Below are positions 1 through 64,000 of a DNA stretch of 64,000 bases, piece by piece (positions within the stretch are counted from its first letter, which is position 1; each line of letters starts with the position of its first letter). The notes under the pieces are model-generated. The model worked only from the letters and a program-made list of their open reading frames with translations, was not told where the DNA came from and did not search any database. The translations under genes and the position numbers were made by a program. The stretch is from a virus. The DNA lies in the IMG/VR virus record IMGVR_UViG_3300045988_108377, positions 1 to 64,000 of that record; one strand, given 5' to 3'.

Positions 1-322
1 TGTTCTGCGCATAAAGAAGAACTCTTGCAACAAGAGGAAGCTCGTTAAACTTCTCAGAGCGAATAAAGGTATCACCCTTTTTAAATTTATCAACTTCACT
101 TTCAAACTCCAGTTTCATTCTGTCCAAGAATGTCTCTGCTAACTTATAAGACTCATCAAACACACTCTTAGGAGACCAAGACTTATATCCGTCCTTGTAC
201 TCTACCAGGTAGCCATCTTCCTCAACGGTTGCTGGCTTAATTTTTCTACCAAGCACTTTCTGTGCTTCTGTCATGGTCATAGGCTCTGCCATAATGACCT
301 TTGTTCCAATATACTTTTTCAT
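1..322 (-). CDS. hypothetical phage protein (first 107 codons; 3' end runs off the left window edge)
   Basis: Absent from the ORF track because it is truncated. ATG at 320-322 (minus), frame open to position 1: MKKYIGTKVIMAEPMTMTEAQKVLGRKIKPATVEEDGYLVEYKDGYKSWSPKSVFDESYKLAETFLDRMKLEFESEVDKF... Co-oriented and closely spaced with the next ORF. Confidence 0.5.
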   Translation of the reverse strand, partial: MKKYIGTKVIMAEPMTMTEAQKVLGRKIKPATVEEDGYLVEYKDGYKSWSPKSVFDESYKLAETFLDRMKLEFESEVDKFKKGDTFIRSEKFNELPLVARVLLYAQN

Positions 323-357
323 ATTACTTATATTTATATCCCATAATGAATGGTTAG

Positions 358-999
358 TTACTTAATTCCGTATGCACCTGGCAGCTTCTTGATAATGTCG
401 CCACCGTAAGAATCTTTAGTTAATTCAACAAACTCACGAACAGAGGTCTTATCATCGAGAGACAAACCTTTATCTGATACGAAAGACTCTCTACCCATTC
501 GACAAGAACCTGTCAGAACGTGATGATAAGCAAACAAGTCTCTGTTGTCATACTTAGAGTCGTAGTCAGGGAACTTCTTCTTGAAGGCTTCTATTCTCTC
601 TTCCTCCGTACTATCATCATATAGCTTTTCCTGAAGAGAAGTGAAGGCATCTCTAAGAGTATCACCGTGAGCAAACTTGTTATTCTCTTTAACAATATAA
701 CAAGGGATTGTTTGTAAATCTTTTTGCAAAATGAACCCTTGCGCTACGTTTGCTCGTACAGATATGATTATAGTAGGTGTATTGTCTATAATATAAATCA
801 TACTGCCGCTTACCTCCTTAATGCCATAGCCATATCCATAGCCATAGCCATCGCCATCGCCATTGCCATTGCCATCGCCAGAGCCATAGCCATAGCCATC
901 GCTATCGCTATCGCCATAGCCATCGCCATCGCCATCGCCATAGCTATAGCCTGCATCAATAGCTAAGAACTTCTTAATCTTATTCTCTAACGTCTCCAT
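358..999 (-). CDS. hypothetical protein with N-terminal Gly-Asp/Gly-Tyr dipeptide-repeat region
   Basis: ATG at 997-999, 213 aa. Residues ~20-60 are GDGDGDGYGDSDSDGYGYGSGDGNGNGDGDGYGYGYGYG, encoded by a hexanucleotide array. The C-terminal ~150 aa have ordinary composition. No family recognised. Confidence 0.6.
   Translation of the reverse strand: METLENKIKKFLAIDAGYSYGDGDGDGYGDSDSDGYGYGSGDGNGNGDGDGYGYGYGYGIKEVSGSMIYIIDNTPTIIISVRANVAQGFILQKDLQTIPCYIVKENNKFAHGDTLRDAFTSLQEKLYDDSTEEERIEAFKKKFPDYDSKYDNRDLFAYHHVLTGSCRMGRESFVSDKGLSLDDKTSVREFVELTKDSYGGDIIKKLPGAYGIK
823..951. repeat. in-frame hexanucleotide tandem array (GCCATN)n, about 21 units
   Basis: Plus strand reads gccatagccatatccatagccatagccatcgccatcgccattgccattgccatcgcc...gccatcgccatagctatagcc. 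It lies inside CDS 358..999 and encodes (G-D/Y/N/S)n. Confidence 0.9.
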
Positions 1000-1283
1000 A
1001 CGCTAACCTCCTCGATTGATTTGATAGCCCTGTCAGTGCAAGGGATAATCTCAATAGCATCCAAGATTGTAATGCTATCAACCGTTACTGTGAATTTGCA
1101 GCTTGCTGGATTTGATGTACCGTCTTTTGCCAACTGAGACAATGACGCTGCACCGCTCCAATACCAGATACGGCGTGCATTCTTCAATGTTACCTCACTG
1201 CCATTCTGAGCTACAAGTTCTCCAAACTCAACTCCGCTTCTGTTTCCACGGATGATTACTTTCTTTCCGATGTTTGTATTCAT
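987..1283 (-). CDS. hypothetical protein
   Basis: ATG at 1281-1283, 98 aa, 13-nt overlap with the downstream ORF. Contains RRIWYWSGAASLSQLAKDG. No family assigned. Confidence 0.6.
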   Translation of the reverse strand: MNTNIGKKVIIRGNRSGVEFGELVAQNGSEVTLKNARRIWYWSGAASLSQLAKDGTSNPASCKFTVTVDSITILDAIEIIPCTDRAIKSIEEVSVWRR

Positions 1284-1340
1284 TTCAATTAAAGTTTTAA
1301 TTAAATTTATTACTATTTTTATCCTTTTCAGAGTGGGTTA

Positions 1341-1553
1341 TTAAAGTTCATCAAACTCTTTCCGAAATCTCTGTTCTGTTTCTGATACAAGTTGCGAGAA
1401 TTTAGCGTTGAACTCTTTGTCGCATTTGAGCAAAACATCAAGACACTCTCCAAGTGTTATCTTACCAGCAGTTTCTGGCATTGTTAGCCTTTCCGCTTTT
1501 GGAATTAAACTTTTAGCTAAAAGATTAGCACGTTCTAATTGTTCTTTATTCAT
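1341..1553 (-). CDS. hypothetical protein
   Basis: ATG at 1551-1553, 70 aa, helical/charged. Preceded by the conserved UUCG-hairpin junction at 1568-1585. Confidence 0.55.
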   Translation of the reverse strand: MNKEQLERANLLAKSLIPKAERLTMPETAGKITLGECLDVLLKCDKEFNAKFSQLVSETEQRFRKEFDEL

Positions 1554-1581
1554 TGTTATTCTATTTTATGCCCGAAGGCGG

Positions 1582-2082
1582 TTAATATTTTCTGATTATT
1601 TCAACTTTCCACTCTTTAGAAGAGAGCTTCTTTTTGAAGTTTTTAATTAAGTCTTCAAGCTCTTCGAGAGATTCAAAGGCATTAACCAAATCTCCAACTT
1701 GACTCCATTTACCCCATCTACCTGGGTGTTCGTCTATCTCCTTTTGAGTGAGTGGTCTGACAAACTCCCCTTTGATAGTTTCGTATTCATCTGGAATTTC
1801 AATTCCTCCTAAATATCCTCCTACAGAACTATTGCCACACACATTGTTTATATAAATATACAATTTTGCATAGTAATGTATTGCGCCACCGCAAAGACCA
1901 CGAAAAGAACGAATTTCGATATTCATGAGTCTTTTTTTGTCTTTAGTATAGCTACCCGTAGTTGTATATGTTTTACCAGAGAGATTAAACTGAAATCCTT
2001 CTCCGATATTCTGAGGAATAACCCCAGTTATCTTAGATATATCAAATCCCTTTTCTATTCGTAAATAGCTGTTTGTATTCAT
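1582..2082 (-). CDS. hypothetical protein
   Basis: ATG at 2080-2082 preceded by AAGCGT, 166 aa. No motif recognised. Confidence 0.6.
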   Translation of the reverse strand: MNTNSYLRIEKGFDISKITGVIPQNIGEGFQFNLSGKTYTTTGSYTKDKKRLMNIEIRSFRGLCGGAIHYYAKLYIYINNVCGNSSVGGYLGGIEIPDEYETIKGEFVRPLTQKEIDEHPGRWGKWSQVGDLVNAFESLEELEDLIKNFKKKLSSKEWKVEIIRKY

Positions 2083-2111
2083 ACGCTTTTTCTTCTAATG
2101 CCCGAAGGTGG

Positions 2112-2264
2112 TTAAACTTTACTTTCATAATTTTTACATCCCATATCATCCCCAAATCCCAAAGTTATATGTCCTTTGAGTTTGCAGTCCATATTTCCTG
2201 TGCTATAATAATAACGTTTTAGATACTTGCACCCAAAACAACCTAAACTGTTTCTGTATGCCAT
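2112..2264 (-). CDS. small Cys-rich protein (50 aa), possible zinc-binding
   Basis: Below the ORF-track cutoff. ATG at 2262-2264, TAA at 2112-2114: MAYRNSLGCFGCKYLKRYYYSTGNMDCKLKGHITLGFGDDMGCKNYESKV. It fills the gap between flanking ORFs on the same strand. Confidence 0.45.
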   Translation of the reverse strand: MAYRNSLGCFGCKYLKRYYYSTGNMDCKLKGHITLGFGDDMGCKNYESKV

Positions 2265-2266
2265 AC

Positions 2267-2641
2267 CTACACCTCCATTTCGTGATTAATTCCAAGACCG
2301 AAGAGAATGTGCTGGAGTTGATACACGGTAGTTATACTTTTATCGTGGTCTCCCCAATGGAAATACACCTCTTTCTCTGAACGTATATTCAAAGTAGGGT
2401 AGCCTTTACGTTTAAAGCAATAATCTCTGCTATAAGGACGTTTGAATTTCTTCCATCCATTCTTCTCGAGAATCTCTGGAGTAATCCTTATTGGCCTTAT
2501 CTCATCAATACCAACAAAGCAGTACACAAATCCTTCTTTATGGCAAGACAAGTCAAAGTGACTTCCGTCTCTTGGCTCTTTGACAACCATCACTTTGTTG
2601 TCATACTCAACAATATTACCAACTATATATTTCTGTGTCAT
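2267..2641 (-). CDS. hypothetical protein, paralog of 2646..3173
   Basis: 124 aa. Shares PEILEKNGWKK and C-terminal LQHILFGLGI with the neighbour's PAILEKNGWNK and LQHLLYALHI. Confidence 0.65.
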   Translation of the reverse strand: MTQKYIVGNIVEYDNKVMVVKEPRDGSHFDLSCHKEGFVYCFVGIDEIRPIRITPEILEKNGWKKFKRPYSRDYCFKRKGYPTLNIRSEKEVYFHWGDHDKSITTVYQLQHILFGLGINHEMEV

Positions 2642-2645
2642 ATCA

Positions 2646-3173
2646 TTATATTTTTAAGTTACTATCTATATGCAAGGCATATAATAAATGTTGGAGTTCG
2701 TGAACATAGGTAAACTCAAAACTAAAATAGTGATTACATTCATTTATATAGTTCCAATCTCTAAGATTTTCACATTGACTGATTTGTAAGTCACCATAAG
2801 TCATTCTATCAAGCTCATCCCATTTGTCATCTAATTCCTTGGAAAACTGATAGCCACGCTCTTCGCTGCCAGCGTAAAACCAGCTTATGGATTTATTCCA
2901 TCCATTCTTCTCCAAAATTGCGGGCACAAGATTAATAGGAACAATATCCTTAACCCAAGCACAGCAGTCACTTAAGAGATAGCCTTTATCTCCAAATTCC
3001 GCACCTTCGATATTCTCTAAGCAGACAACACCTTTCAGAACTGTTCCATCGTCTAACTTCAAAGTTCTTGATGGGTCTGATGATGTTACTCTGTAAACGA
3101 CATCTTTTGCAGTACCTAAAGGTACTCCGTTTGTCATCACCAAATCTCCTGGAATGTATTCTAACTTATCCAT
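2646..3173 (-). CDS. hypothetical protein, paralog of 2267..2641
   Basis: 175 aa, ATG at 3171-3173 preceded by TAAAGCGT. Shares the ILEKNGW and LQHLL motifs with the downstream ORF. Confidence 0.65.
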   Translation of the reverse strand: MDKLEYIPGDLVMTNGVPLGTAKDVVYRVTSSDPSRTLKLDDGTVLKGVVCLENIEGAEFGDKGYLLSDCCAWVKDIVPINLVPAILEKNGWNKSISWFYAGSEERGYQFSKELDDKWDELDRMTYGDLQISQCENLRDWNYINECNHYFSFEFTYVHELQHLLYALHIDSNLKI

Positions 3174-3178
3174 ACGCT

Positions 3179-3721
3179 TTAATCTTTGCTATTAATGAAA
3201 TCCTCATACTCTCCAATCGTGATTTCCACAAAGTCTGGATTTTGCTTTTCAGCTCTGATGCTACCATCAAAGTAAACGAAAATGCGGTCTTTATGACGTA
3301 AAAGTTGTGTGATGGAAAATCGTCTGGTGTTCGGAACTTCTATATTCAGTTCCTTCAATACCTTGAAATGATGGGTAAAGGACTTATATGATGTAAGTAC
3401 TGCGGCTATTGCCTTACCTTGCTTACATCGCTTATTAGGCGCAATAGCTACATAATAGCCATCTTCCAGCTTTTCACCATCTACCTTCTTCCATACCTTC
3501 TTATCAAGTTTTTCGTATCGCTCGGAAGAAACCCATATAGCAGTAACCTCATACATCCTATTTATGGTGCGGTTAGGCTGATAACCGTGATATTTTTCAA
3601 CCTCAAAGCCTACAGCTTCTTCTACTCGTTTCATGTAGGCTTGATACTCTTCAAATTCAGCATCGAGAATACTCTTAATGTATTCATAAGCCTTTGTCCC
3701 TTGTTTTGCTTCGTACAACAT
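3179..3721 (-). CDS. hypothetical protein
   Basis: 180 aa, ATG at 3719-3721 preceded by GTAAAGCGT. No motif recognised. Confidence 0.6.
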   Translation of the reverse strand: MLYEAKQGTKAYEYIKSILDAEFEEYQAYMKRVEEAVGFEVEKYHGYQPNRTINRMYEVTAIWVSSERYEKLDKKVWKKVDGEKLEDGYYVAIAPNKRCKQGKAIAAVLTSYKSFTHHFKVLKELNIEVPNTRRFSITQLLRHKDRIFVYFDGSIRAEKQNPDFVEITIGEYEDFINSKD

Positions 3722-3726
3722 ACGCT

Positions 3727-3933
3727 TTACTTTTTATAGTTGCTATTCTCCTTATACCCACCACTTACAAGCCATTGACCAAATTGTTCAAGACTTTCTA
3801 TGTTATATATAAGACTCCATTTGTCACCTATATCATCAGTTGTATAAGCAATAAAAGTCTTATGTGTGAGCACATTCCAACAGATTTCCAATCTGTGTAA
3901 AATGGTTTTTATAAAATTATATCTTGCTGCCAT
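3727..3933 (-). CDS. hypothetical protein
   Basis: 68 aa, ATG at 3931-3933 preceded by GTAAAGCGT, the same junction as its neighbours. Confidence 0.5.
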   Translation of the reverse strand: MAARYNFIKTILHRLEICWNVLTHKTFIAYTTDDIGDKWSLIYNIESLEQFGQWLVSGGYKENSNYKK

Positions 3934-3946
3934 ACGCTTTACTTTT

Positions 3947-4297
3947 CTAAAGATGTATATATTCGTTCACTTCACCCAAAACCTTTGTAAGCAGTCTTTT
4001 TAGGATTTTCAATTCATCATTTGAATATGTAGCTATTGGATAACCATCAAGAGTAGTATCACCAGAGTTACGGCTTATCTTTAATGAATATTTGTCCTCT
4101 TTCATTTTTCTTTTTTGAACCTTAACTTCTTTAAAGATTACACCCTTTCCGTCAGAACGGTTAAACTTACAACATCTATGCTTGCACATGCACGTATAAC
4201 CTCCTTCTTGTATATCAAAGAAACAACCTTCGCAATTATTACGTTCCACAGCTTCAAGAGTAATGGTTACTCTTTCTCCAACTTTAAGTTCTTTCAT
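3947..4297 (-). CDS. hypothetical Cys-rich protein
   Basis: 116 aa, ATG at 4295-4297. Cys cluster NNCEGCFFDIQEGGYTCMCKHRCC. Confidence 0.55.
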   Translation of the reverse strand: MKELKVGERVTITLEAVERNNCEGCFFDIQEGGYTCMCKHRCCKFNRSDGKGVIFKEVKVQKRKMKEDKYSLKISRNSGDTTLDGYPIATYSNDELKILKRLLTKVLGEVNEYIHL

Positions 4298-4431
4298 TTT
4301 CTTCCTCTCTTTCTATTTAAAAGTTTCTGCCCATACTCCTTTGGAGAAGTCGTATTAACGACAACCTTTTGCATTGATTCTCTTGGCAACCTTTGATAAA
4401 GGTAATAACCATCTTTATCACGATACATCAT
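4294..4431 (-). CDS. small basic protein (45 aa)
   Basis: Below the track cutoff: MMYRDKDGYYLYQRLPRESMQKVVVNTTSPKEYGQKLLNRKRGRK. ATGA overlaps at both ends (4428-4431 and 4294-4297) indicate translational coupling. Confidence 0.5.
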   Translation of the reverse strand: MMYRDKDGYYLYQRLPRESMQKVVVNTTSPKEYGQKLLNRKRGRK

Positions 4432-4655
4432 TGCTTAAATCCTTTCTTTTTAGGAACATACTCATCTAACTCATCGTCAAACTCATAGCAGTCTGGGCAG
4501 TAGTGCTTATCGCCTATCTCTTTCCATTCGCTCTCCATTGCTTGCTCTTTTGCAGTTCCTTCGTCCAACCAAGCCACAATGCCATTAAACTCATCAATGA
4601 ATGTCTTTCCGCATCTATCACATATTACAGAATACATAGTAACTGGCTTAATCAT
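4428..4655 (-). CDS. zinc-ribbon protein (CxxC...CxxC)
   Basis: The track ORF 4428..4688 begins with TTG. I prefer the ATG at 4653-4655, which is preceded by GGAAGGAGGTAATC. MIKPVTMYSVICDRCGK...HYCPDCYEF. Confidence 0.6.
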   Translation of the reverse strand: MIKPVTMYSVICDRCGKTFIDEFNGIVAWLDEGTAKEQAMESEWKEIGDKHYCPDCYEFDDELDEYVPKKKGFKQ

Positions 4656-5001
4656 GATTACCTCCTTCCTTTGGGAACAAATTGTCAATATAAAGCCATC
4701 CCTTAAAATTTCTTTTAAAATCTTTAGGACTCATATCATCACATACCCATCCTTCTGGATTACGGAAATATACACATAATTTTGTACTTCCATTTTTGAA
4801 CTTAACCAAACATGTAACGCAACATTCTCCTTGCTTAATGTTTGGCTTTTCGCTAACAGGATGCCACAAATCCTTTAAAGCTCGATTATATCCACGTCTA
4901 AAACCATACTCGAAGAAGCATCTATCATTATCAGATAAACTATCGTAGTATTCTTTATCGTCAAGTCGTGCAGCAACTTCTATATTCTTATCGTCTATCA
5001 T
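4648..5001 (-). CDS. hypothetical protein
   Basis: The 5' part of track ORF 4648..5103 is AT-rich and overlaps another better ORF. I prefer the ATG at 4999-5001 (MIDDKNIEVAARLDD...). Confidence 0.55.
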   Translation of the reverse strand: MIDDKNIEVAARLDDKEYYDSLSDNDRCFFEYGFRRGYNRALKDLWHPVSEKPNIKQGECCVTCLVKFKNGSTKLCVYFRNPEGWVCDDMSPKDFKRNFKGWLYIDNLFPKEGGNHD

Positions 5002-5029
5002 AACTATTGTTGTATTAAAAATATAAATA

Positions 5030-5161
5030 TTAACGTTCAAGAAAACTAAGTAAAACAGCATGTTCTTTATATGCGAAAGAATCAGTTCTTCCCATTCTCT
5101 CAAAGCGTTTTATTTGCCTTTTACAATGCTCTATAAGTTCTTTTTTAAAAGCTTCGTCCAT
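5030..5161 (-). CDS. small protein (43 aa)
   Basis: Below the track cutoff. ATG at 5159-5161, 3 nt after the stop of the upstream gene: MDEAFKKELIEHCKRQIKRFERMGRTDSFAYKEHAVLLSFLER. TAA at 5030-5032. Confidence 0.45.
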   Translation of the reverse strand: MDEAFKKELIEHCKRQIKRFERMGRTDSFAYKEHAVLLSFLER

Positions 5162-5164
5162 ATC

Positions 5165-6148
5165 TTAAACCTCCACATCTTTAGTTGTACCAATTAGCTT
5201 TGCTGTCTCCTCATTGTAAGGAATACAATGATGATAACCACTTATACAGCCAATAGTAACATATTTACCATGCCGGTCAATATGACTGAAAATATTAGCA
5301 GTCCATATAGCATCGTCAGACAGTCTTGTTATCACTCTATCAAATGGCTTTGGAGTCCACTTTGGCTTCAAATCTACAACGGCTTTCTTCTCAGCATCCC
5401 ACGCTTTACCATCCTTTGAGAGATCTTCAAAAAGAATTATTTGTTGAGTCTCTGTAATAGGCTGTATATGCTTGTCTTCAAATGATAACCAATCTCCAAA
5501 TTTCAAGATGCTCATATCATTTAACACATAGTATTCCAGCTTCTTAGATGAATAGTCTATGCTTTTGACTATACCATAAGCAAGATACCCCATGCCCGAG
5601 ATGCAAACTATATCTCCATCCTTGAACTCTGACTGCTTTTCAATCTCCAAAGTTTCAAGATTGAGCTTGCCACCCAATTTTTCCTCGATGGTATTGATGT
5701 AAGTCTGAGCAACTTCTTTGTTATCTTCAATATGATAGTTTTGTGTATTCTGCGTACCCAAACAAGATATATGTCTCTTTTTACTTACACTAATCCAGTG
5801 TTTACCTTCAAATGTAGTATAATCATCTTTTGAAAAACCCTTAAAGATTATATGGCTGTCGCTATCATTGCTTACCAAGACATCGCCTTTCTTCCAGGCG
5901 AACTTAGACCAATCTCGCATTTCCTTTGATGGAAAAACGACACATTCTCCATCATCATACAATTTTCCATTTTTATCAAGATACCCTTCTCCAACATTCA
6001 TAAAACCAAACTTTGAATTATAGAAGGATATTTTGAAACTTTTATCATCTGCTTCTTCTAACGTGCATTTACCACAAGCGGAAGAATACAACTTAGTTCC
6101 TTGCGGTTTATCCTTTAGTATCTCTGCTATGTTAATCTTTGCTTCCAT
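5165..6148 (-). CDS. hypothetical protein with N-terminal KPQGTKL motif
   Basis: The track start at 6175 is TTG. The ATG at 6146-6148 follows the upstream stop by 2 nt. MEAKINIAEILKDKPQGTKLYS... resembles the N-terminus of 45988..46170. Confidence 0.6.
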   Translation of the reverse strand: MEAKINIAEILKDKPQGTKLYSSACGKCTLEEADDKSFKISFYNSKFGFMNVGEGYLDKNGKLYDDGECVVFPSKEMRDWSKFAWKKGDVLVSNDSDSHIIFKGFSKDDYTTFEGKHWISVSKKRHISCLGTQNTQNYHIEDNKEVAQTYINTIEEKLGGKLNLETLEIEKQSEFKDGDIVCISGMGYLAYGIVKSIDYSSKKLEYYVLNDMSILKFGDWLSFEDKHIQPITETQQIILFEDLSKDGKAWDAEKKAVVDLKPKWTPKPFDRVITRLSDDAIWTANIFSHIDRHGKYVTIGCISGYHHCIPYNEETAKLIGTTKDVEV

Positions 6149-6150
6149 AA

Positions 6151-6441
6151 CTAAACCAATTTTTGCGTTAAACAATACTGGTAGTAACTCCTACTACCAA
6201 CGTTTTTTGATATTTTTGGAGGTTCACCATCATAAGGAGTGACTTTCAAGTCATCAATGAAATCTGCATTCTCAGTTGACATCTCGGTATCATGCTCATT
6301 CATATATACTTTCTGTGCTGTTGTAACATGGCTTCCTGCTCTTAATTTACCGAGTGAACGCCAAACCTGCTTGCGATGGATAAACAGTCCATACAAAGGA
6401 ATTGTCTTTATTTCTACTTTTGTTCCCATAACCTTAACCAT
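6151..6441 (-). CDS. hypothetical protein
   Basis: 96 aa, ATG at 6439-6441, abuts the upstream ORF. Confidence 0.5.
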   Translation of the reverse strand: MVKVMGTKVEIKTIPLYGLFIHRKQVWRSLGKLRAGSHVTTAQKVYMNEHDTEMSTENADFIDDLKVTPYDGEPPKISKNVGSRSYYQYCLTQKLV

Positions 6442-6642
6442 TTAAAGATGATAATAACTACTTGATACCTTTGCACTCCAATCGAAGCAGCCCACGGCAT
6501 CCGGCTTTAAGAAGCGTTTCTCTAACTTCTCCAAAGCAACTTTATACTTCTGCTCCATGTGCTTGCAATGAAGTCTCTGAGCTAATTTAAGTTGCTCGAC
6601 AATGCCCTTGCGTGCAACTCTATATTGTTTTTCCGACATCAT
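6442..6642 (-). CDS. hypothetical protein
   Basis: 66 aa, ATG at 6640-6642, helical/basic. Confidence 0.5.
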   Translation of the reverse strand: MMSEKQYRVARKGIVEQLKLAQRLHCKHMEQKYKVALEKLEKRFLKPDAVGCFDWSAKVSSSYYHL

Positions 6643-6657
6643 AACTTTTATTGGAAT

Positions 6658-7056
6658 TTAATTATACCTATAATTGATGTAGGCTGATTCCGAACCGAAT
6701 ATTCGTTCCGTCTCATTCATTCCGGAATCCCTTATCTCGTCAATGACGACACTTCTGCAGGGCGCACATTCCTTCTTGATTAACTTACTTATATTTTCAA
6801 ATCTATAAGAAAGGTCGTTCTGATCGTAATCGTAAACATTGACCTTTTCGCAATAATATTCATTGTTCTTTACACCTACGACTATCTCTATAATCTTTGT
6901 TGCCATTTCGTATGTGTAAATAAAGCTATAAGCATTCTCCTCAATGGCCATTTCGAATGCGCCTTTAGCTATATCATTGATTAATTCCCTTCTATTTACT
7001 TTATAATCTTCTATAATCTTGAATTTAAAAGTGAATGTTATATTTATTATTTGCAC
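6658..7056 (-). CDS. hypothetical protein (start uncertain)
   Basis: First ORF behind cassette A. The position that is ATG in all other cassettes is ATA here (7012-7014). The track start is a GTG inside the conserved GCAAATAATAA leader. The next in-frame ATG is 36 codons in. Confidence 0.45.
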   Translation of the reverse strand: MQIINITFTFKFKIIEDYKVNRRELINDIAKGAFEMAIEENAYSFIYTYEMATKIIEIVVGVKNNEYYCEKVNVYDYDQNDLSYRFENISKLIKKECAPCRSVVIDEIRDSGMNETERIFGSESAYINYRYN

Positions 7057-7122
7057 TACAAAGATACAAACAATTTGTCAAATATGCAAGTTTTTAGGTG
7101 TATTTCTTATCAAAAATACACA
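7015..7122 (-). promoter_or_regulatory. promoter-leader cassette, copy A
   Basis: Minus sense: ...TTTGATAAGAAATACACCTAAAAACTTGCATATTTGACAAATTGTTTGTATCTTTGTAGTGCAAATAATAAATATAACATTCACTTTTAAATTCAAGATTAT. The -7 box TATCTTTG is at 7059-7066. Near-identical to 10 other copies. Confidence 0.75.
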
Positions 7123-7255
7123 AAATATTTTCAAATAAGCAATTCATATACGTACTTTTGATAGGAATACCTTATTATATACAAAAAACATCTTTATCAG
7201 AAAATGTTTTTCTACATTTGCAGTATCATTTATTCACATAAAAAAACTAACAATT

Positions 7256-7420
7256 ATGACATCAGGGAAATTATTTAATGGTTGCTTGATAGTGCTGGGA
7301 ATATTCGTTGCCATCGTGTTTGGACTTGGCTACGCATTCTCTGGTAGCGAATCTTCCACTACAGAAGAACTCTTTCGTATGAATGCCAGGGTTCAGTTCA
7401 AAAAGACGGAACAATTATAG
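7256..7420 (+). CDS. small membrane protein (54 aa), divergent from the early genes
   Basis: Below the track cutoff: MTSGKLFNGCLIVLGIFVAIVFGLGYAFSGSESSTTEELFRMNARVQFKKTEQL. One TM helix. A plus-strand TACATTTG (-7 consensus) lies at 7213-7220. Confidence 0.35.
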   Translation: MTSGKLFNGCLIVLGIFVAIVFGLGYAFSGSESSTTEELFRMNARVQFKKTEQL

Positions 7421-7562
7421 TTGCTAACAAATACACTACTCGGTCATTTCAATTCCATAAAGGTACGATAAGAACGAAACTTACACATTTTACCCAAATG
7501 ATGGCGAGGTTTACAACAAGATATTGTCAGGCTTGTTACATCTTGACACAAACTAAAATTGC

Positions 7563-8297
7563 CTATTCTTCCGTTTCCTTGGCTATTCTTTCCTTGGCAA
7601 TCTTGAAAAACTTCTCGTTATTTTCGATACCGATGTACTTTCTGCCTAATCTATTGGCAGCTATTGCCGTTGTACCCGAACCTATGAAAGGGTCTATCAC
7701 CACTTCACCTTCCTTGCTTGAGAGGCTGATTATTCTATTGAAAATCTCCAAAGGCTTTTGGGTAGGGTGATACTTTGCTTTAAGATATGAACTTTTAATT
7801 ACCCGGCTATACATGGAGCTGTCTTCAAGTTTATTGAGGGCAGTTCCATTTTCATATATTCTCACAATGAACTCCACATTTTGAGCAAAGCGTTGCTTCG
7901 ATATGATGCATACCGGCTTTTCCCAAATCAATATGGCAAACTTGTATTTATGCGCCATCGCCCACTCGTAATAGTCTGCTATCTGTTCCTCCGAGCAAAA
8001 GATATATGCATTCATCTTCACCATGACACGAGGAACGAGGTCAAGCCATGCGTAGATGTCAGAACGTTGTAATCCATTCTTGATACGACACATTCCGCTA
8101 TTGTCTGTGTAATCGTATAGGGTAGACTTACACATATTATTCTTAACTTTCTTCGTTTCGCTATGAATGCCCTTTGTAAACCTATAAGGAGGGTCTGCAA
8201 TGAGTAAATGGCAGCAATAAGCTGGCAATTCGTCTAAAATCGCCTTGTTGTCTCCAAAAATGAGCTTGTTTTCTGTTATTTTATTGATGTACCTCAT
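7563..8297 (-). CDS. DNA amino-methyltransferase (N6-adenine or N4-cytosine), beta class
   Basis: 244 aa. Motif IV LLIADPPY lies N-terminal to motif I VIDPFIGSGTT, the beta-class order. DPPY favours m6A. Confidence 0.85.
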   Translation of the reverse strand: MRYINKITENKLIFGDNKAILDELPAYCCHLLIADPPYRFTKGIHSETKKVKNNMCKSTLYDYTDNSGMCRIKNGLQRSDIYAWLDLVPRVMVKMNAYIFCSEEQIADYYEWAMAHKYKFAILIWEKPVCIISKQRFAQNVEFIVRIYENGTALNKLEDSSMYSRVIKSSYLKAKYHPTQKPLEIFNRIISLSSKEGEVVIDPFIGSGTTAIAANRLGRKYIGIENNEKFFKIAKERIAKETEE

Positions 8298-8303
8298 GAT
8301 TTT

Positions 8304-8537
8304 CTACAATTTTACTTTGATAGCCATTCTTTTGATGATATAATACACTGCTCTTTCCTTTAATGCGTATTTTTCCATGAGAAAACTTACGATATAGCCT
8401 ACTTTCAGCTTCTGGGCCTTCATTTGCTTGTATTCCTCGTAAATTTCGATGTTTCTAACCTCTGCAGGGTCAATTTTATTGTCCACAAGGGCTTGCAAAA
8501 GGGTTCTGTTGGCTTTAATTAGCTCGAATTTTGTCAT
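8304..8537 (-). CDS. small putative DNA-binding regulator
   Basis: The track start at 8573 lies in the GCAAATAATAA leader. The real ATG is at 8535-8537 after ...AAATTCAAATT. The C-terminal VSFLMEKYALKERAVYYIIKR resembles an HTH. Confidence 0.5.
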   Translation of the reverse strand: MTKFELIKANRTLLQALVDNKIDPAEVRNIEIYEEYKQMKAQKLKVGYIVSFLMEKYALKERAVYYIIKRMAIKVKL

Positions 8538-8653
8538 AATTTGAATTTTTAAGTTGTTTTTTATTATTTGCATGTAAGAAAAGCGTATTTTTGTCTTTTC
8601 TCAGTGCAAAAATACGAAAATATCTCGATTTTATGCTGATTTCCGTCTAAATT

Positions 8654-8685
8654 CTTGCTATATTTGATTAATTTTACTACATTTG
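8654..8685 (+). promoter_or_regulatory. candidate plus-strand promoter for the moron gene
   Basis: TACATTTG at 8678-8685 with CTTG at 8654-8657 (20-nt spacer). A second TATATTTG lies at 8659-8666. Both fit the Bacteroides -33 TTTG / -7 TAnnTTTG consensus. Confidence 0.35.
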
Positions 8686-8889
8686 TCGTGTGAAACATTA
8701 AATTCTACAAATTATGAACAAGATTTCAGTTTTATGACTTGCAATTCTTAGCACATGCGTTTTACAATGTTTATGCAGTTTCATGTTATGACCTTGTAAC
8801 GTAAGGGAGATGCCGGTTCGGCAAGTGGAACAATAAGTGCTCCTTGTCTATCCATGGTGGATAAGTTTAAACGTATAAATATAAGTATT

Positions 8890-9462
8890 ATGAAAAAGGT
8901 ATTTTTATTATTTGCATTGCTTTCTGTTTTTGCAGTTGCATCAGCTCAAAAAATCAATTACGACCGAACAAAAAACAATTTGCGTCTTATTGCAACAGAT
9001 GGTGTTATCTGCCGTAACATGAAAGACAAGATAGTCTTAAAGGTTGCGTTGGAAGCAATTGTAGCTGAGAGTGAAAGGGATTCCACATTATATTTTGCTC
9101 CGTCTCTCACTTGCGCAACACAATGCGAGGTGGCTAAAGGTGCCAAGATGTTAATTAAGTTGTTTGACGATTCTGTATTGGAGTTCACTGCTACTATCGG
9201 TAGCAAACAAATGGTTAGTGATGTTCATAACGTAAACGGACTTGTTTATTCCGACTATACCTGCAGACCTTCTTTCAGAATGTCTAAAAATGAATTAGAA
9301 CAAATTATCTCTAAGGGTGTCAAAAAAATCAGAATAGAAATGACTCCAGAAAACTACGAGAGCGAGTTTAAAAAAGATAAGATAGGAAAAGCCCTCGGAG
9401 AACGTTTGCCTTTGTTGGAGAAAACAATATCAACAAAGAAATCGTTTTCTGACGGTTTCTAA
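8890..9462 (+). CDS. secreted protein of unknown function (moron)
   Basis: I prefer the ATG at 8890. The signal peptide MKKVFLLFALLSVFAVASA/QK has no lipobox Cys. It is the only sizeable plus-strand gene in the left 56 kb and has its own promoter candidates and terminator. Confidence 0.7.
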   Translation: MKKVFLLFALLSVFAVASAQKINYDRTKNNLRLIATDGVICRNMKDKIVLKVALEAIVAESERDSTLYFAPSLTCATQCEVAKGAKMLIKLFDDSVLEFTATIGSKQMVSDVHNVNGLVYSDYTCRPSFRMSKNELEQIISKGVKKIRIEMTPENYESEFKKDKIGKALGERLPLLEKTISTKKSFSDGF

Positions 9463-9464
9463 AA

Positions 9465-9505
9465 ATAAAGGCAGAGACTATATTTATTTCGGTCTCTGCC
9501 TTTAT
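9465..9505. terminator. bidirectional intrinsic terminator between convergent genes
   Basis: Perfect 14-bp stem ATAAAGGCAGAGAC (9465-9478) / GTCTCTGCCTTTAT (9492-9505) with a 13-nt loop. T-rich on both exits. Confidence 0.8.
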
Positions 9506-9618
9506 TGTGTTGTGTTTCGGCCCAGGCAACTATATTTGCTTAAATCAACCCAGACTCTTTCATTTTGTCTCTCCAACGCCAATAATATTTAGTTTAGTTC
9601 TTCTTTTCGTTATATCTT

Positions 9619-12600
9619 CTATACATTATCTATATTCTGTATTGTTTCCACTCGGTTCTGGGTATCTGTTATCTCTTCCACAGAAACCACAGGTCTGATG
9701 GTCTGTACAGCTTCCGTAAATGAGTCCGTCATATCCTGAGTGTTCTGAACTACACTAAAGTTCCTGGAACTTGCTATAGGTACGCCCGAGCCTATAGCAT
9801 TCATGGCCGCAAGCATTGGCTCAAACATTTTTGTCGCCTTCGCAGTCATAACATACTCCCCATTGCTCAACTGAGCGTTTATGGAATCAGACGTACCCGT
9901 TCCAGGCCCTACAACCTTACCACCTTCGGCAAACTTAGCGGATTTTACCGTACTGATGGCTGTCGCCACATTTGCCAACACTGTTGCAACCGTGGTGGCT
10001 ATAGCTGCAAGGTTTGCCGGATAAGGAAGTGAAGATGCTGAGGCTATACCGGCAGAAAGAGCCTTACCGGTGTCAATCGCAATCTGGGCAAGGGTTATTA
10101 TCTTGCTCATCTTAGCGAAAGCAGAATTACTCTCGCCCAACGTGTCAAGCATGCTAATCATGCTTGCGCCAATAGACTGAAAAGCCTTCTTCTTGGCTTC
10201 CTCGTTCTTGATTTCTCCTTGGTTTATCTGAGCGTTCACATCAGAAAGGTTCTTCTTCGCTTCCGTATTCTGAGTCTCTACATCAAGTCGTGTCATTCCG
10301 ACATCAGCAAGTCTTTGCGTATACTCGTCCTCACTTTCACCTTCTTGCTGTTGGAACTGCTGCAAGTAGTCAAGCTTTTCTTGTGCTGCCTGTCTCTGAA
10401 TCTCCAACTGGTCTTGCTCATTCTGCGTCTGGACCTCGAGGCCTAAAGTGTTTAGATTCTGCTGCAATTCCGTTTGTTGCTCACCTTCCATCTGTAGCTC
10501 GGCAAGTTTATTGGCGAAAACTTGTTGGCGATCTGCCTCTTGCTGTTTGGCATATTCTAAATCAGCTTGAGCCTTCTGTTGTCTTGCCCTTGCCTCGATG
10601 TCAACACGTTCTTGCTCATATTGTGCGGTAATGTTTGTTAAGGCTTCTTGCATGGTCTGGTAAGCAGCGACTTTTGAATTATAGAACTCTTGGTCTTTGG
10701 ATAGCGTATCGGCATCCGCACCATTTGCTTTGTCTGAATCCAGCTTGGCCTTTGCAGCGTCCATTTCTTTCTTAGCATTGTCACGCTTCTCTGTTGCATC
10801 AAGGGTGCCCGTCTTTGAATCATTTTTTAAATTGTTGAGGCTAAGTTTTGTTTCCTCTTCAATCTTCTGTTTCTTCAACGCCAGTTCCTCTGCACTGCCT
10901 TTCTGAACAACAGAAAGACGAGAGTCTATGTATTTCTGCTGACGAGCTATCTCTTGCTTGATGTTCTCATCAGAGAGTTTTTCAAGTTCCTGGTTCTTCT
11001 TGATTTCCTTATACTTGATAGTCTCGTTGATAGCATCCCTTGCTGTAGCAGTGAGGTTACGTTCCGTTGCAAGACGAGATTTTAGCTTGTTTATCTCGTC
11101 ATTATACTGCGTTTCAATCTGTATTCTACGCTTCTCGATGGTATCTTCCATCGTAGCGAGCATGGCATCATGTGCAGCCTTCAACACCTCTTGCTCCTTC
11201 TTTGCTTGCTGCTCTTGTTCTCTTGCTGCCTTATCTTTTGCCGACTTTTGCTTCTTCAATGCTTTATCGTCAACAGATGCAGGTGGAGTAGAGGAATTAT
11301 CATTTTCCTTGTCAGGCTTTTGCGGCTTTGGCTTTTGTGGAGCTTGTTTCTTTTTTGACTGCACCTTTGTTTTGGTAGTCGTTACTTGGTTTGAATTTCC
11401 TTGGCTCTTGATTTTCGAGATAGTTCCACTAACTCTTGCATTATGTTCCTTGTTGTATTTCTTGTCAGCAGAGTTAATTGCATTTGCAGCTTCCTTTGTG
11501 TTGTTCTTGATGATGTTGCTCATGTTGGCAAACTTATTTGCAACACCTTTTCCGAAGTCAGAAACAGACTTTGCGAGATTTGCGAAGTCATTCTTGATGT
11601 TTCCCCAGTTAAGAGTGAATACATCTGCAAGGATCGAGCCTGCATTCTTTGCCACATTTCCCAACATCTTGAAGTAGCTGACAATAGTAGTGATAGCAAA
11701 CTTACCTATTTCCATCATACTCTTGAATACGGCACCCACAATGGCTACGGTTACGGCAAATGCTCTTGCTGCCCGACCTGTAATATCTAGTCTAGCCGCG
11801 AATAGCTTGAATACGTTTATGACCAAATAAAATACGTTCACTAAAGCTGTCCATACTTTCGTGAATGTACCTTTGACCCAATTTGCAAAAGGTGCGAGAT
11901 AACCGGTACCATGAGCAAACGCATCATACAAAGACATCAAAGCATCGAAAGCAAGACTCAGTATTGCGGTAACGATAAAACCTTTGAATGCCGTTTTGCA
12001 AGTCATAACAAAGCCCCTTGCCGCAATTCCTGCAACAGCCATACCCTTTTTCCATGCGTTACCAGATGTAATAGCTTGTACCTGATTCCATTTGGCGACC
12101 TCAGTTGCTTGTAATTTCTGAGTGTTGGCAGTTTGTATTACCAACTGCTGTTTCTTTGCTGCAAGCTGGGTTTCTATCAGCTTCTGTTGCTCAGCAGACA
12201 TCTTGTTGGCCGCAGTCTTGTTATTCTCCAACTGAGCCGTAAGTGTTGCCGTTTCCCTTCGCAAAGTCTGCTCTTTTGCCTGACTGGTCCTGACTGCCAT
12301 TGATGCACTCTGGGCACTACTATAAGCAGACGTAGTTATCTCTGTATATGCTGTTCGAGCTGATGATACGAGCTTTGCAAAGGATATGCCTGCTATAACG
12401 TCCATTATAACTTTTCCAACGGTGGAAAGATTCATTGTAATCCAAAGAATGCCCTTTCGTATAGACTCTGTAAAAGTAACAAGTGGGTTGTCTGTTGTCT
12501 TGCCAAGTGTTATCTGCAAGTTTTCCCATGCTGATTGAACACCATATAAAGAATTTGACAACTCACTATATGACTGCTTGAACATTCTTTCCGTTGTTCC

Positions 12601-13926
12601 CTGTGAGTTATTGAGAATATCCAGCTTAGTTTTAAGTCCATCAATATTATTGAGCAATGCCATTGCTTGCGGTGCTACTCTTCGACCGAAGATGTCGCCA
12701 AGCAACTCTGCCGAATTAGCGGCTTTCATAACACCACTATCACGCAACTTCTCCAATGTCTTTGTCAAACCTTCTGAGCGCAAAGATGATTCGGAAATGT
12801 CAACCCCCAACTGCTTAAAAGCCTTCTGTTGCTTTGCTGTAGGAGATGCAAGTCCCATCAACACCATACGAATAGCTGTACCTGCGTCTGATCCCTTGAT
12901 ACCGACATCGGCAAGAACACCGAGAGAAGCATTAACTTCCTCGATTGACTGGCCGAGGGAGTGACCGAATGGTGCAGCGTTCTTCTCTGCTTCGGCAAGC
13001 ATACTGATGTTAGTAGCAGAATGCGCTGCAGTAGAAGAGAGAACATCGTTAACTCTTCCCATATCCTTAACCTCCAATCCGAATCCGTTCATTACGTTCG
13101 TGGTGATGTCGGCAGCTTCCGCAAGACCTATGGTATTAGCCTGTGCCAATTGCAAGGTAGGACCGAGTGCTTCCGTTGCTTGCTGGGCACTCAGTCCGTT
13201 TCTCGTAAGGTTCTCCAAAGAGTTAGCAGCCTCCGTTGCAGTGTAACGAGTGGTTGAACCCCATTTAAGGGCTTCTTGCTCCATCATCTGAAACTCTGCT
13301 TGTGTGGCATTGGTAACGGCTTGCACTCTCGCCATACCGTCCTCAAAGTTTCTTGTCGTCTCAATAACTTTTTTGCCGAATGCTACAATACCGCCACCAG
13401 TAGCCATCATTGCCATCTGTTTTACAAGGTCGGCTGCCTTTCCCTTTAAGTTGTTCAATCCTTGAACGGCTTGCGAAGGATTGCCCATGTTCTTGTAAAA
13501 GGCTGATGTCTCTGCTGAGGCTGAGGCTATCTCAGTCTTCAACGATGCAATGTGTGCCTTCAACTGAGTGCCAGAAGATGATTCTCTCTCGGCACGACTC
13601 ATATTCTGATATTGTGTCGTAGCTTGGGCAAGTTCGGCTTTCAACTGCTTGATAGAGCCTTCTTGTGCCTTTACCATAGTGATTTGTCTCTGCACCTGAT
13701 TAGTCAAGTCTTGTGCTGCTGTTTGGTTCGCCTTAACCTCGGTTCTACTATAAGCCATTGCAGCTTGGTATTGTTCCTGTGTGATTTTACCATCCTTCAA
13801 CTCTTGTTTCAACTGCTTCTGCTTTTCTTTAGCAGCATCAATGGCTTGCCCATACTGAGCAAGACCTTGAACTGCTGAAACGACATTCACTTGAATATCT
13901 ATGATTTTAACTCTTGTATCTGCCAT
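9619..13926 (-). CDS. tail tape measure protein
   Basis: 1435 aa, the longest ORF. The N-terminal third resembles the TP901-type TMP core (RNFEDGMARVQAVTNAT..., AANSLENLTRNGLSAQQA...). It also has hydrophobic G/A-rich segments and a very long K/E/Q coiled coil. Confidence 0.85.
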   Translation of the reverse strand: MADTRVKIIDIQVNVVSAVQGLAQYGQAIDAAKEKQKQLKQELKDGKITQEQYQAAMAYSRTEVKANQTAAQDLTNQVQRQITMVKAQEGSIKQLKAELAQATTQYQNMSRAERESSSGTQLKAHIASLKTEIASASAETSAFYKNMGNPSQAVQGLNNLKGKAADLVKQMAMMATGGGIVAFGKKVIETTRNFEDGMARVQAVTNATQAEFQMMEQEALKWGSTTRYTATEAANSLENLTRNGLSAQQATEALGPTLQLAQANTIGLAEAADITTNVMNGFGLEVKDMGRVNDVLSSTAAHSATNISMLAEAEKNAAPFGHSLGQSIEEVNASLGVLADVGIKGSDAGTAIRMVLMGLASPTAKQQKAFKQLGVDISESSLRSEGLTKTLEKLRDSGVMKAANSAELLGDIFGRRVAPQAMALLNNIDGLKTKLDILNNSQGTTERMFKQSYSELSNSLYGVQSAWENLQITLGKTTDNPLVTFTESIRKGILWITMNLSTVGKVIMDVIAGISFAKLVSSARTAYTEITTSAYSSAQSASMAVRTSQAKEQTLRRETATLTAQLENNKTAANKMSAEQQKLIETQLAAKKQQLVIQTANTQKLQATEVAKWNQVQAITSGNAWKKGMAVAGIAARGFVMTCKTAFKGFIVTAILSLAFDALMSLYDAFAHGTGYLAPFANWVKGTFTKVWTALVNVFYLVINVFKLFAARLDITGRAARAFAVTVAIVGAVFKSMMEIGKFAITTIVSYFKMLGNVAKNAGSILADVFTLNWGNIKNDFANLAKSVSDFGKGVANKFANMSNIIKNNTKEAANAINSADKKYNKEHNARVSGTISKIKSQGNSNQVTTTKTKVQSKKKQAPQKPKPQKPDKENDNSSTPPASVDDKALKKQKSAKDKAAREQEQQAKKEQEVLKAAHDAMLATMEDTIEKRRIQIETQYNDEINKLKSRLATERNLTATARDAINETIKYKEIKKNQELEKLSDENIKQEIARQQKYIDSRLSVVQKGSAEELALKKQKIEEETKLSLNNLKNDSKTGTLDATEKRDNAKKEMDAAKAKLDSDKANGADADTLSKDQEFYNSKVAAYQTMQEALTNITAQYEQERVDIEARARQQKAQADLEYAKQQEADRQQVFANKLAELQMEGEQQTELQQNLNTLGLEVQTQNEQDQLEIQRQAAQEKLDYLQQFQQQEGESEDEYTQRLADVGMTRLDVETQNTEAKKNLSDVNAQINQGEIKNEEAKKKAFQSIGASMISMLDTLGESNSAFAKMSKIITLAQIAIDTGKALSAGIASASSLPYPANLAAIATTVATVLANVATAISTVKSAKFAEGGKVVGPGTGTSDSINAQLSNGEYVMTAKATKMFEPMLAAMNAIGSGVPIASSRNFSVVQNTQDMTDSFTEAVQTIRPVVSVEEITDTQNRVETIQNIDNV

Positions 13927-13928
13927 AA

Positions 13929-16628
13929 TTATTGAATTTTAAATTCGTAATCATTATAATCTCCTTCTTCGTAATGGTCAAGCCATACTTCTTTGATTTC
14001 CCAATTTGTGTTACTTGTAGGATTTGGTGTTTGAAAAGCACCACCATTTAAGTTCACTTTCGAATGCTGCACATATTGCCCTTCTGTATCATTACTTATA
14101 ATGAACCCTATTGTTATTGTTCTGTCCTCTTTTGATGTCGTGGTGATATTATAATGCAAGGACTTCGCAAACTGGGAGTCAAAAGATAATGTTATTTTTA
14201 CGGGTGGCTTGTATGTAGGAAGCTTAACAAGCTCGCATTTACATAAGCCCTTGCTGTTTCTCTGTATACTGATGATGGCGAAATAATTATTGTACTTCTC
14301 CAAATATACCGGTTTGGCATAGTCAATGTCCATTATGTCAAATTCGTTCAATGCAAGATTCTCTGTTATCACGAAAGGATGCTCTACTATCTCTTGTAAA
14401 TAACGATAAGACGGGTTCATTAATATATCCTTAAAAGGGTTCAATACCGACATTCTTGTGTACTTTTCCACTCCATAATTTTCTTCCCAGGATTTGATTC
14501 TATCCTCTTTCATTGTATCAAAGAACGGAATACGATGTATGTACCCCAAGGCAGGTTTTGACTCCACATACTTCCCCTTGTTTTTATTGACAATCTCGCC
14601 TCTGTCGTTTACGGAATAATTTACATTCGACAAATCGTAGCTCCTTGCTTTTATTGTGCAATCTGTCGCCAAAGGATATTTTCGATTTAATATATACGGA
14701 GGATAAAATGGTGCTTGATGTACGGTTTGCTCTTTGTCCATTGTTGTGTCCTGGCATTTTATACTACCAACACCGTCTTCGTAAACATCATCTTCCTCTT
14801 TTAAGTCGGCTTCCGTTCTGTCCAAATCATCCCATTTACTCATGTAATAGTTTTTTTGTTTAAAGCTATCCAAATGTGGGGTGATTTCTGAATTCGTAAT
14901 GTCTGTTGTCAGTATTTTATTGGACCAATCATACACATTTCCTGCGGAAAGGTTATTCTTAATCTCCACATATTTCTTCGCTCTAATGGCTCCTTTGTTG
15001 TCTACATACGGAAAGCTTCCAAGGATATAGAATATACTCTTCATCAATTCCAAGCAGTCTATATCTGGAAGATTTGTATAAGTGTCGATTCTGTGTGGCC
15101 ATGTCCCATCATCTGTATCGTTAACCTTTGGGGTCATCACAAGTGGCTCCTCAAATACTATGTTCTTGATTTCTGTGTAATTGTCTCCAATGGAGAACCA
15201 ATATTCGGAATATTCACCCGTAGAGACATCATCCGACTGGAAAGAGCCAGTTTCATATCCCTCAACCTCCATGAAATTGAAGTTGAGTCTGTAGTGTGTA
15301 TTAAAATTTTCATCGTATTGTTTTTCGATACTTGTAGCTGCGAATGAGCTTACCTCAAATCTCTCAATATGCTCATCACTCCATCCTACATTTACTTTTT
15401 TCCAGCTATAAACATGCAGTTTCAGATTATCATACAAATCTTGGGTTAGTTTGGTGGACGACTTTATGTCTATGTAAAATTTTCCTTCGAACTTAATAGG
15501 ACAACCTGACCTTGCCCTTATTCCAACACAAGTATATTTTGGTTTTACCCATTCTGATGCTGTGCTTGCGGAATATTTAATCAATGCCTCCTTTGACGAT
15601 GGAAAGTCCCAAAAGATTTTGTTTCCTTCGTCATCCCTATAGGAATAAGAGATATAATATATATCGTCTTTAAAGGATGTATACTCAAAAGTTGATGGAG
15701 ATACTAAGATTGGTTTCTCAAATAATAATATGTTTGGAGTCCCCAATATACCCTTATAGGCATTGAAATTTTTCTTGGTTATATGTATACCATTGAAAAC
15801 AAGGTTCAGTGACATGTTGTTTATCTGCCTTTCAGTCAGGTCTATTCCTGTAAGTGGAAGTACACCGTATGTTATAATATTTTCTTCCTCCATCAACCAT
15901 TCCGAGATTGGGTGTGTCTGCAATTTTTCAATTCCAGATGCAGAACTCCCCAGCTCAAAATCTGTCTGATAAATTTCGTTTATCTTTTCAATTATATAGC
16001 GCAAAGGCATGACGGGTTTAGGAGTTCCTTGGGAAAAAACTGTAGTATATCCATTCTTAAAAGGATAATCTGTATAGTTTGGGTCAGATGGATAAACACC
16101 GTAATAAGGACGTAATATTTTTCTTCCATTATCGAATTGGAAAACGTCACTTCCACCCGTTTGATAATCTAAACACCACTCTACCACACCATCGCTACTC
16201 AACTCGTCATCTTCATATCCTACGTTTATCAATTCTTTTCGCAATTCGTTCAAACTGCAACTATCATCCTTTAACCTTTGCAATCCATCCAAAACATCAA
16301 ATGTGAAGACGCAACTATAGCTATCGTTCGCCATCTGTTTTAAGTACAGATTTCCGTTCTTAAAAAGAGGAATACCATTCTGTACATATTCTGCCTTAAC
16401 CTTTTTGCCAAGCATCTCACTATTATGACGCACGTCTTCTGCGAAATCAAAAACTTCTCTGTTGTGTCTTGTCATTGGGATTTTGAACGTATACGAATAA
16501 GAACAACTCACCTTATCAAGTGAGTTGAACAGATTGCTGACCCACTTCAAAGTTATACCACTTGGAGTAGTGAGGTCTACAGACAGCCTTACTCCGTTCT
16601 TGTCATAGACATATAACTCTTCTACCAT
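13929..16628 (-). CDS. large virion (tail/baseplate or host-recognition) protein, family not recognised
   Basis: 899 aa. Its stop is 2 nt before the TMP start, and it overlaps the upstream ORF by 7 nt. Size and position argue for a structural role only. Confidence 0.5.
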   Translation of the reverse strand: MVEELYVYDKNGVRLSVDLTTPSGITLKWVSNLFNSLDKVSCSYSYTFKIPMTRHNREVFDFAEDVRHNSEMLGKKVKAEYVQNGIPLFKNGNLYLKQMANDSYSCVFTFDVLDGLQRLKDDSCSLNELRKELINVGYEDDELSSDGVVEWCLDYQTGGSDVFQFDNGRKILRPYYGVYPSDPNYTDYPFKNGYTTVFSQGTPKPVMPLRYIIEKINEIYQTDFELGSSASGIEKLQTHPISEWLMEEENIITYGVLPLTGIDLTERQINNMSLNLVFNGIHITKKNFNAYKGILGTPNILLFEKPILVSPSTFEYTSFKDDIYYISYSYRDDEGNKIFWDFPSSKEALIKYSASTASEWVKPKYTCVGIRARSGCPIKFEGKFYIDIKSSTKLTQDLYDNLKLHVYSWKKVNVGWSDEHIERFEVSSFAATSIEKQYDENFNTHYRLNFNFMEVEGYETGSFQSDDVSTGEYSEYWFSIGDNYTEIKNIVFEEPLVMTPKVNDTDDGTWPHRIDTYTNLPDIDCLELMKSIFYILGSFPYVDNKGAIRAKKYVEIKNNLSAGNVYDWSNKILTTDITNSEITPHLDSFKQKNYYMSKWDDLDRTEADLKEEDDVYEDGVGSIKCQDTTMDKEQTVHQAPFYPPYILNRKYPLATDCTIKARSYDLSNVNYSVNDRGEIVNKNKGKYVESKPALGYIHRIPFFDTMKEDRIKSWEENYGVEKYTRMSVLNPFKDILMNPSYRYLQEIVEHPFVITENLALNEFDIMDIDYAKPVYLEKYNNYFAIISIQRNSKGLCKCELVKLPTYKPPVKITLSFDSQFAKSLHYNITTTSKEDRTITIGFIISNDTEGQYVQHSKVNLNGGAFQTPNPTSNTNWEIKEVWLDHYEEGDYNDYEFKIQ

Positions 16629-16819
16629 ATTGCAATCTCCGTATAGTTAAACCACTGCTCTTGGATATTTATGTATCCATGTCGCATAGCCACGACAAGA
16701 AGCCTGTCATGATATTTGTCCACCTTGACAATATTCCCTTCCTCACCGGTCTGTATGATGACACAAGGTCTGATACCTTGCTTATTCATCTTTAAATTCT
16801 TGAATGTATCGTAACGCAT
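16622..16819 (-). CDS. hypothetical protein (structural block)
   Basis: 65 aa, ATG at 16817-16819, overlaps the next ORF. Confidence 0.45.
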   Translation of the reverse strand: MRYDTFKNLKMNKQGIRPCVIIQTGEEGNIVKVDKYHDRLLVVAMRHGYINIQEQWFNYTEIAIW

Positions 16820-16822
16820 ACC

Positions 16823-17932
16823 TTATAATGTTTGTGATGCTGTATCTGGCATTGTGAATTGAATTTCATAATCTTGTAGCACTTTCTTTTGAGACACCTT
16901 GTAGGACCCTGCAACCATGTTGATAGGCAACCATACTTCCTCGTTCTTTTGGTTGTAACCTAAGAAGAGGTCTACGTAAGGTGACTTAATGATAGTTTCC
17001 ACCGTACGGAGCATATTCTCGTTAAGACTGATGGCCGCACACTTGTGAGTCTCCGTATTCTTAATGGATGTTGTCCTCTCAATGTTTCCGTAATAGATGC
17101 CGTTGAGTTCCTTCTTTATAGGTTTAGTGTTGCTTCCTAACTTGTTCTTGTGTGTGATTGTTCCTTTTTTGAATAGCCAGTACTGAATGAAACCATATTG
17201 ATCTATCCATCTGATATAGTAACCTTCTGTCTCATCGCTCACGATGACCCTTACTTTCTCTTGTGTGTATTGATACGACTTACCGAACGTATCATCAAAC
17301 ACGAATGGGAAAGTTGAGGCTATCGCTTCTTTGTCTACAGCAATGCTGTAAATGATTTGGTTTTTAGCATCTGCGGATGGCTGTACGTCAAGGATAGCCG
17401 GTTGATTTCCTATATCTACTACTGTTTCCTTTCCTCCGTCAATAGTAGCTTTTAGGTCTTTACTCCCTGACGGCGCAAAGAACGAAATACTGCAAGGGAA
17501 TCTCTTGAACCATTTTGTCTCTCTGTAGAAAGTTATAGTCTTTCTCTCTATGACACTCTGCTCTTGCTTGAACTTTCCCAACACCTCGCCCAAACCGAAA
17601 GGATCTCCCAAGCGTATACAACCCCACATGATTGTTAAGGTTGTTTGACCGATATTCTCCCCATTGTTCAATACGGCTATTGTCGCTTCTTCCACACGAT
17701 GGGTCAAATAATCATCATCGAATAGAAGCTGGAGTATTCTGCTGATATAACACTTGCCCTTGCCCTTATAGAGTGAACATGTTATGTTGAATTCCTTGGC
17801 AGAACTCGCAACACTTACCTCAACGGAATTTATAGAACTTTCTAAATTGAAATCTATGTAGTTCGGATTGAAAGCAAATACATATTTATTAGGGAATGTT
17901 ATGCTGCCACTATTTGTCGTCTTTGTCACCAT
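16823..17932 (-). CDS. putative virion structural protein
   Basis: 369 aa in the late operon between TerL and the tail genes. No motif recognised. Confidence 0.45.
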   Translation of the reverse strand: MVTKTTNSGSITFPNKYVFAFNPNYIDFNLESSINSVEVSVASSAKEFNITCSLYKGKGKCYISRILQLLFDDDYLTHRVEEATIAVLNNGENIGQTTLTIMWGCIRLGDPFGLGEVLGKFKQEQSVIERKTITFYRETKWFKRFPCSISFFAPSGSKDLKATIDGGKETVVDIGNQPAILDVQPSADAKNQIIYSIAVDKEAIASTFPFVFDDTFGKSYQYTQEKVRVIVSDETEGYYIRWIDQYGFIQYWLFKKGTITHKNKLGSNTKPIKKELNGIYYGNIERTTSIKNTETHKCAAISLNENMLRTVETIIKSPYVDLFLGYNQKNEEVWLPINMVAGSYKVSQKKVLQDYEIQFTMPDTASQTL

Positions 17933-18416
17933 AAGCGTAAGAATCGTTAATTTTGTCTATTTCTATTTCCATCACTGCAGATGTCTCTGCGGATAGCTTC
18001 TTTATCTCTTCCTCCAACAGACTATCGTAGATGTCATTGTACCCCTTGTCTCTATAAAGCTTTGTACCCTTTTGCATGATGTTGCGAGTGACAAGGTAAC
18101 TGAAACTCTCTATCGCTTGCCTTTGGCTCTGTCCTTTCCTCGGCTTAACATTGATGCCTTTTGTTCTCACCCAGTTCTTGATGATTTCTCTAAAGTTGGA
18201 TGGCACCTTGCCAGGACCTCGTCCTCGTTGCATGGTCTCCCATTGCTTGCCACCTGAAAGGACTCCTTCCGAATCCTTCACGTCAACTTCCAATGAAGCC
18301 ACTGAACGACCGCTTGCCATTCTTCCCGAAGCTGCCATTCTTTGCGCTATTCCTACCTTGATGTTTCCAAGGTGCAATGTAAGCAGTCTATCAACCTCAG
18401 TTATTACGTCACTCAT
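17910..18416 (-). CDS. putative virion/morphogenesis protein
   Basis: 168 aa, ATG at 18414-18416, 23-nt overlap with the downstream ORF. Confidence 0.45.
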   Translation of the reverse strand: MSDVITEVDRLLTLHLGNIKVGIAQRMAASGRMASGRSVASLEVDVKDSEGVLSGGKQWETMQRGRGPGKVPSNFREIIKNWVRTKGINVKPRKGQSQRQAIESFSYLVTRNIMQKGTKLYRDKGYNDIYDSLLEEEIKKLSAETSAVMEIEIDKINDSYAYGDKDDK

Positions 18417-18478
18417 ATAGAAATATTTTTACTTTTATAGCCAAAAACCCGAGAAAATAAAGAAATAATATTTACAAA

Positions 18479-18973
18479 TTAACTTCCTTCATTTTCATCT
18501 TCATAACGACTTTCTTCTTCACAGATGATAATACCATCCACCTCTTCAAGAGGTAAGTTGAGTACAATTCCCGTGACGTTTTGGTCGAGAAAGTCGTACA
18601 CTACCTGATAAGGCTGTTTCCCCTCAATCAGTTCAAAGCATTTACTGGCATTGAGTGCCTTGATAAACTTGATTGCAAGCCTCTTCATCTGTTCGATGAT
18701 GTTGTCGTTTTCTGTTCCGTCAAAGTCGAAGTCTGTAGGGGCAAGAAAGCCAATCTGTGTCTCGGGGTAATCCTTGACCCTGGCATAGCTGAAATCCAAC
18801 TTTCCCGACGGAGGAAGAACATAAACCACAGATGGCTTGGTGATGGCATCCATGGCCACATTGGCTTGCGACCAATTCATGAAGAGGTATTCTACATCTT
18901 CTCCAATGGACTCTGCTACCTTTCTGACCTTGGCTTCCACTGTCCCATATTTCTTTATTCCTTTCAGTTCCAT
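18479..18973 (-). CDS. putative morphogenesis protein (acidic)
   Basis: I prefer the ATG at 18971-18973 (MELKGIKKYG...), 1 nt after the upstream stop. The track start at 19015 would overlap by 41 nt. Confidence 0.45.
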   Translation of the reverse strand: MELKGIKKYGTVEAKVRKVAESIGEDVEYLFMNWSQANVAMDAITKPSVVYVLPPSGKLDFSYARVKDYPETQIGFLAPTDFDFDGTENDNIIEQMKRLAIKFIKALNASKCFELIEGKQPYQVVYDFLDQNVTGIVLNLPLEEVDGIIICEEESRYEDENEGS

Positions 18974-18974
18974 A

Positions 18975-19541
18975 TTACTTGCCTTTAGAATATATCTGAT
19001 AGAGCCTACGCTCAAACTCGTTCTTCTCGTTGTCGTTTCTCATACACTGATAAATACGTACCCATGCTATATTTCTGACCTCATTTTGGTTGGCTATATG
19101 CATTCTCTGTGCGTACCAATCCAAAACGCCAAACGACCCGAAGTTAAGAGACTCCACTCCTGCTGCTCGCTCCTCTCTTGAGTAAGAGGGCTTGATGGAA
19201 GAGAATATCTTGTTTATCCTCTTAACCTCTTCTGTCACGAAGTTGGAGAAACCAAACACATCGTTCACGTCTTCCGTGAGTAGCAAGTTCGGGTCAATCT
19301 TTAAAAGTATCTTGCAAGTTCCTTCAATTGGATTCTCTGAACTTGCTGCCGTCTGCATATCATCCAACTCCCCATACGTTAGCATACTTAGGTTATCTGG
19401 CACATCTTTACCGCATAGAACTTTTGGGCGAGGTTGCTTACGTAATCTTCCCAACAAGTCCTCTTGCTTTTCCTTGGTGCAGTAAGGGAATAGCTCGATA
19501 AACTTTCCGTATGTACATTGGTCTTTGTCTTTCTTCTTCAT
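18975..19541 (-). CDS. hypothetical protein downstream of TerL
   Basis: The track start at 19589 is the ATG inside an ATGCAAATAATAA leader motif. I prefer the ATG at 19539-19541 (MKKKDKDQCTYGKF...). At 188 aa it is too small for a portal. Confidence 0.5.
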   Translation of the reverse strand: MKKKDKDQCTYGKFIELFPYCTKEKQEDLLGRLRKQPRPKVLCGKDVPDNLSMLTYGELDDMQTAASSENPIEGTCKILLKIDPNLLLTEDVNDVFGFSNFVTEEVKRINKIFSSIKPSYSREERAAGVESLNFGSFGVLDWYAQRMHIANQNEVRNIAWVRIYQCMRNDNEKNEFERRLYQIYSKGK

Positions 19542-19610
19542 GATGTCAAAGTTACATAATTCTGAAAAGTGTTTTGTTATTATTTGCATATCTTTACTGC
19601 AACAGTGATT

Positions 19611-20972
19611 TCAGTCGTTTTTCCTCGTCTGAACCTTCATCGTTGCACCAGCAGATGGCTTTACTCTGCGGAAGAACATCGCCATGATAAGCATATCGAG
19701 ATAGTCTGGAGAGTGGCCGAGGATGATTTTCATCACCTCTTTCTTGATGATGTCGTACTTCTTTAGGTCATTGTCAATATCGGCCATCTTCAAGGCACCA
19801 AGTTCATCCGTGATTCTCTCACGCTGCTCTTGTGTGCAGACAATCTTGATAGCTCTTTTATTGACAAGTTCTGCCAGCTTATAAGCACATTCAGCCTTTA
19901 GGTTGGCATATCTTGGGTCCATAGGTCTTCCATTTCCATGGAACTCCTTGATTCCGTTAAGGTAGCTTTCCAAGAAAGAGCCGACACCATCAGCATCTAC
20001 AACCATCAGAGACCTAGGAATACTATCATTTATCATCATATCCTTTAGCTGGGTCTCTACTTCCTTTCCTGGTGAATAGTCGGTGTCTATCTTGATGTAG
20101 CAGACATTGCCAACCCAAGAACCAGCAATAAACCTGTCATGTCCCTTTCCTGCGATGTCAGCAGAACCGCTATGGGCGCCCTCAGGCTTGATGTGGTCGT
20201 TTGTAAACAAGTCATTGATAGCATCATAATCACAAAGAACAGATGGATCGTCATCATACTCGAAGTTTCCAAAGTAAAGTCGTTGTATGGTTACTTTATC
20301 CGCTTTGAGCAAGTTGTCTATATAGTCTTGGTCTACATACGGATTATCTATAGGCAGGGCTTTAATGAATTTTCTATATGGTGGAAGTGTTCCCTCTTTC
20401 GCAGGTTTTACAAAATCATTGTATATCCAATTCCTTTTTGGATTACAAGTATAAAGTGCCTTAGGTATGGTGTGCCATCTCGTACCATCAGCCCGTACAC
20501 CATTGAGCAAAGAAAAACGACCTTTTAATACCGAAATAGCTTTTTCTGAAATCTGCTGAGCTTCGTCAACAAAGAGGTCTGTAATAGAAAGCGAACCTAA
20601 ACGGTCATACTCTGGGTCTCTTGGGGCATATATCAAATCACGAAACAGAATTTTACTTCCATTAGGGAAATACATTATACTCTTTACCTCGTTGAAACGA
20701 ACACATGAACGTAATTTCATCATGTCTAACATTTCCCACATGGTGACAAGTGTGGTGTCTTTGAGCTGGGTAAGTACCTCTCGGCAAACTAAGCCTACAC
20801 TTCCTGGTAATGTTATTCTTCTCAATATCTGCCAGATACAGCCAAAAGCAGATTTTCCTCCACGAGCTCCACCGCCATACAAAAGCTCTGTAACAGTGTC
20901 GTTCTCGGAGGAAAGAAATTCATAAGCTTGCGCTTGCTTTGGAAACAATCTAACATCTATTGATTTCGGCAT
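19611..20972 (-). CDS. terL: terminase large subunit
   Basis: ATG at 20970-20972 (MPKSIDVRLFPKQ...). Walker A YGGGARGGKS, Walker B LFVDEA, coupling motif TCNP, and C-terminal nuclease-like acidic motifs (SADIAGKGHDRF, VVDADGVG). Confidence 0.85.
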   Translation of the reverse strand: MPKSIDVRLFPKQAQAYEFLSSENDTVTELLYGGGARGGKSAFGCIWQILRRITLPGSVGLVCREVLTQLKDTTLVTMWEMLDMMKLRSCVRFNEVKSIMYFPNGSKILFRDLIYAPRDPEYDRLGSLSITDLFVDEAQQISEKAISVLKGRFSLLNGVRADGTRWHTIPKALYTCNPKRNWIYNDFVKPAKEGTLPPYRKFIKALPIDNPYVDQDYIDNLLKADKVTIQRLYFGNFEYDDDPSVLCDYDAINDLFTNDHIKPEGAHSGSADIAGKGHDRFIAGSWVGNVCYIKIDTDYSPGKEVETQLKDMMINDSIPRSLMVVDADGVGSFLESYLNGIKEFHGNGRPMDPRYANLKAECAYKLAELVNKRAIKIVCTQEQRERITDELGALKMADIDNDLKKYDIIKKEVMKIILGHSPDYLDMLIMAMFFRRVKPSAGATMKVQTRKND

Positions 20973-21018
20973 TCTTTTACTGTTTATGATTGTAAAAATG
21001 TAAAAGAGATAAATTTGT

Positions 21019-21246
21019 CTATCGACTGAATTTTGGTATATTATCTGGGTCAAAAACAAAGCCTTCTTTAGGAAGCAAGTAAAGCCCAAGATAATGAACC
21101 AACTTATCCAATTGTTTGAGGTTTATGTTGCGTGTTCCTTTGATGTAAGCATAAAGGTTCGCAGTGTTAACCCCGATAGCTTCGGCCACTTTATCAACTT
21201 TGAGTTCTCTTTCGTAGATGGTCTTTCTTATTTTTTCTCTGAACAT
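21019..21246 (-). CDS. XRE-type HTH protein
   Basis: 75 aa. KVDKVAEAIGVNTANLYAYIKGTRNINLKQLDKLVHYLGL. Paralogous to 21253..21444 and to both halves of 27663..28052. Confidence 0.65.
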   Translation of the reverse strand: MFREKIRKTIYERELKVDKVAEAIGVNTANLYAYIKGTRNINLKQLDKLVHYLGLYLLPKEGFVFDPDNIPKFSR

Positions 21247-21252
21247 ATTATT

Positions 21253-21444
21253 CTACTTTTGTTCTACAAGTGTTAAACCTAAATAATTACAGATTCTCTC
21301 TACCTCAATATATGGTATTGGTCTCTTTCCATTGATGAATGGAGAGAAGTTGTGCTCGTTGAGTTCTAGCTTTTGGCAAAGGTCTCTGGACCGGACGCCA
21401 AGTTCTTTCATCCTTAGATGGATTCTTTCGTTTATTTCTATCAT
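21253..21444 (-). CDS. XRE-type HTH protein
   Basis: 63 aa. LGVRSRDLCQKLELNEHNFSPFINGKRPIPYIEVERICNYLGL. Confidence 0.65.
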   Translation of the reverse strand: MIEINERIHLRMKELGVRSRDLCQKLELNEHNFSPFINGKRPIPYIEVERICNYLGLTLVEQK

Positions 21445-23108
21445 TTTATTCTGTCTTTATAAATGTTATTTACTAAGTCGAATACTCTTTCTTCTGCCGA
21501 GTCTTTTGCTCCAGTGACGATGCCGGCTTGCTCTCTTTCTTTTTGGATGATGGAGTACATTTTCTCATCGAATGTATTTCTACCAAGCAGATAAGTGCAA
21601 GTAACAACGTTCTTCTGTCCGTTTCTGTGCGCTCTGCATTCACATTGGTCGCAGTCAGCAGCAGTCCATGGGAACTCAAGGAAGAGTATGTTAGACGCAG
21701 CCGTAAGAGTGATTCCGACACCTCCGCTTTTGATGTTTACCACGATAAGGTTGCAGTTCTTGTCGTTTTGAAAAGCATCAATGGCTTTCTGCTTCTGTTC
21801 AGGGCTGTCATCGCCCGTTACCTTTACGACACCCTTGAACTCCTTTTTTATACTCTTTACGAGCGATTTGTGTGCAACAAACACAATAAGTTTGTTTCCT
21901 GCGTCCACTATATCATGGATAGACTTCAGTGCTTCTTGCAGTTTTCCCTCTGCTGTTATCTGTCGAAGTACATTGATTTGGACGATAACATAGCCACGTA
22001 GAGCCTTTTGTATCTCTTCATCATCGGCTTCTTTGTATTTCTGCAGATAGTCAATAAGGTCAAGTTCTGCCTTTTCGTATTCAGATCGATTAGTGATTTC
22101 CAAGACGTTATATTGCCGGATCTTCTCTGGTAGCTCCTTCAAGACAAGAGATTTGTCCCTCCTAAAATAGCACGTTTCCCAAAGTCTGTAGTTCAGCTCT
22201 GAAAGCCTTTCGTAATCAACATCAGGTTGGCAATATCTGTCCTTGAACGCTGCTGTCCCTCCAAAGTCATTTATTCTTCCCATTATCTTGAGCTGCTGGA
22301 TAAGGTCTTTGTTGCCAGTCACTATTGGGGTTCCTGTCAGCATGTATACGTATTCCTTACCTTTGCACATCGCTTCTAGATACTTACTCCAAAGCGTTGA
22401 GGCTTCCTTGCATCTGTGACATTCATCTATAACCACGCTTTTGAATAATCTCATGCGACTATCAACCTCTAGGTTCTTTACCGTTACCCTTTTGGTCTTA
22501 CAGCCAAGGATAAAGAATTTCTTTACGCTCTCGTAATTGGTGATGAAAACCTTGCAGGTTCCTGTATGAATATAGTAATGCCATCTGTCCTTGTTCTTAT
22601 CATCAAGTATCGCAGAATTCTTTCCGGTGAAACGTTTGAACTCCCTCTGCCAAGTTATTTTCATGCTTGCCGGACAAACTACAAGGCAAGGGTAGGAGTT
22701 AGCTATGTCAACGGCTGCTATGGTCTGAAACGTTTTACCGAGTCCCATATCATCGCAGTTGAATGTGCGTTTGTGGACCACCATATACTGAATGCCTTTC
22801 TTTTGGTAGTCGTAAGGCTCGAGCAGAAGATGGTGCGGAAATCGCAACGTAGGCATTCTGTCTGCAATACCTTCTGCCTCTGATGGGTCGCTAAGATGAA
22901 CGACGTCTGAAACAATGAAACGGCTTTTGGCGTAATCACAGAAAGCATCAATAAGAAGCTTGTCTGTCTTTTGAATATGCCAACAGCCTGATTTCATATC
23001 AAACTCTGCACTCGGTATCTTTTTTACAAAGTGAACGAGTAAGGTACTATTACCAAAACGCAGCTCGTAATCTGTTCTGTTTTCCGTTACGTATATCTTA
23101 TTCTCCAT
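21441..23108 (-). CDS. SNF2-family (SF2) helicase/translocase
   Basis: The track start at 23150 is GTG. I prefer the ATG at 23106-23108. Motifs: DYQKKGIQYM, motif I DDMGLGKT, motif II DECH, motif VI QCECRAHRNGQ. Confidence 0.85.
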   Translation of the reverse strand: MENKIYVTENRTDYELRFGNSTLLVHFVKKIPSAEFDMKSGCWHIQKTDKLLIDAFCDYAKSRFIVSDVVHLSDPSEAEGIADRMPTLRFPHHLLLEPYDYQKKGIQYMVVHKRTFNCDDMGLGKTFQTIAAVDIANSYPCLVVCPASMKITWQREFKRFTGKNSAILDDKNKDRWHYYIHTGTCKVFITNYESVKKFFILGCKTKRVTVKNLEVDSRMRLFKSVVIDECHRCKEASTLWSKYLEAMCKGKEYVYMLTGTPIVTGNKDLIQQLKIMGRINDFGGTAAFKDRYCQPDVDYERLSELNYRLWETCYFRRDKSLVLKELPEKIRQYNVLEITNRSEYEKAELDLIDYLQKYKEADDEEIQKALRGYVIVQINVLRQITAEGKLQEALKSIHDIVDAGNKLIVFVAHKSLVKSIKKEFKGVVKVTGDDSPEQKQKAIDAFQNDKNCNLIVVNIKSGGVGITLTAASNILFLEFPWTAADCDQCECRAHRNGQKNVVTCTYLLGRNTFDEKMYSIIQKEREQAGIVTGAKDSAEERVFDLVNNIYKDRIK

Positions 23109-23526
23109 CTTTACTTTGTGGCGCAGACGGTCCAGAAGCTTTCGTGTCACAAATCAAGTTGATAACCTGGGGTAAAGCCTCGCCACCCGATGTAATGTCT
23201 ACGGAAGTTCCGAAGCCTTCGTCCTTTCCTAGCGTCTGCAAGAAATAACGGAGCATCTGGCCGTCTGGTTTCTCAATCCAGCCTACAAGTTTTCCTTTCT
23301 CGATTTTGGGAAGACCTAAGGCGAGTATTCTTGCTTGACCAAGACATTCATCAAACAAACGTTTACGGTGTTCTTGTACAATTTCTTTGAATTCCGGTTC
23401 TCCATTACACCAATTATAAATGGTTTGTCTTGTAACATGAAGTATTTTGGCTGCATCCGACATATTGCCGTGCGCGGTCTCCATTACTTCACGAAATTCA
23501 TCTATTGACGGTTTTAATAGCTTCAT
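23098..23526 (-). CDS. HTH DNA-binding protein, possible terminase small subunit
   Basis: 142 aa with an N-terminal HTH (MSDAAKILHVTRQTIYNWCNG). The TerS call rests only on domain type and position upstream of the packaging genes. Confidence 0.35.
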   Translation of the reverse strand: MKLLKPSIDEFREVMETAHGNMSDAAKILHVTRQTIYNWCNGEPEFKEIVQEHRKRLFDECLGQARILALGLPKIEKGKLVGWIEKPDGQMLRYFLQTLGKDEGFGTSVDITSGGEALPQVINLICDTKASGPSAPQSKDGE

Positions 23527-24002
23527 ACATCAAACATATTTAATTGTTTATAGTGAACTGGTGGTTTTATGCCGTTGATTGCACCAGCATTTATCATGTT
23601 GGCAAACCACCAGTTCCTACACGTATTAAACTCTTGCTTATTTGCTTGCGGCAATTTCCAATCGATATACTCGTTGGTTATATTGATTCTGCGAGCATTT
23701 TCTATTCTTAGAGTACAAAACTCATCGTCGATATTGATGTTGTGCCCCAATGCTGGAGCAAAGGCTACATGAAGGTTATGAGACCAAATCCAATCCTCAC
23801 ATACCCCACACAAATAGTAAAGTCTGGATTCTTCTAGTTTAAGCTCTCTGTTTGGGTTAAGTGGAGTTCCACCCCATATTCTTCTATCGAACTTACCAAT
23901 CAGACATTTTGTGCAATGCTGACTGAGGTCTATATCTCTGACGAGTTTTAACCAAAGGTACCTATAGTTCCTTTTTGGTTTGAAGTACTTAATTGTTACC
24001 AT
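23523..24002 (-). CDS. hypothetical Cys/His-containing protein
   Basis: 159 aa, the first gene behind cassette B. ATG at 24000-24002. Confidence 0.55.
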   Translation of the reverse strand: MVTIKYFKPKRNYRYLWLKLVRDIDLSQHCTKCLIGKFDRRIWGGTPLNPNRELKLEESRLYYLCGVCEDWIWSHNLHVAFAPALGHNINIDDEFCTLRIENARRINITNEYIDWKLPQANKQEFNTCRNWWFANMINAGAINGIKPPVHYKQLNMFDV

Positions 24003-24107
24003 AATTTCGATAATTTAAAGTAAATATTGCATATTATTTGCACAACAAAGATACTAAAAAATTATCAAATATGCAAACTTTTTGACAATTATTTTTATCA
24101 AAAAAGC
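24003..24107 (-). promoter_or_regulatory. promoter-leader cassette, copy B
   Basis: -7 box TATCTTTG at 24046-24053. GTGCAAATAATATGCAATATTTACTTTAAATTATCGAAATTAT precedes the ATG. The upstream TTTGCATATTTGATAAT block is shared with the other copies. Confidence 0.7.
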
Positions 24108-24108
24108 A

Positions 24109-25485
24109 TTAATTACCATTGTCTTCAACCGTTGGAAAACCAAACAATTGACGGACATCATTGTGCCGATGGTAACGTTGGTTGTTCGGTAACTTCATAT
24201 TGAACTCGTAATCAATTGCTGCTATGTATTCTTCGTCACTCAACTCTCTTGTTTTTTCTACTCCGAGTCGCCAATATGAGTCTCTGTCAGAATAGAATAC
24301 CTTAAATCCAAAATCATCAATTAGTTTCTGTACGTCCTCTTTGGAATGGAATTTCTGATAAAACCACTGACCTTCTAGCATTATCGCTGTTAAACCATTC
24401 TCGTCAAGAAAACGAGCCGAGAACATTTCATCTGTTGTATTTCTTTTCTGTGTCATTAAACTAAGGATTGTCTCCTTGCTTCTGCCACAGAAGAAAATCT
24501 TACCTCCAGGCTTACAGAACAACATGAGAATAGCAATAACAGAACGCTCAGCTTCAACACAATTTACTGAATTGATAACACTTTCTGCTATACAATAATC
24601 AAATTTTCCATTCTTCTTGACAAAATTGATAAGTTTGGTAATCATCTCTTGCCCCTTCTCCACGCTGATACCCTTGCGGTTATGATTGAAAAACTCTAAG
24701 CCTATTGCATTCTTATAGCCATATTTCTTCTTGAGCTTGTCGACACACATAGCTTTACCGCAACCAAAATCAAATACAGAAACATCTTTTTGATCTTTAA
24801 GAATCCATTTAGTTGCCACGCGATATAGGGTTGACCACTCCATTCCGGCAGCTCTTGGAGGTTGAGCTAGTCCTTGAACAAAATCTTCTCTGTCTAGATG
24901 GTCATAGCTGTAAACGCCATAATCCTTTGAGAAATAAAAATTGTACTTTTCCAAGTACTTTTTATCCAAAATATAGCCATGCACAGGAATATCAAGGATT
25001 TGGGCAGCTCTAACATAATTGTTTCCAAAAACAACTTGACCGTCACAAATAATAGCACTAAGTGCATCACCATAACGGGTGATAAGCATACACATGTCCT
25101 TGACGTATGATGCTCCGCTGTTTGGTATGTCAAAATCTTTATTGGAAATATCATCGTAGAATTTCCCGACTTCCAGATTTCCCTTATACAAACCTTTTTC
25201 TTTTGGTTCACTTTCTATTCCGTTATGAACTTGATTGAAAAGAATCTCGTCTACGAGCTGTACTCCAGATACGAAATAGGCTGGTACTTCATGAATACCA
25301 ATAGCTGTTGCAGCTTTTGTACGCTGGTGTCCGGCAACAATGGTCTTGTTGTCACGATTCACGATAATCGGCAGAATAAAGCCGAGGTCGTTAAGACTAC
25401 CTTGCAGGTTTACGAAAGCCTCTTGACTTAACTTTCGAGGATTGTAAGCTGCAGGCTTGATGTCTGAAATCTTGATAATCTCCAT
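24109..25485 (-). CDS. ParB/Srx-like N-terminal domain fused to a class I SAM-dependent methyltransferase
   Basis: 458 aa. The N-terminus IKPAAYNPRKL...VAGHQRTKAA is ParB-N-like. The C-terminal half has MTase motif I VFDFGCGKA followed by LEFF and FCKPGGKIFF. No DPPY/NPPY or PCQ DNA-MTase motifs were seen. Confidence 0.7.
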   Translation of the reverse strand: MEIIKISDIKPAAYNPRKLSQEAFVNLQGSLNDLGFILPIIVNRDNKTIVAGHQRTKAATAIGIHEVPAYFVSGVQLVDEILFNQVHNGIESEPKEKGLYKGNLEVGKFYDDISNKDFDIPNSGASYVKDMCMLITRYGDALSAIICDGQVVFGNNYVRAAQILDIPVHGYILDKKYLEKYNFYFSKDYGVYSYDHLDREDFVQGLAQPPRAAGMEWSTLYRVATKWILKDQKDVSVFDFGCGKAMCVDKLKKKYGYKNAIGLEFFNHNRKGISVEKGQEMITKLINFVKKNGKFDYCIAESVINSVNCVEAERSVIAILMLFCKPGGKIFFCGRSKETILSLMTQKRNTTDEMFSARFLDENGLTAIMLEGQWFYQKFHSKEDVQKLIDDFGFKVFYSDRDSYWRLGVEKTRELSDEEYIAAIDYEFNMKLPNNQRYHRHNDVRQLFGFPTVEDNGN

Positions 25486-25487
25486 AA

Positions 25488-26168
25488 TTATTTTTGATTT
25501 AATTTGTTAAACAAAAACTTCACGAAACCAAAGTCAACTCCTATTTCATCAACATAATTCTCATATTGTTCAACAAGCTCGGCATATTCTTTTTTGCTGA
25601 CTGCTACCGAATTTTTGCCAAACATTAGTACGTTAATCTTCTTTGCGCTCTTAGAAAGTTTGTTCTTCTTAACCACCGTATCGTCTTCCGAAGCGTCATA
25701 GAAAAGACCTTCGTCGAATCCAAAGTTAACGAGATTTATTTGGTCATACATCTTTGTAAGGCGGTCAAAGTCATATTCTCCGTATTCTTCGTTGTCCTTA
25801 AAGATGTACTCTTTTTCTTCTTTCTCTGTTAAGTCTTTGGCTACAGATACTTCTACAACTGGATTCTTAACCCACTCTTTCCAGTAGTCAACGACTTGTT
25901 CTTGTTGCGATGGTGAAAGCAACTTCCATTTTTCATTTTCTGACATCGTTAGAATCCAATCCATAGGAGAACTTTTTAATATCTCCTTGAGAATATCAGT
26001 ACGTTGATTCCCACCAAGTACCATGTTATCTTTATTGATGGTAATGTCACGATAGTAAAGCATCTTAGGAAACAAAAGAATGCTCTGCTTTAAACGTGCT
26101 TTCTTGTCTTTGCTAATCTTTCTAGGATTGTTTGGATTGGCGATTAATTCTGTTACATTTATCTTCAT
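25488..26168 (-). CDS. ParB/Srx-like domain protein (paralog 2)
   Basis: 226 aa. LIANPNNPRKI...LGGNQRTDIL. Shares WVKNPVVEVSVAKDLTEKEEKEYIFKDNEEYGEYD with the upstream paralog. Confidence 0.65.
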   Translation of the reverse strand: MKINVTELIANPNNPRKISKDKKARLKQSILLFPKMLYYRDITINKDNMVLGGNQRTDILKEILKSSPMDWILTMSENEKWKLLSPSQQEQVVDYWKEWVKNPVVEVSVAKDLTEKEEKEYIFKDNEEYGEYDFDRLTKMYDQINLVNFGFDEGLFYDASEDDTVVKKNKLSKSAKKINVLMFGKNSVAVSKKEYAELVEQYENYVDEIGVDFGFVKFLFNKLNQK

Positions 26169-26890
26169 TATTCTTCCTCCTCTGAATTTTCGTTATTGTC
26201 AGCTTCGTACTCAATTCCAAGTAGATATGAGAGGAAACCATCACCGCTTCCAAAATTCTGCTCACAATAATTTGTAAGAGCATTATCGAGCATTTTGTAC
26301 TCTTCATCTGTGATGGTTACTTCGATATATCCGCACTTGAATGACTTGGAACGAACAACGGTTGTATCTACTTCTGCATCGTTAATCTTATTCTCGTCGT
26401 AATCATACAGATTCCAAGGCACAGAACCTACATATTCCTCTATATCACTACGGTCATACTCCTTTTTGAGAACTTCCACATCGTCCTCTCCATAATGAAG
26501 GTTGTCTTTGGCAAGAAACTCCTTTTCTTCCTCAGGTGTCATGTCATCTGCTATCTTTGCCGGCACGACAGGATTGTCCTTCCATTTGTTCCAAAAGGAC
26601 TTCAACTCGTTCTGTTTCTCCTCGGGAGCGAGACGATACTTAGACTGGTTTTCCAGATATTCCTCAATCTCAGCATCTTCCATGTTGAGAATATTCAAGA
26701 GAACTTGGAGACGCTGATTGCCACCGAGAGCCACCTTGTCCTTATTTAAGATGATAGGGCGGAGCTCTAACATCTTAGGAAATACAAGAAGGCTCTCAGT
26801 GAGCTTGCCCATCATGAACTCACTGATTGTTCGTGGATTCTCAGGGTTCACTTTCAATTGTGTTACTTTTATTTTCTTTTTCGTTGCCAT
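26168..26890 (-). CDS. ParB/Srx-like domain protein (paralog 1)
   Basis: I prefer the ATG at 26888-26890 (MATKKKIKVTQLKVNPENPRTI...LGGNQRLQVL), 4 nt after the cmoA-like stop. 1-nt overlap with paralog 2. Confidence 0.65.
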   Translation of the reverse strand: MATKKKIKVTQLKVNPENPRTISEFMMGKLTESLLVFPKMLELRPIILNKDKVALGGNQRLQVLLNILNMEDAEIEEYLENQSKYRLAPEEKQNELKSFWNKWKDNPVVPAKIADDMTPEEEKEFLAKDNLHYGEDDVEVLKKEYDRSDIEEYVGSVPWNLYDYDENKINDAEVDTTVVRSKSFKCGYIEVTITDEEYKMLDNALTNYCEQNFGSGDGFLSYLLGIEYEADNNENSEEEE

Positions 26891-26894
26891 ATTA

Positions 26895-27656
26895 TTAATC
26901 TTTAATTGCGATGATTCCACAAAAATTCAGGTGCTTCCAGAAGGTATCAATCTTTCGAAAACCTGCCATCTTTAACATACTGATGTTCATTTCTTCGGTA
27001 AGAGGGCAGAGCACACCTTCCAGGGACTTACGCTTGCCAGCTATCTGTTCTTCCGTATATTGGTTCTCTCGCTTCATGTCGTAATAGATTGAAGAGAAGA
27101 GTTCACCAATCTCGGCTGAGTTGCCGAGTACTTTTTCCACCAAGATGAAGGCACCGCCATCGTTTAGGCTGTTATAAACACTCTCTATGATTCCTTGGCG
27201 ATACTCTATTGGTATAAACTGCAAGGTGAGGCATGAGAGAATGACAGAGCAACCACCACTAAAACTAAGGTAACCAATTGGGTGCTTAGCGAGGTCTAAA
27301 CCCATGACACGAACATAACCTTCTGAAATCTGTTGTTTGTAGTGTTCACGACATTTTGCAAGCATCGGCTCGCTAACATCATAAAGATAGGAGATAACTT
27401 CTTTCGAATGGTTAGCGATAATGCCTTCTGCCGACAGACCATTGGCGCAACCTAAGTCCACGAACCGAGTGTTTGGCTTGATAAAATGCTCTGCAACATT
27501 ATCCACCAACTTTCGCATGACAGAGTAGTCTGGTATGGAGCGTTCCAACATATCCGTAAAAACGTCGGCTACGTTTTGGTCAAAATCCCAACTACCGGAC
27601 AGATTTCTTATGTCGTCTCGTTTCTTTGCTTCTATATTATTGTTTTGCTGTGCCAT
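26895..27656 (-). CDS. cmoA: CmoA-like carboxy-S-adenosyl-L-methionine (Cx-SAM) synthase homolog
   Basis: 253 aa, colinear by eye with E. coli CmoA (phage vs E. coli):
- WDFDQNVADVFTDMLERSIPDYS vs [23 protein letters not shown]
- VDLGCANG vs YDLGCSLG
- LTLQFIPIEYRQ vs FTLQFLEPSERQ
- GGAFILVEK vs GGALVLSEK
- GKRKSLEGV vs QKRSMLENV
- NFCGIIAIK vs NFGSLVALK. Confidence 0.75.
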   Translation of the reverse strand: MAQQNNNIEAKKRDDIRNLSGSWDFDQNVADVFTDMLERSIPDYSVMRKLVDNVAEHFIKPNTRFVDLGCANGLSAEGIIANHSKEVISYLYDVSEPMLAKCREHYKQQISEGYVRVMGLDLAKHPIGYLSFSGGCSVILSCLTLQFIPIEYRQGIIESVYNSLNDGGAFILVEKVLGNSAEIGELFSSIYYDMKRENQYTEEQIAGKRKSLEGVLCPLTEEMNISMLKMAGFRKIDTFWKHLNFCGIIAIKD

Positions 27657-27662
27657 GATTCT

Positions 27663-28052
27663 TTATTTTATTGTTGCAACCTCAAATCCGAAATAGTCAA
27701 TCAAGGCATACAACACCTTTGCCGACATCTTCCTTTTCTCGTTTACTATTGTCGAAAGTGTGCTACCGCTCACGTTTGTTGTCTTGGCGATAGTTACCAT
27801 TTTCTCCTTGCAATCTTTAAGACATGCCTTCACTTTGTCCTCTATTAGATTGGGTGAGAAGGCTGAATCGTCTTTCTTCCAAGTTAGATTCAAGAGTTCC
27901 ATGACTTTCACGAGATTTTCTGTTGTCAAGTTGCGATTTCCTTTCAAAAATGCATTGAAGTTCTGAACGACCAATCCACATTCCTTACACACCATCGTCT
28001 GATTGACACCCCGATAGTGCATTCTTTCCTCTATAATTTCATTTATCTTCAT
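27663..28052 (-). CDS. tandem double XRE-type HTH regulator
   Basis: 129 aa with two HTH units: NQTMVCKECGLVVQNFNAFLKGNRNL...MELLNL and VTIAKTTNVSGSTLSTIVNEKRKM...IDYFGF. It is the first gene of the cmoA/ParB operon. Confidence 0.7.
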   Translation of the reverse strand: MKINEIIEERMHYRGVNQTMVCKECGLVVQNFNAFLKGNRNLTTENLVKVMELLNLTWKKDDSAFSPNLIEDKVKACLKDCKEKMVTIAKTTNVSGSTLSTIVNEKRKMSAKVLYALIDYFGFEVATIK

Positions 28053-28241
28053 AATTTCGTATTCAAGTGTTTGCCATTAATGACGGCACTATTTATTATT
28101 TGCTTTCTTGTTCGTTTTGCAGAAGTTTGCAATTATGTTGCAAAGATAATCAAAAATACAATTATATACAAGTGTTTGATAAGTATTTTTGCAATTAACC
28201 TCAAAAATCTTTCATTTATCGGTATTTTTTGACTATCTTTG
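28053..28241. promoter_or_regulatory. divergent promoter/operator region (variant cassette C plus a plus-strand promoter)
   Basis: Minus-strand -7 TATCTTTG at 28141-28148, overlapped by the palindrome TTTGCAATTATGTTGCAAA (28126-28144). Further TTTGCA half-sites at 28116, 28187 and 28238. Plus-strand -7 TATCTTTG at 28234-28241. A GCAAATAATAAAT leader motif lies at 28091-28103. Confidence 0.6.
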
Positions 28242-28246
28242 CAGTA

Positions 28247-28372
28247 TTAAATATGAACTTTATTTAATTTTGTGTTCCGCCTAACGGCAGTTCATAATTT
28301 TGAATTTAAAGTGAAAATTTATTATTTGCATAAGAACGAGCTCGTCCGTGAGGATAAGCTCTTCTGTTTTTT
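28247..28372 (+). ncRNA. candidate ~125-nt anti-leader sRNA
   Basis: Bounded by a consensus plus-strand -7 box (28234-28241) and an intrinsic terminator (28333-28372). The longest ORF is 4 codons. Bases 28294-28330 (CATAATTTTGAATTTAAAGTGAAAATTTATTATTTGCA) are the antisense of the shared 5' leader, including its start codon. Confidence 0.4.
28333..28372 (+). terminator. intrinsic terminator (plus strand)
   Basis: Stem AGAA(C)GAGCT (28333-28342) / AGCTCTTCT (28357-28365), 9 bp with one bulge, followed by GTTTTTT (28366-28372). The minus-sense exit has no T run. Confidence 0.6.
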
Positions 28373-28446
28373 ATATGGGTATGGGCTCTATAATTTCTTT
28401 CTGTATCTTCTTCTGATAACATCATAAATGACGGTATCACTTATTA

Positions 28447-28620
28447 TCATACAACCTCCTTCTCTTTTACATCAAATGTAACACTTTCTAACTCGCCATT
28501 CTCCAAAGCACCCAAATCATACAAACGTCTTACGGCATTTTCTGCGCCTTCGGATGATGCTGCGTCAATCGAAACCTTGTAGGTGATTTTCTCTACAATC
28601 TCTACTACATACTTTTTCAT
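28447..28620 (-). CDS. small acidic protein (57 aa)
   Basis: Below the track cutoff. ATG at 28618-28620: MKKYVVEIVEKITYKVSIDAASSEGAENAVRRLYDLGALENGELESVTFDVKEKEVV. TGA at 28447-28449. Confidence 0.45.
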   Translation of the reverse strand: MKKYVVEIVEKITYKVSIDAASSEGAENAVRRLYDLGALENGELESVTFDVKEKEVV

Positions 28621-28645
28621 ATCAAATCATTTCTATCTTATAGTT

Positions 28646-28918
28646 TTATTTTACTTTATCGAGATCACATATTAAAACGTTTCCTACAATGATGTCTTGT
28701 CTACCTGCAGACTGGATAATATTTGTTACGAAGATATTCATAGGAAGACCTAATAATTTCCCTTCTTCATTGACTATTACAAGTCTGTTATCTCCGAGCC
28801 TGATAATCTCAATGTAGCCACCAACAAATCCATTAAGTTCTTCTAAGGAAAAGTCTGTGCCATTGGATGGGGTTACTTTTCTTCGCTCTCCATCCGTAGT
28901 GTAAAGTATTGAATCCAT
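28646..28918 (-). CDS. DUF3846-like protein
   Basis: 90 aa. The pattern ...LEELNGFVGGYIEIIRLGDNRLVIVNEEGKLLGLPMN... resembles the DUF3846 family common in phage/ICE accessory regions. This is from memory and needs a profile check. Confidence 0.5.
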   Translation of the reverse strand: MDSILYTTDGERRKVTPSNGTDFSLEELNGFVGGYIEIIRLGDNRLVIVNEEGKLLGLPMNIFVTNIIQSAGRQDIIVGNVLICDLDKVK

Positions 28919-28991
28919 ATTTTTTTATTATGCTATTTATATTTGAGAATCTTTGTTTCAAAAAAACATCCATGCATCATCTCTATACTTG

Positions 28992-29396
28992 TTAGCTTCC
29001 GTAGCCGGTAAACCTTCCAACTGCGGAACTGACGTTCTCGTTATGTACAGAACCTGGCTTTAGAAAATATTTATAATGTGAACTTCTCTCTAAGTTCTCA
29101 TGCCAACCAAATCCGTAGGCATCAAACTCTTTTCCGCACCATTCATGTGCGTAATAATATTCATTAGCGTGTATCTTCCCTTCTTTATGAAAACAGAAAT
29201 TGTAATAACAGTATTCTGCTGCCATGTCGGATTTGTTAGCCTCATAACGAGAAACTACGTCTTCTCGTTTCTTTTTGTATTCAGCCAACTTCTGCTGATA
29301 CTCTTCTTCCGTGTCGCAAAGATAATAATCTGTATCTGTCCAATGGCTTTCCCAATAGGAATTGGAAGACTGATGTATATGATAAATATTCTTCAT
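28992..29396 (-). CDS. hypothetical protein
   Basis: 134 aa, ATG at 29394-29396 in an ATGA overlap with the upstream small ORF. Rich in Tyr/Trp/His. Confidence 0.55.
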   Translation of the reverse strand: MKNIYHIHQSSNSYWESHWTDTDYYLCDTEEEYQQKLAEYKKKREDVVSRYEANKSDMAAEYCYYNFCFHKEGKIHANEYYYAHEWCGKEFDAYGFGWHENLERSSHYKYFLKPGSVHNENVSSAVGRFTGYGS

Positions 29397-29491
29397 TTCT
29401 TCTCTCCCTCCATCATTAAAAGTTTGTGTTCTTCTTCGCTGTCACCAACATGGCCAAAAGACTTGATAAGATTGAAATTTGAATTTCTCAT
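29393..29491 (-). CDS. very small ORF (32 aa)
   Basis: ATG at 29489-29491 after GGGAACAATT: MRNSNFNLIKSFGHVGDSEEEHKLLMMEGEKK. The longer track version 29393..29581 overlaps a better ORF. Confidence 0.3.
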   Translation of the reverse strand: MRNSNFNLIKSFGHVGDSEEEHKLLMMEGEKK

Positions 29492-29504
29492 AATTGTTCC
29501 CTTT

Positions 29505-29669
29505 CTATTTTTTAAGATTAAAATTGTATAATAATGCCAAATGGCTATCGTCCAACTCTCTCCAATCATCAACCGTGTCAAGATAAGCCTTGACTTTTGA
29601 AATTGTAATAGGAACTGATGGGTAGGCAGAACGGAATCTGCGAAGCATGTACTCAGAAAGTGTCTCCAT
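29505..29669 (-). CDS. small protein (54 aa)
   Basis: Below the track cutoff. ATG at 29667-29669, 2 nt after the upstream stop: METLSEYMLRRFRSAYPSVPITISKVKAYLDTVDDWRELDDSHLALLYNFNLKK. Confidence 0.45.
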   Translation of the reverse strand: METLSEYMLRRFRSAYPSVPITISKVKAYLDTVDDWRELDDSHLALLYNFNLKK

Positions 29670-29671
29670 AA

Positions 29672-30103
29672 TTAATCCTCCTGGTCTAATTTATTGTACT
29701 CATTATATTTAATTTCTATATTGTGTAGGAAGTTCTTCATCTCTGACTGTAACTTATCCAGCAAGTCTTTATTGGAAAGAAACACACCCAGAGCAATATA
29801 ATACTTAGCTTTACTATTAGTACTATCTATATCAATACTGGATGCTGCGTCTATTTCTGTTGCGAACTCAACATTTCCATGGAATCCGCATTTGCATTCA
29901 TTATACACGACAGTCAACTCTCTGTTCTCATCGCAAGTTAAGGCAAACTTGACTTTTATCTGATTGCGAGAATCTTGAACGTTCACAAACTTCCAATCAG
30001 GGCACACAGAAACTATATTTTCTACAAGTCCACCGAACTGGTTAAACAAGTTCTTAACCTCGTTCTTGATTTCGTTCTTTCTTAATTCAATAGTTGTATT
30101 CAT
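29672..30103 (-). CDS. hypothetical protein
   Basis: 143 aa, ATG at 30101-30103 after ...TATAAAGATT. It has its own non-cassette promoter (TACTTTTG at 30154-30161, minus). Confidence 0.55.
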   Translation of the reverse strand: MNTTIELRKNEIKNEVKNLFNQFGGLVENIVSVCPDWKFVNVQDSRNQIKVKFALTCDENRELTVVYNECKCGFHGNVEFATEIDAASSIDIDSTNSKAKYYIALGVFLSNKDLLDKLQSEMKNFLHNIEIKYNEYNKLDQED

Positions 30104-30239
30104 AATCTTTATAATTTTAATTGGTTCAACTTGTAAGGTAGGCTCTGAATAGTCAAAAGTACTACCTTTATCTATATGAAAAGGTACGAAAAATATTTGA
30201 TATATGCTTGATTTTAACTATGATTTAAGACAAATCCTG

Positions 30240-30677
30240 TTAATCGAAGTCATGTGTTGCAGAAAACACATGCTCATTATATTTTTTAAATATCTCCTCC
30301 GATGAGAAATCACTCCTTTTTAGATTTAAAGGCATGTTTAGTCTCATAAAGGCCTCATAGCTAAAATATGGGAAACAATCTGATATGTCTTCGCATTCAG
30401 GAAGAGGAACGTTCTTCTCGCAGAAGTCAATGAGCTCCAGCTGTTCCTTGCTACCTTCCTCAAAAGCATCCACTATAAAATACTCAGTGCAAGAGTATTT
30501 GTTAGTATCGTAACGCTTCTCGCTGCCAATCTCCTGCAAATGCTTATTTATTATCTCTGCGCATTTAGCGTTATACAGAGCGAAATACTCTTCCTGCATT
30601 GTTTGTAAGGTGCGATACTCTTTTTTGGTTGCTACTTCCTTTGCAATAGCCAACTCATATTCTCTAATCTTGTTCAT
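30240..30677 (-). CDS. hypothetical protein
   Basis: 145 aa, the first gene behind cassette E. Confidence 0.55.
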   Translation of the reverse strand: MNKIREYELAIAKEVATKKEYRTLQTMQEEYFALYNAKCAEIINKHLQEIGSEKRYDTNKYSCTEYFIVDAFEEGSKEQLELIDFCEKNVPLPECEDISDCFPYFSYEAFMRLNMPLNLKRSDFSSEEIFKKYNEHVFSATHDFD

Positions 30678-30795
30678 AATCTTGAATGTTTAAAGTGAAT
30701 GTTATTTGTTTATTATTTACACTACAAAGATAGGTATTTTTCATCAAATATGCAAGTAAATGACAGATTAATTTTATCAGAAACGAAAGATTTTT
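30678..30795 (-). promoter_or_regulatory. promoter-leader cassette, copy E
   Basis: -7 box TATCTTTG at 30725-30732. The leader GTAAATAATAAACAAATAACATTCACTTTAAACATTCAAGATT is followed by the ATG at 30675-30677. Confidence 0.75.
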
Positions 30796-30800
30796 ATGAA

Positions 30801-30840
30801 CAGAAAATGAGGGAGTACACCTTGATAGATGTGCTCCCTC
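30801..30840 (-). terminator. intrinsic terminator (minus strand)
   Basis: Stem GAGGGAG..CAC / GTG..CTCCCTC (30809-30840) followed in minus sense by ATTTTCTG. Confidence 0.55.
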
Positions 30841-31018
30841 TTACGGAACTTTAATTTGTAAATAATAAAACAATCACTCTTGATTATGGCCGTATGTTCC
30901 GTATAAGAAGGAGCTGGCGAAATCAACTTGAAACAATTCTATTAATCATTTAAAGGACATTCCTTAATGCCCCAATTTTAAATTTACTAAAAACATGATG
31001 CCAGCTCCTTTATGTCTA

Positions 31019-31267
31019 TCAATCTATTCTTACGACAAGACGGCCTTTTGCTAATCTCCTCGTTCCTACATAACCACTATCGTTGCTTTTGATGTTGAAG
31101 ACAATAGTCTTGTCGGTTTCCTTGACAATTCCCAAGATAGTTTCTTTTTTGCCGTAATTCCACATCGTTACGTCACCACTCTCTAATTCTGCAGCTCTTA
31201 CCGCAGGCTTGATGCCAACTCCTTGTAAGTGTAATGTTTCCGTCGCTAAATCGGTTTTGTACACCAT
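31019..31267 (-). CDS. hypothetical protein
   Basis: 82 aa, followed by an unusually structured ~180-nt 3' region. Confidence 0.55.
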   Translation of the reverse strand: MVYKTDLATETLHLQGVGIKPAVRAAELESGDVTMWNYGKKETILGIVKETDKTIVFNIKSNDSGYVGTRRLAKGRLVVRID

Positions 31268-31270
31268 ACC

Positions 31271-31696
31271 TCAGTCCTCCATTATATTGATGTATTCTTG
31301 CTTTGCTTCCTCGTAGACTTTTGCTTTGTGCTTGTTGGAGAGGAATTTCTTTACATTGAACCCGAGTGCCTTTATTCCATCCTCAAAGTTCCATGTGTAA
31401 CCGCATTCATGGTTCCAGAACTCATATTGCAATGCACTCTTCAAGCCATCTTCGGTAGAAAGAAAATCTATCTTTTCTTTCTTGTGCTTTGTCGTGAGAT
31501 TGTCAAACTCTGCCTCGTCTGACTTGCGGATGTAGCATCCACAACCTATTGAAAGAATCTTTTTCAGGTCTTCCTTGTTAGTGGTCAACCCCCATTTCTT
31601 CATCATTTCCTCGAAACTCTGTTGAGTAAATGCTGCTCCTATTGGAAAGCTATTTAACTCTTTGCTTTGCCTTGCCTTTAATTCTGCGTATGTCAT
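31271..31696 (-). CDS. hypothetical protein
   Basis: 141 aa. No motif recognised. Confidence 0.55.
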   Translation of the reverse strand: MTYAELKARQSKELNSFPIGAAFTQQSFEEMMKKWGLTTNKEDLKKILSIGCGCYIRKSDEAEFDNLTTKHKKEKIDFLSTEDGLKSALQYEFWNHECGYTWNFEDGIKALGFNVKKFLSNKHKAKVYEEAKQEYINIMED

Positions 31697-31699
31697 AAT

Positions 31700-32002
31700 T
31701 TAATTCTCCTTTACTCCGTAAATGTTATTCTTCTTGAAACTCTCCTCTTCATCCTTTGATACGAGGGAAATAATAACGGTGTCGTAAGTGTTATATAATG
31801 GAATATCGCCAACTTTCGTTACCTTTATCAAAAGGAATTCTGTGCGATGACGGCAAGTCATTTGAACCTTATAGCCTGCATTGTTGGCTCTTTCCATAAG
31901 GCTTTCGAAAGAACAACTTTGTTTTACAAACGGCTTTTTGTTCCATGAAGTATAAACAACCTTGTTGCTAACCTTTGCTGAATTTGAATTATTTGTTGCC
32001 AT
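31700..32002 (-). CDS. hypothetical protein
   Basis: 100 aa, the first gene behind cassette F. Confidence 0.55.
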   Translation of the reverse strand: MATNNSNSAKVSNKVVYTSWNKKPFVKQSCSFESLMERANNAGYKVQMTCRHRTEFLLIKVTKVGDIPLYNTYDTVIISLVSKDEEESFKKNNIYGVKEN

Positions 32003-32117
32003 AATCTTGAAAGTTTAAAGTATTATTGTTTATTATTTACATTACAAAGATACAAACAACTTATCAAATACGCAAATTTCTTGCAAGATATTTTAGTCAA
32101 AAATGAAAGTTTTTTTG
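32003..32117 (-). promoter_or_regulatory. promoter-leader cassette, copy F
   Basis: -7 box TATCTTTG at 32045-32052. Leader GTAAATAATAAACAATAATACTTTAAACTTTCAAGATT + ATG. Confidence 0.75.
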
Positions 32118-32122
32118 CTTGA

Positions 32123-32150
32123 ATGGAGGTGAGATTTCTCCCACCTCCAT
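32123..32150 (-). terminator. strong hairpin, putative terminator/insulator upstream of cassette F
   Basis: 12-bp stem with one mismatch, ATGGAGGTGAGA / TCCCACCTCCAT, loop TTTC. No clear U tract on either exit. Confidence 0.45.
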
Positions 32151-32178
32151 GTGCAATAAAACAACTCACATTTCATAA

Positions 32179-33801
32179 TTACTTCTGTGTCTTGAGCGTT
32201 TCGATGTATTTTTCCATTTCAGCTGTTTTCTTGGCGCATACATCCATCGCTTTTTGGGTAATCTCTCCAAGATCGTTCGGGAATTGCTTCTCCATTAACA
32301 TGCCGAGCATTCCTGCCAAGTCATGTGAGTAACACACAGACCTCTCTGATAGAATCGCCTTGATAAACTCTCGTTTGATAGAATTGCGGTTCTTCTCGAT
32401 GATAGCAACGTTCTTTTTGAATGAGGTTTCTGTGTTCTCCCATTCCATACCGATTTCTTTCTTGAAGGCCTGTGGAACAAACTTCATGAGGACAGCATGG
32501 AATATCTTTGTCTCGTCTGCTGACAATGGAGTGTTGAGTTTTGAGTACTCGCTCTTGGCTAAAGTCTCACGGTAGCCTTCGGTAATTTCCTGTCTGGCTT
32601 GCTCCTTGTAGCGTTGAATCATTGTCTTGCTCTCGCTAATTTTAGCCTTTTTGTCGATGGCAGTCTTTATCTCTTCTTCTGAGGCTCCTTTTGGTGCCAT
32701 GAAAGAATACTTAATTTCTCCAGAAAGTTTGCCACTGAAACATACCTCATAAACCTTTTCTGTTGTACCATCTGCCAAGTTGCTATCAAAGACCGCCTTT
32801 GCCTTGTCGTAGTTATCCTTGCGAACTCTGTAGTTTTCCTCATCAGAGAACTTTGTCTTGTCTGGCTCTACTAAAGGGTACACGTAGCTTCGCTTGGTAT
32901 AATCCTTCAATTCGATACCGGCATCATGCGCTGCCTTGATGATGTCTTCGCAGCCGTCACCCTTGTAGATACATGGCAGACCGCTCCGCTTTGCCTCACG
33001 GAAGATGAACTCTTGGGTTTTCTTATTGAAACATGATGGGTTCATGCAGCGGTCACGGCCCTCGTTGTATTCCTCAGGCTTGTTCTTTGTGTTGAGAGGA
33101 CAGCCCTCACAGTTCTTGCCACATGAGAAACTTTCGTCGAGCAACGAAAAACGTGCAGTATCAAGATACTTCATCACGCACTCATCAATCCATTCGTGAA
33201 GTACGTCCATAGGAAGAATCTTTCTCGTCCAACGTTCAATACACTCTGGTGTGAACTTCTCCATGTAGAGGGTTTCTTGTTGTCCCTTTGTGAGCTTGCA
33301 AATATCCAGAAGGTGGACAAGGTAAAGCGTTCCATTTCGCATCAGGTCAATATAACCTTGTGTGATGTTAGAGAGATTGATTCGGCTGATAACGTATGAG
33401 GAAGACTTACCAAGCATTTTGGCAATTTCCTTCACCTTCATGGTTTTGTCTTTCGTGAGCTTCGAGAATGCGGCTGCTTCCTCAATAGGGTCTACGTCTT
33501 TTCGTTGTAAGTTCTCGATAATCATGGCTGCAAACGCTTGCTTGTCGTCGAGATCCGTGCGCACGATGGCTTGAATTTCTTCCATTCCTGCGAGCAATGA
33601 TGCTCGGTATCTGCGCTCTCCGCATACGATTTCATATTTCTTACCACTCTCTTTTGGAGCCTTACGGATGGTGATAGGCTGTATCAGACCGTTCTCCTTG
33701 ATGTTATCAGCTAATTCCTTAAGGCTTTCCTGGTCGAAAGTCTTACGTGGGTTCAACGAACTTGGGCAAATGTCTGCCAACGAAATAGTCTTTACTTGCA
33801 T
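32179..33801 (-). CDS. parB: ParB family protein (canonical GERR type) with a long C-terminal extension
   Basis: 540 aa. LADICPSSLNPRKTFDQESLKELADNIKENGLIQPITIR...IVCGERRYRASLLAG, then an HTH-like KVKEIAKMLGKSSSYVISR. No ParA gene is adjacent. Confidence 0.75.
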   Translation of the reverse strand: MQVKTISLADICPSSLNPRKTFDQESLKELADNIKENGLIQPITIRKAPKESGKKYEIVCGERRYRASLLAGMEEIQAIVRTDLDDKQAFAAMIIENLQRKDVDPIEEAAAFSKLTKDKTMKVKEIAKMLGKSSSYVISRINLSNITQGYIDLMRNGTLYLVHLLDICKLTKGQQETLYMEKFTPECIERWTRKILPMDVLHEWIDECVMKYLDTARFSLLDESFSCGKNCEGCPLNTKNKPEEYNEGRDRCMNPSCFNKKTQEFIFREAKRSGLPCIYKGDGCEDIIKAAHDAGIELKDYTKRSYVYPLVEPDKTKFSDEENYRVRKDNYDKAKAVFDSNLADGTTEKVYEVCFSGKLSGEIKYSFMAPKGASEEEIKTAIDKKAKISESKTMIQRYKEQARQEITEGYRETLAKSEYSKLNTPLSADETKIFHAVLMKFVPQAFKKEIGMEWENTETSFKKNVAIIEKNRNSIKREFIKAILSERSVCYSHDLAGMLGMLMEKQFPNDLGEITQKAMDVCAKKTAEMEKYIETLKTQK

Positions 33802-33915
33802 AATCTTTTGAATTTAAAAGTGAATGTTTATTTATTATTTGCACTACAAAGATACAAAGTATTTATCAAATACGCAAACTTTTTGGCATTTATTTTATAC
33901 TATATGAATGTTTTT
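33802..33915 (-). promoter_or_regulatory. promoter-leader cassette, copy G
   Basis: -7 box TATCTTTG at 33847-33854. Leader GTGCAAATAATAAATAAACATTCACTTTTAAATTCAAAAGATT + ATG. Confidence 0.75.
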
Positions 33916-33962
33916 TTGTCTCTGATTTATAGTTATATATTTGTATTAGTTAAAGTCTTTCT

Positions 33963-34589
33963 TTAGTCTATCCAGCTCAGAACTTTCTTTTGAGCTTCGT
34001 CTTTCCATGAGTTGAATACATAGTCGTTGATGAAATTCTCGTAGGAAAATACCGTACACGTATCATCAAACTCGGAGACAAAATCTATATCCTTCTCGTT
34101 ATATTCCATTGGCATGATTATCCCCTTGAATTTCTCACCATCTACCAGTACAGATTTCAATCTGTCATAGAAAGAAAAGGTCTGCTCCTTTCCAAAGAGT
34201 GAAACCGTTTTTAGAAAACGTAGCAATGTGTTTACGTTCAGTCCGACACCACATATAACAACCCGGTCTATATCCAAAGCTGATGGTTTCTTGCAGTGCC
34301 ATATACAAGCGTTCTTCAACTGCTCTACGTCAATCTGTATTTCTGTATGTTTGGCATTCTCGGATGGTAACACAGAATCGACATTAGGGTATTTTCCGTC
34401 TTGTTCAGTTCCTTCTAAAAGAATTGTCTTTCCTGCTAAACGAACGCTACCTTCGTTATAGATAATCAGCAAGTGCCCATCACAAGCGTAGCAACGTTCT
34501 TCCTCAAAGTGTATGCCGTTCATGATTGGTTTCAACTCGTTTTTAGCACAGATATTGTCATACATAGACTTAATAATCTTTTTATCCAT
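33963..34589 (-). CDS. DNA polymerase III beta-clamp-like domain protein (tentative)
   Basis: 208 aa. ...ELKPIMNGIHFEEERCYACDGHLLIIY... and ...DGKYPNVDSVLP... resemble DnaN signatures (P.L.GV..., TDGHRL, G.FPDY..VIP). Weak by-eye call. Confidence 0.4.
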   Translation of the reverse strand: MDKKIIKSMYDNICAKNELKPIMNGIHFEEERCYACDGHLLIIYNEGSVRLAGKTILLEGTEQDGKYPNVDSVLPSENAKHTEIQIDVEQLKNACIWHCKKPSALDIDRVVICGVGLNVNTLLRFLKTVSLFGKEQTFSFYDRLKSVLVDGEKFKGIIMPMEYNEKDIDFVSEFDDTCTVFSYENFINDYVFNSWKDEAQKKVLSWID

Positions 34590-34594
34590 ATCTA

Positions 34595-34846
34595 CTAAAT
34601 TTTTTGTTTATAACAATGAATCGCTTTAATACTATCCGTGTCAATGAAAGTTCCTCCTTCTTTTTTCTTGACAATGATTGCTTCTAAATCTGGGTCATAA
34701 CTAAACCCTTCGTTACAATAAGGTCTTATCTCTGTTGAATTCCCCATCCCGCCAGTTCCGTTAATGGTAATAACAATTCTATCGTTGAACTTTGCGCACA
34801 ACTTAACTGCGTATTCTATAGCTTGTCTTACTAACTTTGGATTCAT
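34595..34846 (-). CDS. hypothetical protein
   Basis: 83 aa, ATG at 34844-34846. Confidence 0.5.
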   Translation of the reverse strand: MNPKLVRQAIEYAVKLCAKFNDRIVITINGTGGMGNSTEIRPYCNEGFSYDPDLEAIIVKKKEGGTFIDTDSIKAIHCYKQKI

Positions 34847-34858
34847 ATTCTTTAAAAC

Positions 34859-35134
34859 TTAATATGCGTATTGTGTCTGCATGAACACTCTCATTAACTC
34901 ATCTTGCTCTTCAAAGTAGCAATACATGTCATAATTTGATATTGCATCATCTACACCAGAAGCCTCTGAATCTATCAAGGCATATTTCTTTTCAAGCTTT
35001 TCTACTGCCTCCCAAGTCTCCTTGCAAGGATGCTCCTTCAAATCATGCTCAGCCCCCTGTAAGTCTTGGTTCAGCAACTCCATTGCTTTCTGCAACTCAA
35101 TCTTTCTTTTCTTTAAATAACTTAATGGTCTCAT
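34859..35134 (-). CDS. hypothetical protein
   Basis: 91 aa, the first gene behind cassette H. Confidence 0.5.
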   Translation of the reverse strand: MRPLSYLKKRKIELQKAMELLNQDLQGAEHDLKEHPCKETWEAVEKLEKKYALIDSEASGVDDAISNYDMYCYFEEQDELMRVFMQTQYAY

Positions 35135-35246
35135 AATCTGTGAATTTAAAGTGAATGTTTATCTTATTATTTACATTACAAAGTTAAGCATTTTTCATCA
35201 AATACGCAAATATTTGAGCAATTATTTTTATCAGATATGAAAGATT
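35135..35246 (-). promoter_or_regulatory. promoter-leader cassette, copy H
   Basis: -7 box TAACTTTG at 35179-35186. Leader GTAAATAATAAGATAAACATTCACTTTAAATTCACAGATT + ATG. Confidence 0.7.
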
Positions 35247-35372
35247 TTACGACTCTTCTTGCCAGTCTTCACAGCCTTCGTTGCGGTCAACTTCTTTTTG
35301 ATGGTGCTCGCAGTACCATCTATGGTAACCGCAAGCGCTCATGTTGTTACAATAATAGCAAATCTTTTCCAT
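35247..35372 (-). CDS. small Cys-rich protein (41 aa)
   Basis: Below the track cutoff. TAATG overlap with the upstream stop at 35372: MEKICYYCNNMSACGYHRWYCEHHQKEVDRNEGCEDWQEES. Confidence 0.45.
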   Translation of the reverse strand: MEKICYYCNNMSACGYHRWYCEHHQKEVDRNEGCEDWQEES

Positions 35373-35860
35373 TATTTCAAAACAACTAAACGATACCCTT
35401 CTCTCTTTGCCTCAGAACCTAAAATGATATTCATTTCCTTCTGTGACACATAAACAGTTATTCTTCCATACTCATCTACGAACTCATGATAGGTGTCGCA
35501 AAGGGTCTTGGCTATTTGCGAATCCTGGAAGTAGAAGAAAAGAAGATCACCTTTCTTCTCGCAAACAAGCGGCTCATCCCATTCGTTCTCCTTGATGTGA
35601 GCATTTCCGTAGCGAACGAGGAAATCTGCCATGTTGAATGCCGTGGCTCCTTTGCTGATAGCTGCATAAAGGAACATACCTTTTGATTCTTCCTTGTCTT
35701 GTTTGCAGCAGTCTGCCTTTACGATAAGACTACAATTGCCTGCCCAATTAGACCAGCCAACTACATAGTTGTAGAATGTACTACCATCCATCATCTTTTT
35801 GATGTTCTTACAATCTTTCTCACTGAAGTTTCCGAGCTTTTCAAAATACAATTCTTCCAT
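35372..35860 (-). CDS. hypothetical protein
   Basis: 162 aa. No motif recognised. Confidence 0.55.
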   Translation of the reverse strand: MEELYFEKLGNFSEKDCKNIKKMMDGSTFYNYVVGWSNWAGNCSLIVKADCCKQDKEESKGMFLYAAISKGATAFNMADFLVRYGNAHIKENEWDEPLVCEKKGDLLFFYFQDSQIAKTLCDTYHEFVDEYGRITVYVSQKEMNIILGSEAKREGYRLVVLK

Positions 35861-35867
35861 GATTCTA

Positions 35868-36284
35868 TTATTTAAATTCGTGACTATTACAATTATCTAT
35901 ATCATTCATGGATACTCTGAGTAGCTCACAATACCCAGGCTCATCGCCAAAGAGACAGTTGCCACATCTTTTCGTAATTACACCGGCTTCAACTTCCATC
36001 TTAAAGTAATCTCTCCTTGTAATGTGATGTTTACCTGCCTCTTTCAGAACAGTCAAAGCAAACTCTTCGTTCGCTACTTCCAAGGCTTTTAGGGTGTTGA
36101 GGTCAACGTTGCAATTCTCGTCTGCTACACAAAGAGGAATATACCCCTCATGAGGGAAGTTTGTGCGACCGATATTCCAAACGATGTAGCCATAAGGAAA
36201 GTCTGGTACAATCTCAAAGGTATGGATGGTTCCCCATCCGTTGTCATCTACGAATTTTTCCATATCAAGTGATATTGTGTTCAT
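35868..36284 (-). CDS. hypothetical protein
   Basis: 138 aa, the first gene behind cassette I. C-terminal Cys cluster CGNCLFGDEPGYC...C. Confidence 0.55.
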   Translation of the reverse strand: MNTISLDMEKFVDDNGWGTIHTFEIVPDFPYGYIVWNIGRTNFPHEGYIPLCVADENCNVDLNTLKALEVANEEFALTVLKEAGKHHITRRDYFKMEVEAGVITKRCGNCLFGDEPGYCELLRVSMNDIDNCNSHEFK

Positions 36285-36402
36285 AATCTTTAATGTTTAA
36301 AAGTGAATGTTATGTTTATTATTTACAATACAAAGATACAAACAATTTATCAAATATGCAAGTTTTTAGGTGTATTTTTTTATCAAAAATGAAAGTTTTT
36401 TT
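36285..36402 (-). promoter_or_regulatory. promoter-leader cassette, copy I
   Basis: -7 box TATCTTTG at 36331-36338. The upstream half is almost identical to copy A (AAAAACTTGCATATTTGATAAATTGTTTG). Confidence 0.75.
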
Positions 36403-36404
36403 TT

Positions 36405-36435
36405 CAAGAAAAAGGGTGAGCCTTCCGACCCACCC
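36405..36435 (-). terminator. putative intrinsic terminator
   Basis: GGGTG..CACCC stem (36414-36435) followed in minus sense by TTTTTCTTG. Confidence 0.5.
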
Positions 36436-36482
36436 AAAGTTAAATAAAACAATCTTACTTATAGCTAACAATATTCAATTTC

Positions 36483-36617
36483 CTAACAGAAAATCCACAT
36501 AGCCACCAAAGTCAACACCAATCCTGCACAGGAAAGCAATGCGCCTTTTGCTGCTTCCTTTATTTCTTCTTTACCCCAATTCAAGGGATTCATCATATTT
36601 TTTTCTTCTGTCTTCAT
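36483..36617 (-). CDS. small membrane protein (44 aa)
   Basis: Below the track cutoff. ATG at 36615-36617 preceded by AGGAGGAACCGGT: MKTEEKNMMNPLNWGKEEIKEAAKGALLSCAGLVLTLVAMWIFC. Confidence 0.4.
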   Translation of the reverse strand: MKTEEKNMMNPLNWGKEEIKEAAKGALLSCAGLVLTLVAMWIFC

Positions 36618-36628
36618 ACCGGTTCCTC

Positions 36629-37006
36629 CTATATTTCAAGCCCCTTAATCTTTTCCATGAAACGGGCATTGTCTTTTTCAGCCCATTTGTTTTCAACACG
36701 ATAGATGATTTTACCAATATCTGTGCCGTTCCCTCCGTTATCCCATGTGGTATAACGATACTCCAAACTTACTATAAAATCAACGGAATCTTCTTTTTCG
36801 TTGACAACCGACTTGACAATACCTTCTATATGAATATTCTTAAATATCATAGGCTGCATAAAGAAGTTGCTGCCTGTAATCTTGATGTATTCCTCGTTTC
36901 TGTAATCTTTAGCTACTCCGAGGGTAAACTGGCAATTAACACCAAGTCTAAGCATTTTAGACTGAACATCATTTACGATAGCGTTTAAAATATTCTGATA
37001 CTTCAT
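36629..37006 (-). CDS. hypothetical protein
   Basis: I prefer the ATG at 37004-37006 (MKYQNILNAIV...), preceded by a leader-only copy (GCAAATAATAAATCATTTTTAAATTCAAAGATT). Confidence 0.55.
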   Translation of the reverse strand: MKYQNILNAIVNDVQSKMLRLGVNCQFTLGVAKDYRNEEYIKITGSNFFMQPMIFKNIHIEGIVKSVVNEKEDSVDFIVSLEYRYTTWDNGGNGTDIGKIIYRVENKWAEKDNARFMEKIKGLEI

Positions 37007-37053
37007 AATCTTTGAATTTAAAAATGATTTATTATTTGCTTTTTTCTCTTGTT

Positions 37054-37215
37054 TTAGATTTCTACCATCATGCCGTTCTCGTATTTGCAAACAACGAAAG
37101 CGTCTGTATTGTTTACCTTGTTACACTTTGCAGCAAGTTTATTAATTTTTGCTTTGTCAGCTAAGCCTTTTACAGGCTTACTGCTTCCTTTTTTTACTAC
37201 ATAAAACATTTCCAT
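37054..37215 (-). CDS. small basic protein (53 aa)
   Basis: Below the track cutoff. The first gene behind cassette K: MEMFYVVKKGSSKPVKGLADKAKINKLAAKCNKVNNTDAFVVCKYENGMMVEI. Confidence 0.45.
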   Translation of the reverse strand: MEMFYVVKKGSSKPVKGLADKAKINKLAAKCNKVNNTDAFVVCKYENGMMVEI

Positions 37216-37328
37216 AATCTTGAAAGTTTAAAGTATTATTGTTTATTATTTACAATACAAAGATACAAACAATTTATCAAATACGCAAGTTTTTAAGCAA
37301 TTATTTTATCAAAATTTGAAGTTTTTAC
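37216..37328 (-). promoter_or_regulatory. promoter-leader cassette, copy K
   Basis: -7 box TATCTTTG at 37258-37265. The leader is identical to copy F over GTAAATAATAAACAATAATACTTTAAACTTTCAAGATT. Confidence 0.75.
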
Positions 37329-37330
37329 AT

Positions 37331-37368
37331 AAGAAAATACCCTCGTCCAATCATTTTGGCGAGGGTAT
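37331..37368 (-). terminator. intrinsic terminator ending the lysis/metK-mtnN-luxS operon
   Basis: Perfect 9-bp stem ATACCCTCG (37337-37345) / CGAGGGTAT (37360-37368) followed in minus sense by TTTTCTT. Confidence 0.7.
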
Positions 37369-37397
37369 ATTACAAAACCTTAAAACTATGGAACATT

Positions 37398-38141
37398 TTA
37401 TTTCAGGCTTTGCCTTCGATACTTACTGAATACCCAACGAGCTAAAACGCTCGCCAGTATGACAAGTGCAATCCCTAAAAAGGTGAGAGCGATGTAAAGT
37501 GTCTGCTTGGATTCGGACACGGATTGTTTCTTGTCGGTTGAACGTTTTGTTTCTTTTCTCTTGTTCGTGGTCGCAGACGATGAGCTTTCGGAATTTGTAT
37601 TGTTTTCCTCTTTCTCGTTGGCAACCACTGTTGAAGCTTTATTTGTCATTTCCTTTTGCGCAGACGATGTTGAGGCTCCACGCTTCTCTATCTTCGTCTG
37701 CCTGATGGTCTTACTTACCTTTGGCTTGGCATCCTTGGCAGTATCGCTTGTGTCGTAGATGGTTGTTTCAGTAATAGTGACGGTCTCACTATTCTCTGAA
37801 GACTCATTCTTTTGCTCTGTGGTCGTGCTGACGGAATCGGTTGCGGACTTAGCCTTGTCTGACGATGTGGTGGAGTTAGTTTGCTCCGACGTATCTATTT
37901 GGGTCTGTTCCGTCTCGTTCTCGTTGACCTGCTCTGAGGACATTTGCTTGCTACTTCCACAAGATACAAGAATGATGATTGTGAACCATGCTATGCAGGA
38001 AAGCACAAATACGGATAGCACACCATGGTAACCTCCAAGAAAGCTCATAATGTTATGCGTTCCGAAACGTGATGCTCCGGACTCCTGGCTACTTCGCTCC
38101 ATACGTAGGGCTTTGAATAACTTGTTTATGACTTTTTCCAT
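37398..38141 (-). CDS. membrane-anchored Ser/Thr/Glu/Asn-rich low-complexity protein
   Basis: 247 aa. Hydrophobic segment 40-60 ends in ILVSCGSS (possible lipobox). A ~150-aa S/T/E/N/K-rich region and a C-terminal TM (LYIALTFLGIALVILASVLA) follow. It is the last gene of the operon, after luxS. Confidence 0.6.
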   Translation of the reverse strand: MEKVINKLFKALRMERSSQESGASRFGTHNIMSFLGGYHGVLSVFVLSCIAWFTIIILVSCGSSKQMSSEQVNENETEQTQIDTSEQTNSTTSSDKAKSATDSVSTTTEQKNESSENSETVTITETTIYDTSDTAKDAKPKVSKTIRQTKIEKRGASTSSAQKEMTNKASTVVANEKEENNTNSESSSSATTNKRKETKRSTDKKQSVSESKQTLYIALTFLGIALVILASVLARWVFSKYRRQSLK

Positions 38142-38152
38142 GATGATGTAAT

Positions 38153-38629
38153 TTAATATGGGTAACTCAAATTCTCTGCCTTGATGTCAGACAGAAAGTC
38201 CACAAACTCGTTTGCTGTTGACTTCGCTTGCTTTAGATCGTGTAAGGAATAGTTGCCACATTCCTTTGGTGAACTGCCTGGTATCACACCTTCATAGTCA
38301 GCAATGACTATGAACATATCCCTAATAAGGTCTATCACTTGCAAACTATCGTAGTCGCCATTGAGAATGAGGTAGAAACCTGTGAGGCATCCCATAGGTC
38401 CGAAATAAACGACCTTATCCTTCCATTTGCTGTCGTTGCGTAGGATTGTCGCTCCGATGTGTTCGATGGTGTGAGCGCACTCTGGAGTTAACATGTCGTA
38501 GTTCGGCTTCTTGATACGAATATCAATAGTTGTGATGGTCTCACCCATGGAAGTAACATCTTTGCGAGAAACATAGATTCCACGGTCTAACTTCGTGTGG
38601 TCCACTTTAAAACTTGCAATTTTACTCAT
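38153..38629 (-). CDS. luxS: S-ribosylhomocysteine lyase (LuxS)
   Basis: 158 aa. SFKVDHT, metal-site HTIEH, PMGCLTGFY and CGNYSLH all match E. coli LuxS (SFTVDHT, HTLEH, PMGCRTGFY, CGTYQMH). ATGA overlap with mtnN. Confidence 0.9.
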   Translation of the reverse strand: MSKIASFKVDHTKLDRGIYVSRKDVTSMGETITTIDIRIKKPNYDMLTPECAHTIEHIGATILRNDSKWKDKVVYFGPMGCLTGFYLILNGDYDSLQVIDLIRDMFIVIADYEGVIPGSSPKECGNYSLHDLKQAKSTANEFVDFLSDIKAENLSYPY

Positions 38630-39318
38630 ACCAATTCCTCCAAGATTTTCTTTGTTTTGTCAAACGACCATTTTGCTACGTATTTCCAAAAATTCTCATA
38701 TTGCTCTTCTTCACAATTATCACTTATGATTCTGATGGCCACGAACGGAACCTTATAGCGGTAGCAGGTCTGTGCGATACTGCAACTCTCCATGTCTACA
38801 ACGGAAGCCAATGGATATGTTGCTTTAAGTTTAGCCTTTATTACCGGGTCGACAATGAACTGGTCGCCACTGATAACACCAGCTATTCTTATGTTGTGTC
38901 CGAGTATTTTTCCAATACGAGCACATAAGTCACCTTCGGTGTTGATGCCAACCTCCAAAGGTGTGAATGTGCTTGGCATTCCTTGTACTTGTCCCTTGAC
39001 AAGTTCTTTTCCACAGAACACATCATGATAATGATACCATACACCCATGATAGTCTCACCCGAATGTAATTCTTCGTCCAGTGAGCCTGCTACTCCGGTA
39101 GATAGTATAAAGTCTGGTTCGTAGAGGGTAATCATTTCAGCAGCTCCCAAAGCAGAGTTGACCTTGCCTATTCCGCACTGCTGTATGACCACTTCATTCT
39201 TGCCGACATTACCGATCAAATAGTCAAATACTCTGCCATGTTCGGCTTGTCCTTCTGAAATGAATCCTTTTAGCAGCTCCATTTCCTTAGACATAGCTAC
39301 TAATATTCCTATCTTCAT
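38626..39318 (-). CDS. mtnN: 5'-methylthioadenosine/S-adenosylhomocysteine nucleosidase
   Basis: 230 aa. MKIGILVAMSKEMELL, CGIGKVNSALGA, STGVAGSL, VSGDQF, VDMESCSIAQ and FVAIRIISD are colinear with E. coli MtnN/Pfs. ATGA overlap with metK. Confidence 0.9.
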   Translation of the reverse strand: MKIGILVAMSKEMELLKGFISEGQAEHGRVFDYLIGNVGKNEVVIQQCGIGKVNSALGAAEMITLYEPDFILSTGVAGSLDEELHSGETIMGVWYHYHDVFCGKELVKGQVQGMPSTFTPLEVGINTEGDLCARIGKILGHNIRIAGVISGDQFIVDPVIKAKLKATYPLASVVDMESCSIAQTCYRYKVPFVAIRIISDNCEEEQYENFWKYVAKWSFDKTKKILEELV

Positions 39319-40592
39319 AAGCCAAAAGCCTCTTTGATGTAATCAACAGAATCAAGCTTTTCCCATGTAAAAAGCTCAACTTCAATACTATGACCTTCGA
39401 TTTTCTTGCGTTTCTTGCAAGGAATTCTGCCCATGTGCCCATAAGCAGCAGTTTCTTCATAGATAGGCTGATTAAGTTTCAACTTCTCAACGATTGCTCT
39501 TGGACGCATGTCGAAATTAGAAGCAATCCATTCTGTAACACCTTCGTCAGTCATTTCTACGTGTGAAGTACCATAGGTGTCAACACAGATACTTACTGGC
39601 TCTGCCATACCGATAGCGTAGGAAATCTGAATGAGCATCTTATCGGAAACACCTGCAGCAACCATATTCTTCGCGATATAGCGAGCCATATAGGCTGCTG
39701 AACGGTCTACCTTACTGCTATCTTTACCTGAGAAGGCACCTCCTCCATGCGCTCCAGCACCTCCGTATGTATCTACGATAATCTTACGACCTGTGAGACC
39801 TGTATCTCCATGAGGACCACCAATTACGAACTTGCCAGTCGGATTCACAAGCAACTTGAATCCCTTGTCAAACATCTTGACAACATTGTCGTCAGCAATC
39901 TGTTCCTTAACTTCTTGAAGAACGTAGTTCTCAACATCGTATGCTATCTGTTTCTGCATTTCTGCATCGGCTTCATCTTGCGACATCGTTTTCGATGGCT
40001 TGATAAAGTCCTCGTGCTGAGTTGAGACAACAATGGTGTCAATGCCGAAAGGTTTGCTGTCTTTGTATTCGACGGTTACTTGACTCTTCGAATCCGGACG
40101 CAAATATTTCATGCCACGCCCATTCTTTCTAATGAAAGCAAGTTCCTTGACAATCTTTGTGGCGATGTAGTGGGAGAGAGGCATGAATGTTTCAGTCTCG
40201 TTGGTTGCGTAACCGAACATCATACCCTGGTCGCCGGCACCTTGCTCATCTTTTGACTGCCGGATAACACCCCTGTCGATGTCTGCGCTCTGCTCATGCA
40301 AAAGATTGATGATACTACAACTCTCGAAGTCAAAGTTGTCACCATATTCCGTGTAGCCAATGCGCTTGATGGTCTTACGTACAACCTTAGACACATCTAC
40401 ATGAGCGGTTGATTTTACCTCACCAGCGAGAACTACCTGGTTGGTAGTAACCAAAGTTTCGCAAGCTACATGAGCATCAGCATCCTTTGCTATATAAGCG
40501 TCAAGAATAGCATCGGAAATCTGGTCTGCAACCTTGTCAGGGTGTCCTTCTGATACGGATTCTGATGTAAAAAGTTTCTTTTCTTCTATCAT
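39315..40592 (-). CDS. metK: S-adenosylmethionine synthetase
   Basis: 425 aa. FTSESVSEGHPDKVADQISDAILDA, GAGDQGMMFGYA, GGPHGDTGLTGRKIIVDTYGG and GGGAFSGKD. Long Bacteroidetes-like form. Confidence 0.95.
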   Translation of the reverse strand: MIEEKKLFTSESVSEGHPDKVADQISDAILDAYIAKDADAHVACETLVTTNQVVLAGEVKSTAHVDVSKVVRKTIKRIGYTEYGDNFDFESCSIINLLHEQSADIDRGVIRQSKDEQGAGDQGMMFGYATNETETFMPLSHYIATKIVKELAFIRKNGRGMKYLRPDSKSQVTVEYKDSKPFGIDTIVVSTQHEDFIKPSKTMSQDEADAEMQKQIAYDVENYVLQEVKEQIADDNVVKMFDKGFKLLVNPTGKFVIGGPHGDTGLTGRKIIVDTYGGAGAHGGGAFSGKDSSKVDRSAAYMARYIAKNMVAAGVSDKMLIQISYAIGMAEPVSICVDTYGTSHVEMTDEGVTEWIASNFDMRPRAIVEKLKLNQPIYEETAAYGHMGRIPCKKRKKIEGHSIEVELFTWEKLDSVDYIKEAFGL

Positions 40593-40605
40593 AATATACT
40601 GATTT

Positions 40606-41169
40606 TTATGCGATTACTTTTCCGTTGTCGGCAATAAGCTTTCCATATTGAATGTTCTTGACTCGTCTAAGCCATCCGTTGAGATTAACCTCTTGCGACG
40701 GGTCATTTTTCACTATTTGATGAAAATAAGCTATGCGTTTTACTTTTAAAGCGTCAAAAAGCACCCACTGACCTTTCCTGTAATTGTTGATGGCTGAAAT
40801 CGTAGCAGGTCCCATGACTCCATCTTGCTTTGTGCCGACGCAACTTTGAATATATCTCACGGCTCGGCTTACTCCGCTGTTGTAGGCAAAGTCTACCAAT
40901 AGGTTTGCTACGCTCTGGTTCTTTATATGGTCACCCCAACAAGCATCCCAATAATTGAGTTTAAAGACTCTGTTGTAGTCGTCTTCCGTCAATAGCTTGA
41001 TGTCCTCAGCTGTAATAGCTCTATCGCCATTCTTGTCATAACCAACCTTTTTCCACGTTGCAAGTGTAATGCCGTATTTTGTCGGTCCACCTCTATCAGA
41101 CCTATGGTTGGTGTACTTGTTAGACTCAAAGCTAAGAACAAACTTTGATAATTGTCTTGAATCTGCCAT
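40606..41169 (-). CDS. endolysin, GH108-type N-terminal domain with PG_binding_3-like C-terminus
   Basis: 187 aa. FESNKYTNHRSDRGGPTKYGIT matches the GH108 signature (FEGGY...D.GG.T..GIT). It follows a holin-like gene with a TAATG overlap. Confidence 0.8.
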   Translation of the reverse strand: MADSRQLSKFVLSFESNKYTNHRSDRGGPTKYGITLATWKKVGYDKNGDRAITAEDIKLLTEDDYNRVFKLNYWDACWGDHIKNQSVANLLVDFAYNSGVSRAVRYIQSCVGTKQDGVMGPATISAINNYRKGQWVLFDALKVKRIAYFHQIVKNDPSQEVNLNGWLRRVKNIQYGKLIADNGKVIA

Positions 41170-41453
41170 TATTCATCTGTTTTAAATTCTTGTTTACGTT
41201 CTCCTCGTTCTCCAATGGTCTTTGTCAGACCTGCAGAGACAAATAGGGTAGAGATACTGCCAACGTATGCACTGATACCCATGAGGTCTGTCTTGATCGT
41301 CCCATAAGTGATAACTTCCCAAATAAGGATAAATACTACAGACAGCAACATCAGGCAACCTATAAGCGTAACAGATACCAAGAAGAATGCCTTACTTGAA
41401 TGTCCGCTGTTTACCTTTATGAGTTTAGTGAAATAATCCGCTATCTTTTTCAT
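41169..41453 (-). CDS. holin-like protein (two TM segments)
   Basis: 94 aa. TM1 AFFLVSVTLIGCLMLLSVVFILIW, TM2 LMGISAYVGSISTLFVSAGL, charged C-terminus. Immediately upstream of the endolysin. Confidence 0.6.
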   Translation of the reverse strand: MKKIADYFTKLIKVNSGHSSKAFFLVSVTLIGCLMLLSVVFILIWEVITYGTIKTDLMGISAYVGSISTLFVSAGLTKTIGERGERKQEFKTDE

Positions 41454-41911
41454 ATCTCTTCATTTTCTCCATCGGTTCGGTCTATGTATTGGTTGTTTTC
41501 CATTTCAACCCTCCTGATAAGCTCTTCTCGCTTTCTGGGAGGCTTTCTTTTGGGGCAGCCGTTTACTTCACACTTATTCCAATCTAACTCTGCATTGAGC
41601 ATCTGCAAATCGTGGTTCTTACTTTCGAGTCCGCTAATCGTATCTCGTAAGATGTTAATCTTGTCGTATAAAGAATCTATCTTGCCATCCTTAACCTTGA
41701 TTTCTTCTTCCTTATTCCGTACATCTTCATCACGTTTCTCGCAAAGTTTCCTCCAACCATCGGCTGAGGTGGCTATAGCCTTACCTTCCTCTTGTGAAGC
41801 CTCGGCTGCTGCTTTACGTTTACGAATACTAAAAAATAATGCACCACTCAATATTGGAATAACGCCTGTATTTATGATGGTTATGATTTCTACAATGCTC
41901 GATATTGACAT
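41450..41911 (-). CDS. lysis-associated membrane protein (N-terminal TM plus coiled coil; holin/antiholin or spanin-like)
   Basis: 153 aa. N-terminal TM IITIINTGVIPILSGALFFSI, then a coiled coil. ATGA overlap with the holin-like gene. Confidence 0.45.
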   Translation of the reverse strand: MSISSIVEIITIINTGVIPILSGALFFSIRKRKAAAEASQEEGKAIATSADGWRKLCEKRDEDVRNKEEEIKVKDGKIDSLYDKINILRDTISGLESKNHDLQMLNAELDWNKCEVNGCPKRKPPRKREELIRRVEMENNQYIDRTDGENEEI

Positions 41912-41927
41912 ATTCTTCTTTTTGCCA

Positions 41928-41957
41928 CAAAGTTACTTTTATTCTATGCTAAAGTAA
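41928..41957 (-). promoter_or_regulatory. promoter of the lysis/metK-mtnN-luxS operon
   Basis: -7 box TAACTTTG at 41928-41935, 16 nt upstream of the ATG at 41911. A TTTG-containing T-rich stretch lies about 22 nt upstream. It sits directly after the dut terminator. Confidence 0.5.
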
Positions 41958-42004
41958 CAAAAAAGGGGACTAACTTACTGCATCATGCCTTGCAGTGTTA
42001 GTCC
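41958..42004 (-). terminator. strong intrinsic terminator after dut
   Basis: Composite stem GGGACTAAC-TT-ACTGCA / TGCAGT-GTTAGTCCC (41966-42004) followed in minus sense by CTTTTTTGTT. Confidence 0.8.
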
Positions 42005-42029
42005 CTTTATTAAAAATGAAAAAGTAGCC

Positions 42030-42572
42030 TTACCTTGTACCTGTATGCCCGATTCCTCCACCTCTGTTAGGATAGTTTTCGTCATAGTCTTTCGCTTCTA
42101 TCATTTTACTGCTATAAGTTTTGTAAAATGTCAGCTGTGCTATACGAGTACCTTTCTTGATTGTAAACTCTCCGTCGTCATTCTTGACAACTACGTTCAG
42201 TTGGTCTTGATAGCCTGGGTCTATCTTGCCTGATATTACATCAGCATTAAAACGATGCTTCCCGTTGAACTTCTTCCAATACGTTATGAGGCCGAAGAGC
42301 TTTCTTTTTTCCTTCCATACTCCGTAACCTTCAAACCCCTTTGCTGCAAATCCACTACGTGATTCTATTTTACATTCTACTCCGTATGGGAGCTGCACAC
42401 CGAAACCTAATTGCACCATTGCCCTTGAATGAGCTGGAATTATGGTGTCATATGGCGCATATACATCGAATCCTATCGAGTATTTATCAGCTTTCTTTGG
42501 ATTGATAAAATCTCCAAGAGGAATGATTTTAATGGTTCCTCTTGGATGTCTCTTCTTATTTGTTTTCTTCAT
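42030..42572 (-). CDS. dut: dUTPase (dUTP diphosphatase family)
   Basis: 180 aa. Motifs IGFDVYA, ESRSGFA, GKIDPGYQD, RIAQL and C-terminal RGGGIGHTG match dUTPase motifs 1-5. There is an insertion between motifs 2 and 3. Confidence 0.8.
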   Translation of the reverse strand: MKKTNKKRHPRGTIKIIPLGDFINPKKADKYSIGFDVYAPYDTIIPAHSRAMVQLGFGVQLPYGVECKIESRSGFAAKGFEGYGVWKEKRKLFGLITYWKKFNGKHRFNADVISGKIDPGYQDQLNVVVKNDDGEFTIKKGTRIAQLTFYKTYSSKMIEAKDYDENYPNRGGGIGHTGTR

Positions 42573-42975
42573 TTTGTTGTTTTCTTTTCAAAGTATCTTT
42601 GTAACTTTCTAACACTTCCAAAAGTCTGTTTAGAGAGTAAGAGGCAAAGGACTTTTCCCATCCTTTTACGCTATAGTATTTGACGTTGTAACCAGATAGA
42701 CTTAACAACTCTTTGTTTGTCTTGTGCAGTTCTTCTGTCGCCTTTGTTCTGATGGTAAGGACTACGCAGAAAATTGCCGATAACAAATCGTTTGTCAACT
42801 TGTCTTCATCAAGTTTCAACGAACCGTTGTACGCATCTATCTTGTTGTTCCATGTTGTAATTCTCGTGATGGTATCGTTATTAACTTTGATAGGTTCCTT
42901 TGCTCCAAATACGAACTGCTGGTCTTTACCTACCAACTTAACTACGGCTTGCTCGTAATCATATTCCTTTTCCAT
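42556..42975 (-). CDS. hypothetical protein
   Basis: I prefer the ATG at 42973-42975 (MEKEYDYEQAVVKL...) directly behind cassette L. The track start at 43065 lies in the cassette. Confidence 0.55.
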   Translation of the reverse strand: MEKEYDYEQAVVKLVGKDQQFVFGAKEPIKVNNDTITRITTWNNKIDAYNGSLKLDEDKLTNDLLSAIFCVVLTIRTKATEELHKTNKELLSLSGYNVKYYSVKGWEKSFASYSLNRLLEVLESYKDTLKRKQQNEENK

Positions 42976-43084
42976 AATCTTTGTATTTTTAAAGTGAATG
43001 TTATGTTTATTATTTACATTACAAAGATACAAACAACTTATCAAATACGCAAATGTTTTGAGCAATTATTTTTGTAAATTTGCA
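42976..43084 (-). promoter_or_regulatory. promoter-leader cassette, copy L
   Basis: -7 box TATCTTTG at 43022-43029. Leader GTAAATAATAAACATAACATTCACTTTAAAAATACAAAGATT + ATG. It abuts the stop of 43085..43918. Confidence 0.75.
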
Positions 43085-43918
43085 TTATTTTTTCGTCACT
43101 TTAAACTTGTTTTCTAATCTTTCCACTCCCATTGTTTCCAACTCGCAGCTCTTAACTTCCTTGTCGAAATGGCCTAACCGTAAGGCATCAAGGCAATATT
43201 GGTTCCGGAAGCCATCATCTGACAATTTCTCGTTTATAGCTTTGTATGCTTGTTCTGATGCGTAGTTTCGTGTCGGGTGTAAATTGTTCTTCTTGTAATG
43301 AACCTTTGAGTCTGCAAAGGCATACATGGCACCTACAGCCACATTTAATGTCGCCTCCTTATAGCTTTTGCTAAAGTCTATATGATACTCGTCCTTGTAA
43401 ATCTGAATGTGTGCCTTGAATACCTCATCGTATAAGTTTATCATGGCTCTTGCCGTCTCTATCTGAGCTATAATGTCGCAGTCCTTTAAACCTTTTCGCT
43501 CATAGTAAAACTTAAATGTAAGCGTCAAGTCAAACAATAGTTTCTCCAGACCTTCGTATGCCTTGTTACATGAATCACTAACCAATCCTCTTGCCCTCGT
43601 CTCCATGTGTTTCGCAAGATAGTCATTGTATTTATCAAAATCTTTTTTGATGGCTTCCAACCATTTCTTGTTTTGAAACTTGATAAGGTTTCGCTCGTCG
43701 TACCAGTCGTATACCTTTAGAAACTCCTGTTCTGCAATATATCGGTAGACTAATACGATAGTAAAGAATAAGTCTCGGCAATTCTTCCTGGCAAACTCCT
43801 TTGTCTTCGGGTCAAGCAACTTTTTAATGTTCATGACCACTGTCTTTTCAATGTAATGCGGATTGCCTTTGTTAGTCTTATTTGCAAAAGCTTTACTAAT
43901 ATTTTCTTTCGTCTCCAT
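43085..43918 (-). CDS. hypothetical protein
   Basis: 277 aa, helical. No motif recognised. Confidence 0.6.
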   Translation of the reverse strand: METKENISKAFANKTNKGNPHYIEKTVVMNIKKLLDPKTKEFARKNCRDLFFTIVLVYRYIAEQEFLKVYDWYDERNLIKFQNKKWLEAIKKDFDKYNDYLAKHMETRARGLVSDSCNKAYEGLEKLLFDLTLTFKFYYERKGLKDCDIIAQIETARAMINLYDEVFKAHIQIYKDEYHIDFSKSYKEATLNVAVGAMYAFADSKVHYKKNNLHPTRNYASEQAYKAINEKLSDDGFRNQYCLDALRLGHFDKEVKSCELETMGVERLENKFKVTKK

Positions 43919-43932
43919 TTTGCTTGAATTAA

Positions 43933-44079
43933 TTATTCAATACCGTGATATGATTTTCTACTCCACATTCTTATCGCCGTCTCAAGTCTTGTGTCGTTAC
44001 CAGCAAGCCTGTCAATCCAGACGCGAGAGAGGCGATTGGCGGGGGTATGGGCGAGCTTCTTTGCTAATCGTGCTTTCAT
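43933..44079 (-). CDS. small basic protein (48 aa)
   Basis: Below the track cutoff. ATG at 44077-44079: MKARLAKKLAHTPANRLSRVWIDRLAGNDTRLETAIRMWSRKSYHGIE. Locally GC-rich. Confidence 0.4.
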   Translation of the reverse strand: MKARLAKKLAHTPANRLSRVWIDRLAGNDTRLETAIRMWSRKSYHGIE

Positions 44080-44083
44080 AAAG

Positions 44084-44473
44084 CTATTCGTCTTTTAAGT
44101 TCAACTTCTCCTGCCAAACTTGTTCATGGATATTGCCTATAATAACAGAATCGAAACAACGCAACGTTTCTCCTAATGATTTAACGCAATGAAGTTTTGC
44201 GCCATCCTCCTTCAGATAAAAGCCACCTGCGTCTTCATCCCATTCGACAACACCAACACACGGTCCGACATTCACCACGTCACCTTCATAAATTTCCTTG
44301 CCGTTCTTGTCTTTCAGCCCGGTATATTGCCCTACGGAATCTATATTTACACGAACCATAGCAAAATTCTTGTAGGCAATAAAGACTTTCCCATCACTAA
44401 ACTGCCTAAGGTCACCATTGTACCATTTATTGTTATCTAGTGACTTTCCACGAAATACTATCTTATGTTTCAT
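44084..44473 (-). CDS. YopX-family protein
   Basis: 129 aa. FRGKSLDNNKWYNG..., GQYTGLKDKNGKEIYEGDVV and IIGNIHEQ match the YopX pattern. Confidence 0.75.
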   Translation of the reverse strand: MKHKIVFRGKSLDNNKWYNGDLRQFSDGKVFIAYKNFAMVRVNIDSVGQYTGLKDKNGKEIYEGDVVNVGPCVGVVEWDEDAGGFYLKEDGAKLHCVKSLGETLRCFDSVIIGNIHEQVWQEKLNLKDE

Positions 44474-44508
44474 ACTAATCTAATGTCATAATCTATGCTT
44501 TATAATTC

Positions 44509-45159
44509 TTATTTATAGATGCGGATAAGACTAGGAATGCAGCAATCGTAATTTTTATATCCTGGTTCTACGTAGCTGACTTCGGGATTTTTATCACGCA
44601 TAGCATTTATTTCATCCAGGGAGTAAGGACCTACGCAGAAGCGGATGAAACCTATGTAAAGGAGAGAACCTTCGTTGTCGTAGCCAGCAAGACGGCCCAA
44701 AGAGGTTCCTTTCGCCTTACCTGCCGTAATCAGGACTTCACGACCTTGATAGAGAAGATAAATCTCCTTAACCGTCAGTCCGGAAAGATTCTCAAACACG
44801 GAATCAGCAGATGCATGCGTATTCTTCTGCTCCATCCTCTCCTCGATAGGTTCAACCTCCATTTTAACATGTAATTCAGATTCCTCACGCTCTCTCCTGC
44901 TTTTTAGAACGAAAAGCTTTGCCTTTCTCCAACTATCTGCCCAGCCAAGGAGCAAGAGGCCTACAAAGAAACCAGCCATCACTACGATGGTTGCCTCTAA
45001 GCAGCAATCGTATATCTCTTGCGATAGAACGCAGGGATGCGTATAGATATTCTTCAGCTTACCGAAGCCATAGATAAGGACAACGGCAAGGATGGGTACC
45101 AAAATCGCCAACAAGTTAACACCGATAACCTGGGCGTAATACTTCAATTTACTTTTCAT
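44509..45159 (-). CDS. membrane protein (two N-terminal TM segments)
   Basis: 216 aa. VNLLAILVPILAVVLIYGF and VVMAGFFVGLLLLGW, followed by a soluble C-terminal domain. Confidence 0.55.
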   Translation of the reverse strand: MKSKLKYYAQVIGVNLLAILVPILAVVLIYGFGKLKNIYTHPCVLSQEIYDCCLEATIVVMAGFFVGLLLLGWADSWRKAKLFVLKSRREREESELHVKMEVEPIEERMEQKNTHASADSVFENLSGLTVKEIYLLYQGREVLITAGKAKGTSLGRLAGYDNEGSLLYIGFIRFCVGPYSLDEINAMRDKNPEVSYVEPGYKNYDCCIPSLIRIYK

Positions 45160-45217
45160 AATCTTATTTTTTATCTTTTTGTTTTTCTGCCTAAATCTAA
45201 GTTCATAATTTTATTAT

Positions 45218-45328
45218 TTAAAATACGTCTTTAATATCGCACCCGGCTACTGCCTTATATTCTGCCTTGAGGAAAGCAATCTCATCTTTCAGACGTTTGA
45301 TTTCTGCGGTAGGCTGATGACGTTCCAT
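45218..45328 (-). CDS. small ORF (36 aa); coding-like frame continues upstream to the TAA of 45431..45949
   Basis: ATG at 45326-45328: MERHQPTAEIKRLKDEIAFLKAEYKAVAGCDIKDVF. The same frame is open and protein-like for 34 more codons back to 45430, in frame with the upstream gene's stop. It has no ATG/GTG/TTG start there. Confidence 0.3.
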   Translation of the reverse strand: MERHQPTAEIKRLKDEIAFLKAEYKAVAGCDIKDVF

Positions 45329-45430
45329 ATTCAGCTTCCAGTTGCGGTAGGCATAATAGTACTTATCACATAGCTTCAGCTCCTCATCGGTGTACTTTTG
45401 CTTATGCAGGCATGGCGCTCGTTTTACCTC

Positions 45431-45949
45431 TTATAGCTTACCATTCTCCGTAAGTATGATCAGTCCAGCATAATCAGGAAGGAGAGGAAGTAATTTCCCA
45501 CTAAGGTACCATGGTACGCAATAGTAGAAATAGTTCGGGCGGCGATGCTCTCTACGGAACACCTCCTGACTCTTGTAGTAGATATTCCAAGCCTTGCCAG
45601 CCTTCTCAATATGATAGTTAGGGTATGACTCATACTTCGACAAGGCTTTCTCGTCTATTTCTCTACGTACGAAAGTAAGAGGGTGCCACTCTCCTGTCTT
45701 CAGTAGTTCATGCTTCTGCCACTTGTGGGTGAAATCGTTCTTGAAATCGGCGAAGGAGATTTTGCATTCTATCTCATACCAATATCCGCTTCGGGTCTTG
45801 ATGAGCTGGTCGCTCTCCCAACCGAACACGTAAAGGTTTTCTACGATATACTTAGGGTTCGATTTCCAGCCGCGCAAATGCTGCTGAAGAAGCTGCTCTG
45901 TTATCTGTTCCTTTGTAAGAAGCGATGTTTGTTTACGCTTTATTCCCAT
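45431..45949 (-). CDS. PD-(D/E)XK nuclease superfamily protein (MmcB-like)
   Basis: 172 aa. ...VFGWESDQLI...YWYEIECKISFADF... gives a D...E.K catalytic pattern. Tentative family call. Confidence 0.5.
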   Translation of the reverse strand: MGIKRKQTSLLTKEQITEQLLQQHLRGWKSNPKYIVENLYVFGWESDQLIKTRSGYWYEIECKISFADFKNDFTHKWQKHELLKTGEWHPLTFVRREIDEKALSKYESYPNYHIEKAGKAWNIYYKSQEVFRREHRRPNYFYYCVPWYLSGKLLPLLPDYAGLIILTENGKL

Positions 45950-45987
45950 ATTATTTTTCCTTTCTCTTCTTGATGATGGTACCCTTT

Positions 45988-46170
45988 TCAGGGCTGTCGA
46001 TTGTACAGAAGGATTGCTCTGCCATGTTTCTGATAATATTCTTCACGCTCTTTCTTTTCGGTACAATTTAGATTTTTAAGAAAGACATCTGTACCTCTAA
46101 CCAAATCATGCAATTTTGTTCCTTGTGGCTTTCCTCTAAGGATAGCCGGAATTTCTGTTGTTTCATTCAT
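45988..46170 (-). CDS. small protein with KPQGTKL motif
   Basis: 60 aa, the first gene behind cassette M. IPAILRGKPQGTKLHDL resembles the N-terminus of 5165..6148. Confidence 0.5.
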   Translation of the reverse strand: MNETTEIPAILRGKPQGTKLHDLVRGTDVFLKNLNCTEKKEREEYYQKHGRAILLYNRQP

Positions 46171-46262
46171 AACTTGCTGAATTTAAGTGATTTATTATTA
46201 TTTGCACTGCACAAAGATAAGAAAAAGTTATCAAATACGCAAATTATTTTGCAATATTTTTA
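46171..46262 (-). promoter_or_regulatory. promoter-leader cassette, copy M (overlaps the 3' end of the upstream CDS)
   Basis: -7 box TATCTTTG at 46212-46219. It shares the subtype sequence GATAACTTTTTCTTATCTTTG with the switch-region copy at 56285-56320. Confidence 0.7.
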
Positions 46263-47023
46263 ATCGCATTTGATATTTTTCCTATAAAGCCATTTTTCTT
46301 AGTCTCCATAAGTTTCTTGATATATTGCAATCTGCCTTCATCGAAAGCTTTTTGTAAATCTTCTCCACTCATGGCCTTTTCCTTCATTTCGGATTTCTCC
46401 TTTTCTTCACGTTCCTTTCTGTCTACTTCCTCTTTGACGCAATAGTCATGGTCTCTATCTTTCAAAAATTCTTTGAATGCCACCAAAATCTTCTGAGGGT
46501 CTACAGAACCGTAGAAGATACCATATTGCCCTGCTCTAAGACGAGCACAGAACAGAATGAACTCTACCATCGTAAGTGTAGGAAACATGGTGAGTATCTG
46601 TTCGCCTACGGCTCTGAGCTGGTTAGGTGTGATTTTATTCTTGGCTCCCACAAAATCTGATACCACCAGCAAGTGCGCATTCATAAACGAGATTGCTGCT
46701 CCCTCGTTGATTGTTCCGTCAGAAGCATAAGTCGACGGATAAGCCTCATTTAAGATACAGAGTGTAGGTGACTTAATCAGCTCGCATTGGTCAACGGAAC
46801 GGCAAGCGCCACAGATAACATCCTGCAAATCTGTATTAAAGGAAGTCAAAAGGGTCGTAGCCTGGTAATTGTCTCTCAGGCTTTTGGCTTTCTGGCTTAC
46901 CTGCTTTGATCCATTGTTCTCGTTGCTCGTCAAGTTTCTTGACGTTAGCCATGATAGCTGCTCTCTGACGTTCGCTATCAAGTCTGTTTCTTTCTTGTTC
47001 TGTCGTGCAATTTGATTTTCCAT
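46244..47023 (-). CDS. hypothetical replication-module protein (start uncertain)
   Basis: 259 aa from the ATG at 47021-47023. Its first 62 codons overlap the 3' end of the initiator gene in another frame. Confidence 0.5.
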   Translation of the reverse strand: MENQIARQNKKETDLIANVREQLSWLTSRNLTSNENNGSKQVSQKAKSLRDNYQATTLLTSFNTDLQDVICGACRSVDQCELIKSPTLCILNEAYPSTYASDGTINEGAAISFMNAHLLVVSDFVGAKNKITPNQLRAVGEQILTMFPTLTMVEFILFCARLRAGQYGIFYGSVDPQKILVAFKEFLKDRDHDYCVKEEVDRKEREEKEKSEMKEKAMSGEDLQKAFDEGRLQYIKKLMETKKNGFIGKISNAIKNIAK

Positions 47024-48032
47024 TTCTGTTGTTTTTTATATCTTGAACTATTTCGTTATATTTCGATGTTATGTTGCTGATAGAAAAATTATCTATAATC
47101 CACTTCGTCTGTATCATACTTAGCAGTTCCTTGAATGCCGATAGCAGACTATCATCGTCAACACTCAAAGGTTTGGTCCTTTTTGTTCGGGAGTATTTGA
47201 TTTTCTTGAGCAGTTCTGAAAGCATCTTCATGTCTTTCTTTGAAAAATAATACGCCTCGCCATATTTGCTTTTATAGAAATCATCAAATGTTAGTCGTGC
47301 TCTGTAAGTCAAAGTATATTCTTCTTCCGAATTCTTCTTTGTAGGTTTCTTCTCTTCTGCTGGTGTTTCAGGAGTAAGAACGAAGTTGCTTTCCTCGCGC
47401 GTGCGTAACCCCATTTCTTTTTCTTTTTCTTTATTTGTTTCTTTTATAGGGGGTATGGGGGAAAGTTTTTCTTTCTTTGTTTCTTGTTCTGTTTCTTTGT
47501 TCTGTTTCTGAGGTGTCCTCTGAGGTGTCTCGGGGGTATTGTTAACATCTTGGTTATCAGTATACTTACGTGTCCTTTGAGGTGTCTCGTAGAATTGTGG
47601 TGTCCTTTGAGGTGTCCTTTGAGGTGTCTCGGGGGTATTGTTAACATCTTGGTTATCAGTATACTTACGTGTCCTTTGAGGTGTCCTCTGAGGTGTCTCT
47701 GTAAGTAAATATGATTGATAATCTGCAATACGAATGATAGAAGCTGCCTTTGTGGTTCTCACAGAAATTTTGCCACTTTGCTCTAAGTCGTTGAGGAAAG
47801 AGCATACTTTAGTTTTGCCCCATCCCCAACGTTTAGCCAATACACGTACTGATGTTGCTAATTCTCCTTGTTCTAAGTCAATGTTAATACCATTCAAGCG
47901 TAATGACTTACTTGCGTTTTCTGCAAGATTAATCAAGTCTATCCACGCATGAAATTTATCGTACTTATCATCTAAAAACAATTTTGACTCCAAGCATGAA
48001 TACTCGATTTTAATATAATCAGATTGCTTCAT
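46836..48032 (-). CDS. replication initiator / replisome organizer-like protein with internal iterons
   Basis: 398 aa with an N-terminal winged-helix-like region (...VLAKRWGWGKTKVCSFLNDLEQSGKISV). The central linker is made of TPQRTPQRTRKYTDNQDVNNTPE repeats encoded by DNA iterons. Lys/Glu-rich C-terminus. Confidence 0.6.
   Translation of the reverse strand: MKQSDYIKIEYSCLESKLFLDDKYDKFHAWIDLINLAENASKSLRLNGINIDLEQGELATSVRVLAKRWGWGKTKVCSFLNDLEQSGKISVRTTKAASIIRIADYQSYLLTETPQRTPQRTRKYTDNQDVNNTPETPQRTPQRTPQFYETPQRTRKYTDNQDVNNTPETPQRTPQKQNKETEQETKKEKLSPIPPIKETNKEKEKEMGLRTREESNFVLTPETPAEEKKPTKKNSEEEYTLTYRARLTFDDFYKSKYGEAYYFSKKDMKMLSELLKKIKYSRTKRTKPLSVDDDSLLSAFKELLSMIQTKWIIDNFSISNITSKYNEIVQDIKNNRNGKSNCTTEQERNRLDSERQRAAIMANVKKLDEQREQWIKAGKPESQKPERQLPGYDPFDFL
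47509..47700. repeat. iteron cluster, candidate phage origin of replication
   Basis: Seven copies of TGAGGTGTC(C/T) start at 47509, 47521, 47578, 47608, 47620, 47677 and 47689. They sit within two 66-bp direct repeats 99 bp apart (47521-47586 and 47620-47685). A T-rich tract at 47415-47508 flanks the cluster. Confidence 0.6.
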
Positions 48033-48043
48033 GGCTCATAAAT

Positions 48044-48502
48044 TTACCTGCTGAGGTATCGGGTGATAATAGCCTTGAATTCCTCAACACTACGACACAC
48101 TACATACTTGTTCCCGTATTTCTCACACGCTGCTTGCCATGCTTTTTGATCAGGTGTTTGGTAAGTAGCATTATGGTCGAAAGTCTTAGGACGCTTCATT
48201 TCAATATAGAGCGCACCATAACCGTGATTAGGTATTGCCAAGCAAATGTCGGCAACACCCCTCACAACACCCTCACGCTTTGCTCTGCCGCCCATTCTGC
48301 CAATTCTGATGCCTTCATTAGCTATGTGGAAGAGCATGCCTTCCTCGGCAAGTTTCGGGTACTGCAACTTGAACCATCTAAAGCATGATTGCTGTATCTC
48401 CGATTCAGTCTGTGTAACCGTTCTTGTTGATGGTGTCTTGATAAACTTTTCTCCTTTTGCTATTGCTGATAGTAACTGCTTGTTATATGAATTGTTAGCC
48501 AT
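48044..48502 (-). CDS. VRR-NUC domain nuclease
   Basis: 152 aa. ...QSCFRWFKLQYPK...GVADICLAIPNHGYGALYIEMKRPK (D...E.K) is typical of VRR-NUC. Confidence 0.7.
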   Translation of the reverse strand: MANNSYNKQLLSAIAKGEKFIKTPSTRTVTQTESEIQQSCFRWFKLQYPKLAEEGMLFHIANEGIRIGRMGGRAKREGVVRGVADICLAIPNHGYGALYIEMKRPKTFDHNATYQTPDQKAWQAACEKYGNKYVVCRSVEEFKAIITRYLSR

Positions 48503-48526
48503 GTTAAGTTAAATAGAATATTTTAA

Positions 48527-49798
48527 TTAATAATACGCATTTGTCAAGTATTTCCATTGACCTTCTATATACCCAATGTAGGCATACTCTCCTGGCTTAT
48601 TTTCGACAAGATGAAAGTTCTCAACTTCACCAAATCTCTCTACGTTTCCGCAGAGGTCTACGACCCAACCTTGTTTGCTTGGATATGGGCGAATAATTCG
48701 ACCGACCATTTGATAGTACAGAGATAACGACATTGTAGGACGAGCCAAGACGATTGTATCAAGTTCGGGGTAGTCGAAGCCGGTTGTCAGAATACCAACA
48801 TTTGCCAATACTTTAATTTTTCCGCTCTTGAAATCTCCGATTGTTTTCTCTCTGTCTTTCTTCTTGGTCTCGCCAGTGAGATAAGCACTATTTGGGATAG
48901 CCTTACATAAGGCTATACTCTCTTCCACAAACTTTGTGAACACCAAGATACCCTTTCGTTGTATGCCGTTCTTTGGATGAAGTAAGCGATTAACGATTTC
49001 AGCCAATCTCTCGGTGAGGTTACATCGCTCAAACTCATCACTTAACGATTGCTCGTCATAATCTCGACCTGTGCTGTTTATTTTAACTCGGCTAACATCT
49101 ACTAACTTTAGTTGCGAAAAGTACGTTAGACGAGCTAAAAATCCCTTTGTCAGCAATTCTTGTATGCTAACTTGGTAGATAACATCGTTGAACATTCTCG
49201 GTCTTGTGCGAGTAAGGAACTTTTCGATGCACTTGTTGGCGAGAATAACACCAGGCTTTGGCTCGTATTCATTCTTAAAATAATCGCTTTCCTTGTACGA
49301 CCCATTTGGCAAGAACTTACCTTTTGCAATGATGCCTTGCTGTGTATAGAGACGATATGGGGTAGCGGTGAAACCCAACACCTTACGTTTTACATGGGTC
49401 AGAAAATCCTTGTACATTCCACCTGTAGCATTGATAACATGGCATTCATCTACGATGATCGCCTTGAACTTATCGAACTCTTCCTTGTGATTGATGATAC
49501 TACCGATAGTTGCAAACGTTATTCTGTCTATGTTCTTGCTTTTGAGGCTCGCAGAATAGATGGCGCAGTCGGTCACTCCATAGCTTAGTAGCTTGGAGAA
49601 GTTCTGCTCCAATATCTCTTTCGATGGCTGCAATACCAACACATTTCCATCCAACTGCCGTGCGATGTCAGCAAGGATAATGCTCTTACCTCCGCCTGTA
49701 GGAACAACGATAATAGAGTTCTTCTTTTCTTTGGATTTGAAGAACCTTACTGCAGCGTCTGATGCTTCTTTCTGGTATGGTCTTAGTTCATATTTCAT
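48527..49798 (-). CDS. DEAD/DEAH-box SF2 helicase
   Basis: 423 aa. RPYQKEA, Walker A VPTGGGKS, DECH, TATP, and C-terminal helicase motifs (TGFDYPELDTIV, QMVGRIIR). Confidence 0.85.
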   Translation of the reverse strand: MKYELRPYQKEASDAAVRFFKSKEKKNSIIVVPTGGGKSIILADIARQLDGNVLVLQPSKEILEQNFSKLLSYGVTDCAIYSASLKSKNIDRITFATIGSIINHKEEFDKFKAIIVDECHVINATGGMYKDFLTHVKRKVLGFTATPYRLYTQQGIIAKGKFLPNGSYKESDYFKNEYEPKPGVILANKCIEKFLTRTRPRMFNDVIYQVSIQELLTKGFLARLTYFSQLKLVDVSRVKINSTGRDYDEQSLSDEFERCNLTERLAEIVNRLLHPKNGIQRKGILVFTKFVEESIALCKAIPNSAYLTGETKKKDREKTIGDFKSGKIKVLANVGILTTGFDYPELDTIVLARPTMSLSLYYQMVGRIIRPYPSKQGWVVDLCGNVERFGEVENFHLVENKPGEYAYIGYIEGQWKYLTNAYY

Positions 49799-49799
49799 A

Positions 49800-49937
49800 T
49801 TACTTCATTTTTGTTTCCTCTTCTATATCAATACCATTAGCGATAACTTTTATGATTACTACGGCAACGCAGAAGAGTAGGAGTAACATGATACAAGCTA
49901 ATATACCGATTATTCCATAGATAATGATTTCGTTCAT
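49800..49937 (-). CDS. mini membrane peptide (45 aa), paralog of 49934..50077
   Basis: Below the track cutoff: MNEIIIYGIIGILACIMLLLLFCVAVVIIKVIANGIDIEEETKMK. ATGA overlap upstream. The stop is 1 nt before the helicase ATG. Confidence 0.45.
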   Translation of the reverse strand: MNEIIIYGIIGILACIMLLLLFCVAVVIIKVIANGIDIEEETKMK

Positions 49938-50077
49938 ATTTTATCTTTTTTATATGGATATGGTGGCATATCTTTGCGATATACGATGATTAACACTATC
50001 ATAAAGATAGACACTACAACACTAAATGCTATCAATGCCAATATCAAATATCCGATTATGATAATGATTTCATTCAT
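49934..50077 (-). CDS. mini membrane peptide (47 aa)
   Basis: Below the track cutoff: MNEIIIIIGYLILALIAFSVVVSIFMIVLIIVYRKDMPPYPYKKDKI. Confidence 0.45.
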   Translation of the reverse strand: MNEIIIIIGYLILALIAFSVVVSIFMIVLIIVYRKDMPPYPYKKDKI

Positions 50078-50177
50078 ATCTATCGTTTCTTGAATAGTAA
50101 AGCAGTATTGCAAATAGTGCTAATACAAGCACTACTGCAATACTAATTAGAGTTAAGTAGAAGTACCAAAACCACAT
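50070..50177 (-). CDS. mini membrane peptide (35 aa)
   Basis: Below the track cutoff: MWFWYFYLTLISIAVVLVLALFAILLYYSRNDRYE. 8-nt overlap with the next peptide. Starts 6 nt after the upstream stop. Confidence 0.4.
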   Translation of the reverse strand: MWFWYFYLTLISIAVVLVLALFAILLYYSRNDRYE

Positions 50178-50183
50178 TTCTGT

Positions 50184-50678
50184 TTATTTGGCTTCTTCTT
50201 TGTCATCATTCTTCTCTTCGTTTTTGTCGGAAGGTGCATGATGTTCGAAGACATCATGGAGTTTGGTTTCATTCAAACCTACCACATCATAATCTATCAT
50301 GGTCTTGCCCATCACCTCATCAATATAACGGAGGGCACGGACGAGAGACTTAGCCTGAACAAGATAATTCACGTTGCTGCGCTTCTCACGTTCTGTCTTT
50401 TCGTCAATGGTAAAGAACTGGAGTTTAGCCTTATACCACTTGTCGTCATCATCTACATCACTGAAGAAGACTTCCTTAAAATTGGCTTGACCAAGGTTGC
50501 TTACCTTTAGTTCGCCACTTACGTAAACAGACATTTCTTCTATGATAGCATTCTCGGCTTCTGTAAAGCTCAATGCGTCAATCAAATACTGCTCTGTTAC
50601 GACTTTCTCACAACCATCTTCCATGGTCTTTTGGTAACGCACCTTGGTAGCGTACCATATTCCTGATCTTGCTCTCAT
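50184..50678 (-). CDS. DUF4494-like protein
   Basis: 164 aa. WYATKVRYQKTMEDGCEKVVTEQYLIDALSFTEAENAIIEEM matches my recollection of the DUF4494 pattern. Needs a profile check. Confidence 0.55.
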   Translation of the reverse strand: MRARSGIWYATKVRYQKTMEDGCEKVVTEQYLIDALSFTEAENAIIEEMSVYVSGELKVSNLGQANFKEVFFSDVDDDDKWYKAKLQFFTIDEKTEREKRSNVNYLVQAKSLVRALRYIDEVMGKTMIDYDVVGLNETKLHDVFEHHAPSDKNEEKNDDKEEAK

Positions 50679-50819
50679 TTTTAATCTGTATTATAAAGTT
50701 CTACAATGTAAGTTACTGAATTATTACCACCACCTTTTGCTATAGAAGCACAAATGCAAATGGATTTTTCCCTACCCCCCTAATCTGTCTATATATGAGG
50801 TCTAATTGATGTTCTGCTA

Positions 50820-51161
50820 TCATTTTTCAAAAATCTCTAACACAAAAGGCCGCAAGTCAAATCCTCCCACACCATGTGAATAAAAGGCGGTAAGTGTGCC
50901 GACCTTACTTTTTGTTGTGGGAGGAATCACTATATCCTTGAAAAGTGTAGGGTAAAATACTAGTCTACGTTTCATTGTTCCAAAAATCTTTGAATGCTTC
51001 TTTTTTCCTTCGGTAGGTTCTATTACGTTGACCTGATAACCGCATGAAGTACATTGGTAGTTATACTCCATAGCGCTTTCGTCACACTCTCTTTCGTGAG
51101 ATTCCGCTAAAACCATTTCTTTACCGCAATTAGGGCAAATTTGTTTCTTGTTCTGTTTCAT
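50820..51161 (-). CDS. zinc-ribbon protein
   Basis: 113 aa. CPNCGK...CTSCG. Confidence 0.55.
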   Translation of the reverse strand: MKQNKKQICPNCGKEMVLAESHERECDESAMEYNYQCTSCGYQVNVIEPTEGKKKHSKIFGTMKRRLVFYPTLFKDIVIPPTTKSKVGTLTAFYSHGVGGFDLRPFVLEIFEK

Positions 51162-51286
51162 ATATTACCATTACATGAGGGTATCTCTGATGTTGAGATT
51201 GTAGATGTGACAGTCCTGATACCAAACAAGGGCATTTTTTGCCAAGATTGCTCATGCTTTCTTTGTAGGCTACACCAACTAACAAC

Positions 51287-52648
51287 TTATGTACCACACC
51301 AAATATCCTTTAACCGTTCAACTTCTTGTTTAAGTCCATTCTTTGCTATCTCATTGATTTTTTCTTTTAACAGCTGAGGCTCAAGCCGGTGAATTTCTTC
51401 ACTCAATTCCTCAAGAGTCATTTGCGGTTTCATTATGTAGTCTTTGAGTTTCGCTTTCTCTGTCCTATCAAGGAGTTTGCCGACAATATCATCTTTCAGA
51501 TAGTATTTATCTCCAGCTTCATTTTGAAGAATATCGTCAATAACGATTCCTCTATCTTTCGGTTGAGGAATATCCGACTTCTTGGTTGGCGGTTCAAAAG
51601 GATCGTCGTCAAAATCAAACAAGTTCGTCTTACCGGTGTCTTTTACTCTGATGTTCGTCCAATAGATACGCTTGCGCTGCTGGGCAGATACCAAAGCAGA
51701 ATTGATGTGAACACCACGAATACCGATAGCATGAGACAGACAACGCTCCCATTTGTCAAGCATTTCTACGTTTTCGAGGAAGAAGAGTATATTTTGGTTA
51801 TACTTGCGTAATTCTGTGAGAACACGCATATACTCCCAAAATAGATACGACTGGCCTTCAAACTCAAAACCTTGTGCTTTTAGTTCCAAGTACCGGTCAA
51901 GAGTGTAAATCTCCTCTCCATGACTTGTTGCTGCGCCTTTCAGCTTACCGCTCATAGAAAAGCCCTGGCATGGTGAACCACCGATAAGAATGTCAGGAAT
52001 ACCATATTGCCGTACCATTTCGTCCACATTTAACTCTGTGACACTACCTATCTGAATAGTATTCGGGAAATTGTGCATTGTGTTTGCGATAGCATGCTTG
52101 TCTATCTCTGACGCAAGGTAGGTAGACACATTGGCACCAATACCATTGAGAGCCATCTGACCGCCGGATATTCCGTCAAACAACGACAATACTTTCATGT
52201 CTTTCTTTATCTCTTCGGGGATAAACTGAAAGATGTGCTTGATAGTCTCTATGTTCCATCCGTTACCAATACCATGGTACTGCTGTGTTTCGGAAGAAAC
52301 AAACTCATAGTCGTGTGGAATTGTCTGCAACTTCGCACATTCTGATGGTGTCAGTCTACGTATGAAAGAAACAAAGGTGTGGCCGTTTATTTTAATCTCA
52401 TAGCCTTGCTTGTCCTCCGGCATACGTTTCCTTATCTCTTCAAGCTGTCTTTTCCGAATGTTTCTGATGGCTTGTGATGCTATTTCTTCTTCATTACGCA
52501 TATTCTCAAATATTTGTAAAATGGCGGCTTTGTCACCACGTTTTCCTATACTTACGATGTGCTCAGTAGATAACGATCGGCACTTTTCTTTTCCACCTTT
52601 TATTATAAGGTGTGCTTGCGTACTAGGATAAATGACCGCTTGCCTCAT
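51287..52648 (-). CDS. DNA (cytosine-5)-methyltransferase, circularly permuted, Dnmt3-like motifs
   Basis: 453 aa. Motif IX RRLTPSECAKLQTIPHDY and motif X GIGNGWNIETIKHIF (residues ~97-135) come before motif I VLSLFDGISGG, motif IV GGSPCQGFS, motif VI FLENV and motif VIII QQRKRIYWTN. A ~110-aa C-terminal tail follows. Confidence 0.8.
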   Translation of the reverse strand: MRQAVIYPSTQAHLIIKGGKEKCRSLSTEHIVSIGKRGDKAAILQIFENMRNEEEIASQAIRNIRKRQLEEIRKRMPEDKQGYEIKINGHTFVSFIRRLTPSECAKLQTIPHDYEFVSSETQQYHGIGNGWNIETIKHIFQFIPEEIKKDMKVLSLFDGISGGQMALNGIGANVSTYLASEIDKHAIANTMHNFPNTIQIGSVTELNVDEMVRQYGIPDILIGGSPCQGFSMSGKLKGAATSHGEEIYTLDRYLELKAQGFEFEGQSYLFWEYMRVLTELRKYNQNILFFLENVEMLDKWERCLSHAIGIRGVHINSALVSAQQRKRIYWTNIRVKDTGKTNLFDFDDDPFEPPTKKSDIPQPKDRGIVIDDILQNEAGDKYYLKDDIVGKLLDRTEKAKLKDYIMKPQMTLEELSEEIHRLEPQLLKEKINEIAKNGLKQEVERLKDIWCGT

Positions 52649-53037
52649 AAATTCTTGAACTCTAAAATGAACTCGTTGTAACCCTTATCTTCTGGCAGAG
52701 GAAGGATAACACCATACTCTGCAGTAGCATCTGCTTGGACTTGACGCATAAAGTGTGTCATAGCCCTTGTGCTGATGTCGCTAATTCCATGCTTGTATGG
52801 TGGTATGAACCTATCTACGTAATAGTCATGCCAATCAATCCTTGACTGCCCAGACCAGTATTCGAGTTGAGTCATCCACATCCAAAAGAGCTTTCTTTGC
52901 GATGACGTGGTTATGTAGCCGACCTCCGTCACGTAGATATTGTACGTTCCTATAGGAAGGCCGGCGACAACCTCCTTGAGGGACTTGTCTGTCTTCATCC
53001 CCCAAGAAGATTTTCTGAGTTCAATTTTCTCCACCAT
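52645..53037 (-). CDS. NinB/Orf-like recombination mediator (tentative)
   Basis: 130 aa. TSSQRKLFWMWMTQL and DISTRAMTHFMRQVQADATAEYGV loosely parallel lambda NinB's DQNRKLWACLGDV and STSRMRVGEFAELLELIQAFGTERGV. Confidence 0.35.
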   Translation of the reverse strand: MVEKIELRKSSWGMKTDKSLKEVVAGLPIGTYNIYVTEVGYITTSSQRKLFWMWMTQLEYWSGQSRIDWHDYYVDRFIPPYKHGISDISTRAMTHFMRQVQADATAEYGVILPLPEDKGYNEFILEFKNL

Positions 53038-53049
53038 GATTAAGGTATG

Positions 53050-53478
53050 CTAAAAGGGGAGATCATCATCTTGTGCTGCAGCTGTTGCTGCTTCAGGCTG
53101 AATAGTAGCAGCCTGATTGCTGGAAGGTATCTCCACAGGCTTCAAGTCGCCAAGATATGTCTTGTTCATAGCCTCTACTTCTTCCGGACTATGACAGTTG
53201 ACATACTCCTTGCTGACCGCACGTTTCAGATAATGGCTGTTGCCGTATTGGTCTACGTTCATTTTTTCGTAAACTTCAACACCTAACCCGAAGATACGGG
53301 ATTCGTATTGCTGCCCGTCTGTACGTGTCTTTGTTGATACCTTAACGAAAATATCATTATCCTCAATAGGTATAACGATACATTTCTTTTTTACGCCACT
53401 CTTTCCGGTGACTCCCATGATACCTACGTTCTTCAACTTAGCGAGGTTCACGGAACCGATTAATTTTACGTTACTCAT
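53050..53478 (-). CDS. ssb: single-stranded DNA-binding protein (phage type) with acidic DDDLPF tail
   Basis: The track start at 53493 is TTG. I prefer the ATG at 53476-53478. The C-terminus ...AAAQDDDLPF matches the canonical SSB tip (DDDIPF). It sits in the recombination module. Confidence 0.6.
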   Translation of the reverse strand: MSNVKLIGSVNLAKLKNVGIMGVTGKSGVKKKCIVIPIEDNDIFVKVSTKTRTDGQQYESRIFGLGVEVYEKMNVDQYGNSHYLKRAVSKEYVNCHSPEEVEAMNKTYLGDLKPVEIPSSNQAATIQPEAATAAAQDDDLPF

Positions 53479-54379
53479 TTCTGTTTTCTCCAAAAATTCT
53501 TGTTGTACTTCTGTCTATATTCTCTATGTTGTTATTGATGAAGTCTATGAAACTTTCACAGTTCTGTCTAAGAATTTCCACACTCTGCTTCATGTCAAAC
53601 GTGTAGACCTCTCTGTTCTGTACTCCGCTTATCAGAAGATTACGAGAGTTTCCACCTGTCAGCCTGTAAGCCGTAAATTCTACGTCTTGCACCTCAGCCA
53701 TCATACCTGACGTAATCATGCAGTAAGGATATGCAAAACGCTGGTTGTAATGGGCATAATCTCCAAAGGTATAGTTCTTGCAAGTCTTCAAGTCTAAAAT
53801 AGACTTCATTCGGAAATAGTCCAGGAACCCATGCAGTTCTACGATGATGCCGTTCGATAATTCCAAGTTTGCTGACGTATAGAATTGGCAGATGCAGTCG
53901 TGAAAATACTCTGCTACAGACTTGCAAAAATCAATGTCAAAGAAAAATTCGAAATCTTCAAGGCTTGCATATATGAAAGCTTTCCCGATTTTCGATAGCA
54001 ACTCTTGTGATTGTTTGGCTATTTTCTTTTGTTCCTCTTCTGTTTCCGGCTTGGCTTTCGCAAATGCAATTTCCAAGAAGTCTTCCATGCAGCGAATGGT
54101 CTTAATGAAAACACCATTACTTGGTTCAGCCTTCTTCTTGATTATGCAGTCGATGATTTCATTGAAACAAGTACCCTTTGCTTGTGATTCCGTCGTAGGA
54201 GTCTTGACGTTATTGATACGGTCTATCAACTCTTGATACTTCATTTCGTGAAACTCCTCAGTTGTGTACTGAGGGGTTTCACTCTTGCCGTAGTACTTTT
54301 CCCAAATAGCATCGCTGTTGCAAAGGTTGCAAAATTGGTCGAGCAATGTAGGGGAGAAGAAATAACTAGGCTGCCTCAT
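53471..54379 (-). CDS. putative PD-(D/E)XK-type recombination nuclease
   Basis: 302 aa between the ATPase and the SSB. Candidate catalytic pattern GFLDYF...ILDLKTCK. Weak call. Confidence 0.4.
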   Translation of the reverse strand: MRQPSYFFSPTLLDQFCNLCNSDAIWEKYYGKSETPQYTTEEFHEMKYQELIDRINNVKTPTTESQAKGTCFNEIIDCIIKKKAEPSNGVFIKTIRCMEDFLEIAFAKAKPETEEEQKKIAKQSQELLSKIGKAFIYASLEDFEFFFDIDFCKSVAEYFHDCICQFYTSANLELSNGIIVELHGFLDYFRMKSILDLKTCKNYTFGDYAHYNQRFAYPYCMITSGMMAEVQDVEFTAYRLTGGNSRNLLISGVQNREVYTFDMKQSVEILRQNCESFIDFINNNIENIDRSTTRIFGENRNE

Positions 54380-55307
54380 ACTTCTTTGTATTTTTGTTGA
54401 ACTTCAAGCCAAGCTCCTTGCATCTGTCTGTGATGAGCGACTTCGCATGAGCGTTGGAATCCCATATCTGCTTCTTGTCTTTCATTGACAATACGTAAGA
54501 GTTTGCCTGCTCAGCATCGCTGATACAAGCCACCTCGCCCTCAATCTCTGAAATCAGCTCATCGTATTCCTTACGAGTGTTTGACTCTTGCTTCAAGTAG
54601 CTGTCGTAATTCTCAAAGATATTCGACATAAAATCATTATGGCCGATAATCTTGCCTTGGGCATCGATAATTACTGGAATCTCTTGCATAGGTGGCAAAT
54701 TGCAAGTATTCTTTGCGTAGAACTTTTCTTGTGGTGTCCATGAGATAGTTCTCTTGTTGCCAATAGCTTGCATGTAGCCTACCAAATCCAGCTCTTTGAT
54801 GAGGTCGCCTGCAGATGAACCACCAATCTCGGGACGAACAATGCGAATGTCTCCATCCTTTTCTTCACGCTCATGGGCAACGAAGATTACGTGTTTGCCC
54901 ATCATCGAAACTCGCTTTAAAAAGTTGATGAACATAATCTTTCTTGCTCCGAATCCCTGCAAGGTTAAAGAACCGTCACGCTTGCCAAGACGATTGTCTT
55001 GCTGAATGATGTATGTGCTCATGTAGTCAAGCATCTTTCCTGCTGTATCAATAACGATAGTCATGAAATCGTTTGATTGTGTTTCCAACTCTTGTAAGGC
55101 CTGTAACACCTCGTTCCAATTCTGTACTTGAAGCGTTGGACATTGAAATGCTCCATTTACTCGTTGGATGCCTCCGTCAAAGTCAAAAAGTACCGGATTC
55201 GGGGTGCTAAGTGCAAGGGTGCTCTTGCCCAAGCCAGGTTGACCATACACCAATGCCTTAATTGTGGAGTTATAAGCCAACTCCGAAGGCTTCTTAAACA
55301 TGCTCAT
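54366..55307 (-). CDS. RecA-fold ATPase (AAA_24 / Sak4-like)
   Basis: 313 aa. Walker A VYGQPGLGKST and Walker B TIVIDTAG. Behind a leader-only cassette copy (GCAAATAATAAATTTCAAAACGACAATTAAATTACAAGATT). Confidence 0.6.
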   Translation of the reverse strand: MSMFKKPSELAYNSTIKALVYGQPGLGKSTLALSTPNPVLFDFDGGIQRVNGAFQCPTLQVQNWNEVLQALQELETQSNDFMTIVIDTAGKMLDYMSTYIIQQDNRLGKRDGSLTLQGFGARKIMFINFLKRVSMMGKHVIFVAHEREEKDGDIRIVRPEIGGSSAGDLIKELDLVGYMQAIGNKRTISWTPQEKFYAKNTCNLPPMQEIPVIIDAQGKIIGHNDFMSNIFENYDSYLKQESNTRKEYDELISEIEGEVACISDAEQANSYVLSMKDKKQIWDSNAHAKSLITDRCKELGLKFNKNTKKYEAA

Positions 55308-55430
55308 AATCTTGTAATTTAATTGTCGTTTTGAAATTTATTATTTGCAATCTTTTTTGGCGAATAAAATCGCCCTTAAATCTCGTAAGAGATAGCTTTC
55401 CGATGGCTCAAACTTGACGTTTTTGTCGTT

Positions 55431-55685
55431 TTAAGCTAATTTAACCCTTCGTGGGTTTGGCTTCACGTTCTCAAAAATATCACTTGCATTGAACTGCCAT
55501 TTAGTGTTTGGTGCTCCTGCTGGTTTTTTATATCTGACTTTCTCTTCCAACATCAGCCGTTCAAGCCTCTTCTTGCCTCCAACGACCTTCTGGGCGATTT
55601 TCCATGAAAGGTTGATTCCATTCATCTGTGTCAGTATTTGAAGATATTTTTGAGCCATGATTGCTGTTTTCAAATCTTCCATCAT
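55431..55685 (-). CDS. small DNA-binding protein, excisionase/HTH_17-like (tentative)
   Basis: 84 aa. ...VRYKKPAGAPNTKWQFNASDIFENV resembles the C-terminal wing of MerR/excisionase-type HTH proteins. Confidence 0.35.
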   Translation of the reverse strand: MMEDLKTAIMAQKYLQILTQMNGINLSWKIAQKVVGGKKRLERLMLEEKVRYKKPAGAPNTKWQFNASDIFENVKPNPRRVKLA

Positions 55686-55689
55686 CTAA

Positions 55690-55923
55690 TCATTTTAAGA
55701 TAGCTTTCAAGCCAAGCTCTCTGATGTTTTCTAAATCGAACACGGAACCTACGAATTTGGCGACCATATAAAGAACCAACTCTTGTTGGGAGGATATTCC
55801 TAACTTCTTGTATATGTGTTTCTTATGTGTCCGTATAGTCCAAATCGGTTTGCTCAATCTTTCTGCCACCTCCTTGTCTATAAACCCATGGCAGTAAAGT
55901 TCAGCTACTTTATGTTCTACCAT
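55690..55923 (-). CDS. LuxR/GerE-type HTH transcriptional regulator (DNA-binding domain only)
   Basis: 77 aa. DKEVAERLSKPIWTIRTHKKHIYKKLGISSQQELV fits the GerE HTH pattern. No receiver or autoinducer domain. Confidence 0.6.
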   Translation of the reverse strand: MVEHKVAELYCHGFIDKEVAERLSKPIWTIRTHKKHIYKKLGISSQQELVLYMVAKFVGSVFDLENIRELGLKAILK

Positions 55924-55939
55924 GCTTAACTCGATAGCT

Positions 55940-56143
55940 TTAGCTGACCCGAAGAATAGTGATGCTACAATCCTTCTTATTAACTATCTTTTTGACATCC
56001 CATTTTTCACGCATCAATTCTCTTTTCAGACGGCTGATAACCGTTGTAATGGAGCTGTAGCGTTCCATCGGGAATGTCAGTCGGTCTCCGATTCTCAATT
56101 CTCGGAGTTCCGCTGTGATTGGTTTTTTGATAAGCTCTTCCAT
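55940..56143 (-). CDS. first early gene of the switch region (Cro-like role possible)
   Basis: 67 aa, transcribed divergently from the repressor from the cassette-type promoter at 56297-56304, through a ~150-nt leader. Confidence 0.45.
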   Translation of the reverse strand: MEELIKKPITAELRELRIGDRLTFPMERYSSITTVISRLKRELMREKWDVKKIVNKKDCSITILRVS

Positions 56144-56426
56144 TTCTCTATTTTTTGTTAAACTTTGCCCCCTAAAGGGGGCCGACTTGTAATAATCTAG
56201 CCTAAATCATCTTTTTGTTACTTTTAGGTACGTTAAAAATTTGCATAAGAACGAATAATTTTGTAATTTTGTTGTTGTTGTTATTATTTGACATTGCAAA
56301 GATAAGAAAAAGTTATCATTTGTGCAAGTTTTTAAGGAGAAAATTTTATATTTTTGATAAAAAAGTTGTAAAACGGAACGCTGATAAGTGGTTCTTGTTG
56401 GTATTCACATTATTATATATAGAATT
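56144..56426. promoter_or_regulatory. divergent genetic-switch region (variant cassette P and the repressor promoter)
   Basis: Minus-strand -7 TATCTTTG at 56297-56304 with leader CAAATAATAACAACAACAAC... and the GC hairpin GCCCCC-TAAA-GGGGGC (56167-56182). Plus-strand -7 TATTTTTG at 56349-56356, followed by a leader ending AGAATT + ATG at 56427. Confidence 0.6.
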
Positions 56427-56888
56427 ATGAACGAAGGAACTAATAAGTATAACGTGCGTGAGATAATCGCTAACGTGCTGCAAGCGGTTGGAATGAACGG
56501 ACCTGGATTTGCCAAAGCCATAGGTCTTCCATATACCGTGGTTTATAATTTGCAAAGTGGTAGGACGAAGAAGTTCAGACCAGCTATAGCTAACCCAATG
56601 GTCAAGGCTTTCCCACGACTTAATTTGGAATACCTATATACTGGTGACGGTGAAGTACTAAAAGATGAGGTTCCTTCTGAAACAGAACGTGTCTCTAAAT
56701 TTGCCGGTTCATTGGATAATGTTGTGGAACTTCAAAAGAAGATTTTCGATAAACTAGATGAACTTAGCAAAAAGGAAAAAGAACTGAACGAAATGGAAAG
56801 AAGACTCAACTTAAAAGAACTTGAACTAATAAAACGAGAAAGTGAGTGTCAATTACGGGAAAGTAAGCTTGGTATTCAAAAAGTATAG
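56427..56888 (+). CDS. CI-like repressor (N-terminal HTH, C-terminal coiled coil)
   Basis: I prefer the ATG at 56427. MNEGTNKYNVREIIANVLQAVGMNGPGFAKAIGLPYTVVYNLQSGRTKK...LNLEYLYTGDGEV. The LEYLxTGxG signature is typical of phage repressors. On the plus strand next to the integrase. Confidence 0.65.
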   Translation: MNEGTNKYNVREIIANVLQAVGMNGPGFAKAIGLPYTVVYNLQSGRTKKFRPAIANPMVKAFPRLNLEYLYTGDGEVLKDEVPSETERVSKFAGSLDNVVELQKKIFDKLDELSKKEKELNEMERRLNLKELELIKRESECQLRESKLGIQKV

Positions 56889-56934
56889 TCTGATATATCA
56901 CATTGAGTTTTTTATTGCCTTTTACGAACCGATT

Positions 56935-57160
56935 TGTTGTCGGAGTAAATCTTAAAGATGAGTAACTAACAGAAAACAAGAGTATTATATATAGATGAAG
57001 AAGAATACGATAGTTCACTTTGGTTTTATTTCAAAAAGCTTTGTGGTTAGTTAAAACTTTGATATATAACTTGTTATATAAATATGGGTCATTCAAAAGT
57101 AGATACGAAACTGTTGTCGGAATACTTGCGAATGGCTCGTAACAAACCGAAAAGTTGTCG
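56935..57160. promoter_or_regulatory. direct repeats and a palindrome upstream of int (candidate arm sites/attP or int regulatory region)
   Basis: TGTTGTCGGAGTA (56935-56947), TGTTGTCGGAATA (57112-57124) and GTTGTCG (57154-57160). Perfect palindrome TATATAAC-TT-GTTATATA (57063-57080). Confidence 0.3.
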
Positions 57161-57163
57161 CAA

Positions 57164-58393
57164 ATGAATCTGAGAGTTGTCATACTTCCTGCTAAGGTCT
57201 TGACGGACGGAAGTCATAAAGTTAGAATTGCAATTTCACACAGAGGTAACACAAGATACTTTGTTACCAGATTTACCGTGCCATCGGAGAAAAACTTGGT
57301 TAATGGCAATGTCGTTGGAATACCGAATGCCGCATACATCAACAACCAAATCAGACTGAAACTAAATAAAATCTATAATGCCTTCGACTCCCTGGAGGAA
57401 TCTGATTATTATACGTGTTCTCAGTTGGTAACTATGATTGAGGAAAAGATTTCCGGCACCAAACCAATGACGCTTCATCAGCTTGGAGTGGAATATATCA
57501 AAGTGAGGCGTTCTGTGGTAGCTGATGGTACAGTCTATATATACGAGCGAGGAATGGCAGAAATTGACTCGTTCTTTGGCACAGACTTTATCCTTCCTAA
57601 ACTTAAGGTTACTGATGTAAGTGCTTTCAAGGAATACTTGTCGAAAAAGCTTAATCCAACGACAACCAACTTAAGATTGCGTGTTCTAAACATGATTGTT
57701 ACCTATGCTGTTAGGCACAATTATGTCAAGTATGATGTATCTCCGTTTACCGATGTGCCATTGCCTCACGGAAACGTTAGAAACTGCGCAATATCAATCG
57801 AACAATTACGTGTTGTAAGAGATATGGAGTTCTCAAATTCTCGTCTTGATGTTTGCCTTTCTTTTGTTAGAGACATCTTTATGCTTTCGTTCTATCTGTG
57901 TGGTATGAACTTAGCGGATATTCTCTCTATGGATTTACGTAAAGACTCTGTTTCGTTTGTCAGACAGAAGACTAAGAACAGAAAAACTGACGGGGTTAAG
58001 ACTGAATTTACGATTCAGCCCGAGGCGAGAAAAATCCTTGATAGATTACTTGACAAAGACGGAAATATTGTATTCAAAGGAAAGAAAATGAGATACGACC
58101 CTATATCATGTTTGTTCTCCCGTAACTTTTCTGAGATTGCAGTAAGATGCGGAATTGAAACTCAATTCATATTCTATTCGGCCCGCAAGACTTTTGCACA
58201 AATCGCAAATGAGCTTATGGTAAAAGACTCCATCATAGAATATTGTATAGGTGACACTGTTACTTCTAGTAAAAAGATAATTGGCTACTATATTTCTGTT
58301 AACCAACGTATGGCAGACAAGGCAATACGAAAAATTTTTGATGCCGTTGCCTCTGACAAAAGTATAGAAGAACTTGTTGAGGATGCCATATAA
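57164..58393 (+). CDS. int: tyrosine recombinase/integrase (Bacteroides phage type)
   Basis: I prefer the ATG at 57164, since the track start at 57155 is TTG. It has an N-terminal arm-binding-like domain (MNLRVVILPAKVLTDGSHKVRIAISHRGNTRYF) and a SAM-like core (LHQLGVEYIK...). The C-terminal catalytic region includes ARKTFAQ and a terminal GYY. Confidence 0.8.
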   Translation: MNLRVVILPAKVLTDGSHKVRIAISHRGNTRYFVTRFTVPSEKNLVNGNVVGIPNAAYINNQIRLKLNKIYNAFDSLEESDYYTCSQLVTMIEEKISGTKPMTLHQLGVEYIKVRRSVVADGTVYIYERGMAEIDSFFGTDFILPKLKVTDVSAFKEYLSKKLNPTTTNLRLRVLNMIVTYAVRHNYVKYDVSPFTDVPLPHGNVRNCAISIEQLRVVRDMEFSNSRLDVCLSFVRDIFMLSFYLCGMNLADILSMDLRKDSVSFVRQKTKNRKTDGVKTEFTIQPEARKILDRLLDKDGNIVFKGKKMRYDPISCLFSRNFSEIAVRCGIETQFIFYSARKTFAQIANELMVKDSIIEYCIGDTVTSSKKIIGYYISVNQRMADKAIRKIFDAVASDKSIEELVEDAI

Positions 58394-58412
58394 CGGCATC
58401 CTCTTTGTATTT
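58381..58412 (+). terminator. intrinsic terminator of int
   Basis: Perfect 7-bp stem GGATGCC (58381-58387) / GGCATCC (58395-58401) spans the stop codon and is followed by TCTTTGTATTT. Confidence 0.55.
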
Positions 58413-58419
58413 ACCATGA

Positions 58420-58644
58420 TTATTTCTCAATTTCAAATAGATATTGGGTATCGCCACCATCAAGAGTGAGGATAACCGAAGGCTTGCCGAGCATTGGCTG
58501 CTTATGAAAACCATACAAGTACCAATGATTCCGTTTCAACTTACCTTCTATCACATTCAGATTCTTTATAGGAGCCTCAATATAATCTTTGTCTTGTCGA
58601 ATATCCAATCGGTGAATCTACATTAATACGTCAAATGCTTTCAT
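58420..58644 (-). pseudogene. small ORF interrupted by an in-frame TAG (possible pseudogene)
   Basis: ATG at 58642-58644, 15 nt after the radC stop, then 7 codons, then TAG at 58618-58620. The same frame continues for 66 codons, which includes track ORF 58420..58608 with its TTG start. Confidence 0.3.
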
Positions 58645-58659
58645 TATTTATTTTTTGTA

Positions 58660-59343
58660 TTAAAGTTTTCCTTTGTCATGATATGAATAATAGGTATTTA
58701 CCTTACTACTGATGATAACGTGATCCGAAAAGAAAAGGTTCATTACTTGACAAGCCTTTTGTATCTTCATAGTCAGTATATCGTCATTCTTGCTGGGCGT
58801 AGTGTTACAGCTTGGATGGTTGTGAACGAGTGCTATAATGGTAGCGTTACACATTATAGCCTCCTTGCATATCAGTCTTATATCTACAGTAGTTTCTGTA
58901 TTGCCTCCAACAGAAATGCGTACTCTTTTGATTAGTTTGAAATTTTGGTCCATACATAAAACCCATGATTCTTCGTGGTCCAAGTCAAGGGTAAACGGAC
59001 GCATATAGTTGTATATAAATAAAGAACTTCCTAAGTCTGTAATATCTTCCGCTTCCTCTTTCATCAGCCTTCTTCCTATTTCAAAGGCAGCGAGCAGAGC
59101 TGCAGCCTTCTTTTCGCCAATACCTTTTACCTTTACAAGTTCATCAAATGTTTTCTTTTTCGCCAATTTGCGTAAGCTATGACTACCATCGAATAAATCA
59201 CGGACAGGTTGGTTTGCCTCATTCATAATATCAATGCCGAGAACGGCTGCTATCAAATTCTCGTTGCTTACGTATTCCGTTCCATATCGCTCTATCATGG
59301 TTGCGGTAGTATCATACCAACACTTCTTGCTATTGTCTCTCAT
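58660..59343 (-). CDS. radC: RadC-like JAB/MPN domain protein
   Basis: 227 aa with an HhH-like KVKGIGEKKAAALLAAFEIGRR and the JAB motif HNHPSCNTTPSKNDDILT. Confidence 0.85.
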   Translation of the reverse strand: MRDNSKKCWYDTTATMIERYGTEYVSNENLIAAVLGIDIMNEANQPVRDLFDGSHSLRKLAKKKTFDELVKVKGIGEKKAAALLAAFEIGRRLMKEEAEDITDLGSSLFIYNYMRPFTLDLDHEESWVLCMDQNFKLIKRVRISVGGNTETTVDIRLICKEAIMCNATIIALVHNHPSCNTTPSKNDDILTMKIQKACQVMNLFFSDHVIISSKVNTYYSYHDKGKL

Positions 59344-59348
59344 GGTTT

Positions 59349-59786
59349 CTATTTAGATGTTTCAATATTGCAACCTTCTTGATAATATCTCAAGATTCTT
59401 TCCATACACTTGTTAATAAACTCTGCTTGTACTCTCATCCATTCTGTAATGGTGAATGTGTGACCAATAACCTTTGTTATTTCCTGGTCTAACGTTGGAT
59501 TCCAACAATCTTCGTGTTTGTAGCATTCCTCAGCAAGAAACTTTGCCTTAGTGGCTATATCATTAACACTTTCGGTTAAATCTTCTGTTATCCCATAAAC
59601 TTCCCAAAGATTTCTCATTTCACTAAAAGAAGTTCGAAGTTTCAAGAAAGGAGTTTCTAAGTCGTTATTTCTTAGCCAACAACTCATCTTGTCATAGCCT
59701 GTACATAATCTTTTGTAAGACGTTATATTGCACTCGATTATAAAATCATTGATTCTATCAAAAAACATTTGCTTTGTAGCTTCCAT
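59349..59786 (-). CDS. hypothetical protein
   Basis: 145 aa. No motif recognised. Confidence 0.55.
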   Translation of the reverse strand: MEATKQMFFDRINDFIIECNITSYKRLCTGYDKMSCWLRNNDLETPFLKLRTSFSEMRNLWEVYGITEDLTESVNDIATKAKFLAEECYKHEDCWNPTLDQEITKVIGHTFTITEWMRVQAEFINKCMERILRYYQEGCNIETSK

Positions 59787-59853
59787 AACTAAGAAATGTG
59801 TTTAATAATTTTTTGTTTTTCCTTTTTGTTTAGAAAGGGAGATTTCTCCCTAT

Positions 59854-60273
59854 CTATTTGTTGTACTTATTCATTCCCTCAATCAAATAGCTTAGTTCAT
59901 CATCCGATAACTCTAGCTTTGCATCAAACTTAGTGTTGATGATAAACTTCTTATCGAATTGGTTCTCCAATGTCTTATAGATATCGTCTACGCACATTTC
60001 ATTCTCAACAATAAGCTTCTTTCCGAACTCTTCCATTTCAATCTTATGGGTAGCGTTCAACTTCTCCATCTCTGCTTTATGAGCAGCTTCCATTTCAGAA
60101 ACCTGCTTTTTCAAAGCCTGTATTTGGGAATTGAATTGGCAAGCCATCTCTATAGGAAAATCATTCTTGATATTCTCACACATCTGGTCGATGTCGTGAT
60201 TGTTGAAGAACTCACTGAAGTACGTGTCACCTTTCAATGACTGCAAAGTCTTAATTTCTGTTTGCTTATCCAT
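59854..60273 (-). CDS. hypothetical coiled-coil protein
   Basis: 139 aa, the first gene behind cassette O. Confidence 0.55.
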   Translation of the reverse strand: MDKQTEIKTLQSLKGDTYFSEFFNNHDIDQMCENIKNDFPIEMACQFNSQIQALKKQVSEMEAAHKAEMEKLNATHKIEMEEFGKKLIVENEMCVDDIYKTLENQFDKKFIINTKFDAKLELSDDELSYLIEGMNKYNK

Positions 60274-60392
60274 AATTTTGAATGTTTAAGATGAATATTA
60301 TTTGTTTATTATTTACACTACAAAGGTATGTATTTTTCATCAAATACGCAAGTTAATAACAGATTATTTTTATCAGAAACGAAAGATTTTTT
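60274..60392 (-). promoter_or_regulatory. promoter-leader cassette, copy O
   Basis: -7 box TACCTTTG at 60321-60328. The leader GTAAATAATAAACAAATAATATTCATCTTAAACATTCAAAATT + ATG is the same subtype as copy E. Confidence 0.75.
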
Positions 60393-60394
60393 AT

Positions 60395-60432
60395 AAGAAA
60401 AATCCGTATTATCTTCGCAGACAACACGGATT
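60395..60432 (-). terminator. intrinsic terminator (minus strand)
   Basis: Stem AATCCGT (60401-60407) / ACGGATT (60426-60432), 18-nt loop, followed in minus sense by TTTTCTTAT. Confidence 0.6.
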
Positions 60433-60496
60433 GTATTCACATTTAAATTCTTCTTATTATAAACGAATAATACCTATTGAATGGTATCATAAATTA
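60396..60496 (-). ncRNA. candidate ~100-nt sRNA carrying an anti-leader seed
   Basis: A stand-alone unit between two terminators with its own -7 box (60502-60509). The longest ORF is 15 codons. Predicted 5' hairpin ATACC/GGTAT, then an unpaired stretch containing GAATTTAAATGTGAAT, then the terminator. GAATTTAAATGTGAAT is the complement of plus 60435-60450 and is 15/16 complementary to the leader ATTCACTTTTAAATTC. Confidence 0.4.
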
Positions 60497-60501
60497 TGAT
60501 G

Positions 60502-60540
60502 CAAAGATATAGATATATTTTCTTGCGTGATTAAAAATGG
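60502..60540 (-). promoter_or_regulatory. promoter of the candidate sRNA
   Basis: -7 box TATCTTTG (plus caaagata, 60502-60509) with T-rich TTTTTA 20 nt upstream. The palindrome ATCATAA-A-TTATGAT (60486-60500) sits at the predicted start site. Confidence 0.45.
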
Positions 60541-60566
60541 GCTAAAATCTACTGCATATTAATTTG

Positions 60567-60600
60567 CAGAAAAGGAGAATGGAACAATCTCCATCCTCCT
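60567..60600 (-). terminator. intrinsic terminator after 60668..61171
   Basis: 11-bp stem with one mismatch, AGGAGAATGGA (60573-60583) / TCCATCCTCCT (60590-60600), followed in minus sense by TTTTCTG. Confidence 0.55.
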
Positions 60601-60667
60601 AAAAGAACCTTCTTTTTACCCCGAAACAATTTGGTCTTTTAATTTAGAAATGTGTTTTTAAACCTTA

Positions 60668-61171
60668 TTATACATCAAAATACTCCCTTACATCGAACAC
60701 TCTATCCTTATCTTCCAATTTGTCTAAAGCCAGCATGTGAATATCGCTAAACAACTCATCATTTGGCATGTCTTCCAAAGTCTTACCGGCTATTACAGCC
60801 ACAGACTTTGCGCTATCGGAATAAATCATGTTCATGGTGACGAACAATGCCCACTTGTTGTAATAAGGCTTATCCTCCAATCGTAAACCAAGGCTCTCCA
60901 TTACCTTCTCCCACTCGGTGGAATCCCAACCACCCTTAGGATTCATATTTCCGACAATAGTCATGGCTTCCTTCTTTGTCAAGTAGTTGTCCCATTCTAT
61001 GGAGTACAGCTTGTTGACGTACTCACAAGCTAACTCTGGCTTCATAGCAGCCATATCCTGCATCATACACTTCATCGTCTCACCGAAGGCGTGCATATAC
61101 TTTGGTTCATTTGAAGTAACCATCGTATTATACAGACCATTGAAAACATTCATCAATTCTTTCTGTTCCAT
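60668..61171 (-). CDS. hypothetical protein
   Basis: 167 aa. No motif recognised. Confidence 0.55.
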   Translation of the reverse strand: MEQKELMNVFNGLYNTMVTSNEPKYMHAFGETMKCMMQDMAAMKPELACEYVNKLYSIEWDNYLTKKEAMTIVGNMNPKGGWDSTEWEKVMESLGLRLEDKPYYNKWALFVTMNMIYSDSAKSVAVIAGKTLEDMPNDELFSDIHMLALDKLEDKDRVFDVREYFDV

Positions 61172-61197
61172 ATTTAAATTAATTTTTAATGTTCATA

Positions 61198-61635
61198 CTA
61201 TTGTTCTTCTAAGAGCAAGTCTTTCAGCTCCAAGAAATCGTTCTCATTGAGGGTGATAGCCTTTTTGCTACCGAAAACTATATTTGTCAAGATGTTGTCT
61301 GGTAACGTGAGAGACACGTTTCCTTTTCCTACCACGCCTTTTACTATTCCAAGATCAAAGGAAGTATCTTCCATCGCCATAAACATCTTCATAACATCTT
61401 CAAAGATTGTCTTAGCATTGATATTTCCGTTCTCGTCAGTGAGGAACAATGCTACATTGTCAATCCCATCACTTATTTTACCTTCGTACTTGTTGATGAT
61501 ATTGTGGCAACCCCGTTTCAGATATACAGATGGTATTGCCAACGATGCATTGTCCTTTATCATATCATCAATACGCTCCTCCAACCACAAGTCGATGCTG
61601 GCGAGGAACTTTTCTTTGAGTGTAGATATATTCAT
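61198..61635 (-). CDS. hypothetical protein
   Basis: 145 aa, 4-nt overlap with the upstream ORF. Confidence 0.55.
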   Translation of the reverse strand: MNISTLKEKFLASIDLWLEERIDDMIKDNASLAIPSVYLKRGCHNIINKYEGKISDGIDNVALFLTDENGNINAKTIFEDVMKMFMAMEDTSFDLGIVKGVVGKGNVSLTLPDNILTNIVFGSKKAITLNENDFLELKDLLLEEQ

Positions 61636-62129
61636 TTCTGTGATTCTTTCTGTCTTTGTTTAACAATCTCCATAAACTCTTGCCAAGTCTTGTCACTGTA
61701 TTTCGTTATGTACTCGTTCATGAGGGCTCTTTCGCTCTCATCTGCTTGTAACGCACTCTTCTTTAGCCTCTTTATCAGAGTAAGGTGTTTATCTAATGCG
61801 TCCTTACCATCCTTCGTCTGTTCCACTAAAGGGCGCATAACACGCAAGTATTCACGTTGTAAAATGTTGGCAACCTCATTGTAGCTATCTACGAACTCCT
61901 GATTTTTGTTCAAATAGCTTTTCTGTGAGTCTGTCAAGCCGTCCATAATTTTATCTATCTCATCCCACGTAGGAGTTTTAGACTGCTGAGGCTGCATCGT
62001 GAAGCCACCTCGTTTTTGCATTTCTGCTACCTTTTTGGCATACTCGTTGTTGAGTTCTGCCATCTGGTCTATGGCGGAAGGATTCTGCTGTCCGCAACCG
62101 CCAAGGATAGGGTCTTGCATAAAGTTCAT
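61632..62129 (-). CDS. hypothetical protein
   Basis: 165 aa, helical. Confidence 0.55.
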   Translation of the reverse strand: MNFMQDPILGGCGQQNPSAIDQMAELNNEYAKKVAEMQKRGGFTMQPQQSKTPTWDEIDKIMDGLTDSQKSYLNKNQEFVDSYNEVANILQREYLRVMRPLVEQTKDGKDALDKHLTLIKRLKKSALQADESERALMNEYITKYSDKTWQEFMEIVKQRQKESQK

Positions 62130-62252
62130 AATAATATCTTTTTAAGTTGGCGAATATAGAGTAGGGAGGTGTGGGCTCACCCATAAGGATATTGCCCATT
62201 CACCAACCCTATTTCTTTTTTTTGTCTTTAGCCTTTGCAGGCTTTACCTTTA

Positions 62253-63062
62253 CTACGCTCCTGTCGTTGCTGTGGTTGCTGTTCGTTGGCAGTTGCAACC
62301 GAAAGGGCTTGCGCCCTCCAGGACTGTAACTGTCGGTGTCGAAGGCAAGCCAACAACTCCATAGAGACAGCGGCAAGTCTTACGGTCTGTGTAGTTGATG
62401 CTACGATCGTAGTGGTTTTCGATGTCGCACATCAAGAGTTTGTCCTGATATGGACGGATAGCCTCCATCACAGCGACCTTCTTGTCAAGCTCGTTGAATT
62501 TGGCTGAGTACTTTTCGTTGAGTGCATCGTATGCATCCCTCTGATTCTTGTAAAGGCTGAAACCTTGCTCTACCATCGCATCCTTTATGCGACCATCGCC
62601 TTCCGTCTGAGACTTGTAAAGGTCAAACTCTGCCTGCATACTTCTGTGGTTCTCAGCGTTAATTGCATCTACATAGCCCTTCCACAAACTGAATTTCTCG
62701 TTAACATCAGTCTCTCGATGATTGTACATTTGTCTCTCTGTGCCAAGCTTAAGATTGAACATTTCTTTGGTGAGAGACAGCTCGTCCGCACATTCCTTTT
62801 CCAACACCTCGTAAGCTGTAGGAGTGGTGTTGCTTGCTGTTAAGCCACCGTAAGTGTTGATGTTTACGTTGTCTGGCATTCCATTACCGAAAGAGCCAAA
62901 CAGACCACGACCGCCACCATTGAGCCAAGCACCTACACCGAGAGCTGTACCAGCTATACCCAAGCCGAGGGCGGTACCGGCGACACCCTTAGAAGCATAG
63001 TCGTGCTTCTTGCCATCTTCGTAGATTTTCTTCTCTACTACTTTTGCATCTGTCATTTCCAT
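62253..63062 (-). CDS. hypothetical protein with Gly-zipper-like segment and Cys-rich C-terminus
   Basis: 269 aa. GVAGTALGLGIAGTALGVGAWLNGGGRGLFGSFGNG, then a helical region, then C-terminal CRCLYGVVGL...GCNCQ. A -7 box TACCTTTG lies at 63121-63128 upstream. Confidence 0.55.
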   Translation of the reverse strand: MEMTDAKVVEKKIYEDGKKHDYASKGVAGTALGLGIAGTALGVGAWLNGGGRGLFGSFGNGMPDNVNINTYGGLTASNTTPTAYEVLEKECADELSLTKEMFNLKLGTERQMYNHRETDVNEKFSLWKGYVDAINAENHRSMQAEFDLYKSQTEGDGRIKDAMVEQGFSLYKNQRDAYDALNEKYSAKFNELDKKVAVMEAIRPYQDKLLMCDIENHYDRSINYTDRKTCRCLYGVVGLPSTPTVTVLEGASPFGCNCQRTATTATTGA

Positions 63063-63344
63063 AAAACAAATCTTTTTAGTTATCCTTAAAGTTATCTAAC
63101 ACTATTGTAACGTTACGATGCAAAGGTACAGCGAATTAATAAGAACAAATATAACTCTATCACACTTTCTTTTAGTGGTTGATTATCAGTGTTTTAAGGT
63201 GATAGTAGGTAATGTCATTTTGAGCTAATATATATTTTTAATAAAATATTGTATATAATTTCCTCGAAATATTGTATTTTAAAAACCTACGAAATCGGGG
63301 GAATTAAAATCCTTTCCAATGTTTGCAAGATTGGACAGGATTGA

Positions 63345-63377
63345 AAACAAAAAGAGAGGCAATCACTTACCTCTCTT
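63345..63377 (-). terminator. intrinsic terminator after 63382..63588
   Basis: Perfect 8-bp stem AAGAGAGG (63352-63359) / CCTCTCTT (63370-63377) followed in minus sense by TTTTTGTTTTC. Confidence 0.75.
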
Positions 63378-63381
63378 TAGC

Positions 63382-63588
63382 TTATAAGAAACAATTAAAA
63401 TACAAATACAGTCCAACTCCGAACCACATTGTCAATATCATAGTTAACATCGTTACCCAAGCCAGGAAGAACTTATCGACCTTCTCGTACTCATGCGTAA
63501 TGTATAGGTATGCAATGAACGTGCAATTAATGACGACTATCATTGCTACTATAATCAAAGTCTGAAACACAAAGTCCATAATACTCAT
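63382..63588 (-). CDS. small membrane protein (two TM)
   Basis: 68 aa. FVFQTLIIVAMIVVINCTFIAYLYI and FLAWVTMLTMILTMWFGVGLYLYF. Confidence 0.55.
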   Translation of the reverse strand: MSIMDFVFQTLIIVAMIVVINCTFIAYLYITHEYEKVDKFFLAWVTMLTMILTMWFGVGLYLYFNCFL

Positions 63589-63625
63589 ACATACTCGCTT
63601 ATCCGTAATGCGTAAGGCTTATACG

Positions 63626-63967
63626 TTATGATTTTCTCTTACTCTTTATGAAGTGCAGAATATCCCACTTCTTCCAATATCGGGTGTGCCCATGCTTTTT
63701 GCACTCGCCATTCGGAATAACACCCTTTGCAACCATACGATTGAGTGTAGCATCGGAAACGTGAAGCTTCTCTTTTACCTCCTCTGTGCTCATCATCGGG
63801 TTGAGCATATCTGGAATGATGTCACACAGTCTATCCAGGTCATCGTCACTCATACCGCAAGCGGTGACCTTCTCGCCATTTTTCTGCTGCTCGTCAGCCT
63901 TAAAGCAAGCATCGCTCAGCGACTTCAAAGCCGTGCCGAGCAACTTATAATTTAGTATCTTTCCCAT
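63626..63967 (-). CDS. AlpA/excisionase-type HTH protein
   Basis: The track start at 63973 is GTG. I prefer the ATG at 63965-63967. EEVKEKLHVSDATLNRMVAKGVIPNG...RYWKKWDILHFI fits HTH_17. Confidence 0.6.
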   Translation of the reverse strand: MGKILNYKLLGTALKSLSDACFKADEQQKNGEKVTACGMSDDDLDRLCDIIPDMLNPMMSTEEVKEKLHVSDATLNRMVAKGVIPNGECKKHGHTRYWKKWDILHFIKSKRKS

Positions 63968-64000
63968 AATCACGCACAGATTTTTCGTCCTAACTTGGTT

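Follow-up and report, generated by a model that had tools for sequence, protein, structure and literature searches.

A predicted small RNA complementary to a reiterated mRNA leader in an apparent temperate phage of Bacteroidota

Positions 28246-28372 (plus strand) of the 64,000-nt stretch of viral DNA analyzed here (IMG/VR record IMGVR_UViG_3300045988_108377, hereafter the window) most likely constitute a non-coding small-RNA gene of about 127 nt belonging to a temperate Bacteroidota phage, its transcription being inferred in the absence of any transcript data. We also consider it probable, without being established, that this RNA acts in trans as an anti-leader that pairs with at least 15 targets, from the 5′ end of the mRNA to the start codon; here too, both transcription and regulation are inferred. 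Where the leader differs in related phages, the small RNA has altered correspondingly, so that one RNA may control many operons at once. A trans-acting anti-leader RNA had been proposed in the initial annotation of this region, and the present analysis supports it: the promoter, fold and terminator are maintained and the anti-leader tracks the leader family of each clade of related phages (clades A to D).

Promoter, terminator and coding status of the unit

All the features of the unit first described from the letters alone were recovered at their positions, including the -7 box TATCTTTG at 28234-28241 with TTTC 20 nt upstream. The unit and its divergent neighbor comprise:

27663-28052, minus strand: gene of a double-HTH regulator (Pfam HTH_26 and HTH_3), which in clades A, B and D lies divergently next to the small-RNA gene
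28141-28148, minus strand: -7 box of the promoter that serves the HTH-CmoA-ParB operon, divergent from that of the small RNA
28204-28213, plus strand: -33 region of the small-RNA promoter, which reads AAAAATCTTTC (AAAAACTTG in relatives)
28234-28241, plus strand: -7 box TATCTTTG of the small-RNA promoter, of the Bacteroidota TAnnTTTG type
28246-28372, plus strand: predicted small RNA of about 127 nt, spanned by the covariance-model match
28248-28321, plus strand: hairpin 1, with a 5′ arm that varies, a GC-rich stem-loop at the apex and a 3′ arm that is invariant and forms part of the anti-leader
28294-28330, plus strand: anti-leader, reverse complement of the whole leader from CAT (anti-AUG) to the 5′ word
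28318-28332, plus strand: seed (UUUAUUAUUUGCA) plus the linker separating the two hairpins, single-stranded according to unpaired probabilities
28333-28372, plus strand: intrinsic terminator, a 13-pair hairpin with a GUGA tetraloop followed by U6

The -33 element of the window is weak (TTTC at 28210-28213, plus strand, with a 20-nt spacer to the -7 box); in relatives, AAAAACTTG lies 20 nt 5′ of the -7 box, an arrangement also found in the operon cassettes. The start of the small RNA is inferred to be A28246, from the G (-5) of the -7 box, the rule that positions start sites relative to this box being that of PMC6847099. The terminator hairpin itself (28333-28365) contains 13 pairs and two 1-nt bulges, because of which a generic terminator scan missed it, and T6 follows at 28367-28372. 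The intrinsic terminator annotated initially is thus present with its T-run, but its stem is not the 9-bp one first described.

By itself, the -7 box is not beyond chance, since TATCTTTG occurs five times on the plus strand of the window, the other four copies lying inside minus-strand genes. This would suit an explanation in which the promoter and terminator motifs are fortuitous, the unit is not expressed and its conservation results from the recent recombination of a mosaic block among close phages, all the more so as most of the IMG/VR relatives derive from one single metagenome (3300045988). We nevertheless hold it to be highly unlikely: ENA assemblies and a different IMG/VR sample also contain homologues, and the promoter, fold and terminator are retained with compensatory changes although the neighboring HTH protein differs by 40-64% between clades.

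The earlier statement that the unit contains no ORF longer than 4 codons holds for ATG frames, the sole one being ATG AAC TTT ATT TAA at 28253 (4 codons), but not for a GTG-started frame of 51 codons (28272-28427, plus strand) that reads through the terminator. Since +1/-1 indels disrupt this frame in relatives, it is considered as non-coding. A 44-codon minus-strand frame (28306-28440) is not preserved in relatives, and a minus-strand mini-ORF has 4 codons here versus about 11, 16 and 20 in relatives (read by eye on aligned sequences), with unrelated sequences. No ORF conserved across the unit was found in relatives. Coding potential was thus ruled out for these three frames by frame-breaking indels or differing lengths, and a type I toxin-antitoxin pair was rejected because no conserved small toxin ORF is present opposite or beside the RNA. 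With its own promoter followed by a non-coding stretch, a Rho-independent terminator and an accessible seed, the unit fulfills the three sequence-based criteria of a canonical intergenic trans-acting bacterial small RNA.

Predicted fold, covariation and seed accessibility

The RNA is predicted, with support from covariation, to consist of a long hairpin, a single-stranded linker of about 11 nt and a terminator hairpin. Its minimum free energy is -33.1 kcal/mol (z = -4.8). In all eight close variants, the plus-strand RNA beats its complement by 4.5-15 kcal/mol (-33 to -38.5 versus -22 to -30 kcal/mol), and the 5′ arm of each variant pairs better than shuffled 5′ arms (z from -2.8 to -4.5). A MAFFT-only alignment of close variants contains no compensatory pair, because the 3′ arm and the terminator are invariant there. 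Once diverged homologues are aligned, compensatory changes altering both sides affect 21 of the 36 base pairs, and 87% of the cells are paired, versus 70% for shuffles (none of 500 reaching 87%) and 35-48% for slid controls. In clades C and D, the lower stem of the terminator shows covariation, nine of the 13 pairs having compensatory changes. It should be emphasized that covariation appears only when the diverged clades are added via the covariance model, that is to say in a model-fitted alignment; since the terminator and the anti-leader are invariant within clades A and B, it stems from between-clade comparisons.

The mean unpaired probability is 0.66 for the seed and about 0.9 for 28322-28332. 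The linker keeps a value of about 0.9 in clades A to C, and the predicted fold of the clade D RNA buries the seed.

Anti-leader and predicted targets

Positions 28294-28330 are the exact reverse complement of TGCAAATAATAAAttttCACTTTAAATTCAAAATTATG, which the minus strand continues with AAC TGC CGT TAG, and no TAnnTTTG box was found 5′ of this orphan leader copy on the minus strand. The initial description of a transcribed segment exactly antisense to a promoterless and gene-less leader copy is therefore correct. Together, the linker and the 3′ arm of the long hairpin are antisense to one complete copy of the leader, which most operons of the phage share, and the part that matches the leader word falls largely within the single-stranded linker. 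The predicted targets in the window, all on the minus strand, are:

24000-24042: leader with the variant word TGCAAATAATATG
28050-28104: leader of the HTH gene (AGCAAATAATAAA...ATG); the clade B counterpart, TGCAGATAAAAAA, fits the clade B small RNA
30675-30721: promoter-borne leader of the operon that ends beside the small-RNA gene
32000-32041: leader
33799-33843: leader
35132-35175: leader
36282-36327: leader
37004-37040: leader-only copy within an operon
37213-37254: leader
42973-43018: leader
46168-46206: leader
55305-55349: leader-only copy
60271-60317: leader

The leader word occurs 18 times versus 0.5 expected. Matches to the 13-nt seed (G-U allowed) number 19 on the mRNA-sense strand of the genome versus 1.7 expected, and 16 of them are leader-family words, including the orphan copy inside the small-RNA gene. 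The clade A small RNA has matches of 12-13 nt to all clade A leaders. Pairing energies against every leader, a check suggested in the initial annotation, did not single out the leaders: the raw values that RNAduplex gives for full-length leader duplexes run from -27 to -38 kcal/mol, a range that overlaps with the upper tail of the background across the genome (mean -21.4, 1% quantile -33.8), and leader pairing net of opening costs is modest (-8 to -20 kcal/mol). Because full-length energies fail to separate the leaders from the background, they were replaced by seed matches and comparative evidence. The case for targeting therefore rests on an exposed stretch of 12-17 nt and on this comparative evidence. 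In a relative, leader copies are also found in front of the terminase gene, and the “early” status of the targets is unproven.

The genome also contains two more anti-leader elements, one at 60396-60509 and the other in a 3′ UTR at 30800-30917, and other inverted leader copies exist, for example at 30857 on the plus strand.

Genomic neighborhood and conservation

The source of the window appears to be a temperate phage of gut or rumen Bacteroidota. Its temperate nature is indicated by the presence of an integrase and by the classification of a relative (G002) as a provirus. A megablast search of 27000-29500 against GenBank phages gave no match, and the 20-nt terminator core had only two chance matches in bacterial genome contigs (MAGs of Acidiferrales and Longimicrobiales), which do not indicate any host. 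On the plus strand, the small-RNA gene is accompanied by little except the integrase module. As initially reported, it is divergent from the promoter of the HTH regulator, and the synteny of the unit with the HTH-CmoA operon is kept down to 36% identity of the HTH protein. On its other side, the upstream minus-strand operon (from 30721 down to 28447) is convergent with it, a layout that is conserved.

No related phage record spanning the region lacks the unit, which is also present in all five cassette-bearing records that are at least 90% complete. Its absence or scrambling in relatives that keep the cassettes, which would have refuted the initial proposal, was thus not encountered. Two relatives (G013 and G015), both missed by the initial covariance-model search, carry it at 97% identity according to BLAST. 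One record (L018) was considered as a relative devoid of the unit and then discarded, since its HTH leader is fused to a TonB-dependent-receptor-like fragment at a contig end and is a remnant or a chimera.

In relatives, the -7 box begins with TATC, TAAC or TACC and ends with TTTG; its variation is therefore confined to the two free positions of TAnnTTTG (eight variants plus clades C and D). The unit is kept while its flanks diverge, and high conservation stops just past the T-run (L017, L020 and L021). Between clades A and B, identity reaches 96% for the anti-leader and 100% for the terminator, compared to 61% for the 5′ arm and 60% (amino acids) for the HTH protein. In these two clades, the anti-leader is invariant save for one substitution and one indel.

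The conserved convergent layout could also be that of an insulator acting in cis. The sole relevant partner of the RNA would then be the perfectly complementary read-through from the upstream minus-strand operon (30721 to 28447), duplexing and RNase III-type cleavage, or else a collision of the converging polymerases, would uncouple that operon from the HTH-CmoA-ParB operon, and the likeness to the leaders would be merely historical. The upstream operon does lack a good minus-strand terminator (the hairpin is followed by UCUUAUGC on this strand), and the perfect duplex, at -80 to -99 kcal/mol, is far above any pairing with a leader. However, a purely cis partner stays complementary whatever the sequence, so that nothing would keep the anti-leader from drifting as the 5′ arm does, whereas it is far better conserved (96% versus 61%) and matches its own leader family in each clade. 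Furthermore, the retention of a whole leader, including the anti-AUG, would remain unexplained. We therefore regard this insulator as improbable.

Changes of the small RNA with the leader family

The leaders contain GYAAATAATAAA in clade A, GYAAATAAAAA in clade B and GCAAATAAGATAAATA in clades C and D, and the small RNAs contain TTTATTATTTGC, TTTTTTATTTGC and TATTTATCTTATTTGC, respectively. In clade B, AAATAAAAA is present in 13 of the 14 leader words and the small RNA has the matching T-to-A change. In clade C, 21-26 leader words read GCAAATAAGATA and the small RNA has TATTTATCTTATTTGCA together with a diverged anti-AUG block; its equivalent segment shows 78-88% identity to the complement of the same genome's leaders in alignments of about 50 nt. 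The clade D small RNA likewise matches the clade D leader words. The mean longest helix is 12-15 nt with own leaders versus 7-9 nt between the A/B and C/D groups, the contrast between A and B being only about 1 nt. No more than two or three independent evolutionary events underlie this tracking of the leaders, and gene conversion among leader copies could be an alternative source of it.

Such homogenization is one form of another explanation, in which any RNA made from the unit would lack a function in trans. The word would then serve a phage repressor as an operator or promoter-proximal DNA site; alternatively, the unit would be an inert remnant, a mobile terminator-promoter-leader cassette having left a partial inverted copy that gene conversion keeps uniform. 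Most clade C promoters have the leader word 5′ of them at about -66, and also at +1, and its presence at about -66 hints at an additional DNA-level role of the word. The cassettes are repeated in a PeSL-like manner, other inverted leader copies exist (30857, plus strand), the apex CGUCCGUGAGGAUA of the terminator also occurs in an operon terminator, and homogenization can yield leader tracking. Neither version would be expected to give a promoter, plus-strand-specific G-U pairing, compensatory changes or a conservation boundary at the T-run. Moreover, leader-only copies located at a fixed distance before internal ATGs argue for an action at the RNA level, the orphan copy keeps the whole leader of about 45-50 nt rather than the word alone, and the retention of differences specific to this copy shows that it is not simply homogenized. 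For these reasons, a purely DNA-level element or remnant seems quite unlikely to us.

The clade-by-clade changes also bear on the possibility that the RNA mainly regulates host mRNAs, like DicF or other prophage small RNAs, its complementarity to the leaders being a by-product of a cassette origin. Its structure and its accessible, AU-rich linker would suit this role, host genes are the targets of many known prophage small RNAs (reviewed in PMC12197685), and the RNA weakly resembles, below threshold, the Bacteroides small RNA BTnc231. However, a conserved host target does not predict a seed that changes with the leaders of the phage itself between clades. As for BTnc231 (RF04180), although it is the best Rfam match, membership of this family was rejected (22.5 bits versus a gathering threshold of 80.4, E from 0.017 to 0.065); most of the likeness comes from a generic terminator whose loop is of the GNRA type (CGUGAG). 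A host-directed RNA is thus considered as very unlikely.

Proposed mechanism and role

Under the favored trans-acting anti-leader reading, the host RNA polymerase would initiate at the TAnnTTTG promoter and halt at the intrinsic terminator. The exposed UUAUUUGCA(UA) end of the anti-leader would nucleate on the first 12-13 nt of mRNAs starting with GYAAAUAAUAAA, and leader-only copies inside operons would be paired likewise. The duplex could then extend by displacing the 5′ arm of the hairpin, via the CACUUUAAA and AUUCAAA blocks, up to the AUG. It would block initiation at 15 or more sites simultaneously and probably also expose the mRNA to double-strand RNases. Bacteroidota are devoid of Shine-Dalgarno sites and of Hfq (see also PMC6847099). 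Since their mRNAs need an unstructured A-rich initiation region instead, such a duplex would be expected to prevent initiation. Regulation could nonetheless go in either direction, repression or protection. As the small-RNA gene is divergent from the HTH regulator and has few plus-strand neighbors, the RNA may lock the lytic operons a second time, at the post-transcriptional level, or act as a dampener or timer.

A broader scenario, speculative and rather unlikely in our opinion, is that of an RNA “immunity code” of temperate Bacteroidales phages. A resident prophage would produce the RNA beside its HTH regulator, from the strand on the lysogeny side, and this RNA would silence post-transcriptionally the leader-bearing operons of its own genome and of incoming phages that share its leader word. 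The word would be read twice, as DNA by a repressor (it flanks the promoters in clade C) and as RNA by the small RNA. Immunity groups would correspond to the seed/leader pairs AAUAAUAAA, AAUAAAAAA and AAUAAGAUAAAUA, which would also cause 15-25 leaders per genome to change in concert, and the elements at 60396-60509 and 30800-30917 would make up a small network.

Comparison with known systems

The immunity factor of the satellite phage P4, the CI RNA, is itself made of RNA and recognizes repeated complementary sequences in leader transcripts. It brings about premature termination in a single operon, from whose leader it is processed, whereas the predicted targets of the present RNA are far more numerous and spread. 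Reiterated cassettes or start-proximal words placed before many genes are known as PeSL cassettes in T4-type phages and as start-associated sequences in cluster K mycobacteriophages. They correspond to the target side of the present system, and we know of no matching antisense RNA described for them.

The small, structured c4 RNA of phages P1 and P7 (immI; Rfam C4) uses exposed bases to pair with a phage translation-initiation region and thereby blocks translation, as is predicted here. In c4, the sequence of the pairing stretch sets the specificity between related phages, as in P1/P7 heteroimmunity (PMC12197685). The present RNA resembles it by its exposed complementarity to initiation regions and by seed/leader pairs that differ between clades A, B and C/D. 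In contrast, c4 is excised from the transcript that it controls and acts on one operon (icd-ant), while the present RNA has its own promoter and terminator and at least 15 leaders across the genome as presumed targets, in a host phylum without Shine-Dalgarno sites or Hfq. It does not meet the criterion of c4-type processing, its gene being convergent with the upstream operon without any adjoining ant-like gene, and no Rfam C4 match was obtained in 28100-28500 at E up to 10.

The sar RNA of P22 and the OOP RNA of lambda are also short phage antisense RNAs, running from promoter to terminator, that repress a phage gene at or near its start (PMC12197685). However, each is encoded in cis, opposite its only target, whereas the RNA described here faces an orphan leader without a gene and has its presumed targets elsewhere. 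The Bacteroides RNAs GibS, BTnc201 and BTnc231 (PMC7366714) share with the present RNA their own TAnnTTTG promoter, an intrinsic terminator, a single-stranded seed between hairpins and a size of about 100-150 nt, but are chromosomal RNAs that regulate host metabolism.

Significance

The phage antisense RNAs known so far (c4, sar, OOP and P4 CI) each act on one gene or operon, and we found no description of a small RNA of a Bacteroidota phage, although Bacteroidota is a dominant phylum of the gut. Matched seed/leader pairs are possible orthogonal regulators for the engineering of Bacteroides. If confirmed, the present findings would show that a single phage RNA can address a sequence tag carried by most of the operons of the phage and that, from one related phage to another, a change of the tag goes with a change of the RNA. 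They would also indicate that masking an unstructured 5′ leader can shut off translation in a phylum devoid of Shine-Dalgarno sites and of Hfq, and would provide a testable purpose for reiterated promoter-leader cassettes.

Promoters and leader cassettes of the phage

The viral record measures 89,213 bp with direct terminal repeats, of which the window covers bases 1-64000, and the minus strand carries almost all genes of the window. The promoters match the Bacteroidota type, whose consensus comprises TTTG at -33, TAnnTTTG at -7 and G at -5 (PMC6847099). A near-identical promoter-plus-leader cassette (...AAAAACTTGCRTATTTGATAA-N8-TATCTTTG-tag-TGYAAATAATAAA-cataacattCACTTTAAAcATTCAAAGATTATG) heads at least 13 operons, and additional leader-only copies precede internal genes. 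The leader word, i.e. the 5′ sequence of this shared leader, occurs 18 times compared to 0.5 expected. Under the G(-5) rule, the first nucleotide of the cassette mRNAs is the G of GYAAAUAAUAAA.

The phage is temperate. It carries an integrase module (plus strand, 56.4-58.4 kb; Arm-DNA-bind_5 and Phage_int_SAM_5 domains), and its relatives include one classified as a provirus:

56388-58393, plus strand: lysogeny module encoding a 166-aa protein (no Pfam hit, HTH-like N-terminus) and a 412-aa tyrosine integrase (Arm-DNA-bind_5, Phage_int_SAM_5, weak catalytic domain)
56304: variant cassette, divergent from this module, driving a GerE/LuxR-type regulator (55690-55923)

On a metagenome contig (OQVQ01000416.1; L018:70-1089), the phage HTH leader and gene are fused in frame, at the contig end, to a TonB-dependent receptor-like N-terminus. 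This joint reflects either a remnant prophage or a chimeric assembly and hints at a Bacteroidota host.

The small-RNA unit

28234-28241, plus strand: -7 box
28246-28372, plus strand: predicted small RNA (~127 nt)
28294-28330, plus strand: anti-leader segment; on the minus strand, an orphan leader copy without promoter or gene
28333-28372, plus strand: intrinsic terminator
27663-28052, minus strand: double-HTH regulator gene heading the CmoA/ParB operon
28447-28620: DpnD/PcfM-like gene, the last of the upstream operon, with whose end the unit is convergent

All the unit features described in the initial annotation were found where it had placed them, including the divergent orientation relative to the HTH gene, and only two points needed correction. 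The terminator, reported as a 9-bp stem, has 13 pairs, two bulges and a GUGA tetraloop. Contrary to the statement that no ORF exceeds four codons, a 51-codon GTG-started frame crosses the unit, but it is broken by +1/-1 indels in relatives. Behind the orphan leader, on the minus strand, the mini-ORF has four codons in the window; in the aligned relatives, judged by eye, the count is about 11, 16 or 20. Since the length of the latter varies and the plus-strand frame is disrupted, there is no conserved peptide on either strand.

The -7 box alone is not significant, TATCTTTG being found five times on the plus strand with the other four copies inside genes. In its upstream half, the promoter of the small RNA is similar to those of the cassettes, but the leader word is missing from its start site. 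The motif TTTGATAA(G/A) lies at 28177-28185 (plus strand), about 50-57 nt upstream of the -7 box, and also at two positions of each cassette promoter, in every cassette; in clade C, a similar sequence, TTTTGATAAC, lies upstream of the promoter of the small RNA. The motif is possibly a regulator site common to both kinds of promoters. Significance lies in the leader-word count given above, in the fold of the small RNA, which has a predicted minimum free energy of -33.1 kcal/mol (z -4.8), and in the comparison with relatives. Overall, the existence of a plus-strand non-coding RNA gene is highly probable, even without an observed transcript. That the RNA is not expressed at all is unlikely in view of its conservation across samples and clades.

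Conservation, fold and covariation

Relatives, grouped in clades A to D (window phage in A), were gathered through the neighbouring HTH protein, through exact patterns and with a covariance model run over cassette-carrying records. As the initial annotation had proposed to check, the unit is conserved in related phages: each of the five records with cassettes and a completeness of 90% or more has it, and so, at 97% identity, do two further phage records (G013 and G015), though the model's first look missed it there.

Clades A and B comprise eight distinct close variants, whose HTH proteins share between 92% and 60% identity with that of the window. All eight keep TAnnTTTG, changes being confined to the two free positions (TATC, TAAC, TACC), and fold alike in three parts: a long hairpin, then about 11 nt of linker, then the terminator hairpin. 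High conservation starts at the promoter and, in three loci (L017, L020 and L021), ends a few bases past the T-run. Between clades A and B, identity is 61% in the 5′ arm of the hairpin, 96% in the anti-leader and 100% in the terminator. Each native 5′ arm surpasses its shuffled counterparts in pairing with the invariant 3′ arm (z -2.8 to -4.5). In every close variant, the plus-strand RNA is more stable than its complement (-33 to -38.5 compared to -22 to -30 kcal/mol), which is the mark of selection for G-U pairs on a single strand.

The covariance model also recovered diverged homologues in clades C and D (G008-G012, G014, G017 and G020; 28-40 bits). Each has a TAnnTTTG box and a linker between a long hairpin of other sequence and a terminator whose lower stem covaries. 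In the alignment fitted to the model, paired cells make up 87%, compared to 70% in shuffles (0/500 reach the observed value) and 35-48% with slid partners; changes affect both sides in 21 of the 36 pairs, including nine of the 13 terminator pairs. It should be emphasized that this alignment leans to the model and that the changes amount to a few clade-level events.

Clade D retains the divergent small RNA-HTH pairing with an HTH protein only 36% identical. In clade C, a further gene intervenes between the two:

L165:247-1338, minus strand: DAHP synthase-chorismate mutase fusion (Pfam DAHP_synth_1, CM_2), operon head before the HTH homologue, divergent from the small RNA

The fusion enzyme might provide the phage CmoA (carboxy-SAM synthase) with prephenate; G013 and G015 carry another gene at this position.

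The anti-leader follows the leaders of each clade

As had been noted initially, segment 28294-28330, which consists of the 3′ arm and the linker, is the reverse complement of one entire leader, from the anti-AUG (CAT) through the 5′ word. The strongest result is that this segment follows the leaders from clade to clade.

Leader words and matching small-RNA segments in related phage records
Clade A (G000, G001): leader word GYAAATAATAAA; small RNA TTTATTATTTGC
Clade B (G002, G003): leader word GYAAATAAAAA (13/14 words in G002); small RNA TTTTTTATTTGC
Clade C (G008-G017): leader word GCAAATAAGATA(AATA), 21-26 per genome; small RNA TATTTATCTTATTTGCA
Clade D (G020): leader word GYAAATAAGATA...CTTCAAAACT; small RNA CATAGTTTTGAAGGTATTTATCTTATTTGCA

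The clade B HTH leader shows the same change (TGCAGATAAAAAA), and the clade C small RNA also has a diverged anti-TIR block. Over about 50 nt, the clade C anti-leader aligns at 78-88% identity with the complements of leaders from its own genome, at least eight in number. The longest helix averages 12-15 nt with own leaders compared to 7-9 nt between groups A/B and C/D; the difference between clades A and B is only about 1 nt.

Neither a decaying remnant nor an RNA acting purely as cis-antisense would have to keep matching the leader family. The unit may additionally serve as a cis-antisense insulator that guards against read-through, but this leaves the matching unexplained. Another reading takes the unit for an operator acting at the DNA level, or for a cassette remnant kept uniform by homogenisation: gene conversion could mimic the tracking, the clade C word also lies at about -66 of most promoters, and the terminator apex is found again in an operon terminator. 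However, the leader-only copies before internal ATGs, the retention of a whole leader, and the strand-specific fold with its covariation favour a role as RNA.

In most clade C cassettes (L092 and L150, G008; e.g. G008:9630-9707 and 37446-37523), GCAAATAAGATA occurs twice about 66 nt apart, once after the upstream terminator at about -66 and once at +1, which looks like an operator pair flanking the promoter. The apex CGTCCGTGAGGATA of the window's small-RNA terminator is also borne by a clade C operon terminator (L092, ~G008:37560-37600, minus strand); it is therefore a reused module of these phages and not specific to the small RNA.

Predicted pairing with leaders

The small-RNA sequence UUUAUUAUUUGC would pair with nucleotides 1-12 of every cassette mRNA; its G faces the only position at which the word varies and can pair with either the C or the U found there. 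A 13-nt match allowing G-U is found 19 times on the genome sense strand compared to 1.7 expected: 16 leader-family words (one being the orphan copy) and three G-U-rich coding hits. Full-length RNAduplex energies with leaders range from -27 to -38 kcal/mol (-8 to -20 net of opening costs) and are not separated from the genome background, whose tail they overlap (mean -21.4, 1% quantile -33.8); therefore, the case does not rest on energies. The 3′ part of the leader-matching stretch has an unpaired probability of about 0.9 in clades A to C. A toehold mechanism, inferred, would fit this anatomy: the free linker would nucleate at the mRNA 5′ end, and the duplex would then grow toward the AUG, displacing the variable 5′ arm.

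Other possible anti-leader elements

60396-60509, minus strand: second promoter-to-terminator unit (~105 nt, no ORF), with TATCTTTG at 60502-60509 and terminator AATCCGT...ACGGATT then TTTTCTT
30800-30917, minus strand: inverted leader CATAATCAAGAGTGATTGTTTTATTATTTACA in the 3′ UTR of the operon starting at 32041

The first holds GAATTTAAATGTGAATAC, a near-complement of the leader core ATTCACTTTAAATTC, and is kept at the syntenic place in the clade B record G002 (4035-4131; -7 box TACCTTTG), with a compensatory AU-to-UA change in the terminator stem. In the second, a 7-bp stem (ACGGAAC/GTTCCGT) presents the inverted leader in its loop, and a terminator (GGGAGCAC...GTACTCCC plus TCATTTTCTGTT) follows; this element is present in the clade A relatives L019 and G001, G002 lacks the inverted leader word, and it is possibly a third anti-leader RNA.

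Relation to known systems

The trans-acting reading of the initial annotation is thus supported by comparative evidence, on which the proposed function rests without experimental demonstration. A host-directed small RNA is another possible reading; the BTnc231 Rfam match lies far under threshold. The small RNA resembles the P1/P7 c4 and P22 sar antisense immunity RNAs in its inferred mode of action (PMC12197685) and canonical intergenic Bacteroides small RNAs in its build (PMC7366714). By Rfam scan, it belongs to neither the C4 nor the BTnc231 family. No description of the present system was found in the literature searched. What is new is the number and spread of predicted targets, the tag marking 15-25 starts of operons or genes, the change in concert of tag and small RNA between phage clades, and the phylum.

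Follow-up and report, generated by a model that had tools for sequence, protein, structure and literature searches.

The window analysed here is a 64,000-nucleotide stretch of DNA from a temperate, tailed phage, roughly 80 kb long, which infects Segatella (Prevotella) copri of the human gut. Its minus strand carries a seven-gene unit, read in the order TM/coiled-coil protein, holin-like protein, GH108 endolysin, metK, mtnN, luxS and spanin-type lipoprotein. The gene calls and coordinates of a first-pass annotation of this DNA all stand; several of its interpretations need revision.

Enzyme and lysis genes of the unit

The first gene of the lysis module (41450..41911) encodes a 153-aa protein with an N-terminal TM segment and a coiled coil (phrog_32423), in which a conserved C-x4-C motif is followed by PPRKR. 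The same gene accompanies holin-like and endolysin genes in 33 viral contigs that lack auxiliary metabolic genes (AMGs), and its product is a candidate i-spanin-like protein or holin partner. The holin-like membrane protein (41169..41453, 94 aa), recognised by hydropathy, is 69-97% conserved in relatives and matched no family in family-profile and phrog searches. The endolysin (40606..41169) combines GH108 and PG_binding_3 domains (PF05838, PF09374; phrog_315 endolysin, E = 1e-39).

The three enzyme genes follow. MetK, an S-adenosylmethionine (SAM) synthetase of 425 aa (39315..40592), scores 498 bits against TIGR01034 (cutoff 309.4) and contains all three Pfam MetK domains (PF00438, PF02772, PF02773). 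MtnN (Pfs), an MTA/SAH nucleosidase of 230 aa (38626..39318), scores 120.6 bits against TIGR01704 (cutoff 73.8) and also matches PNP_UDP_1; it falls under the stricter NF004079 cutoff (152 vs 169). LuxS, an S-ribosylhomocysteine lyase of 158 aa (38153..38629), matches PF02664 (E = 5.8e-53) and NF002604 (194.8 bits, cutoff 158).

Catalytic residues were judged by alignment to solved structures, which bore out the signatures first read from the sequence. The MetK substrate- and metal-binding motifs GHPDK, GAGDQG and GGGAFSGKD are identical in the alignment to 3iml. The catalytic residues of MtnN, in E. coli numbering, are Glu12, Met173-Glu174 and Ser196-Asp197; the phage motifs AMSKE(12)M, VDMES and ISDN align with AMEEEV, VEMEA and VSDL of 3bl6, so that Glu12, Met-Glu and Ser-Asp are kept. 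In LuxS the alignment to B. subtilis 1j98 pairs HTIEH, PMGCLTG and KECG..H, preserving the metal ligands (HxxEH and a distal Cys) and the equivalents of the catalytic Cys84 and of Cys126. All three genes are thus intact, with none of the inactivating substitutions that the first-pass annotation had asked to be looked for, and they are under strong purifying selection (dN/dS 0.06-0.09 for metK, 0.05-0.13 for mtnN and 0.05-0.07 for luxS, similar to the lysis genes). The enzymes look functional.

The last gene (37398..38141) encodes a 247-aa S/T-rich lipoprotein with a lipobox (LVSC, Cys61) and a C-terminal TM segment (211-240), both features being judged by regular expression and hydropathy alone. 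Earlier described as an S/T-rich membrane protein, it is indeed membrane-anchored and last in the unit, but the product is a lipoprotein with a C-terminal anchor, the topology of a unimolecular spanin, and is a spanin-type candidate. Relatives carry FVSC or LVSC (L002, L006), and the more distant homologues L010_186 (E = 9e-15) and L234 o170 (E = 9.5e-16) have classic SPII signals of textbook form (MKVVKLLLCLLLLASC in L010, ...LLLASC in L234). The C-terminal TM is conserved, and the significant homology, at these same E values, lies in the TM region. Homologues follow the endolysin directly in two other phage lineages, lying immediately 3' of a GH19-like lysozyme gene in L010, L234 and L244-L251; in the window the gene ends the unit and the three enzyme genes part it from the endolysin.

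T1 gp11, the prototype unimolecular spanin, combines a lipobox with a C-terminal TMD (Kongari et al. 2018, PMC6139136), and the candidate shares both, the lipobox being N-terminal, as well as the position at the cassette end. It has no sequence similarity to known u-spanins. The 58 known u-spanins have a beta-rich periplasmic domain without periplasmic cysteine (PMC6139136), whereas the periplasmic part of the candidate is S/T/E/K-rich in composition, and probably disordered, after an N-terminal leader of about 60 aa. Periplasmic cysteine is absent from the window protein; the L002 homologue has two. Since the unit closes with a candidate spanin-type lysis gene, the enzyme trio is embedded in the lysis cassette and not appended to it.

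The packing of the unit is tight. ATGA overlaps, read directly from the sequence, join the TM/coiled-coil and holin-like genes, metK and mtnN, and mtnN and luxS (n = 3), and a TAATG overlap joins the holin-like and endolysin genes. The endolysin stop and the metK start are 13 nt apart, and 11 nt separate the luxS stop from the spanin-type gene. The joins within the trio and the 13-nt spacing agree with the first-pass reading.

Boundary signals lie on both sides. A Bacteroidota-type -7 promoter box, TAACTTTG, occupies 41928..41935 on the minus strand, 16 nt from the first ATG, and reads TAACTTTG or TATCTTTG in all five aligned sequences (the window, L001, L002, L005 and L006). The window contains 101 TAnnTTTG motifs where 67 are expected, and none of 100 shuffles reached the observed number. 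At the 5' boundary a terminator-like minus-strand hairpin with a T-run follows the dUTPase gene (41959..42005, -22.9 kcal/mol, z = -4.86), and its stem is retained through compensatory changes in L002, L005 and L006. The 3' boundary is formed by a terminator hairpin with a T-run on the same strand (37331..37368, -18.6 kcal/mol, z = -5.19), with a new TATCTTTG box beyond it (37258-37265). Both hairpins are kept in L001, L002, L005 and L006, the 3' stem likewise with compensatory changes. No hairpin was found between the endolysin and the spanin-type gene, and no Rfam element, riboswitches included, in 36000-43500.

The earlier view of a single promoter and a single terminator holds in that the upstream box is conserved and the 37331-37368 hairpin is both real and conserved; it fails in that a second TAnnTTTG match, TAGCTTTG, lies within the endolysin gene (41127-41134). 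From this internal box the enzymes could be expressed independently of the holin, for instance in a lysogen. Coding constraint and the close kinship of the sequences confound its conservation. These conserved signals and the tight packing suggest that the seven genes are co-transcribed, and linkage to the lysis genes suggests late expression of the trio.

Phage context and related loci

The cassette is internal to the phage and not a host flank. The trio is bordered upstream by the replication module and downstream by ParB, methyltransferase, terminase and tail genes; cellular-type metabolic genes are thus enclosed by viral ones in a virus genome, as is characteristic of viral AMGs. Six IMG/VR contigs carry the same cassette, as do 8 human-gut contigs (ENA, Logan) with the exact LuxS, and it is identical across many independent assemblies. 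The integration site of the phage is the 3' end of the host gene ftsY. The phage encodes a Bacteroidota-type tyrosine integrase (57164..58393, plus strand), which is present as an identical protein in integrated and non-integrated contigs, and phage-host identity in integrated copies ends at an approximate attP core (56995..57020, no strand assigned; window vs L227). Host DNA with att sites had been proposed as a check between 37300 and 42000; the true junction is 15 kb away, at about 57.0 kb.

Related Bacteroidales-type phages mix metK, in some cases along with mtnN, luxS or both, among their lysis genes in at least six arrangements. To find these genes in a lysis operon is therefore not unusual within the group, contrary to the first-pass view. 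Gene content varies among the relatives (metK alone, metK with mtnN, metK with luxS, or all three). With metK as the constant member, the pattern speaks more for a role centred on SAM than for one centred on AI-2. Phage Dam-like methyltransferase genes lie beside metK-luxS in other viral lineages (L081, L261, L263), and in 18 further viral loci one is found 1.8-3.6 kb downstream of metK. A methyltransferase was found near viral luxS in 11 of 80 loci, a count that the short flanks make uninformative.

These gene families have been reported from viruses before. Viral metK, mtnN, luxS and dcm occur on uncultivated gut viruses, with luxS and mtnN, or metK and dcm, on single genomes, dN/dS below 1 and 80-96% protein identity to Prevotella, and they are classed as methionine-degradation AMGs that dominate in human-associated viruses (Kieft et al. 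2021, bioRxiv 10.1101/2021.01.05.425418). The same three enzyme families are found here; the AMG location was inconsistent in that survey, whereas here a coupled trio stands in a lysis cassette and recurs in relatives. Temperate gut phages, including Ca. Heliusvirales, are described in the accessible parts of two sources as encoding a SAM synthetase and a C5 methyltransferase, like the present phage, and their metK and dcm are read as an aid against restriction-modification (10.1101/2023.08.29.555303; PMC12180181). In those same parts mtnN and luxS are not mentioned, unlike in the phage here, and PMC12180181 describes SAH removal through ahcY, where this phage has mtnN. The viral occurrence of metK, mtnN, luxS and dcm and the link between methylation and restriction are thus already published, and the present locus is a well-resolved example.

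Segatella is reported to carry a chromosomal mtnN-luxS pair beside yfhO (Kennedy et al. 2026, bioRxiv 10.64898/2026.07.27.740950), in a preprint that does not mention phages. The yfhO-mtnN-luxS locus was also seen in Segatella cerevisiae (L084) and on abundant gut Prevotella contigs (L315). It has the same mtnN-then-luxS order and chemistry as the phage, but the phage pair is joined to metK and lysis genes, and the chromosomal pair adjoins yfhO. The phage proteins are only distantly like the chromosomal ones (MtnN 38-40% identical, LuxS 57-58%), and the phage LuxS falls in a virus-associated clade with 95% bootstrap, apart from chromosomal LuxS. It is a long shot that a long-lived phage mtnN-luxS lineage was the carrier in some of the repeated replacements of sahH by mtnN-luxS that are reported in Bacteroidota.

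Proposed methyl supply and competing readings

Four SAM-utilising enzymes had been predicted elsewhere in the window, and domain searches confirmed all of them, all on the minus strand. They are an N6/N4 DNA methyltransferase, a presumed SAM consumer (7563..8297; PF01555, E = 7.6e-29), a ParB_N protein fused to a putative methyltransferase domain (24109..25485; PF02195; phrog_5475, phrog_498), a class-I SAM-dependent methyltransferase (26895..27656; PF08242, PF13649, PF08241) and a dcm-type C5 cytosine DNA methyltransferase (51287..52648; PF00145, E = 2.5e-36). The fused domain matches PF13489 (Methyltransf_23) weakly, at 23.1 bits, under the 27-bit cutoff.

A late or lysis transcription unit that supplies SAM and clears SAH for the phage's four methyltransferases is the best explanation of the locus, and a reasonably probable one. 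The trio would be expressed along with the lysis genes, with metK, mtnN and luxS translationally coupled through their ATGA overlaps, and would drive more flux through the activated methyl cycle during infection. MetK would make SAM from methionine and ATP, and the four methyltransferases would consume it and give off SAH, a strong methyltransferase product inhibitor that MtnN is predicted to cleave irreversibly. LuxS would then convert S-ribosylhomocysteine to homocysteine, with the AI-2 precursor DPD as by-product, and host MetH could return homocysteine to methionine. The likely gain would be full methylation of freshly replicated phage DNA ahead of packaging, a purpose to which the gene content points.

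The first-pass annotation had proposed a self-sufficient methyl-donor economy. The activated methyl cycle has four steps. The phage encodes three; the fourth, homocysteine to methionine, was not found in its annotated part, so the cycle is not self-sufficient. The host carries metH, and the benefit would therefore hang on host MetH and on the methionine supply. MetK, MtnN and LuxS are all reported from the host itself; a need for extra copies is an assumption.

The same chemistry would also permit a rewiring of sulfur and amino-acid metabolism, in which methionine passes through SAM and SAH to homocysteine and feeds cysteine, sulfide or virion nutrients. The grouping of metK, mtnN, luxS and dcm as methionine-degradation genes agrees with it, and sulfide production is the purpose favoured by Kieft et al. 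(2021), where methylation support is favoured here. This reading is given a small probability: the annotated large ORFs revealed no gene for turning homocysteine into cysteine or sulfide, the phage genome is rich in methyltransferases, and metK adjoins Dam-like methyltransferases in other viral lineages.

It is unlikely, too, that the trio is moron-like lysogenic-conversion cargo, expressed from the prophage to give the S. copri lysogen an advantage in methyl-cycle capacity or AI-2 output. The phage is temperate, with integrated copies beside ftsY, and the internal TAGCTTTG box is conserved in every relative that bears AMGs and missing from one AMG-less relative, although that conservation is confounded as noted above. 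Cargo near lysis genes is the classic lambdoid pattern, with stx upstream of S-R-Rz and bor downstream, and the trio resembles it as a set of accessory genes beside a lysis cassette, here on a presumed late transcript. Classic morons, however, bring their own promoter and terminator. The trio is flanked by no such separate pair; it starts just 13 nt after the endolysin, is coupled through ATGA overlaps and has a spanin-type gene downstream within the same seven-gene unit.

Manipulation of quorum signals is very unlikely to be the reason for the trio. LuxS would be retained to increase DPD/AI-2 from infected cells and so to act as a signal for the surrounding community or other phages; the enzyme is intact, under purifying selection and in a distinct virus-associated clade, and release at lysis would give a pulse of signal. 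Against this, related phages with metK alone or with metK and mtnN lack luxS, and Bacteroidaceae did not respond to AI-2 when tested (Kennedy et al. 2026). The ability to make AI-2 probably adds nothing new to the host, because Segatella is reported to have mtnN-luxS of its own, and the yfhO-linked locus occurs on abundant gut Prevotella contigs; AI-2 is thus less notable as a side effect. Another long shot is that the repeated wiring of methyl-cycle genes, in at least six gene orders, into lysis cassettes of Prevotellaceae phages has itself been selected, coupling the SAM/SAH ratio, or a pulse of DPD/AI-2 at lysis, to lysis timing or to communication among phages or cells.

SAM levels are a known battleground between phage and host: the SAM lyase of T3 counters BREX and type I restriction-modification systems. 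Like T3, the present phage would alter the host SAM pool in a context of restriction and defence, but T3 destroys SAM and this phage is predicted to make SAM and clear SAH. MtnN accepts a broad range of nucleoside substrates. The enzymes might then serve counter-defence by holding SAM high or by clearing SAH, MTA or 5'-deoxyadenosine, blunting host defence or a rival phage; the chance of this is slight. That the trio is host DNA at a prophage end or an assembly chimera has next to no probability, since metK, mtnN and luxS, typical cellular housekeeping genes as they are, lie between phage genes, in independent contigs that carry the identical cassette, with the ftsY junction elsewhere and with MtnN and LuxS just 38-58% identical to chromosomal Prevotella counterparts.

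Meaning for gut phages and their hosts

Segatella copri ranks with the most abundant bacteria of the human gut, above all in non-industrialised populations, and the exact phage LuxS occurs in 76 blocks of a public assembly collection (ENA, Logan), one Hadza sample included. The locus bears on several practices. The "Prevotella lacticifex MetK" is itself prophage-borne, an example of how host assignment by AMG identity can mislead. The candidate spanin-type lysis gene belongs to a family in Bacteroidales phages that is presently unannotated, and work that surveys gut Bacteroidales for luxS and AI-2 capacity needs to count phage-borne copies as well. The cassette offers a clean and tractable case in which to ask whether gut-phage methyl-cycle genes serve DNA methylation, sulfur metabolism or signalling.

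Organization and boundaries of the lysis unit

The metK–mtnN–luxS trio is packed into a unit in which every ORF lies on the minus strand, at the positions given by the first-pass annotation. metK (39315–40592) is recognized by Pfam and NCBIfam models (TIGR01034, 498 bits), mtnN (38626–39318) by TIGR01704 (120.6 bits; cutoff 73.8), and luxS (38153–38629) by NF002604 (194.8 bits; cutoff 158); the endolysin gene before them (40606–41169) encodes GH108 and PG_binding_3 domains. Alignment to solved structures confirms the catalytic signatures claimed for the enzymes, catalytic and ligand residues being kept in all three, and a dN/dS of 0.05–0.13 within the lineage indicates strong purifying selection. 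The reported ATGA overlaps can be read at metK/mtnN and mtnN/luxS, as can the 13-nt gap from endolysin to metK. The first gene pair of the unit likewise overlaps by ATGA, the holin-like gene and the endolysin by TAATG, and 11 nt separate luxS from the last gene.

The last gene (37398–38141) had been described as encoding an S/T-rich membrane protein. Its 247-aa product is indeed S/T-rich, with a C-terminal TM segment (residues 211–240), but it also carries a lipobox (LVSC, Cys61) and is better described as a spanin-type lipoprotein. A homologue in the viral locus L010 (E = 9e-15) opens with the textbook lipoprotein signal MKVVKLLLCLLLLASC, and its gene comes directly after that of a GH19-like lysozyme; a second homologue, in L234, a prophage of Prevotella lacticifex (E = 9.5e-16 across 199 aa), shares both the signal and the position behind a lysozyme. 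Such lipobox/C-terminal-TM topology and the last place in a lysis cassette define unimolecular spanins, or u-spanins (PMC6139136), and a spanin-type lysis protein is therefore predicted. It differs from known u-spanins in that it shares no sequence similarity with them and its periplasmic part is apparently disordered, whereas theirs is β-rich. The family evolves fast, with a dN/dS of 0.21–0.30 against 0.03–0.10 for the other lysis genes. With a lysis gene predicted at its end, the unit would hold the trio within the lysis cassette, flanked by endolysin and spanin-type genes. The first lysis-module protein (41450–41911; 9292–9720 in the relative L176) has an N-terminal TM segment, a coiled coil, and a conserved W-x-x-C-x4-C...PPRKR motif; it appears i-spanin-like, although the cassette has a u-spanin-type gene too.

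Conserved signals bound the unit. The dUTPase gene (42030–42572) is followed by a hairpin with a T-run (41959–42005; −22.9 kcal/mol, z = −4.9) and by a Bacteroidota-type −7 box, TAACTTTG (41928–41935), 16 nt from the first ATG. A second hairpin with a T-run (37331–37368; −18.6 kcal/mol, z = −5.2) follows the last gene, and beyond it lies a TATCTTTG box (37258–37265) for the next gene. The −7 box and both hairpins are retained in four relatives (L001, L002, L005, and L006), with compensatory substitutions in the hairpin stems. In the window, TAnnTTTG has 101 matches against 67 expected (0 of 100 shuffles as high), an excess that fits a Bacteroidota host.

The first-pass annotation saw one promoter candidate and one terminator. 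The box and hairpins are conserved, but a second TAnnTTTG match, TAGCTTTG (41127–41134), is found within the endolysin gene. All relatives that bear the auxiliary metabolic genes (AMGs) keep it, and one AMG-less relative reads TTAGTTGG, a comparison confounded by coding constraint and the close kinship of the sequences; the match may serve as an internal promoter for the enzymes. No Rfam element, riboswitches included, was found in 36000–43500, and for the idea that phage metK may escape control by a SAM riboswitch, the chromosomal gene chosen as comparator proved to belong to a prophage. The trio as a classic moron is rejected, as it is cargo without signals of its own.

A cargo site and recurrent lysis-gene linkage in related phages

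The same three-gene lysis module occurs without the AMGs on 33 contigs in IMG/VR (identities of 41%, ~72%, and ~71%). Downstream ORFs were read in three of these 33 (L176, L167, and L169); in each, a variable block on the opposite strand comes after the endolysin, and then a gene for a lipobox/C-terminal-TM protein. This makes the interval from endolysin to spanin a cargo site. The 197-aa lipoprotein/TM protein of the AMG-less relatives and the spanin-type protein of the window have architecture alone in common, the match between them being non-significant (E = 0.057).

The placement of these genes in a lysis operon had been called unusual; it recurs in this phage group. Recognizable lysis-module homologues lie within 3.5 kb in 27 of the 80 best viral MetK relatives, in differing arrangements that mostly fall inside a dUTPase...ParB interval. 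Six loci have the window type (lysis genes, metK, mtnN, luxS, and spanin-like gene). Eight, plus L234, have holin, metK, GH19-like lysozyme, and spanin-like gene. In four, metK, mtnN, and luxS precede a spanin-like gene ~0.8 kb downstream. Three read metK, lipoprotein, luxS, lysozyme, and spanin-like gene; three more, with two truncated, metK, mtnN, lysozyme, and spanin-like gene; and another three lysozyme, mtnN, luxS, and metK, two of them with a holin homologue after metK.

Partial sets of the enzymes are also seen. metK and mtnN occur without luxS in L254, L258, and L270 (metK–mtnN–lysozyme), and metK and luxS without mtnN in L242, L243, and L009, where a 226-aa lipoprotein-like ORF takes the mtnN position. 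The 226-aa ORF between metK and luxS in L010 is rejected as a diverged MtnN (E = 2.1) and resembles the L234 lipoprotein o196 (36% identity). In L234 (GCA_019973395.1), metK (3001–4248) stands between a Phage_holin_4_1 holin and the lysozyme.

Phage, host, and origin of the enzyme genes

The gene content of the window is that of a tailed phage: a tape-measure protein, a large terminase, two helicases, a DnaD-like loader, ParB proteins, and an integrase. The cassette has the replication module on one side and the ParB, methyltransferase, and packaging modules on the other. The exact LuxS protein is present in 76 blocks of a public assembly collection (ENA, Logan), a Hadza sample among them, and its seven-gene context is the same in all eight contigs shown. 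An 82.7-kb contig matches the window, with phage genes extending past both sides of the integrase, whose exact-protein match was obtained with the ATG start at 57164. Just past the integrase, the phage encodes a RadC-like JAB protein and a DUF7841 protein (58660–59343 and 60668–61171).

The integrated state is seen in two other contigs, where the integrase is directly followed by ftsY, rpmG, rpmB, cinA, tsaD, map, metH, and smpB; their FtsY, Map, and TsaD sequences match those of Segatella (Prevotella) copri exactly. Phage–host identity ends at ~56,995–57,000 of the window, at the 3′ end of ftsY, so the attP in the window is intact. The first-pass annotation had raised the alternative that the trio is host DNA at a prophage end. 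This reading, or that of a chimera, is excluded by the shared seven-gene context and the ftsY junction at ~57.0 kb. The attP lies ~165 bp upstream of the integrase start (56995–58393; L227 6094–8448). ARAGORN finds no tRNA genes in the window, and no tRNA is involved in integration. Beside the integrase, a lysogeny-control region (55431–56888) holds small divergent ORFs; one of them weakly matches a GerE-type HTH, and another, on the plus strand, is 166 aa long. GC skew changes sign locally at 56–58 kb. Host metH (L227 12855–15641) lies ~5.5 kb from the integration site; this nearness of the methyl-cycle step missing from the phage is probably coincidence.

The trio genes are old phage residents, not recent captures. 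Phage LuxS shares 57–58% identity with chromosomal Prevotella/Segatella LuxS, and phage MtnN 38–40% with chromosomal MtnN. In a neighbour-joining tree, metK-linked viral LuxS forms one clade (95% bootstrap), separate from the chromosomal Prevotellaceae clade (100%) and from a very abundant viral lineage with mtnN–luxS only (L011–L080); this distance-based tree of 158 aa is to be trusted for well-supported splits only. The mtnN–luxS lineage makes up ~70 of the 80 IMG/VR loci returned, with the pair just upstream of the major capsid gene (e.g. L014 9355–10462). A weak grouping of its LuxS with Ruminococcus (63% bootstrap) suggests a possible Firmicutes phage. Among named MetK proteins the nearest, that of Prevotella lacticifex (68% identity, against ~64–65% for ordinary chromosomal Bacteroidales MetK), is carried by a prophage, so host assignment of AMG viruses by best protein hit can be circular. 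No LuxS above 60% identity was found in GTDB species genomes, and the host is not assignable by LuxS. A megablast of the 4.7-kb region against GenBank phages gave a sole match of 251 bp.

Proposed role in the methyl cycle

The best-supported reading is that the trio, co-transcribed with the lysis genes, would boost the activated methyl cycle at a late stage of infection. MetK would supply SAM to the four phage methyltransferases, MtnN would irreversibly remove the inhibitory product SAH, and LuxS would return homocysteine for host MetH, with DPD, the AI-2 precursor, as a by-product. Boosting of SAM is favoured because metK is constant across the relatives, with mtnN and luxS variably present, and because Dam-like methyltransferases lie near metK in other viral lineages. 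In 20 of 80 viral MetK loci, a phage methylase of the Dam-like type, fused to a GNAT-like domain (PF22555 and PF22559), adjoins metK–luxS or lies 1.8–3.6 kb downstream of metK (L081 10730–12145; L261 and L263; 18 of L283–L314). Methyltransferases lie near viral luxS in 11 of 80 loci, an uninformative count given flanks shorter than the distances in the window. The observation made at first pass stands, and its interpretation is partly right: its view of the phage methyltransferases as SAM users is kept, and its "self-sufficient" methyl-donor economy is not, as the annotated part of the phage yielded no methionine synthase.

These genes are known from other viruses. metK, mtnN, luxS, and dcm are dominant AMGs of human-associated viruses, with single genomes carrying luxS and mtnN or metK and dcm, dN/dS below 1, and links to Prevotella; positional patterns were sought and none reported, "adjacent to lysis factors" being among several locations (Kieft et al. 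2021, bioRxiv 10.1101/2021.01.05.425418). In one preprint, 67% of Heliusvirales genomes have dcm and 58.9% metK, interpreted as an aid against restriction–modification (bioRxiv 10.1101/2023.08.29.555303), and similar carriage is described in another report (PMC12180181). Among GenBank phage records, relatives of MetK are common (128), and those of LuxS (12) and MtnN (8) are rare and mostly unannotated faecal contigs or doubtful fragments. Gut Bacteroidales have sahH or a chromosomal mtnN–luxS beside yfhO, and Segatella has luxS; phages are unmentioned there (Kennedy et al. 2026, bioRxiv 10.64898/2026.07.27.740950). The yfhO–mtnN–luxS locus was found in Segatella cerevisiae and abundant gut Prevotella contigs, and AI-2 synthesis is probably no new trait for this host.

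Viral methyl-cycle AMGs in gut phages are a known class, and the locus is a well-resolved example of it. Two modest additions are made to it: the recurrent embedding of the trio within the lysis cassette in this phage group, and the spanin-type family of the last gene, unannotated so far.
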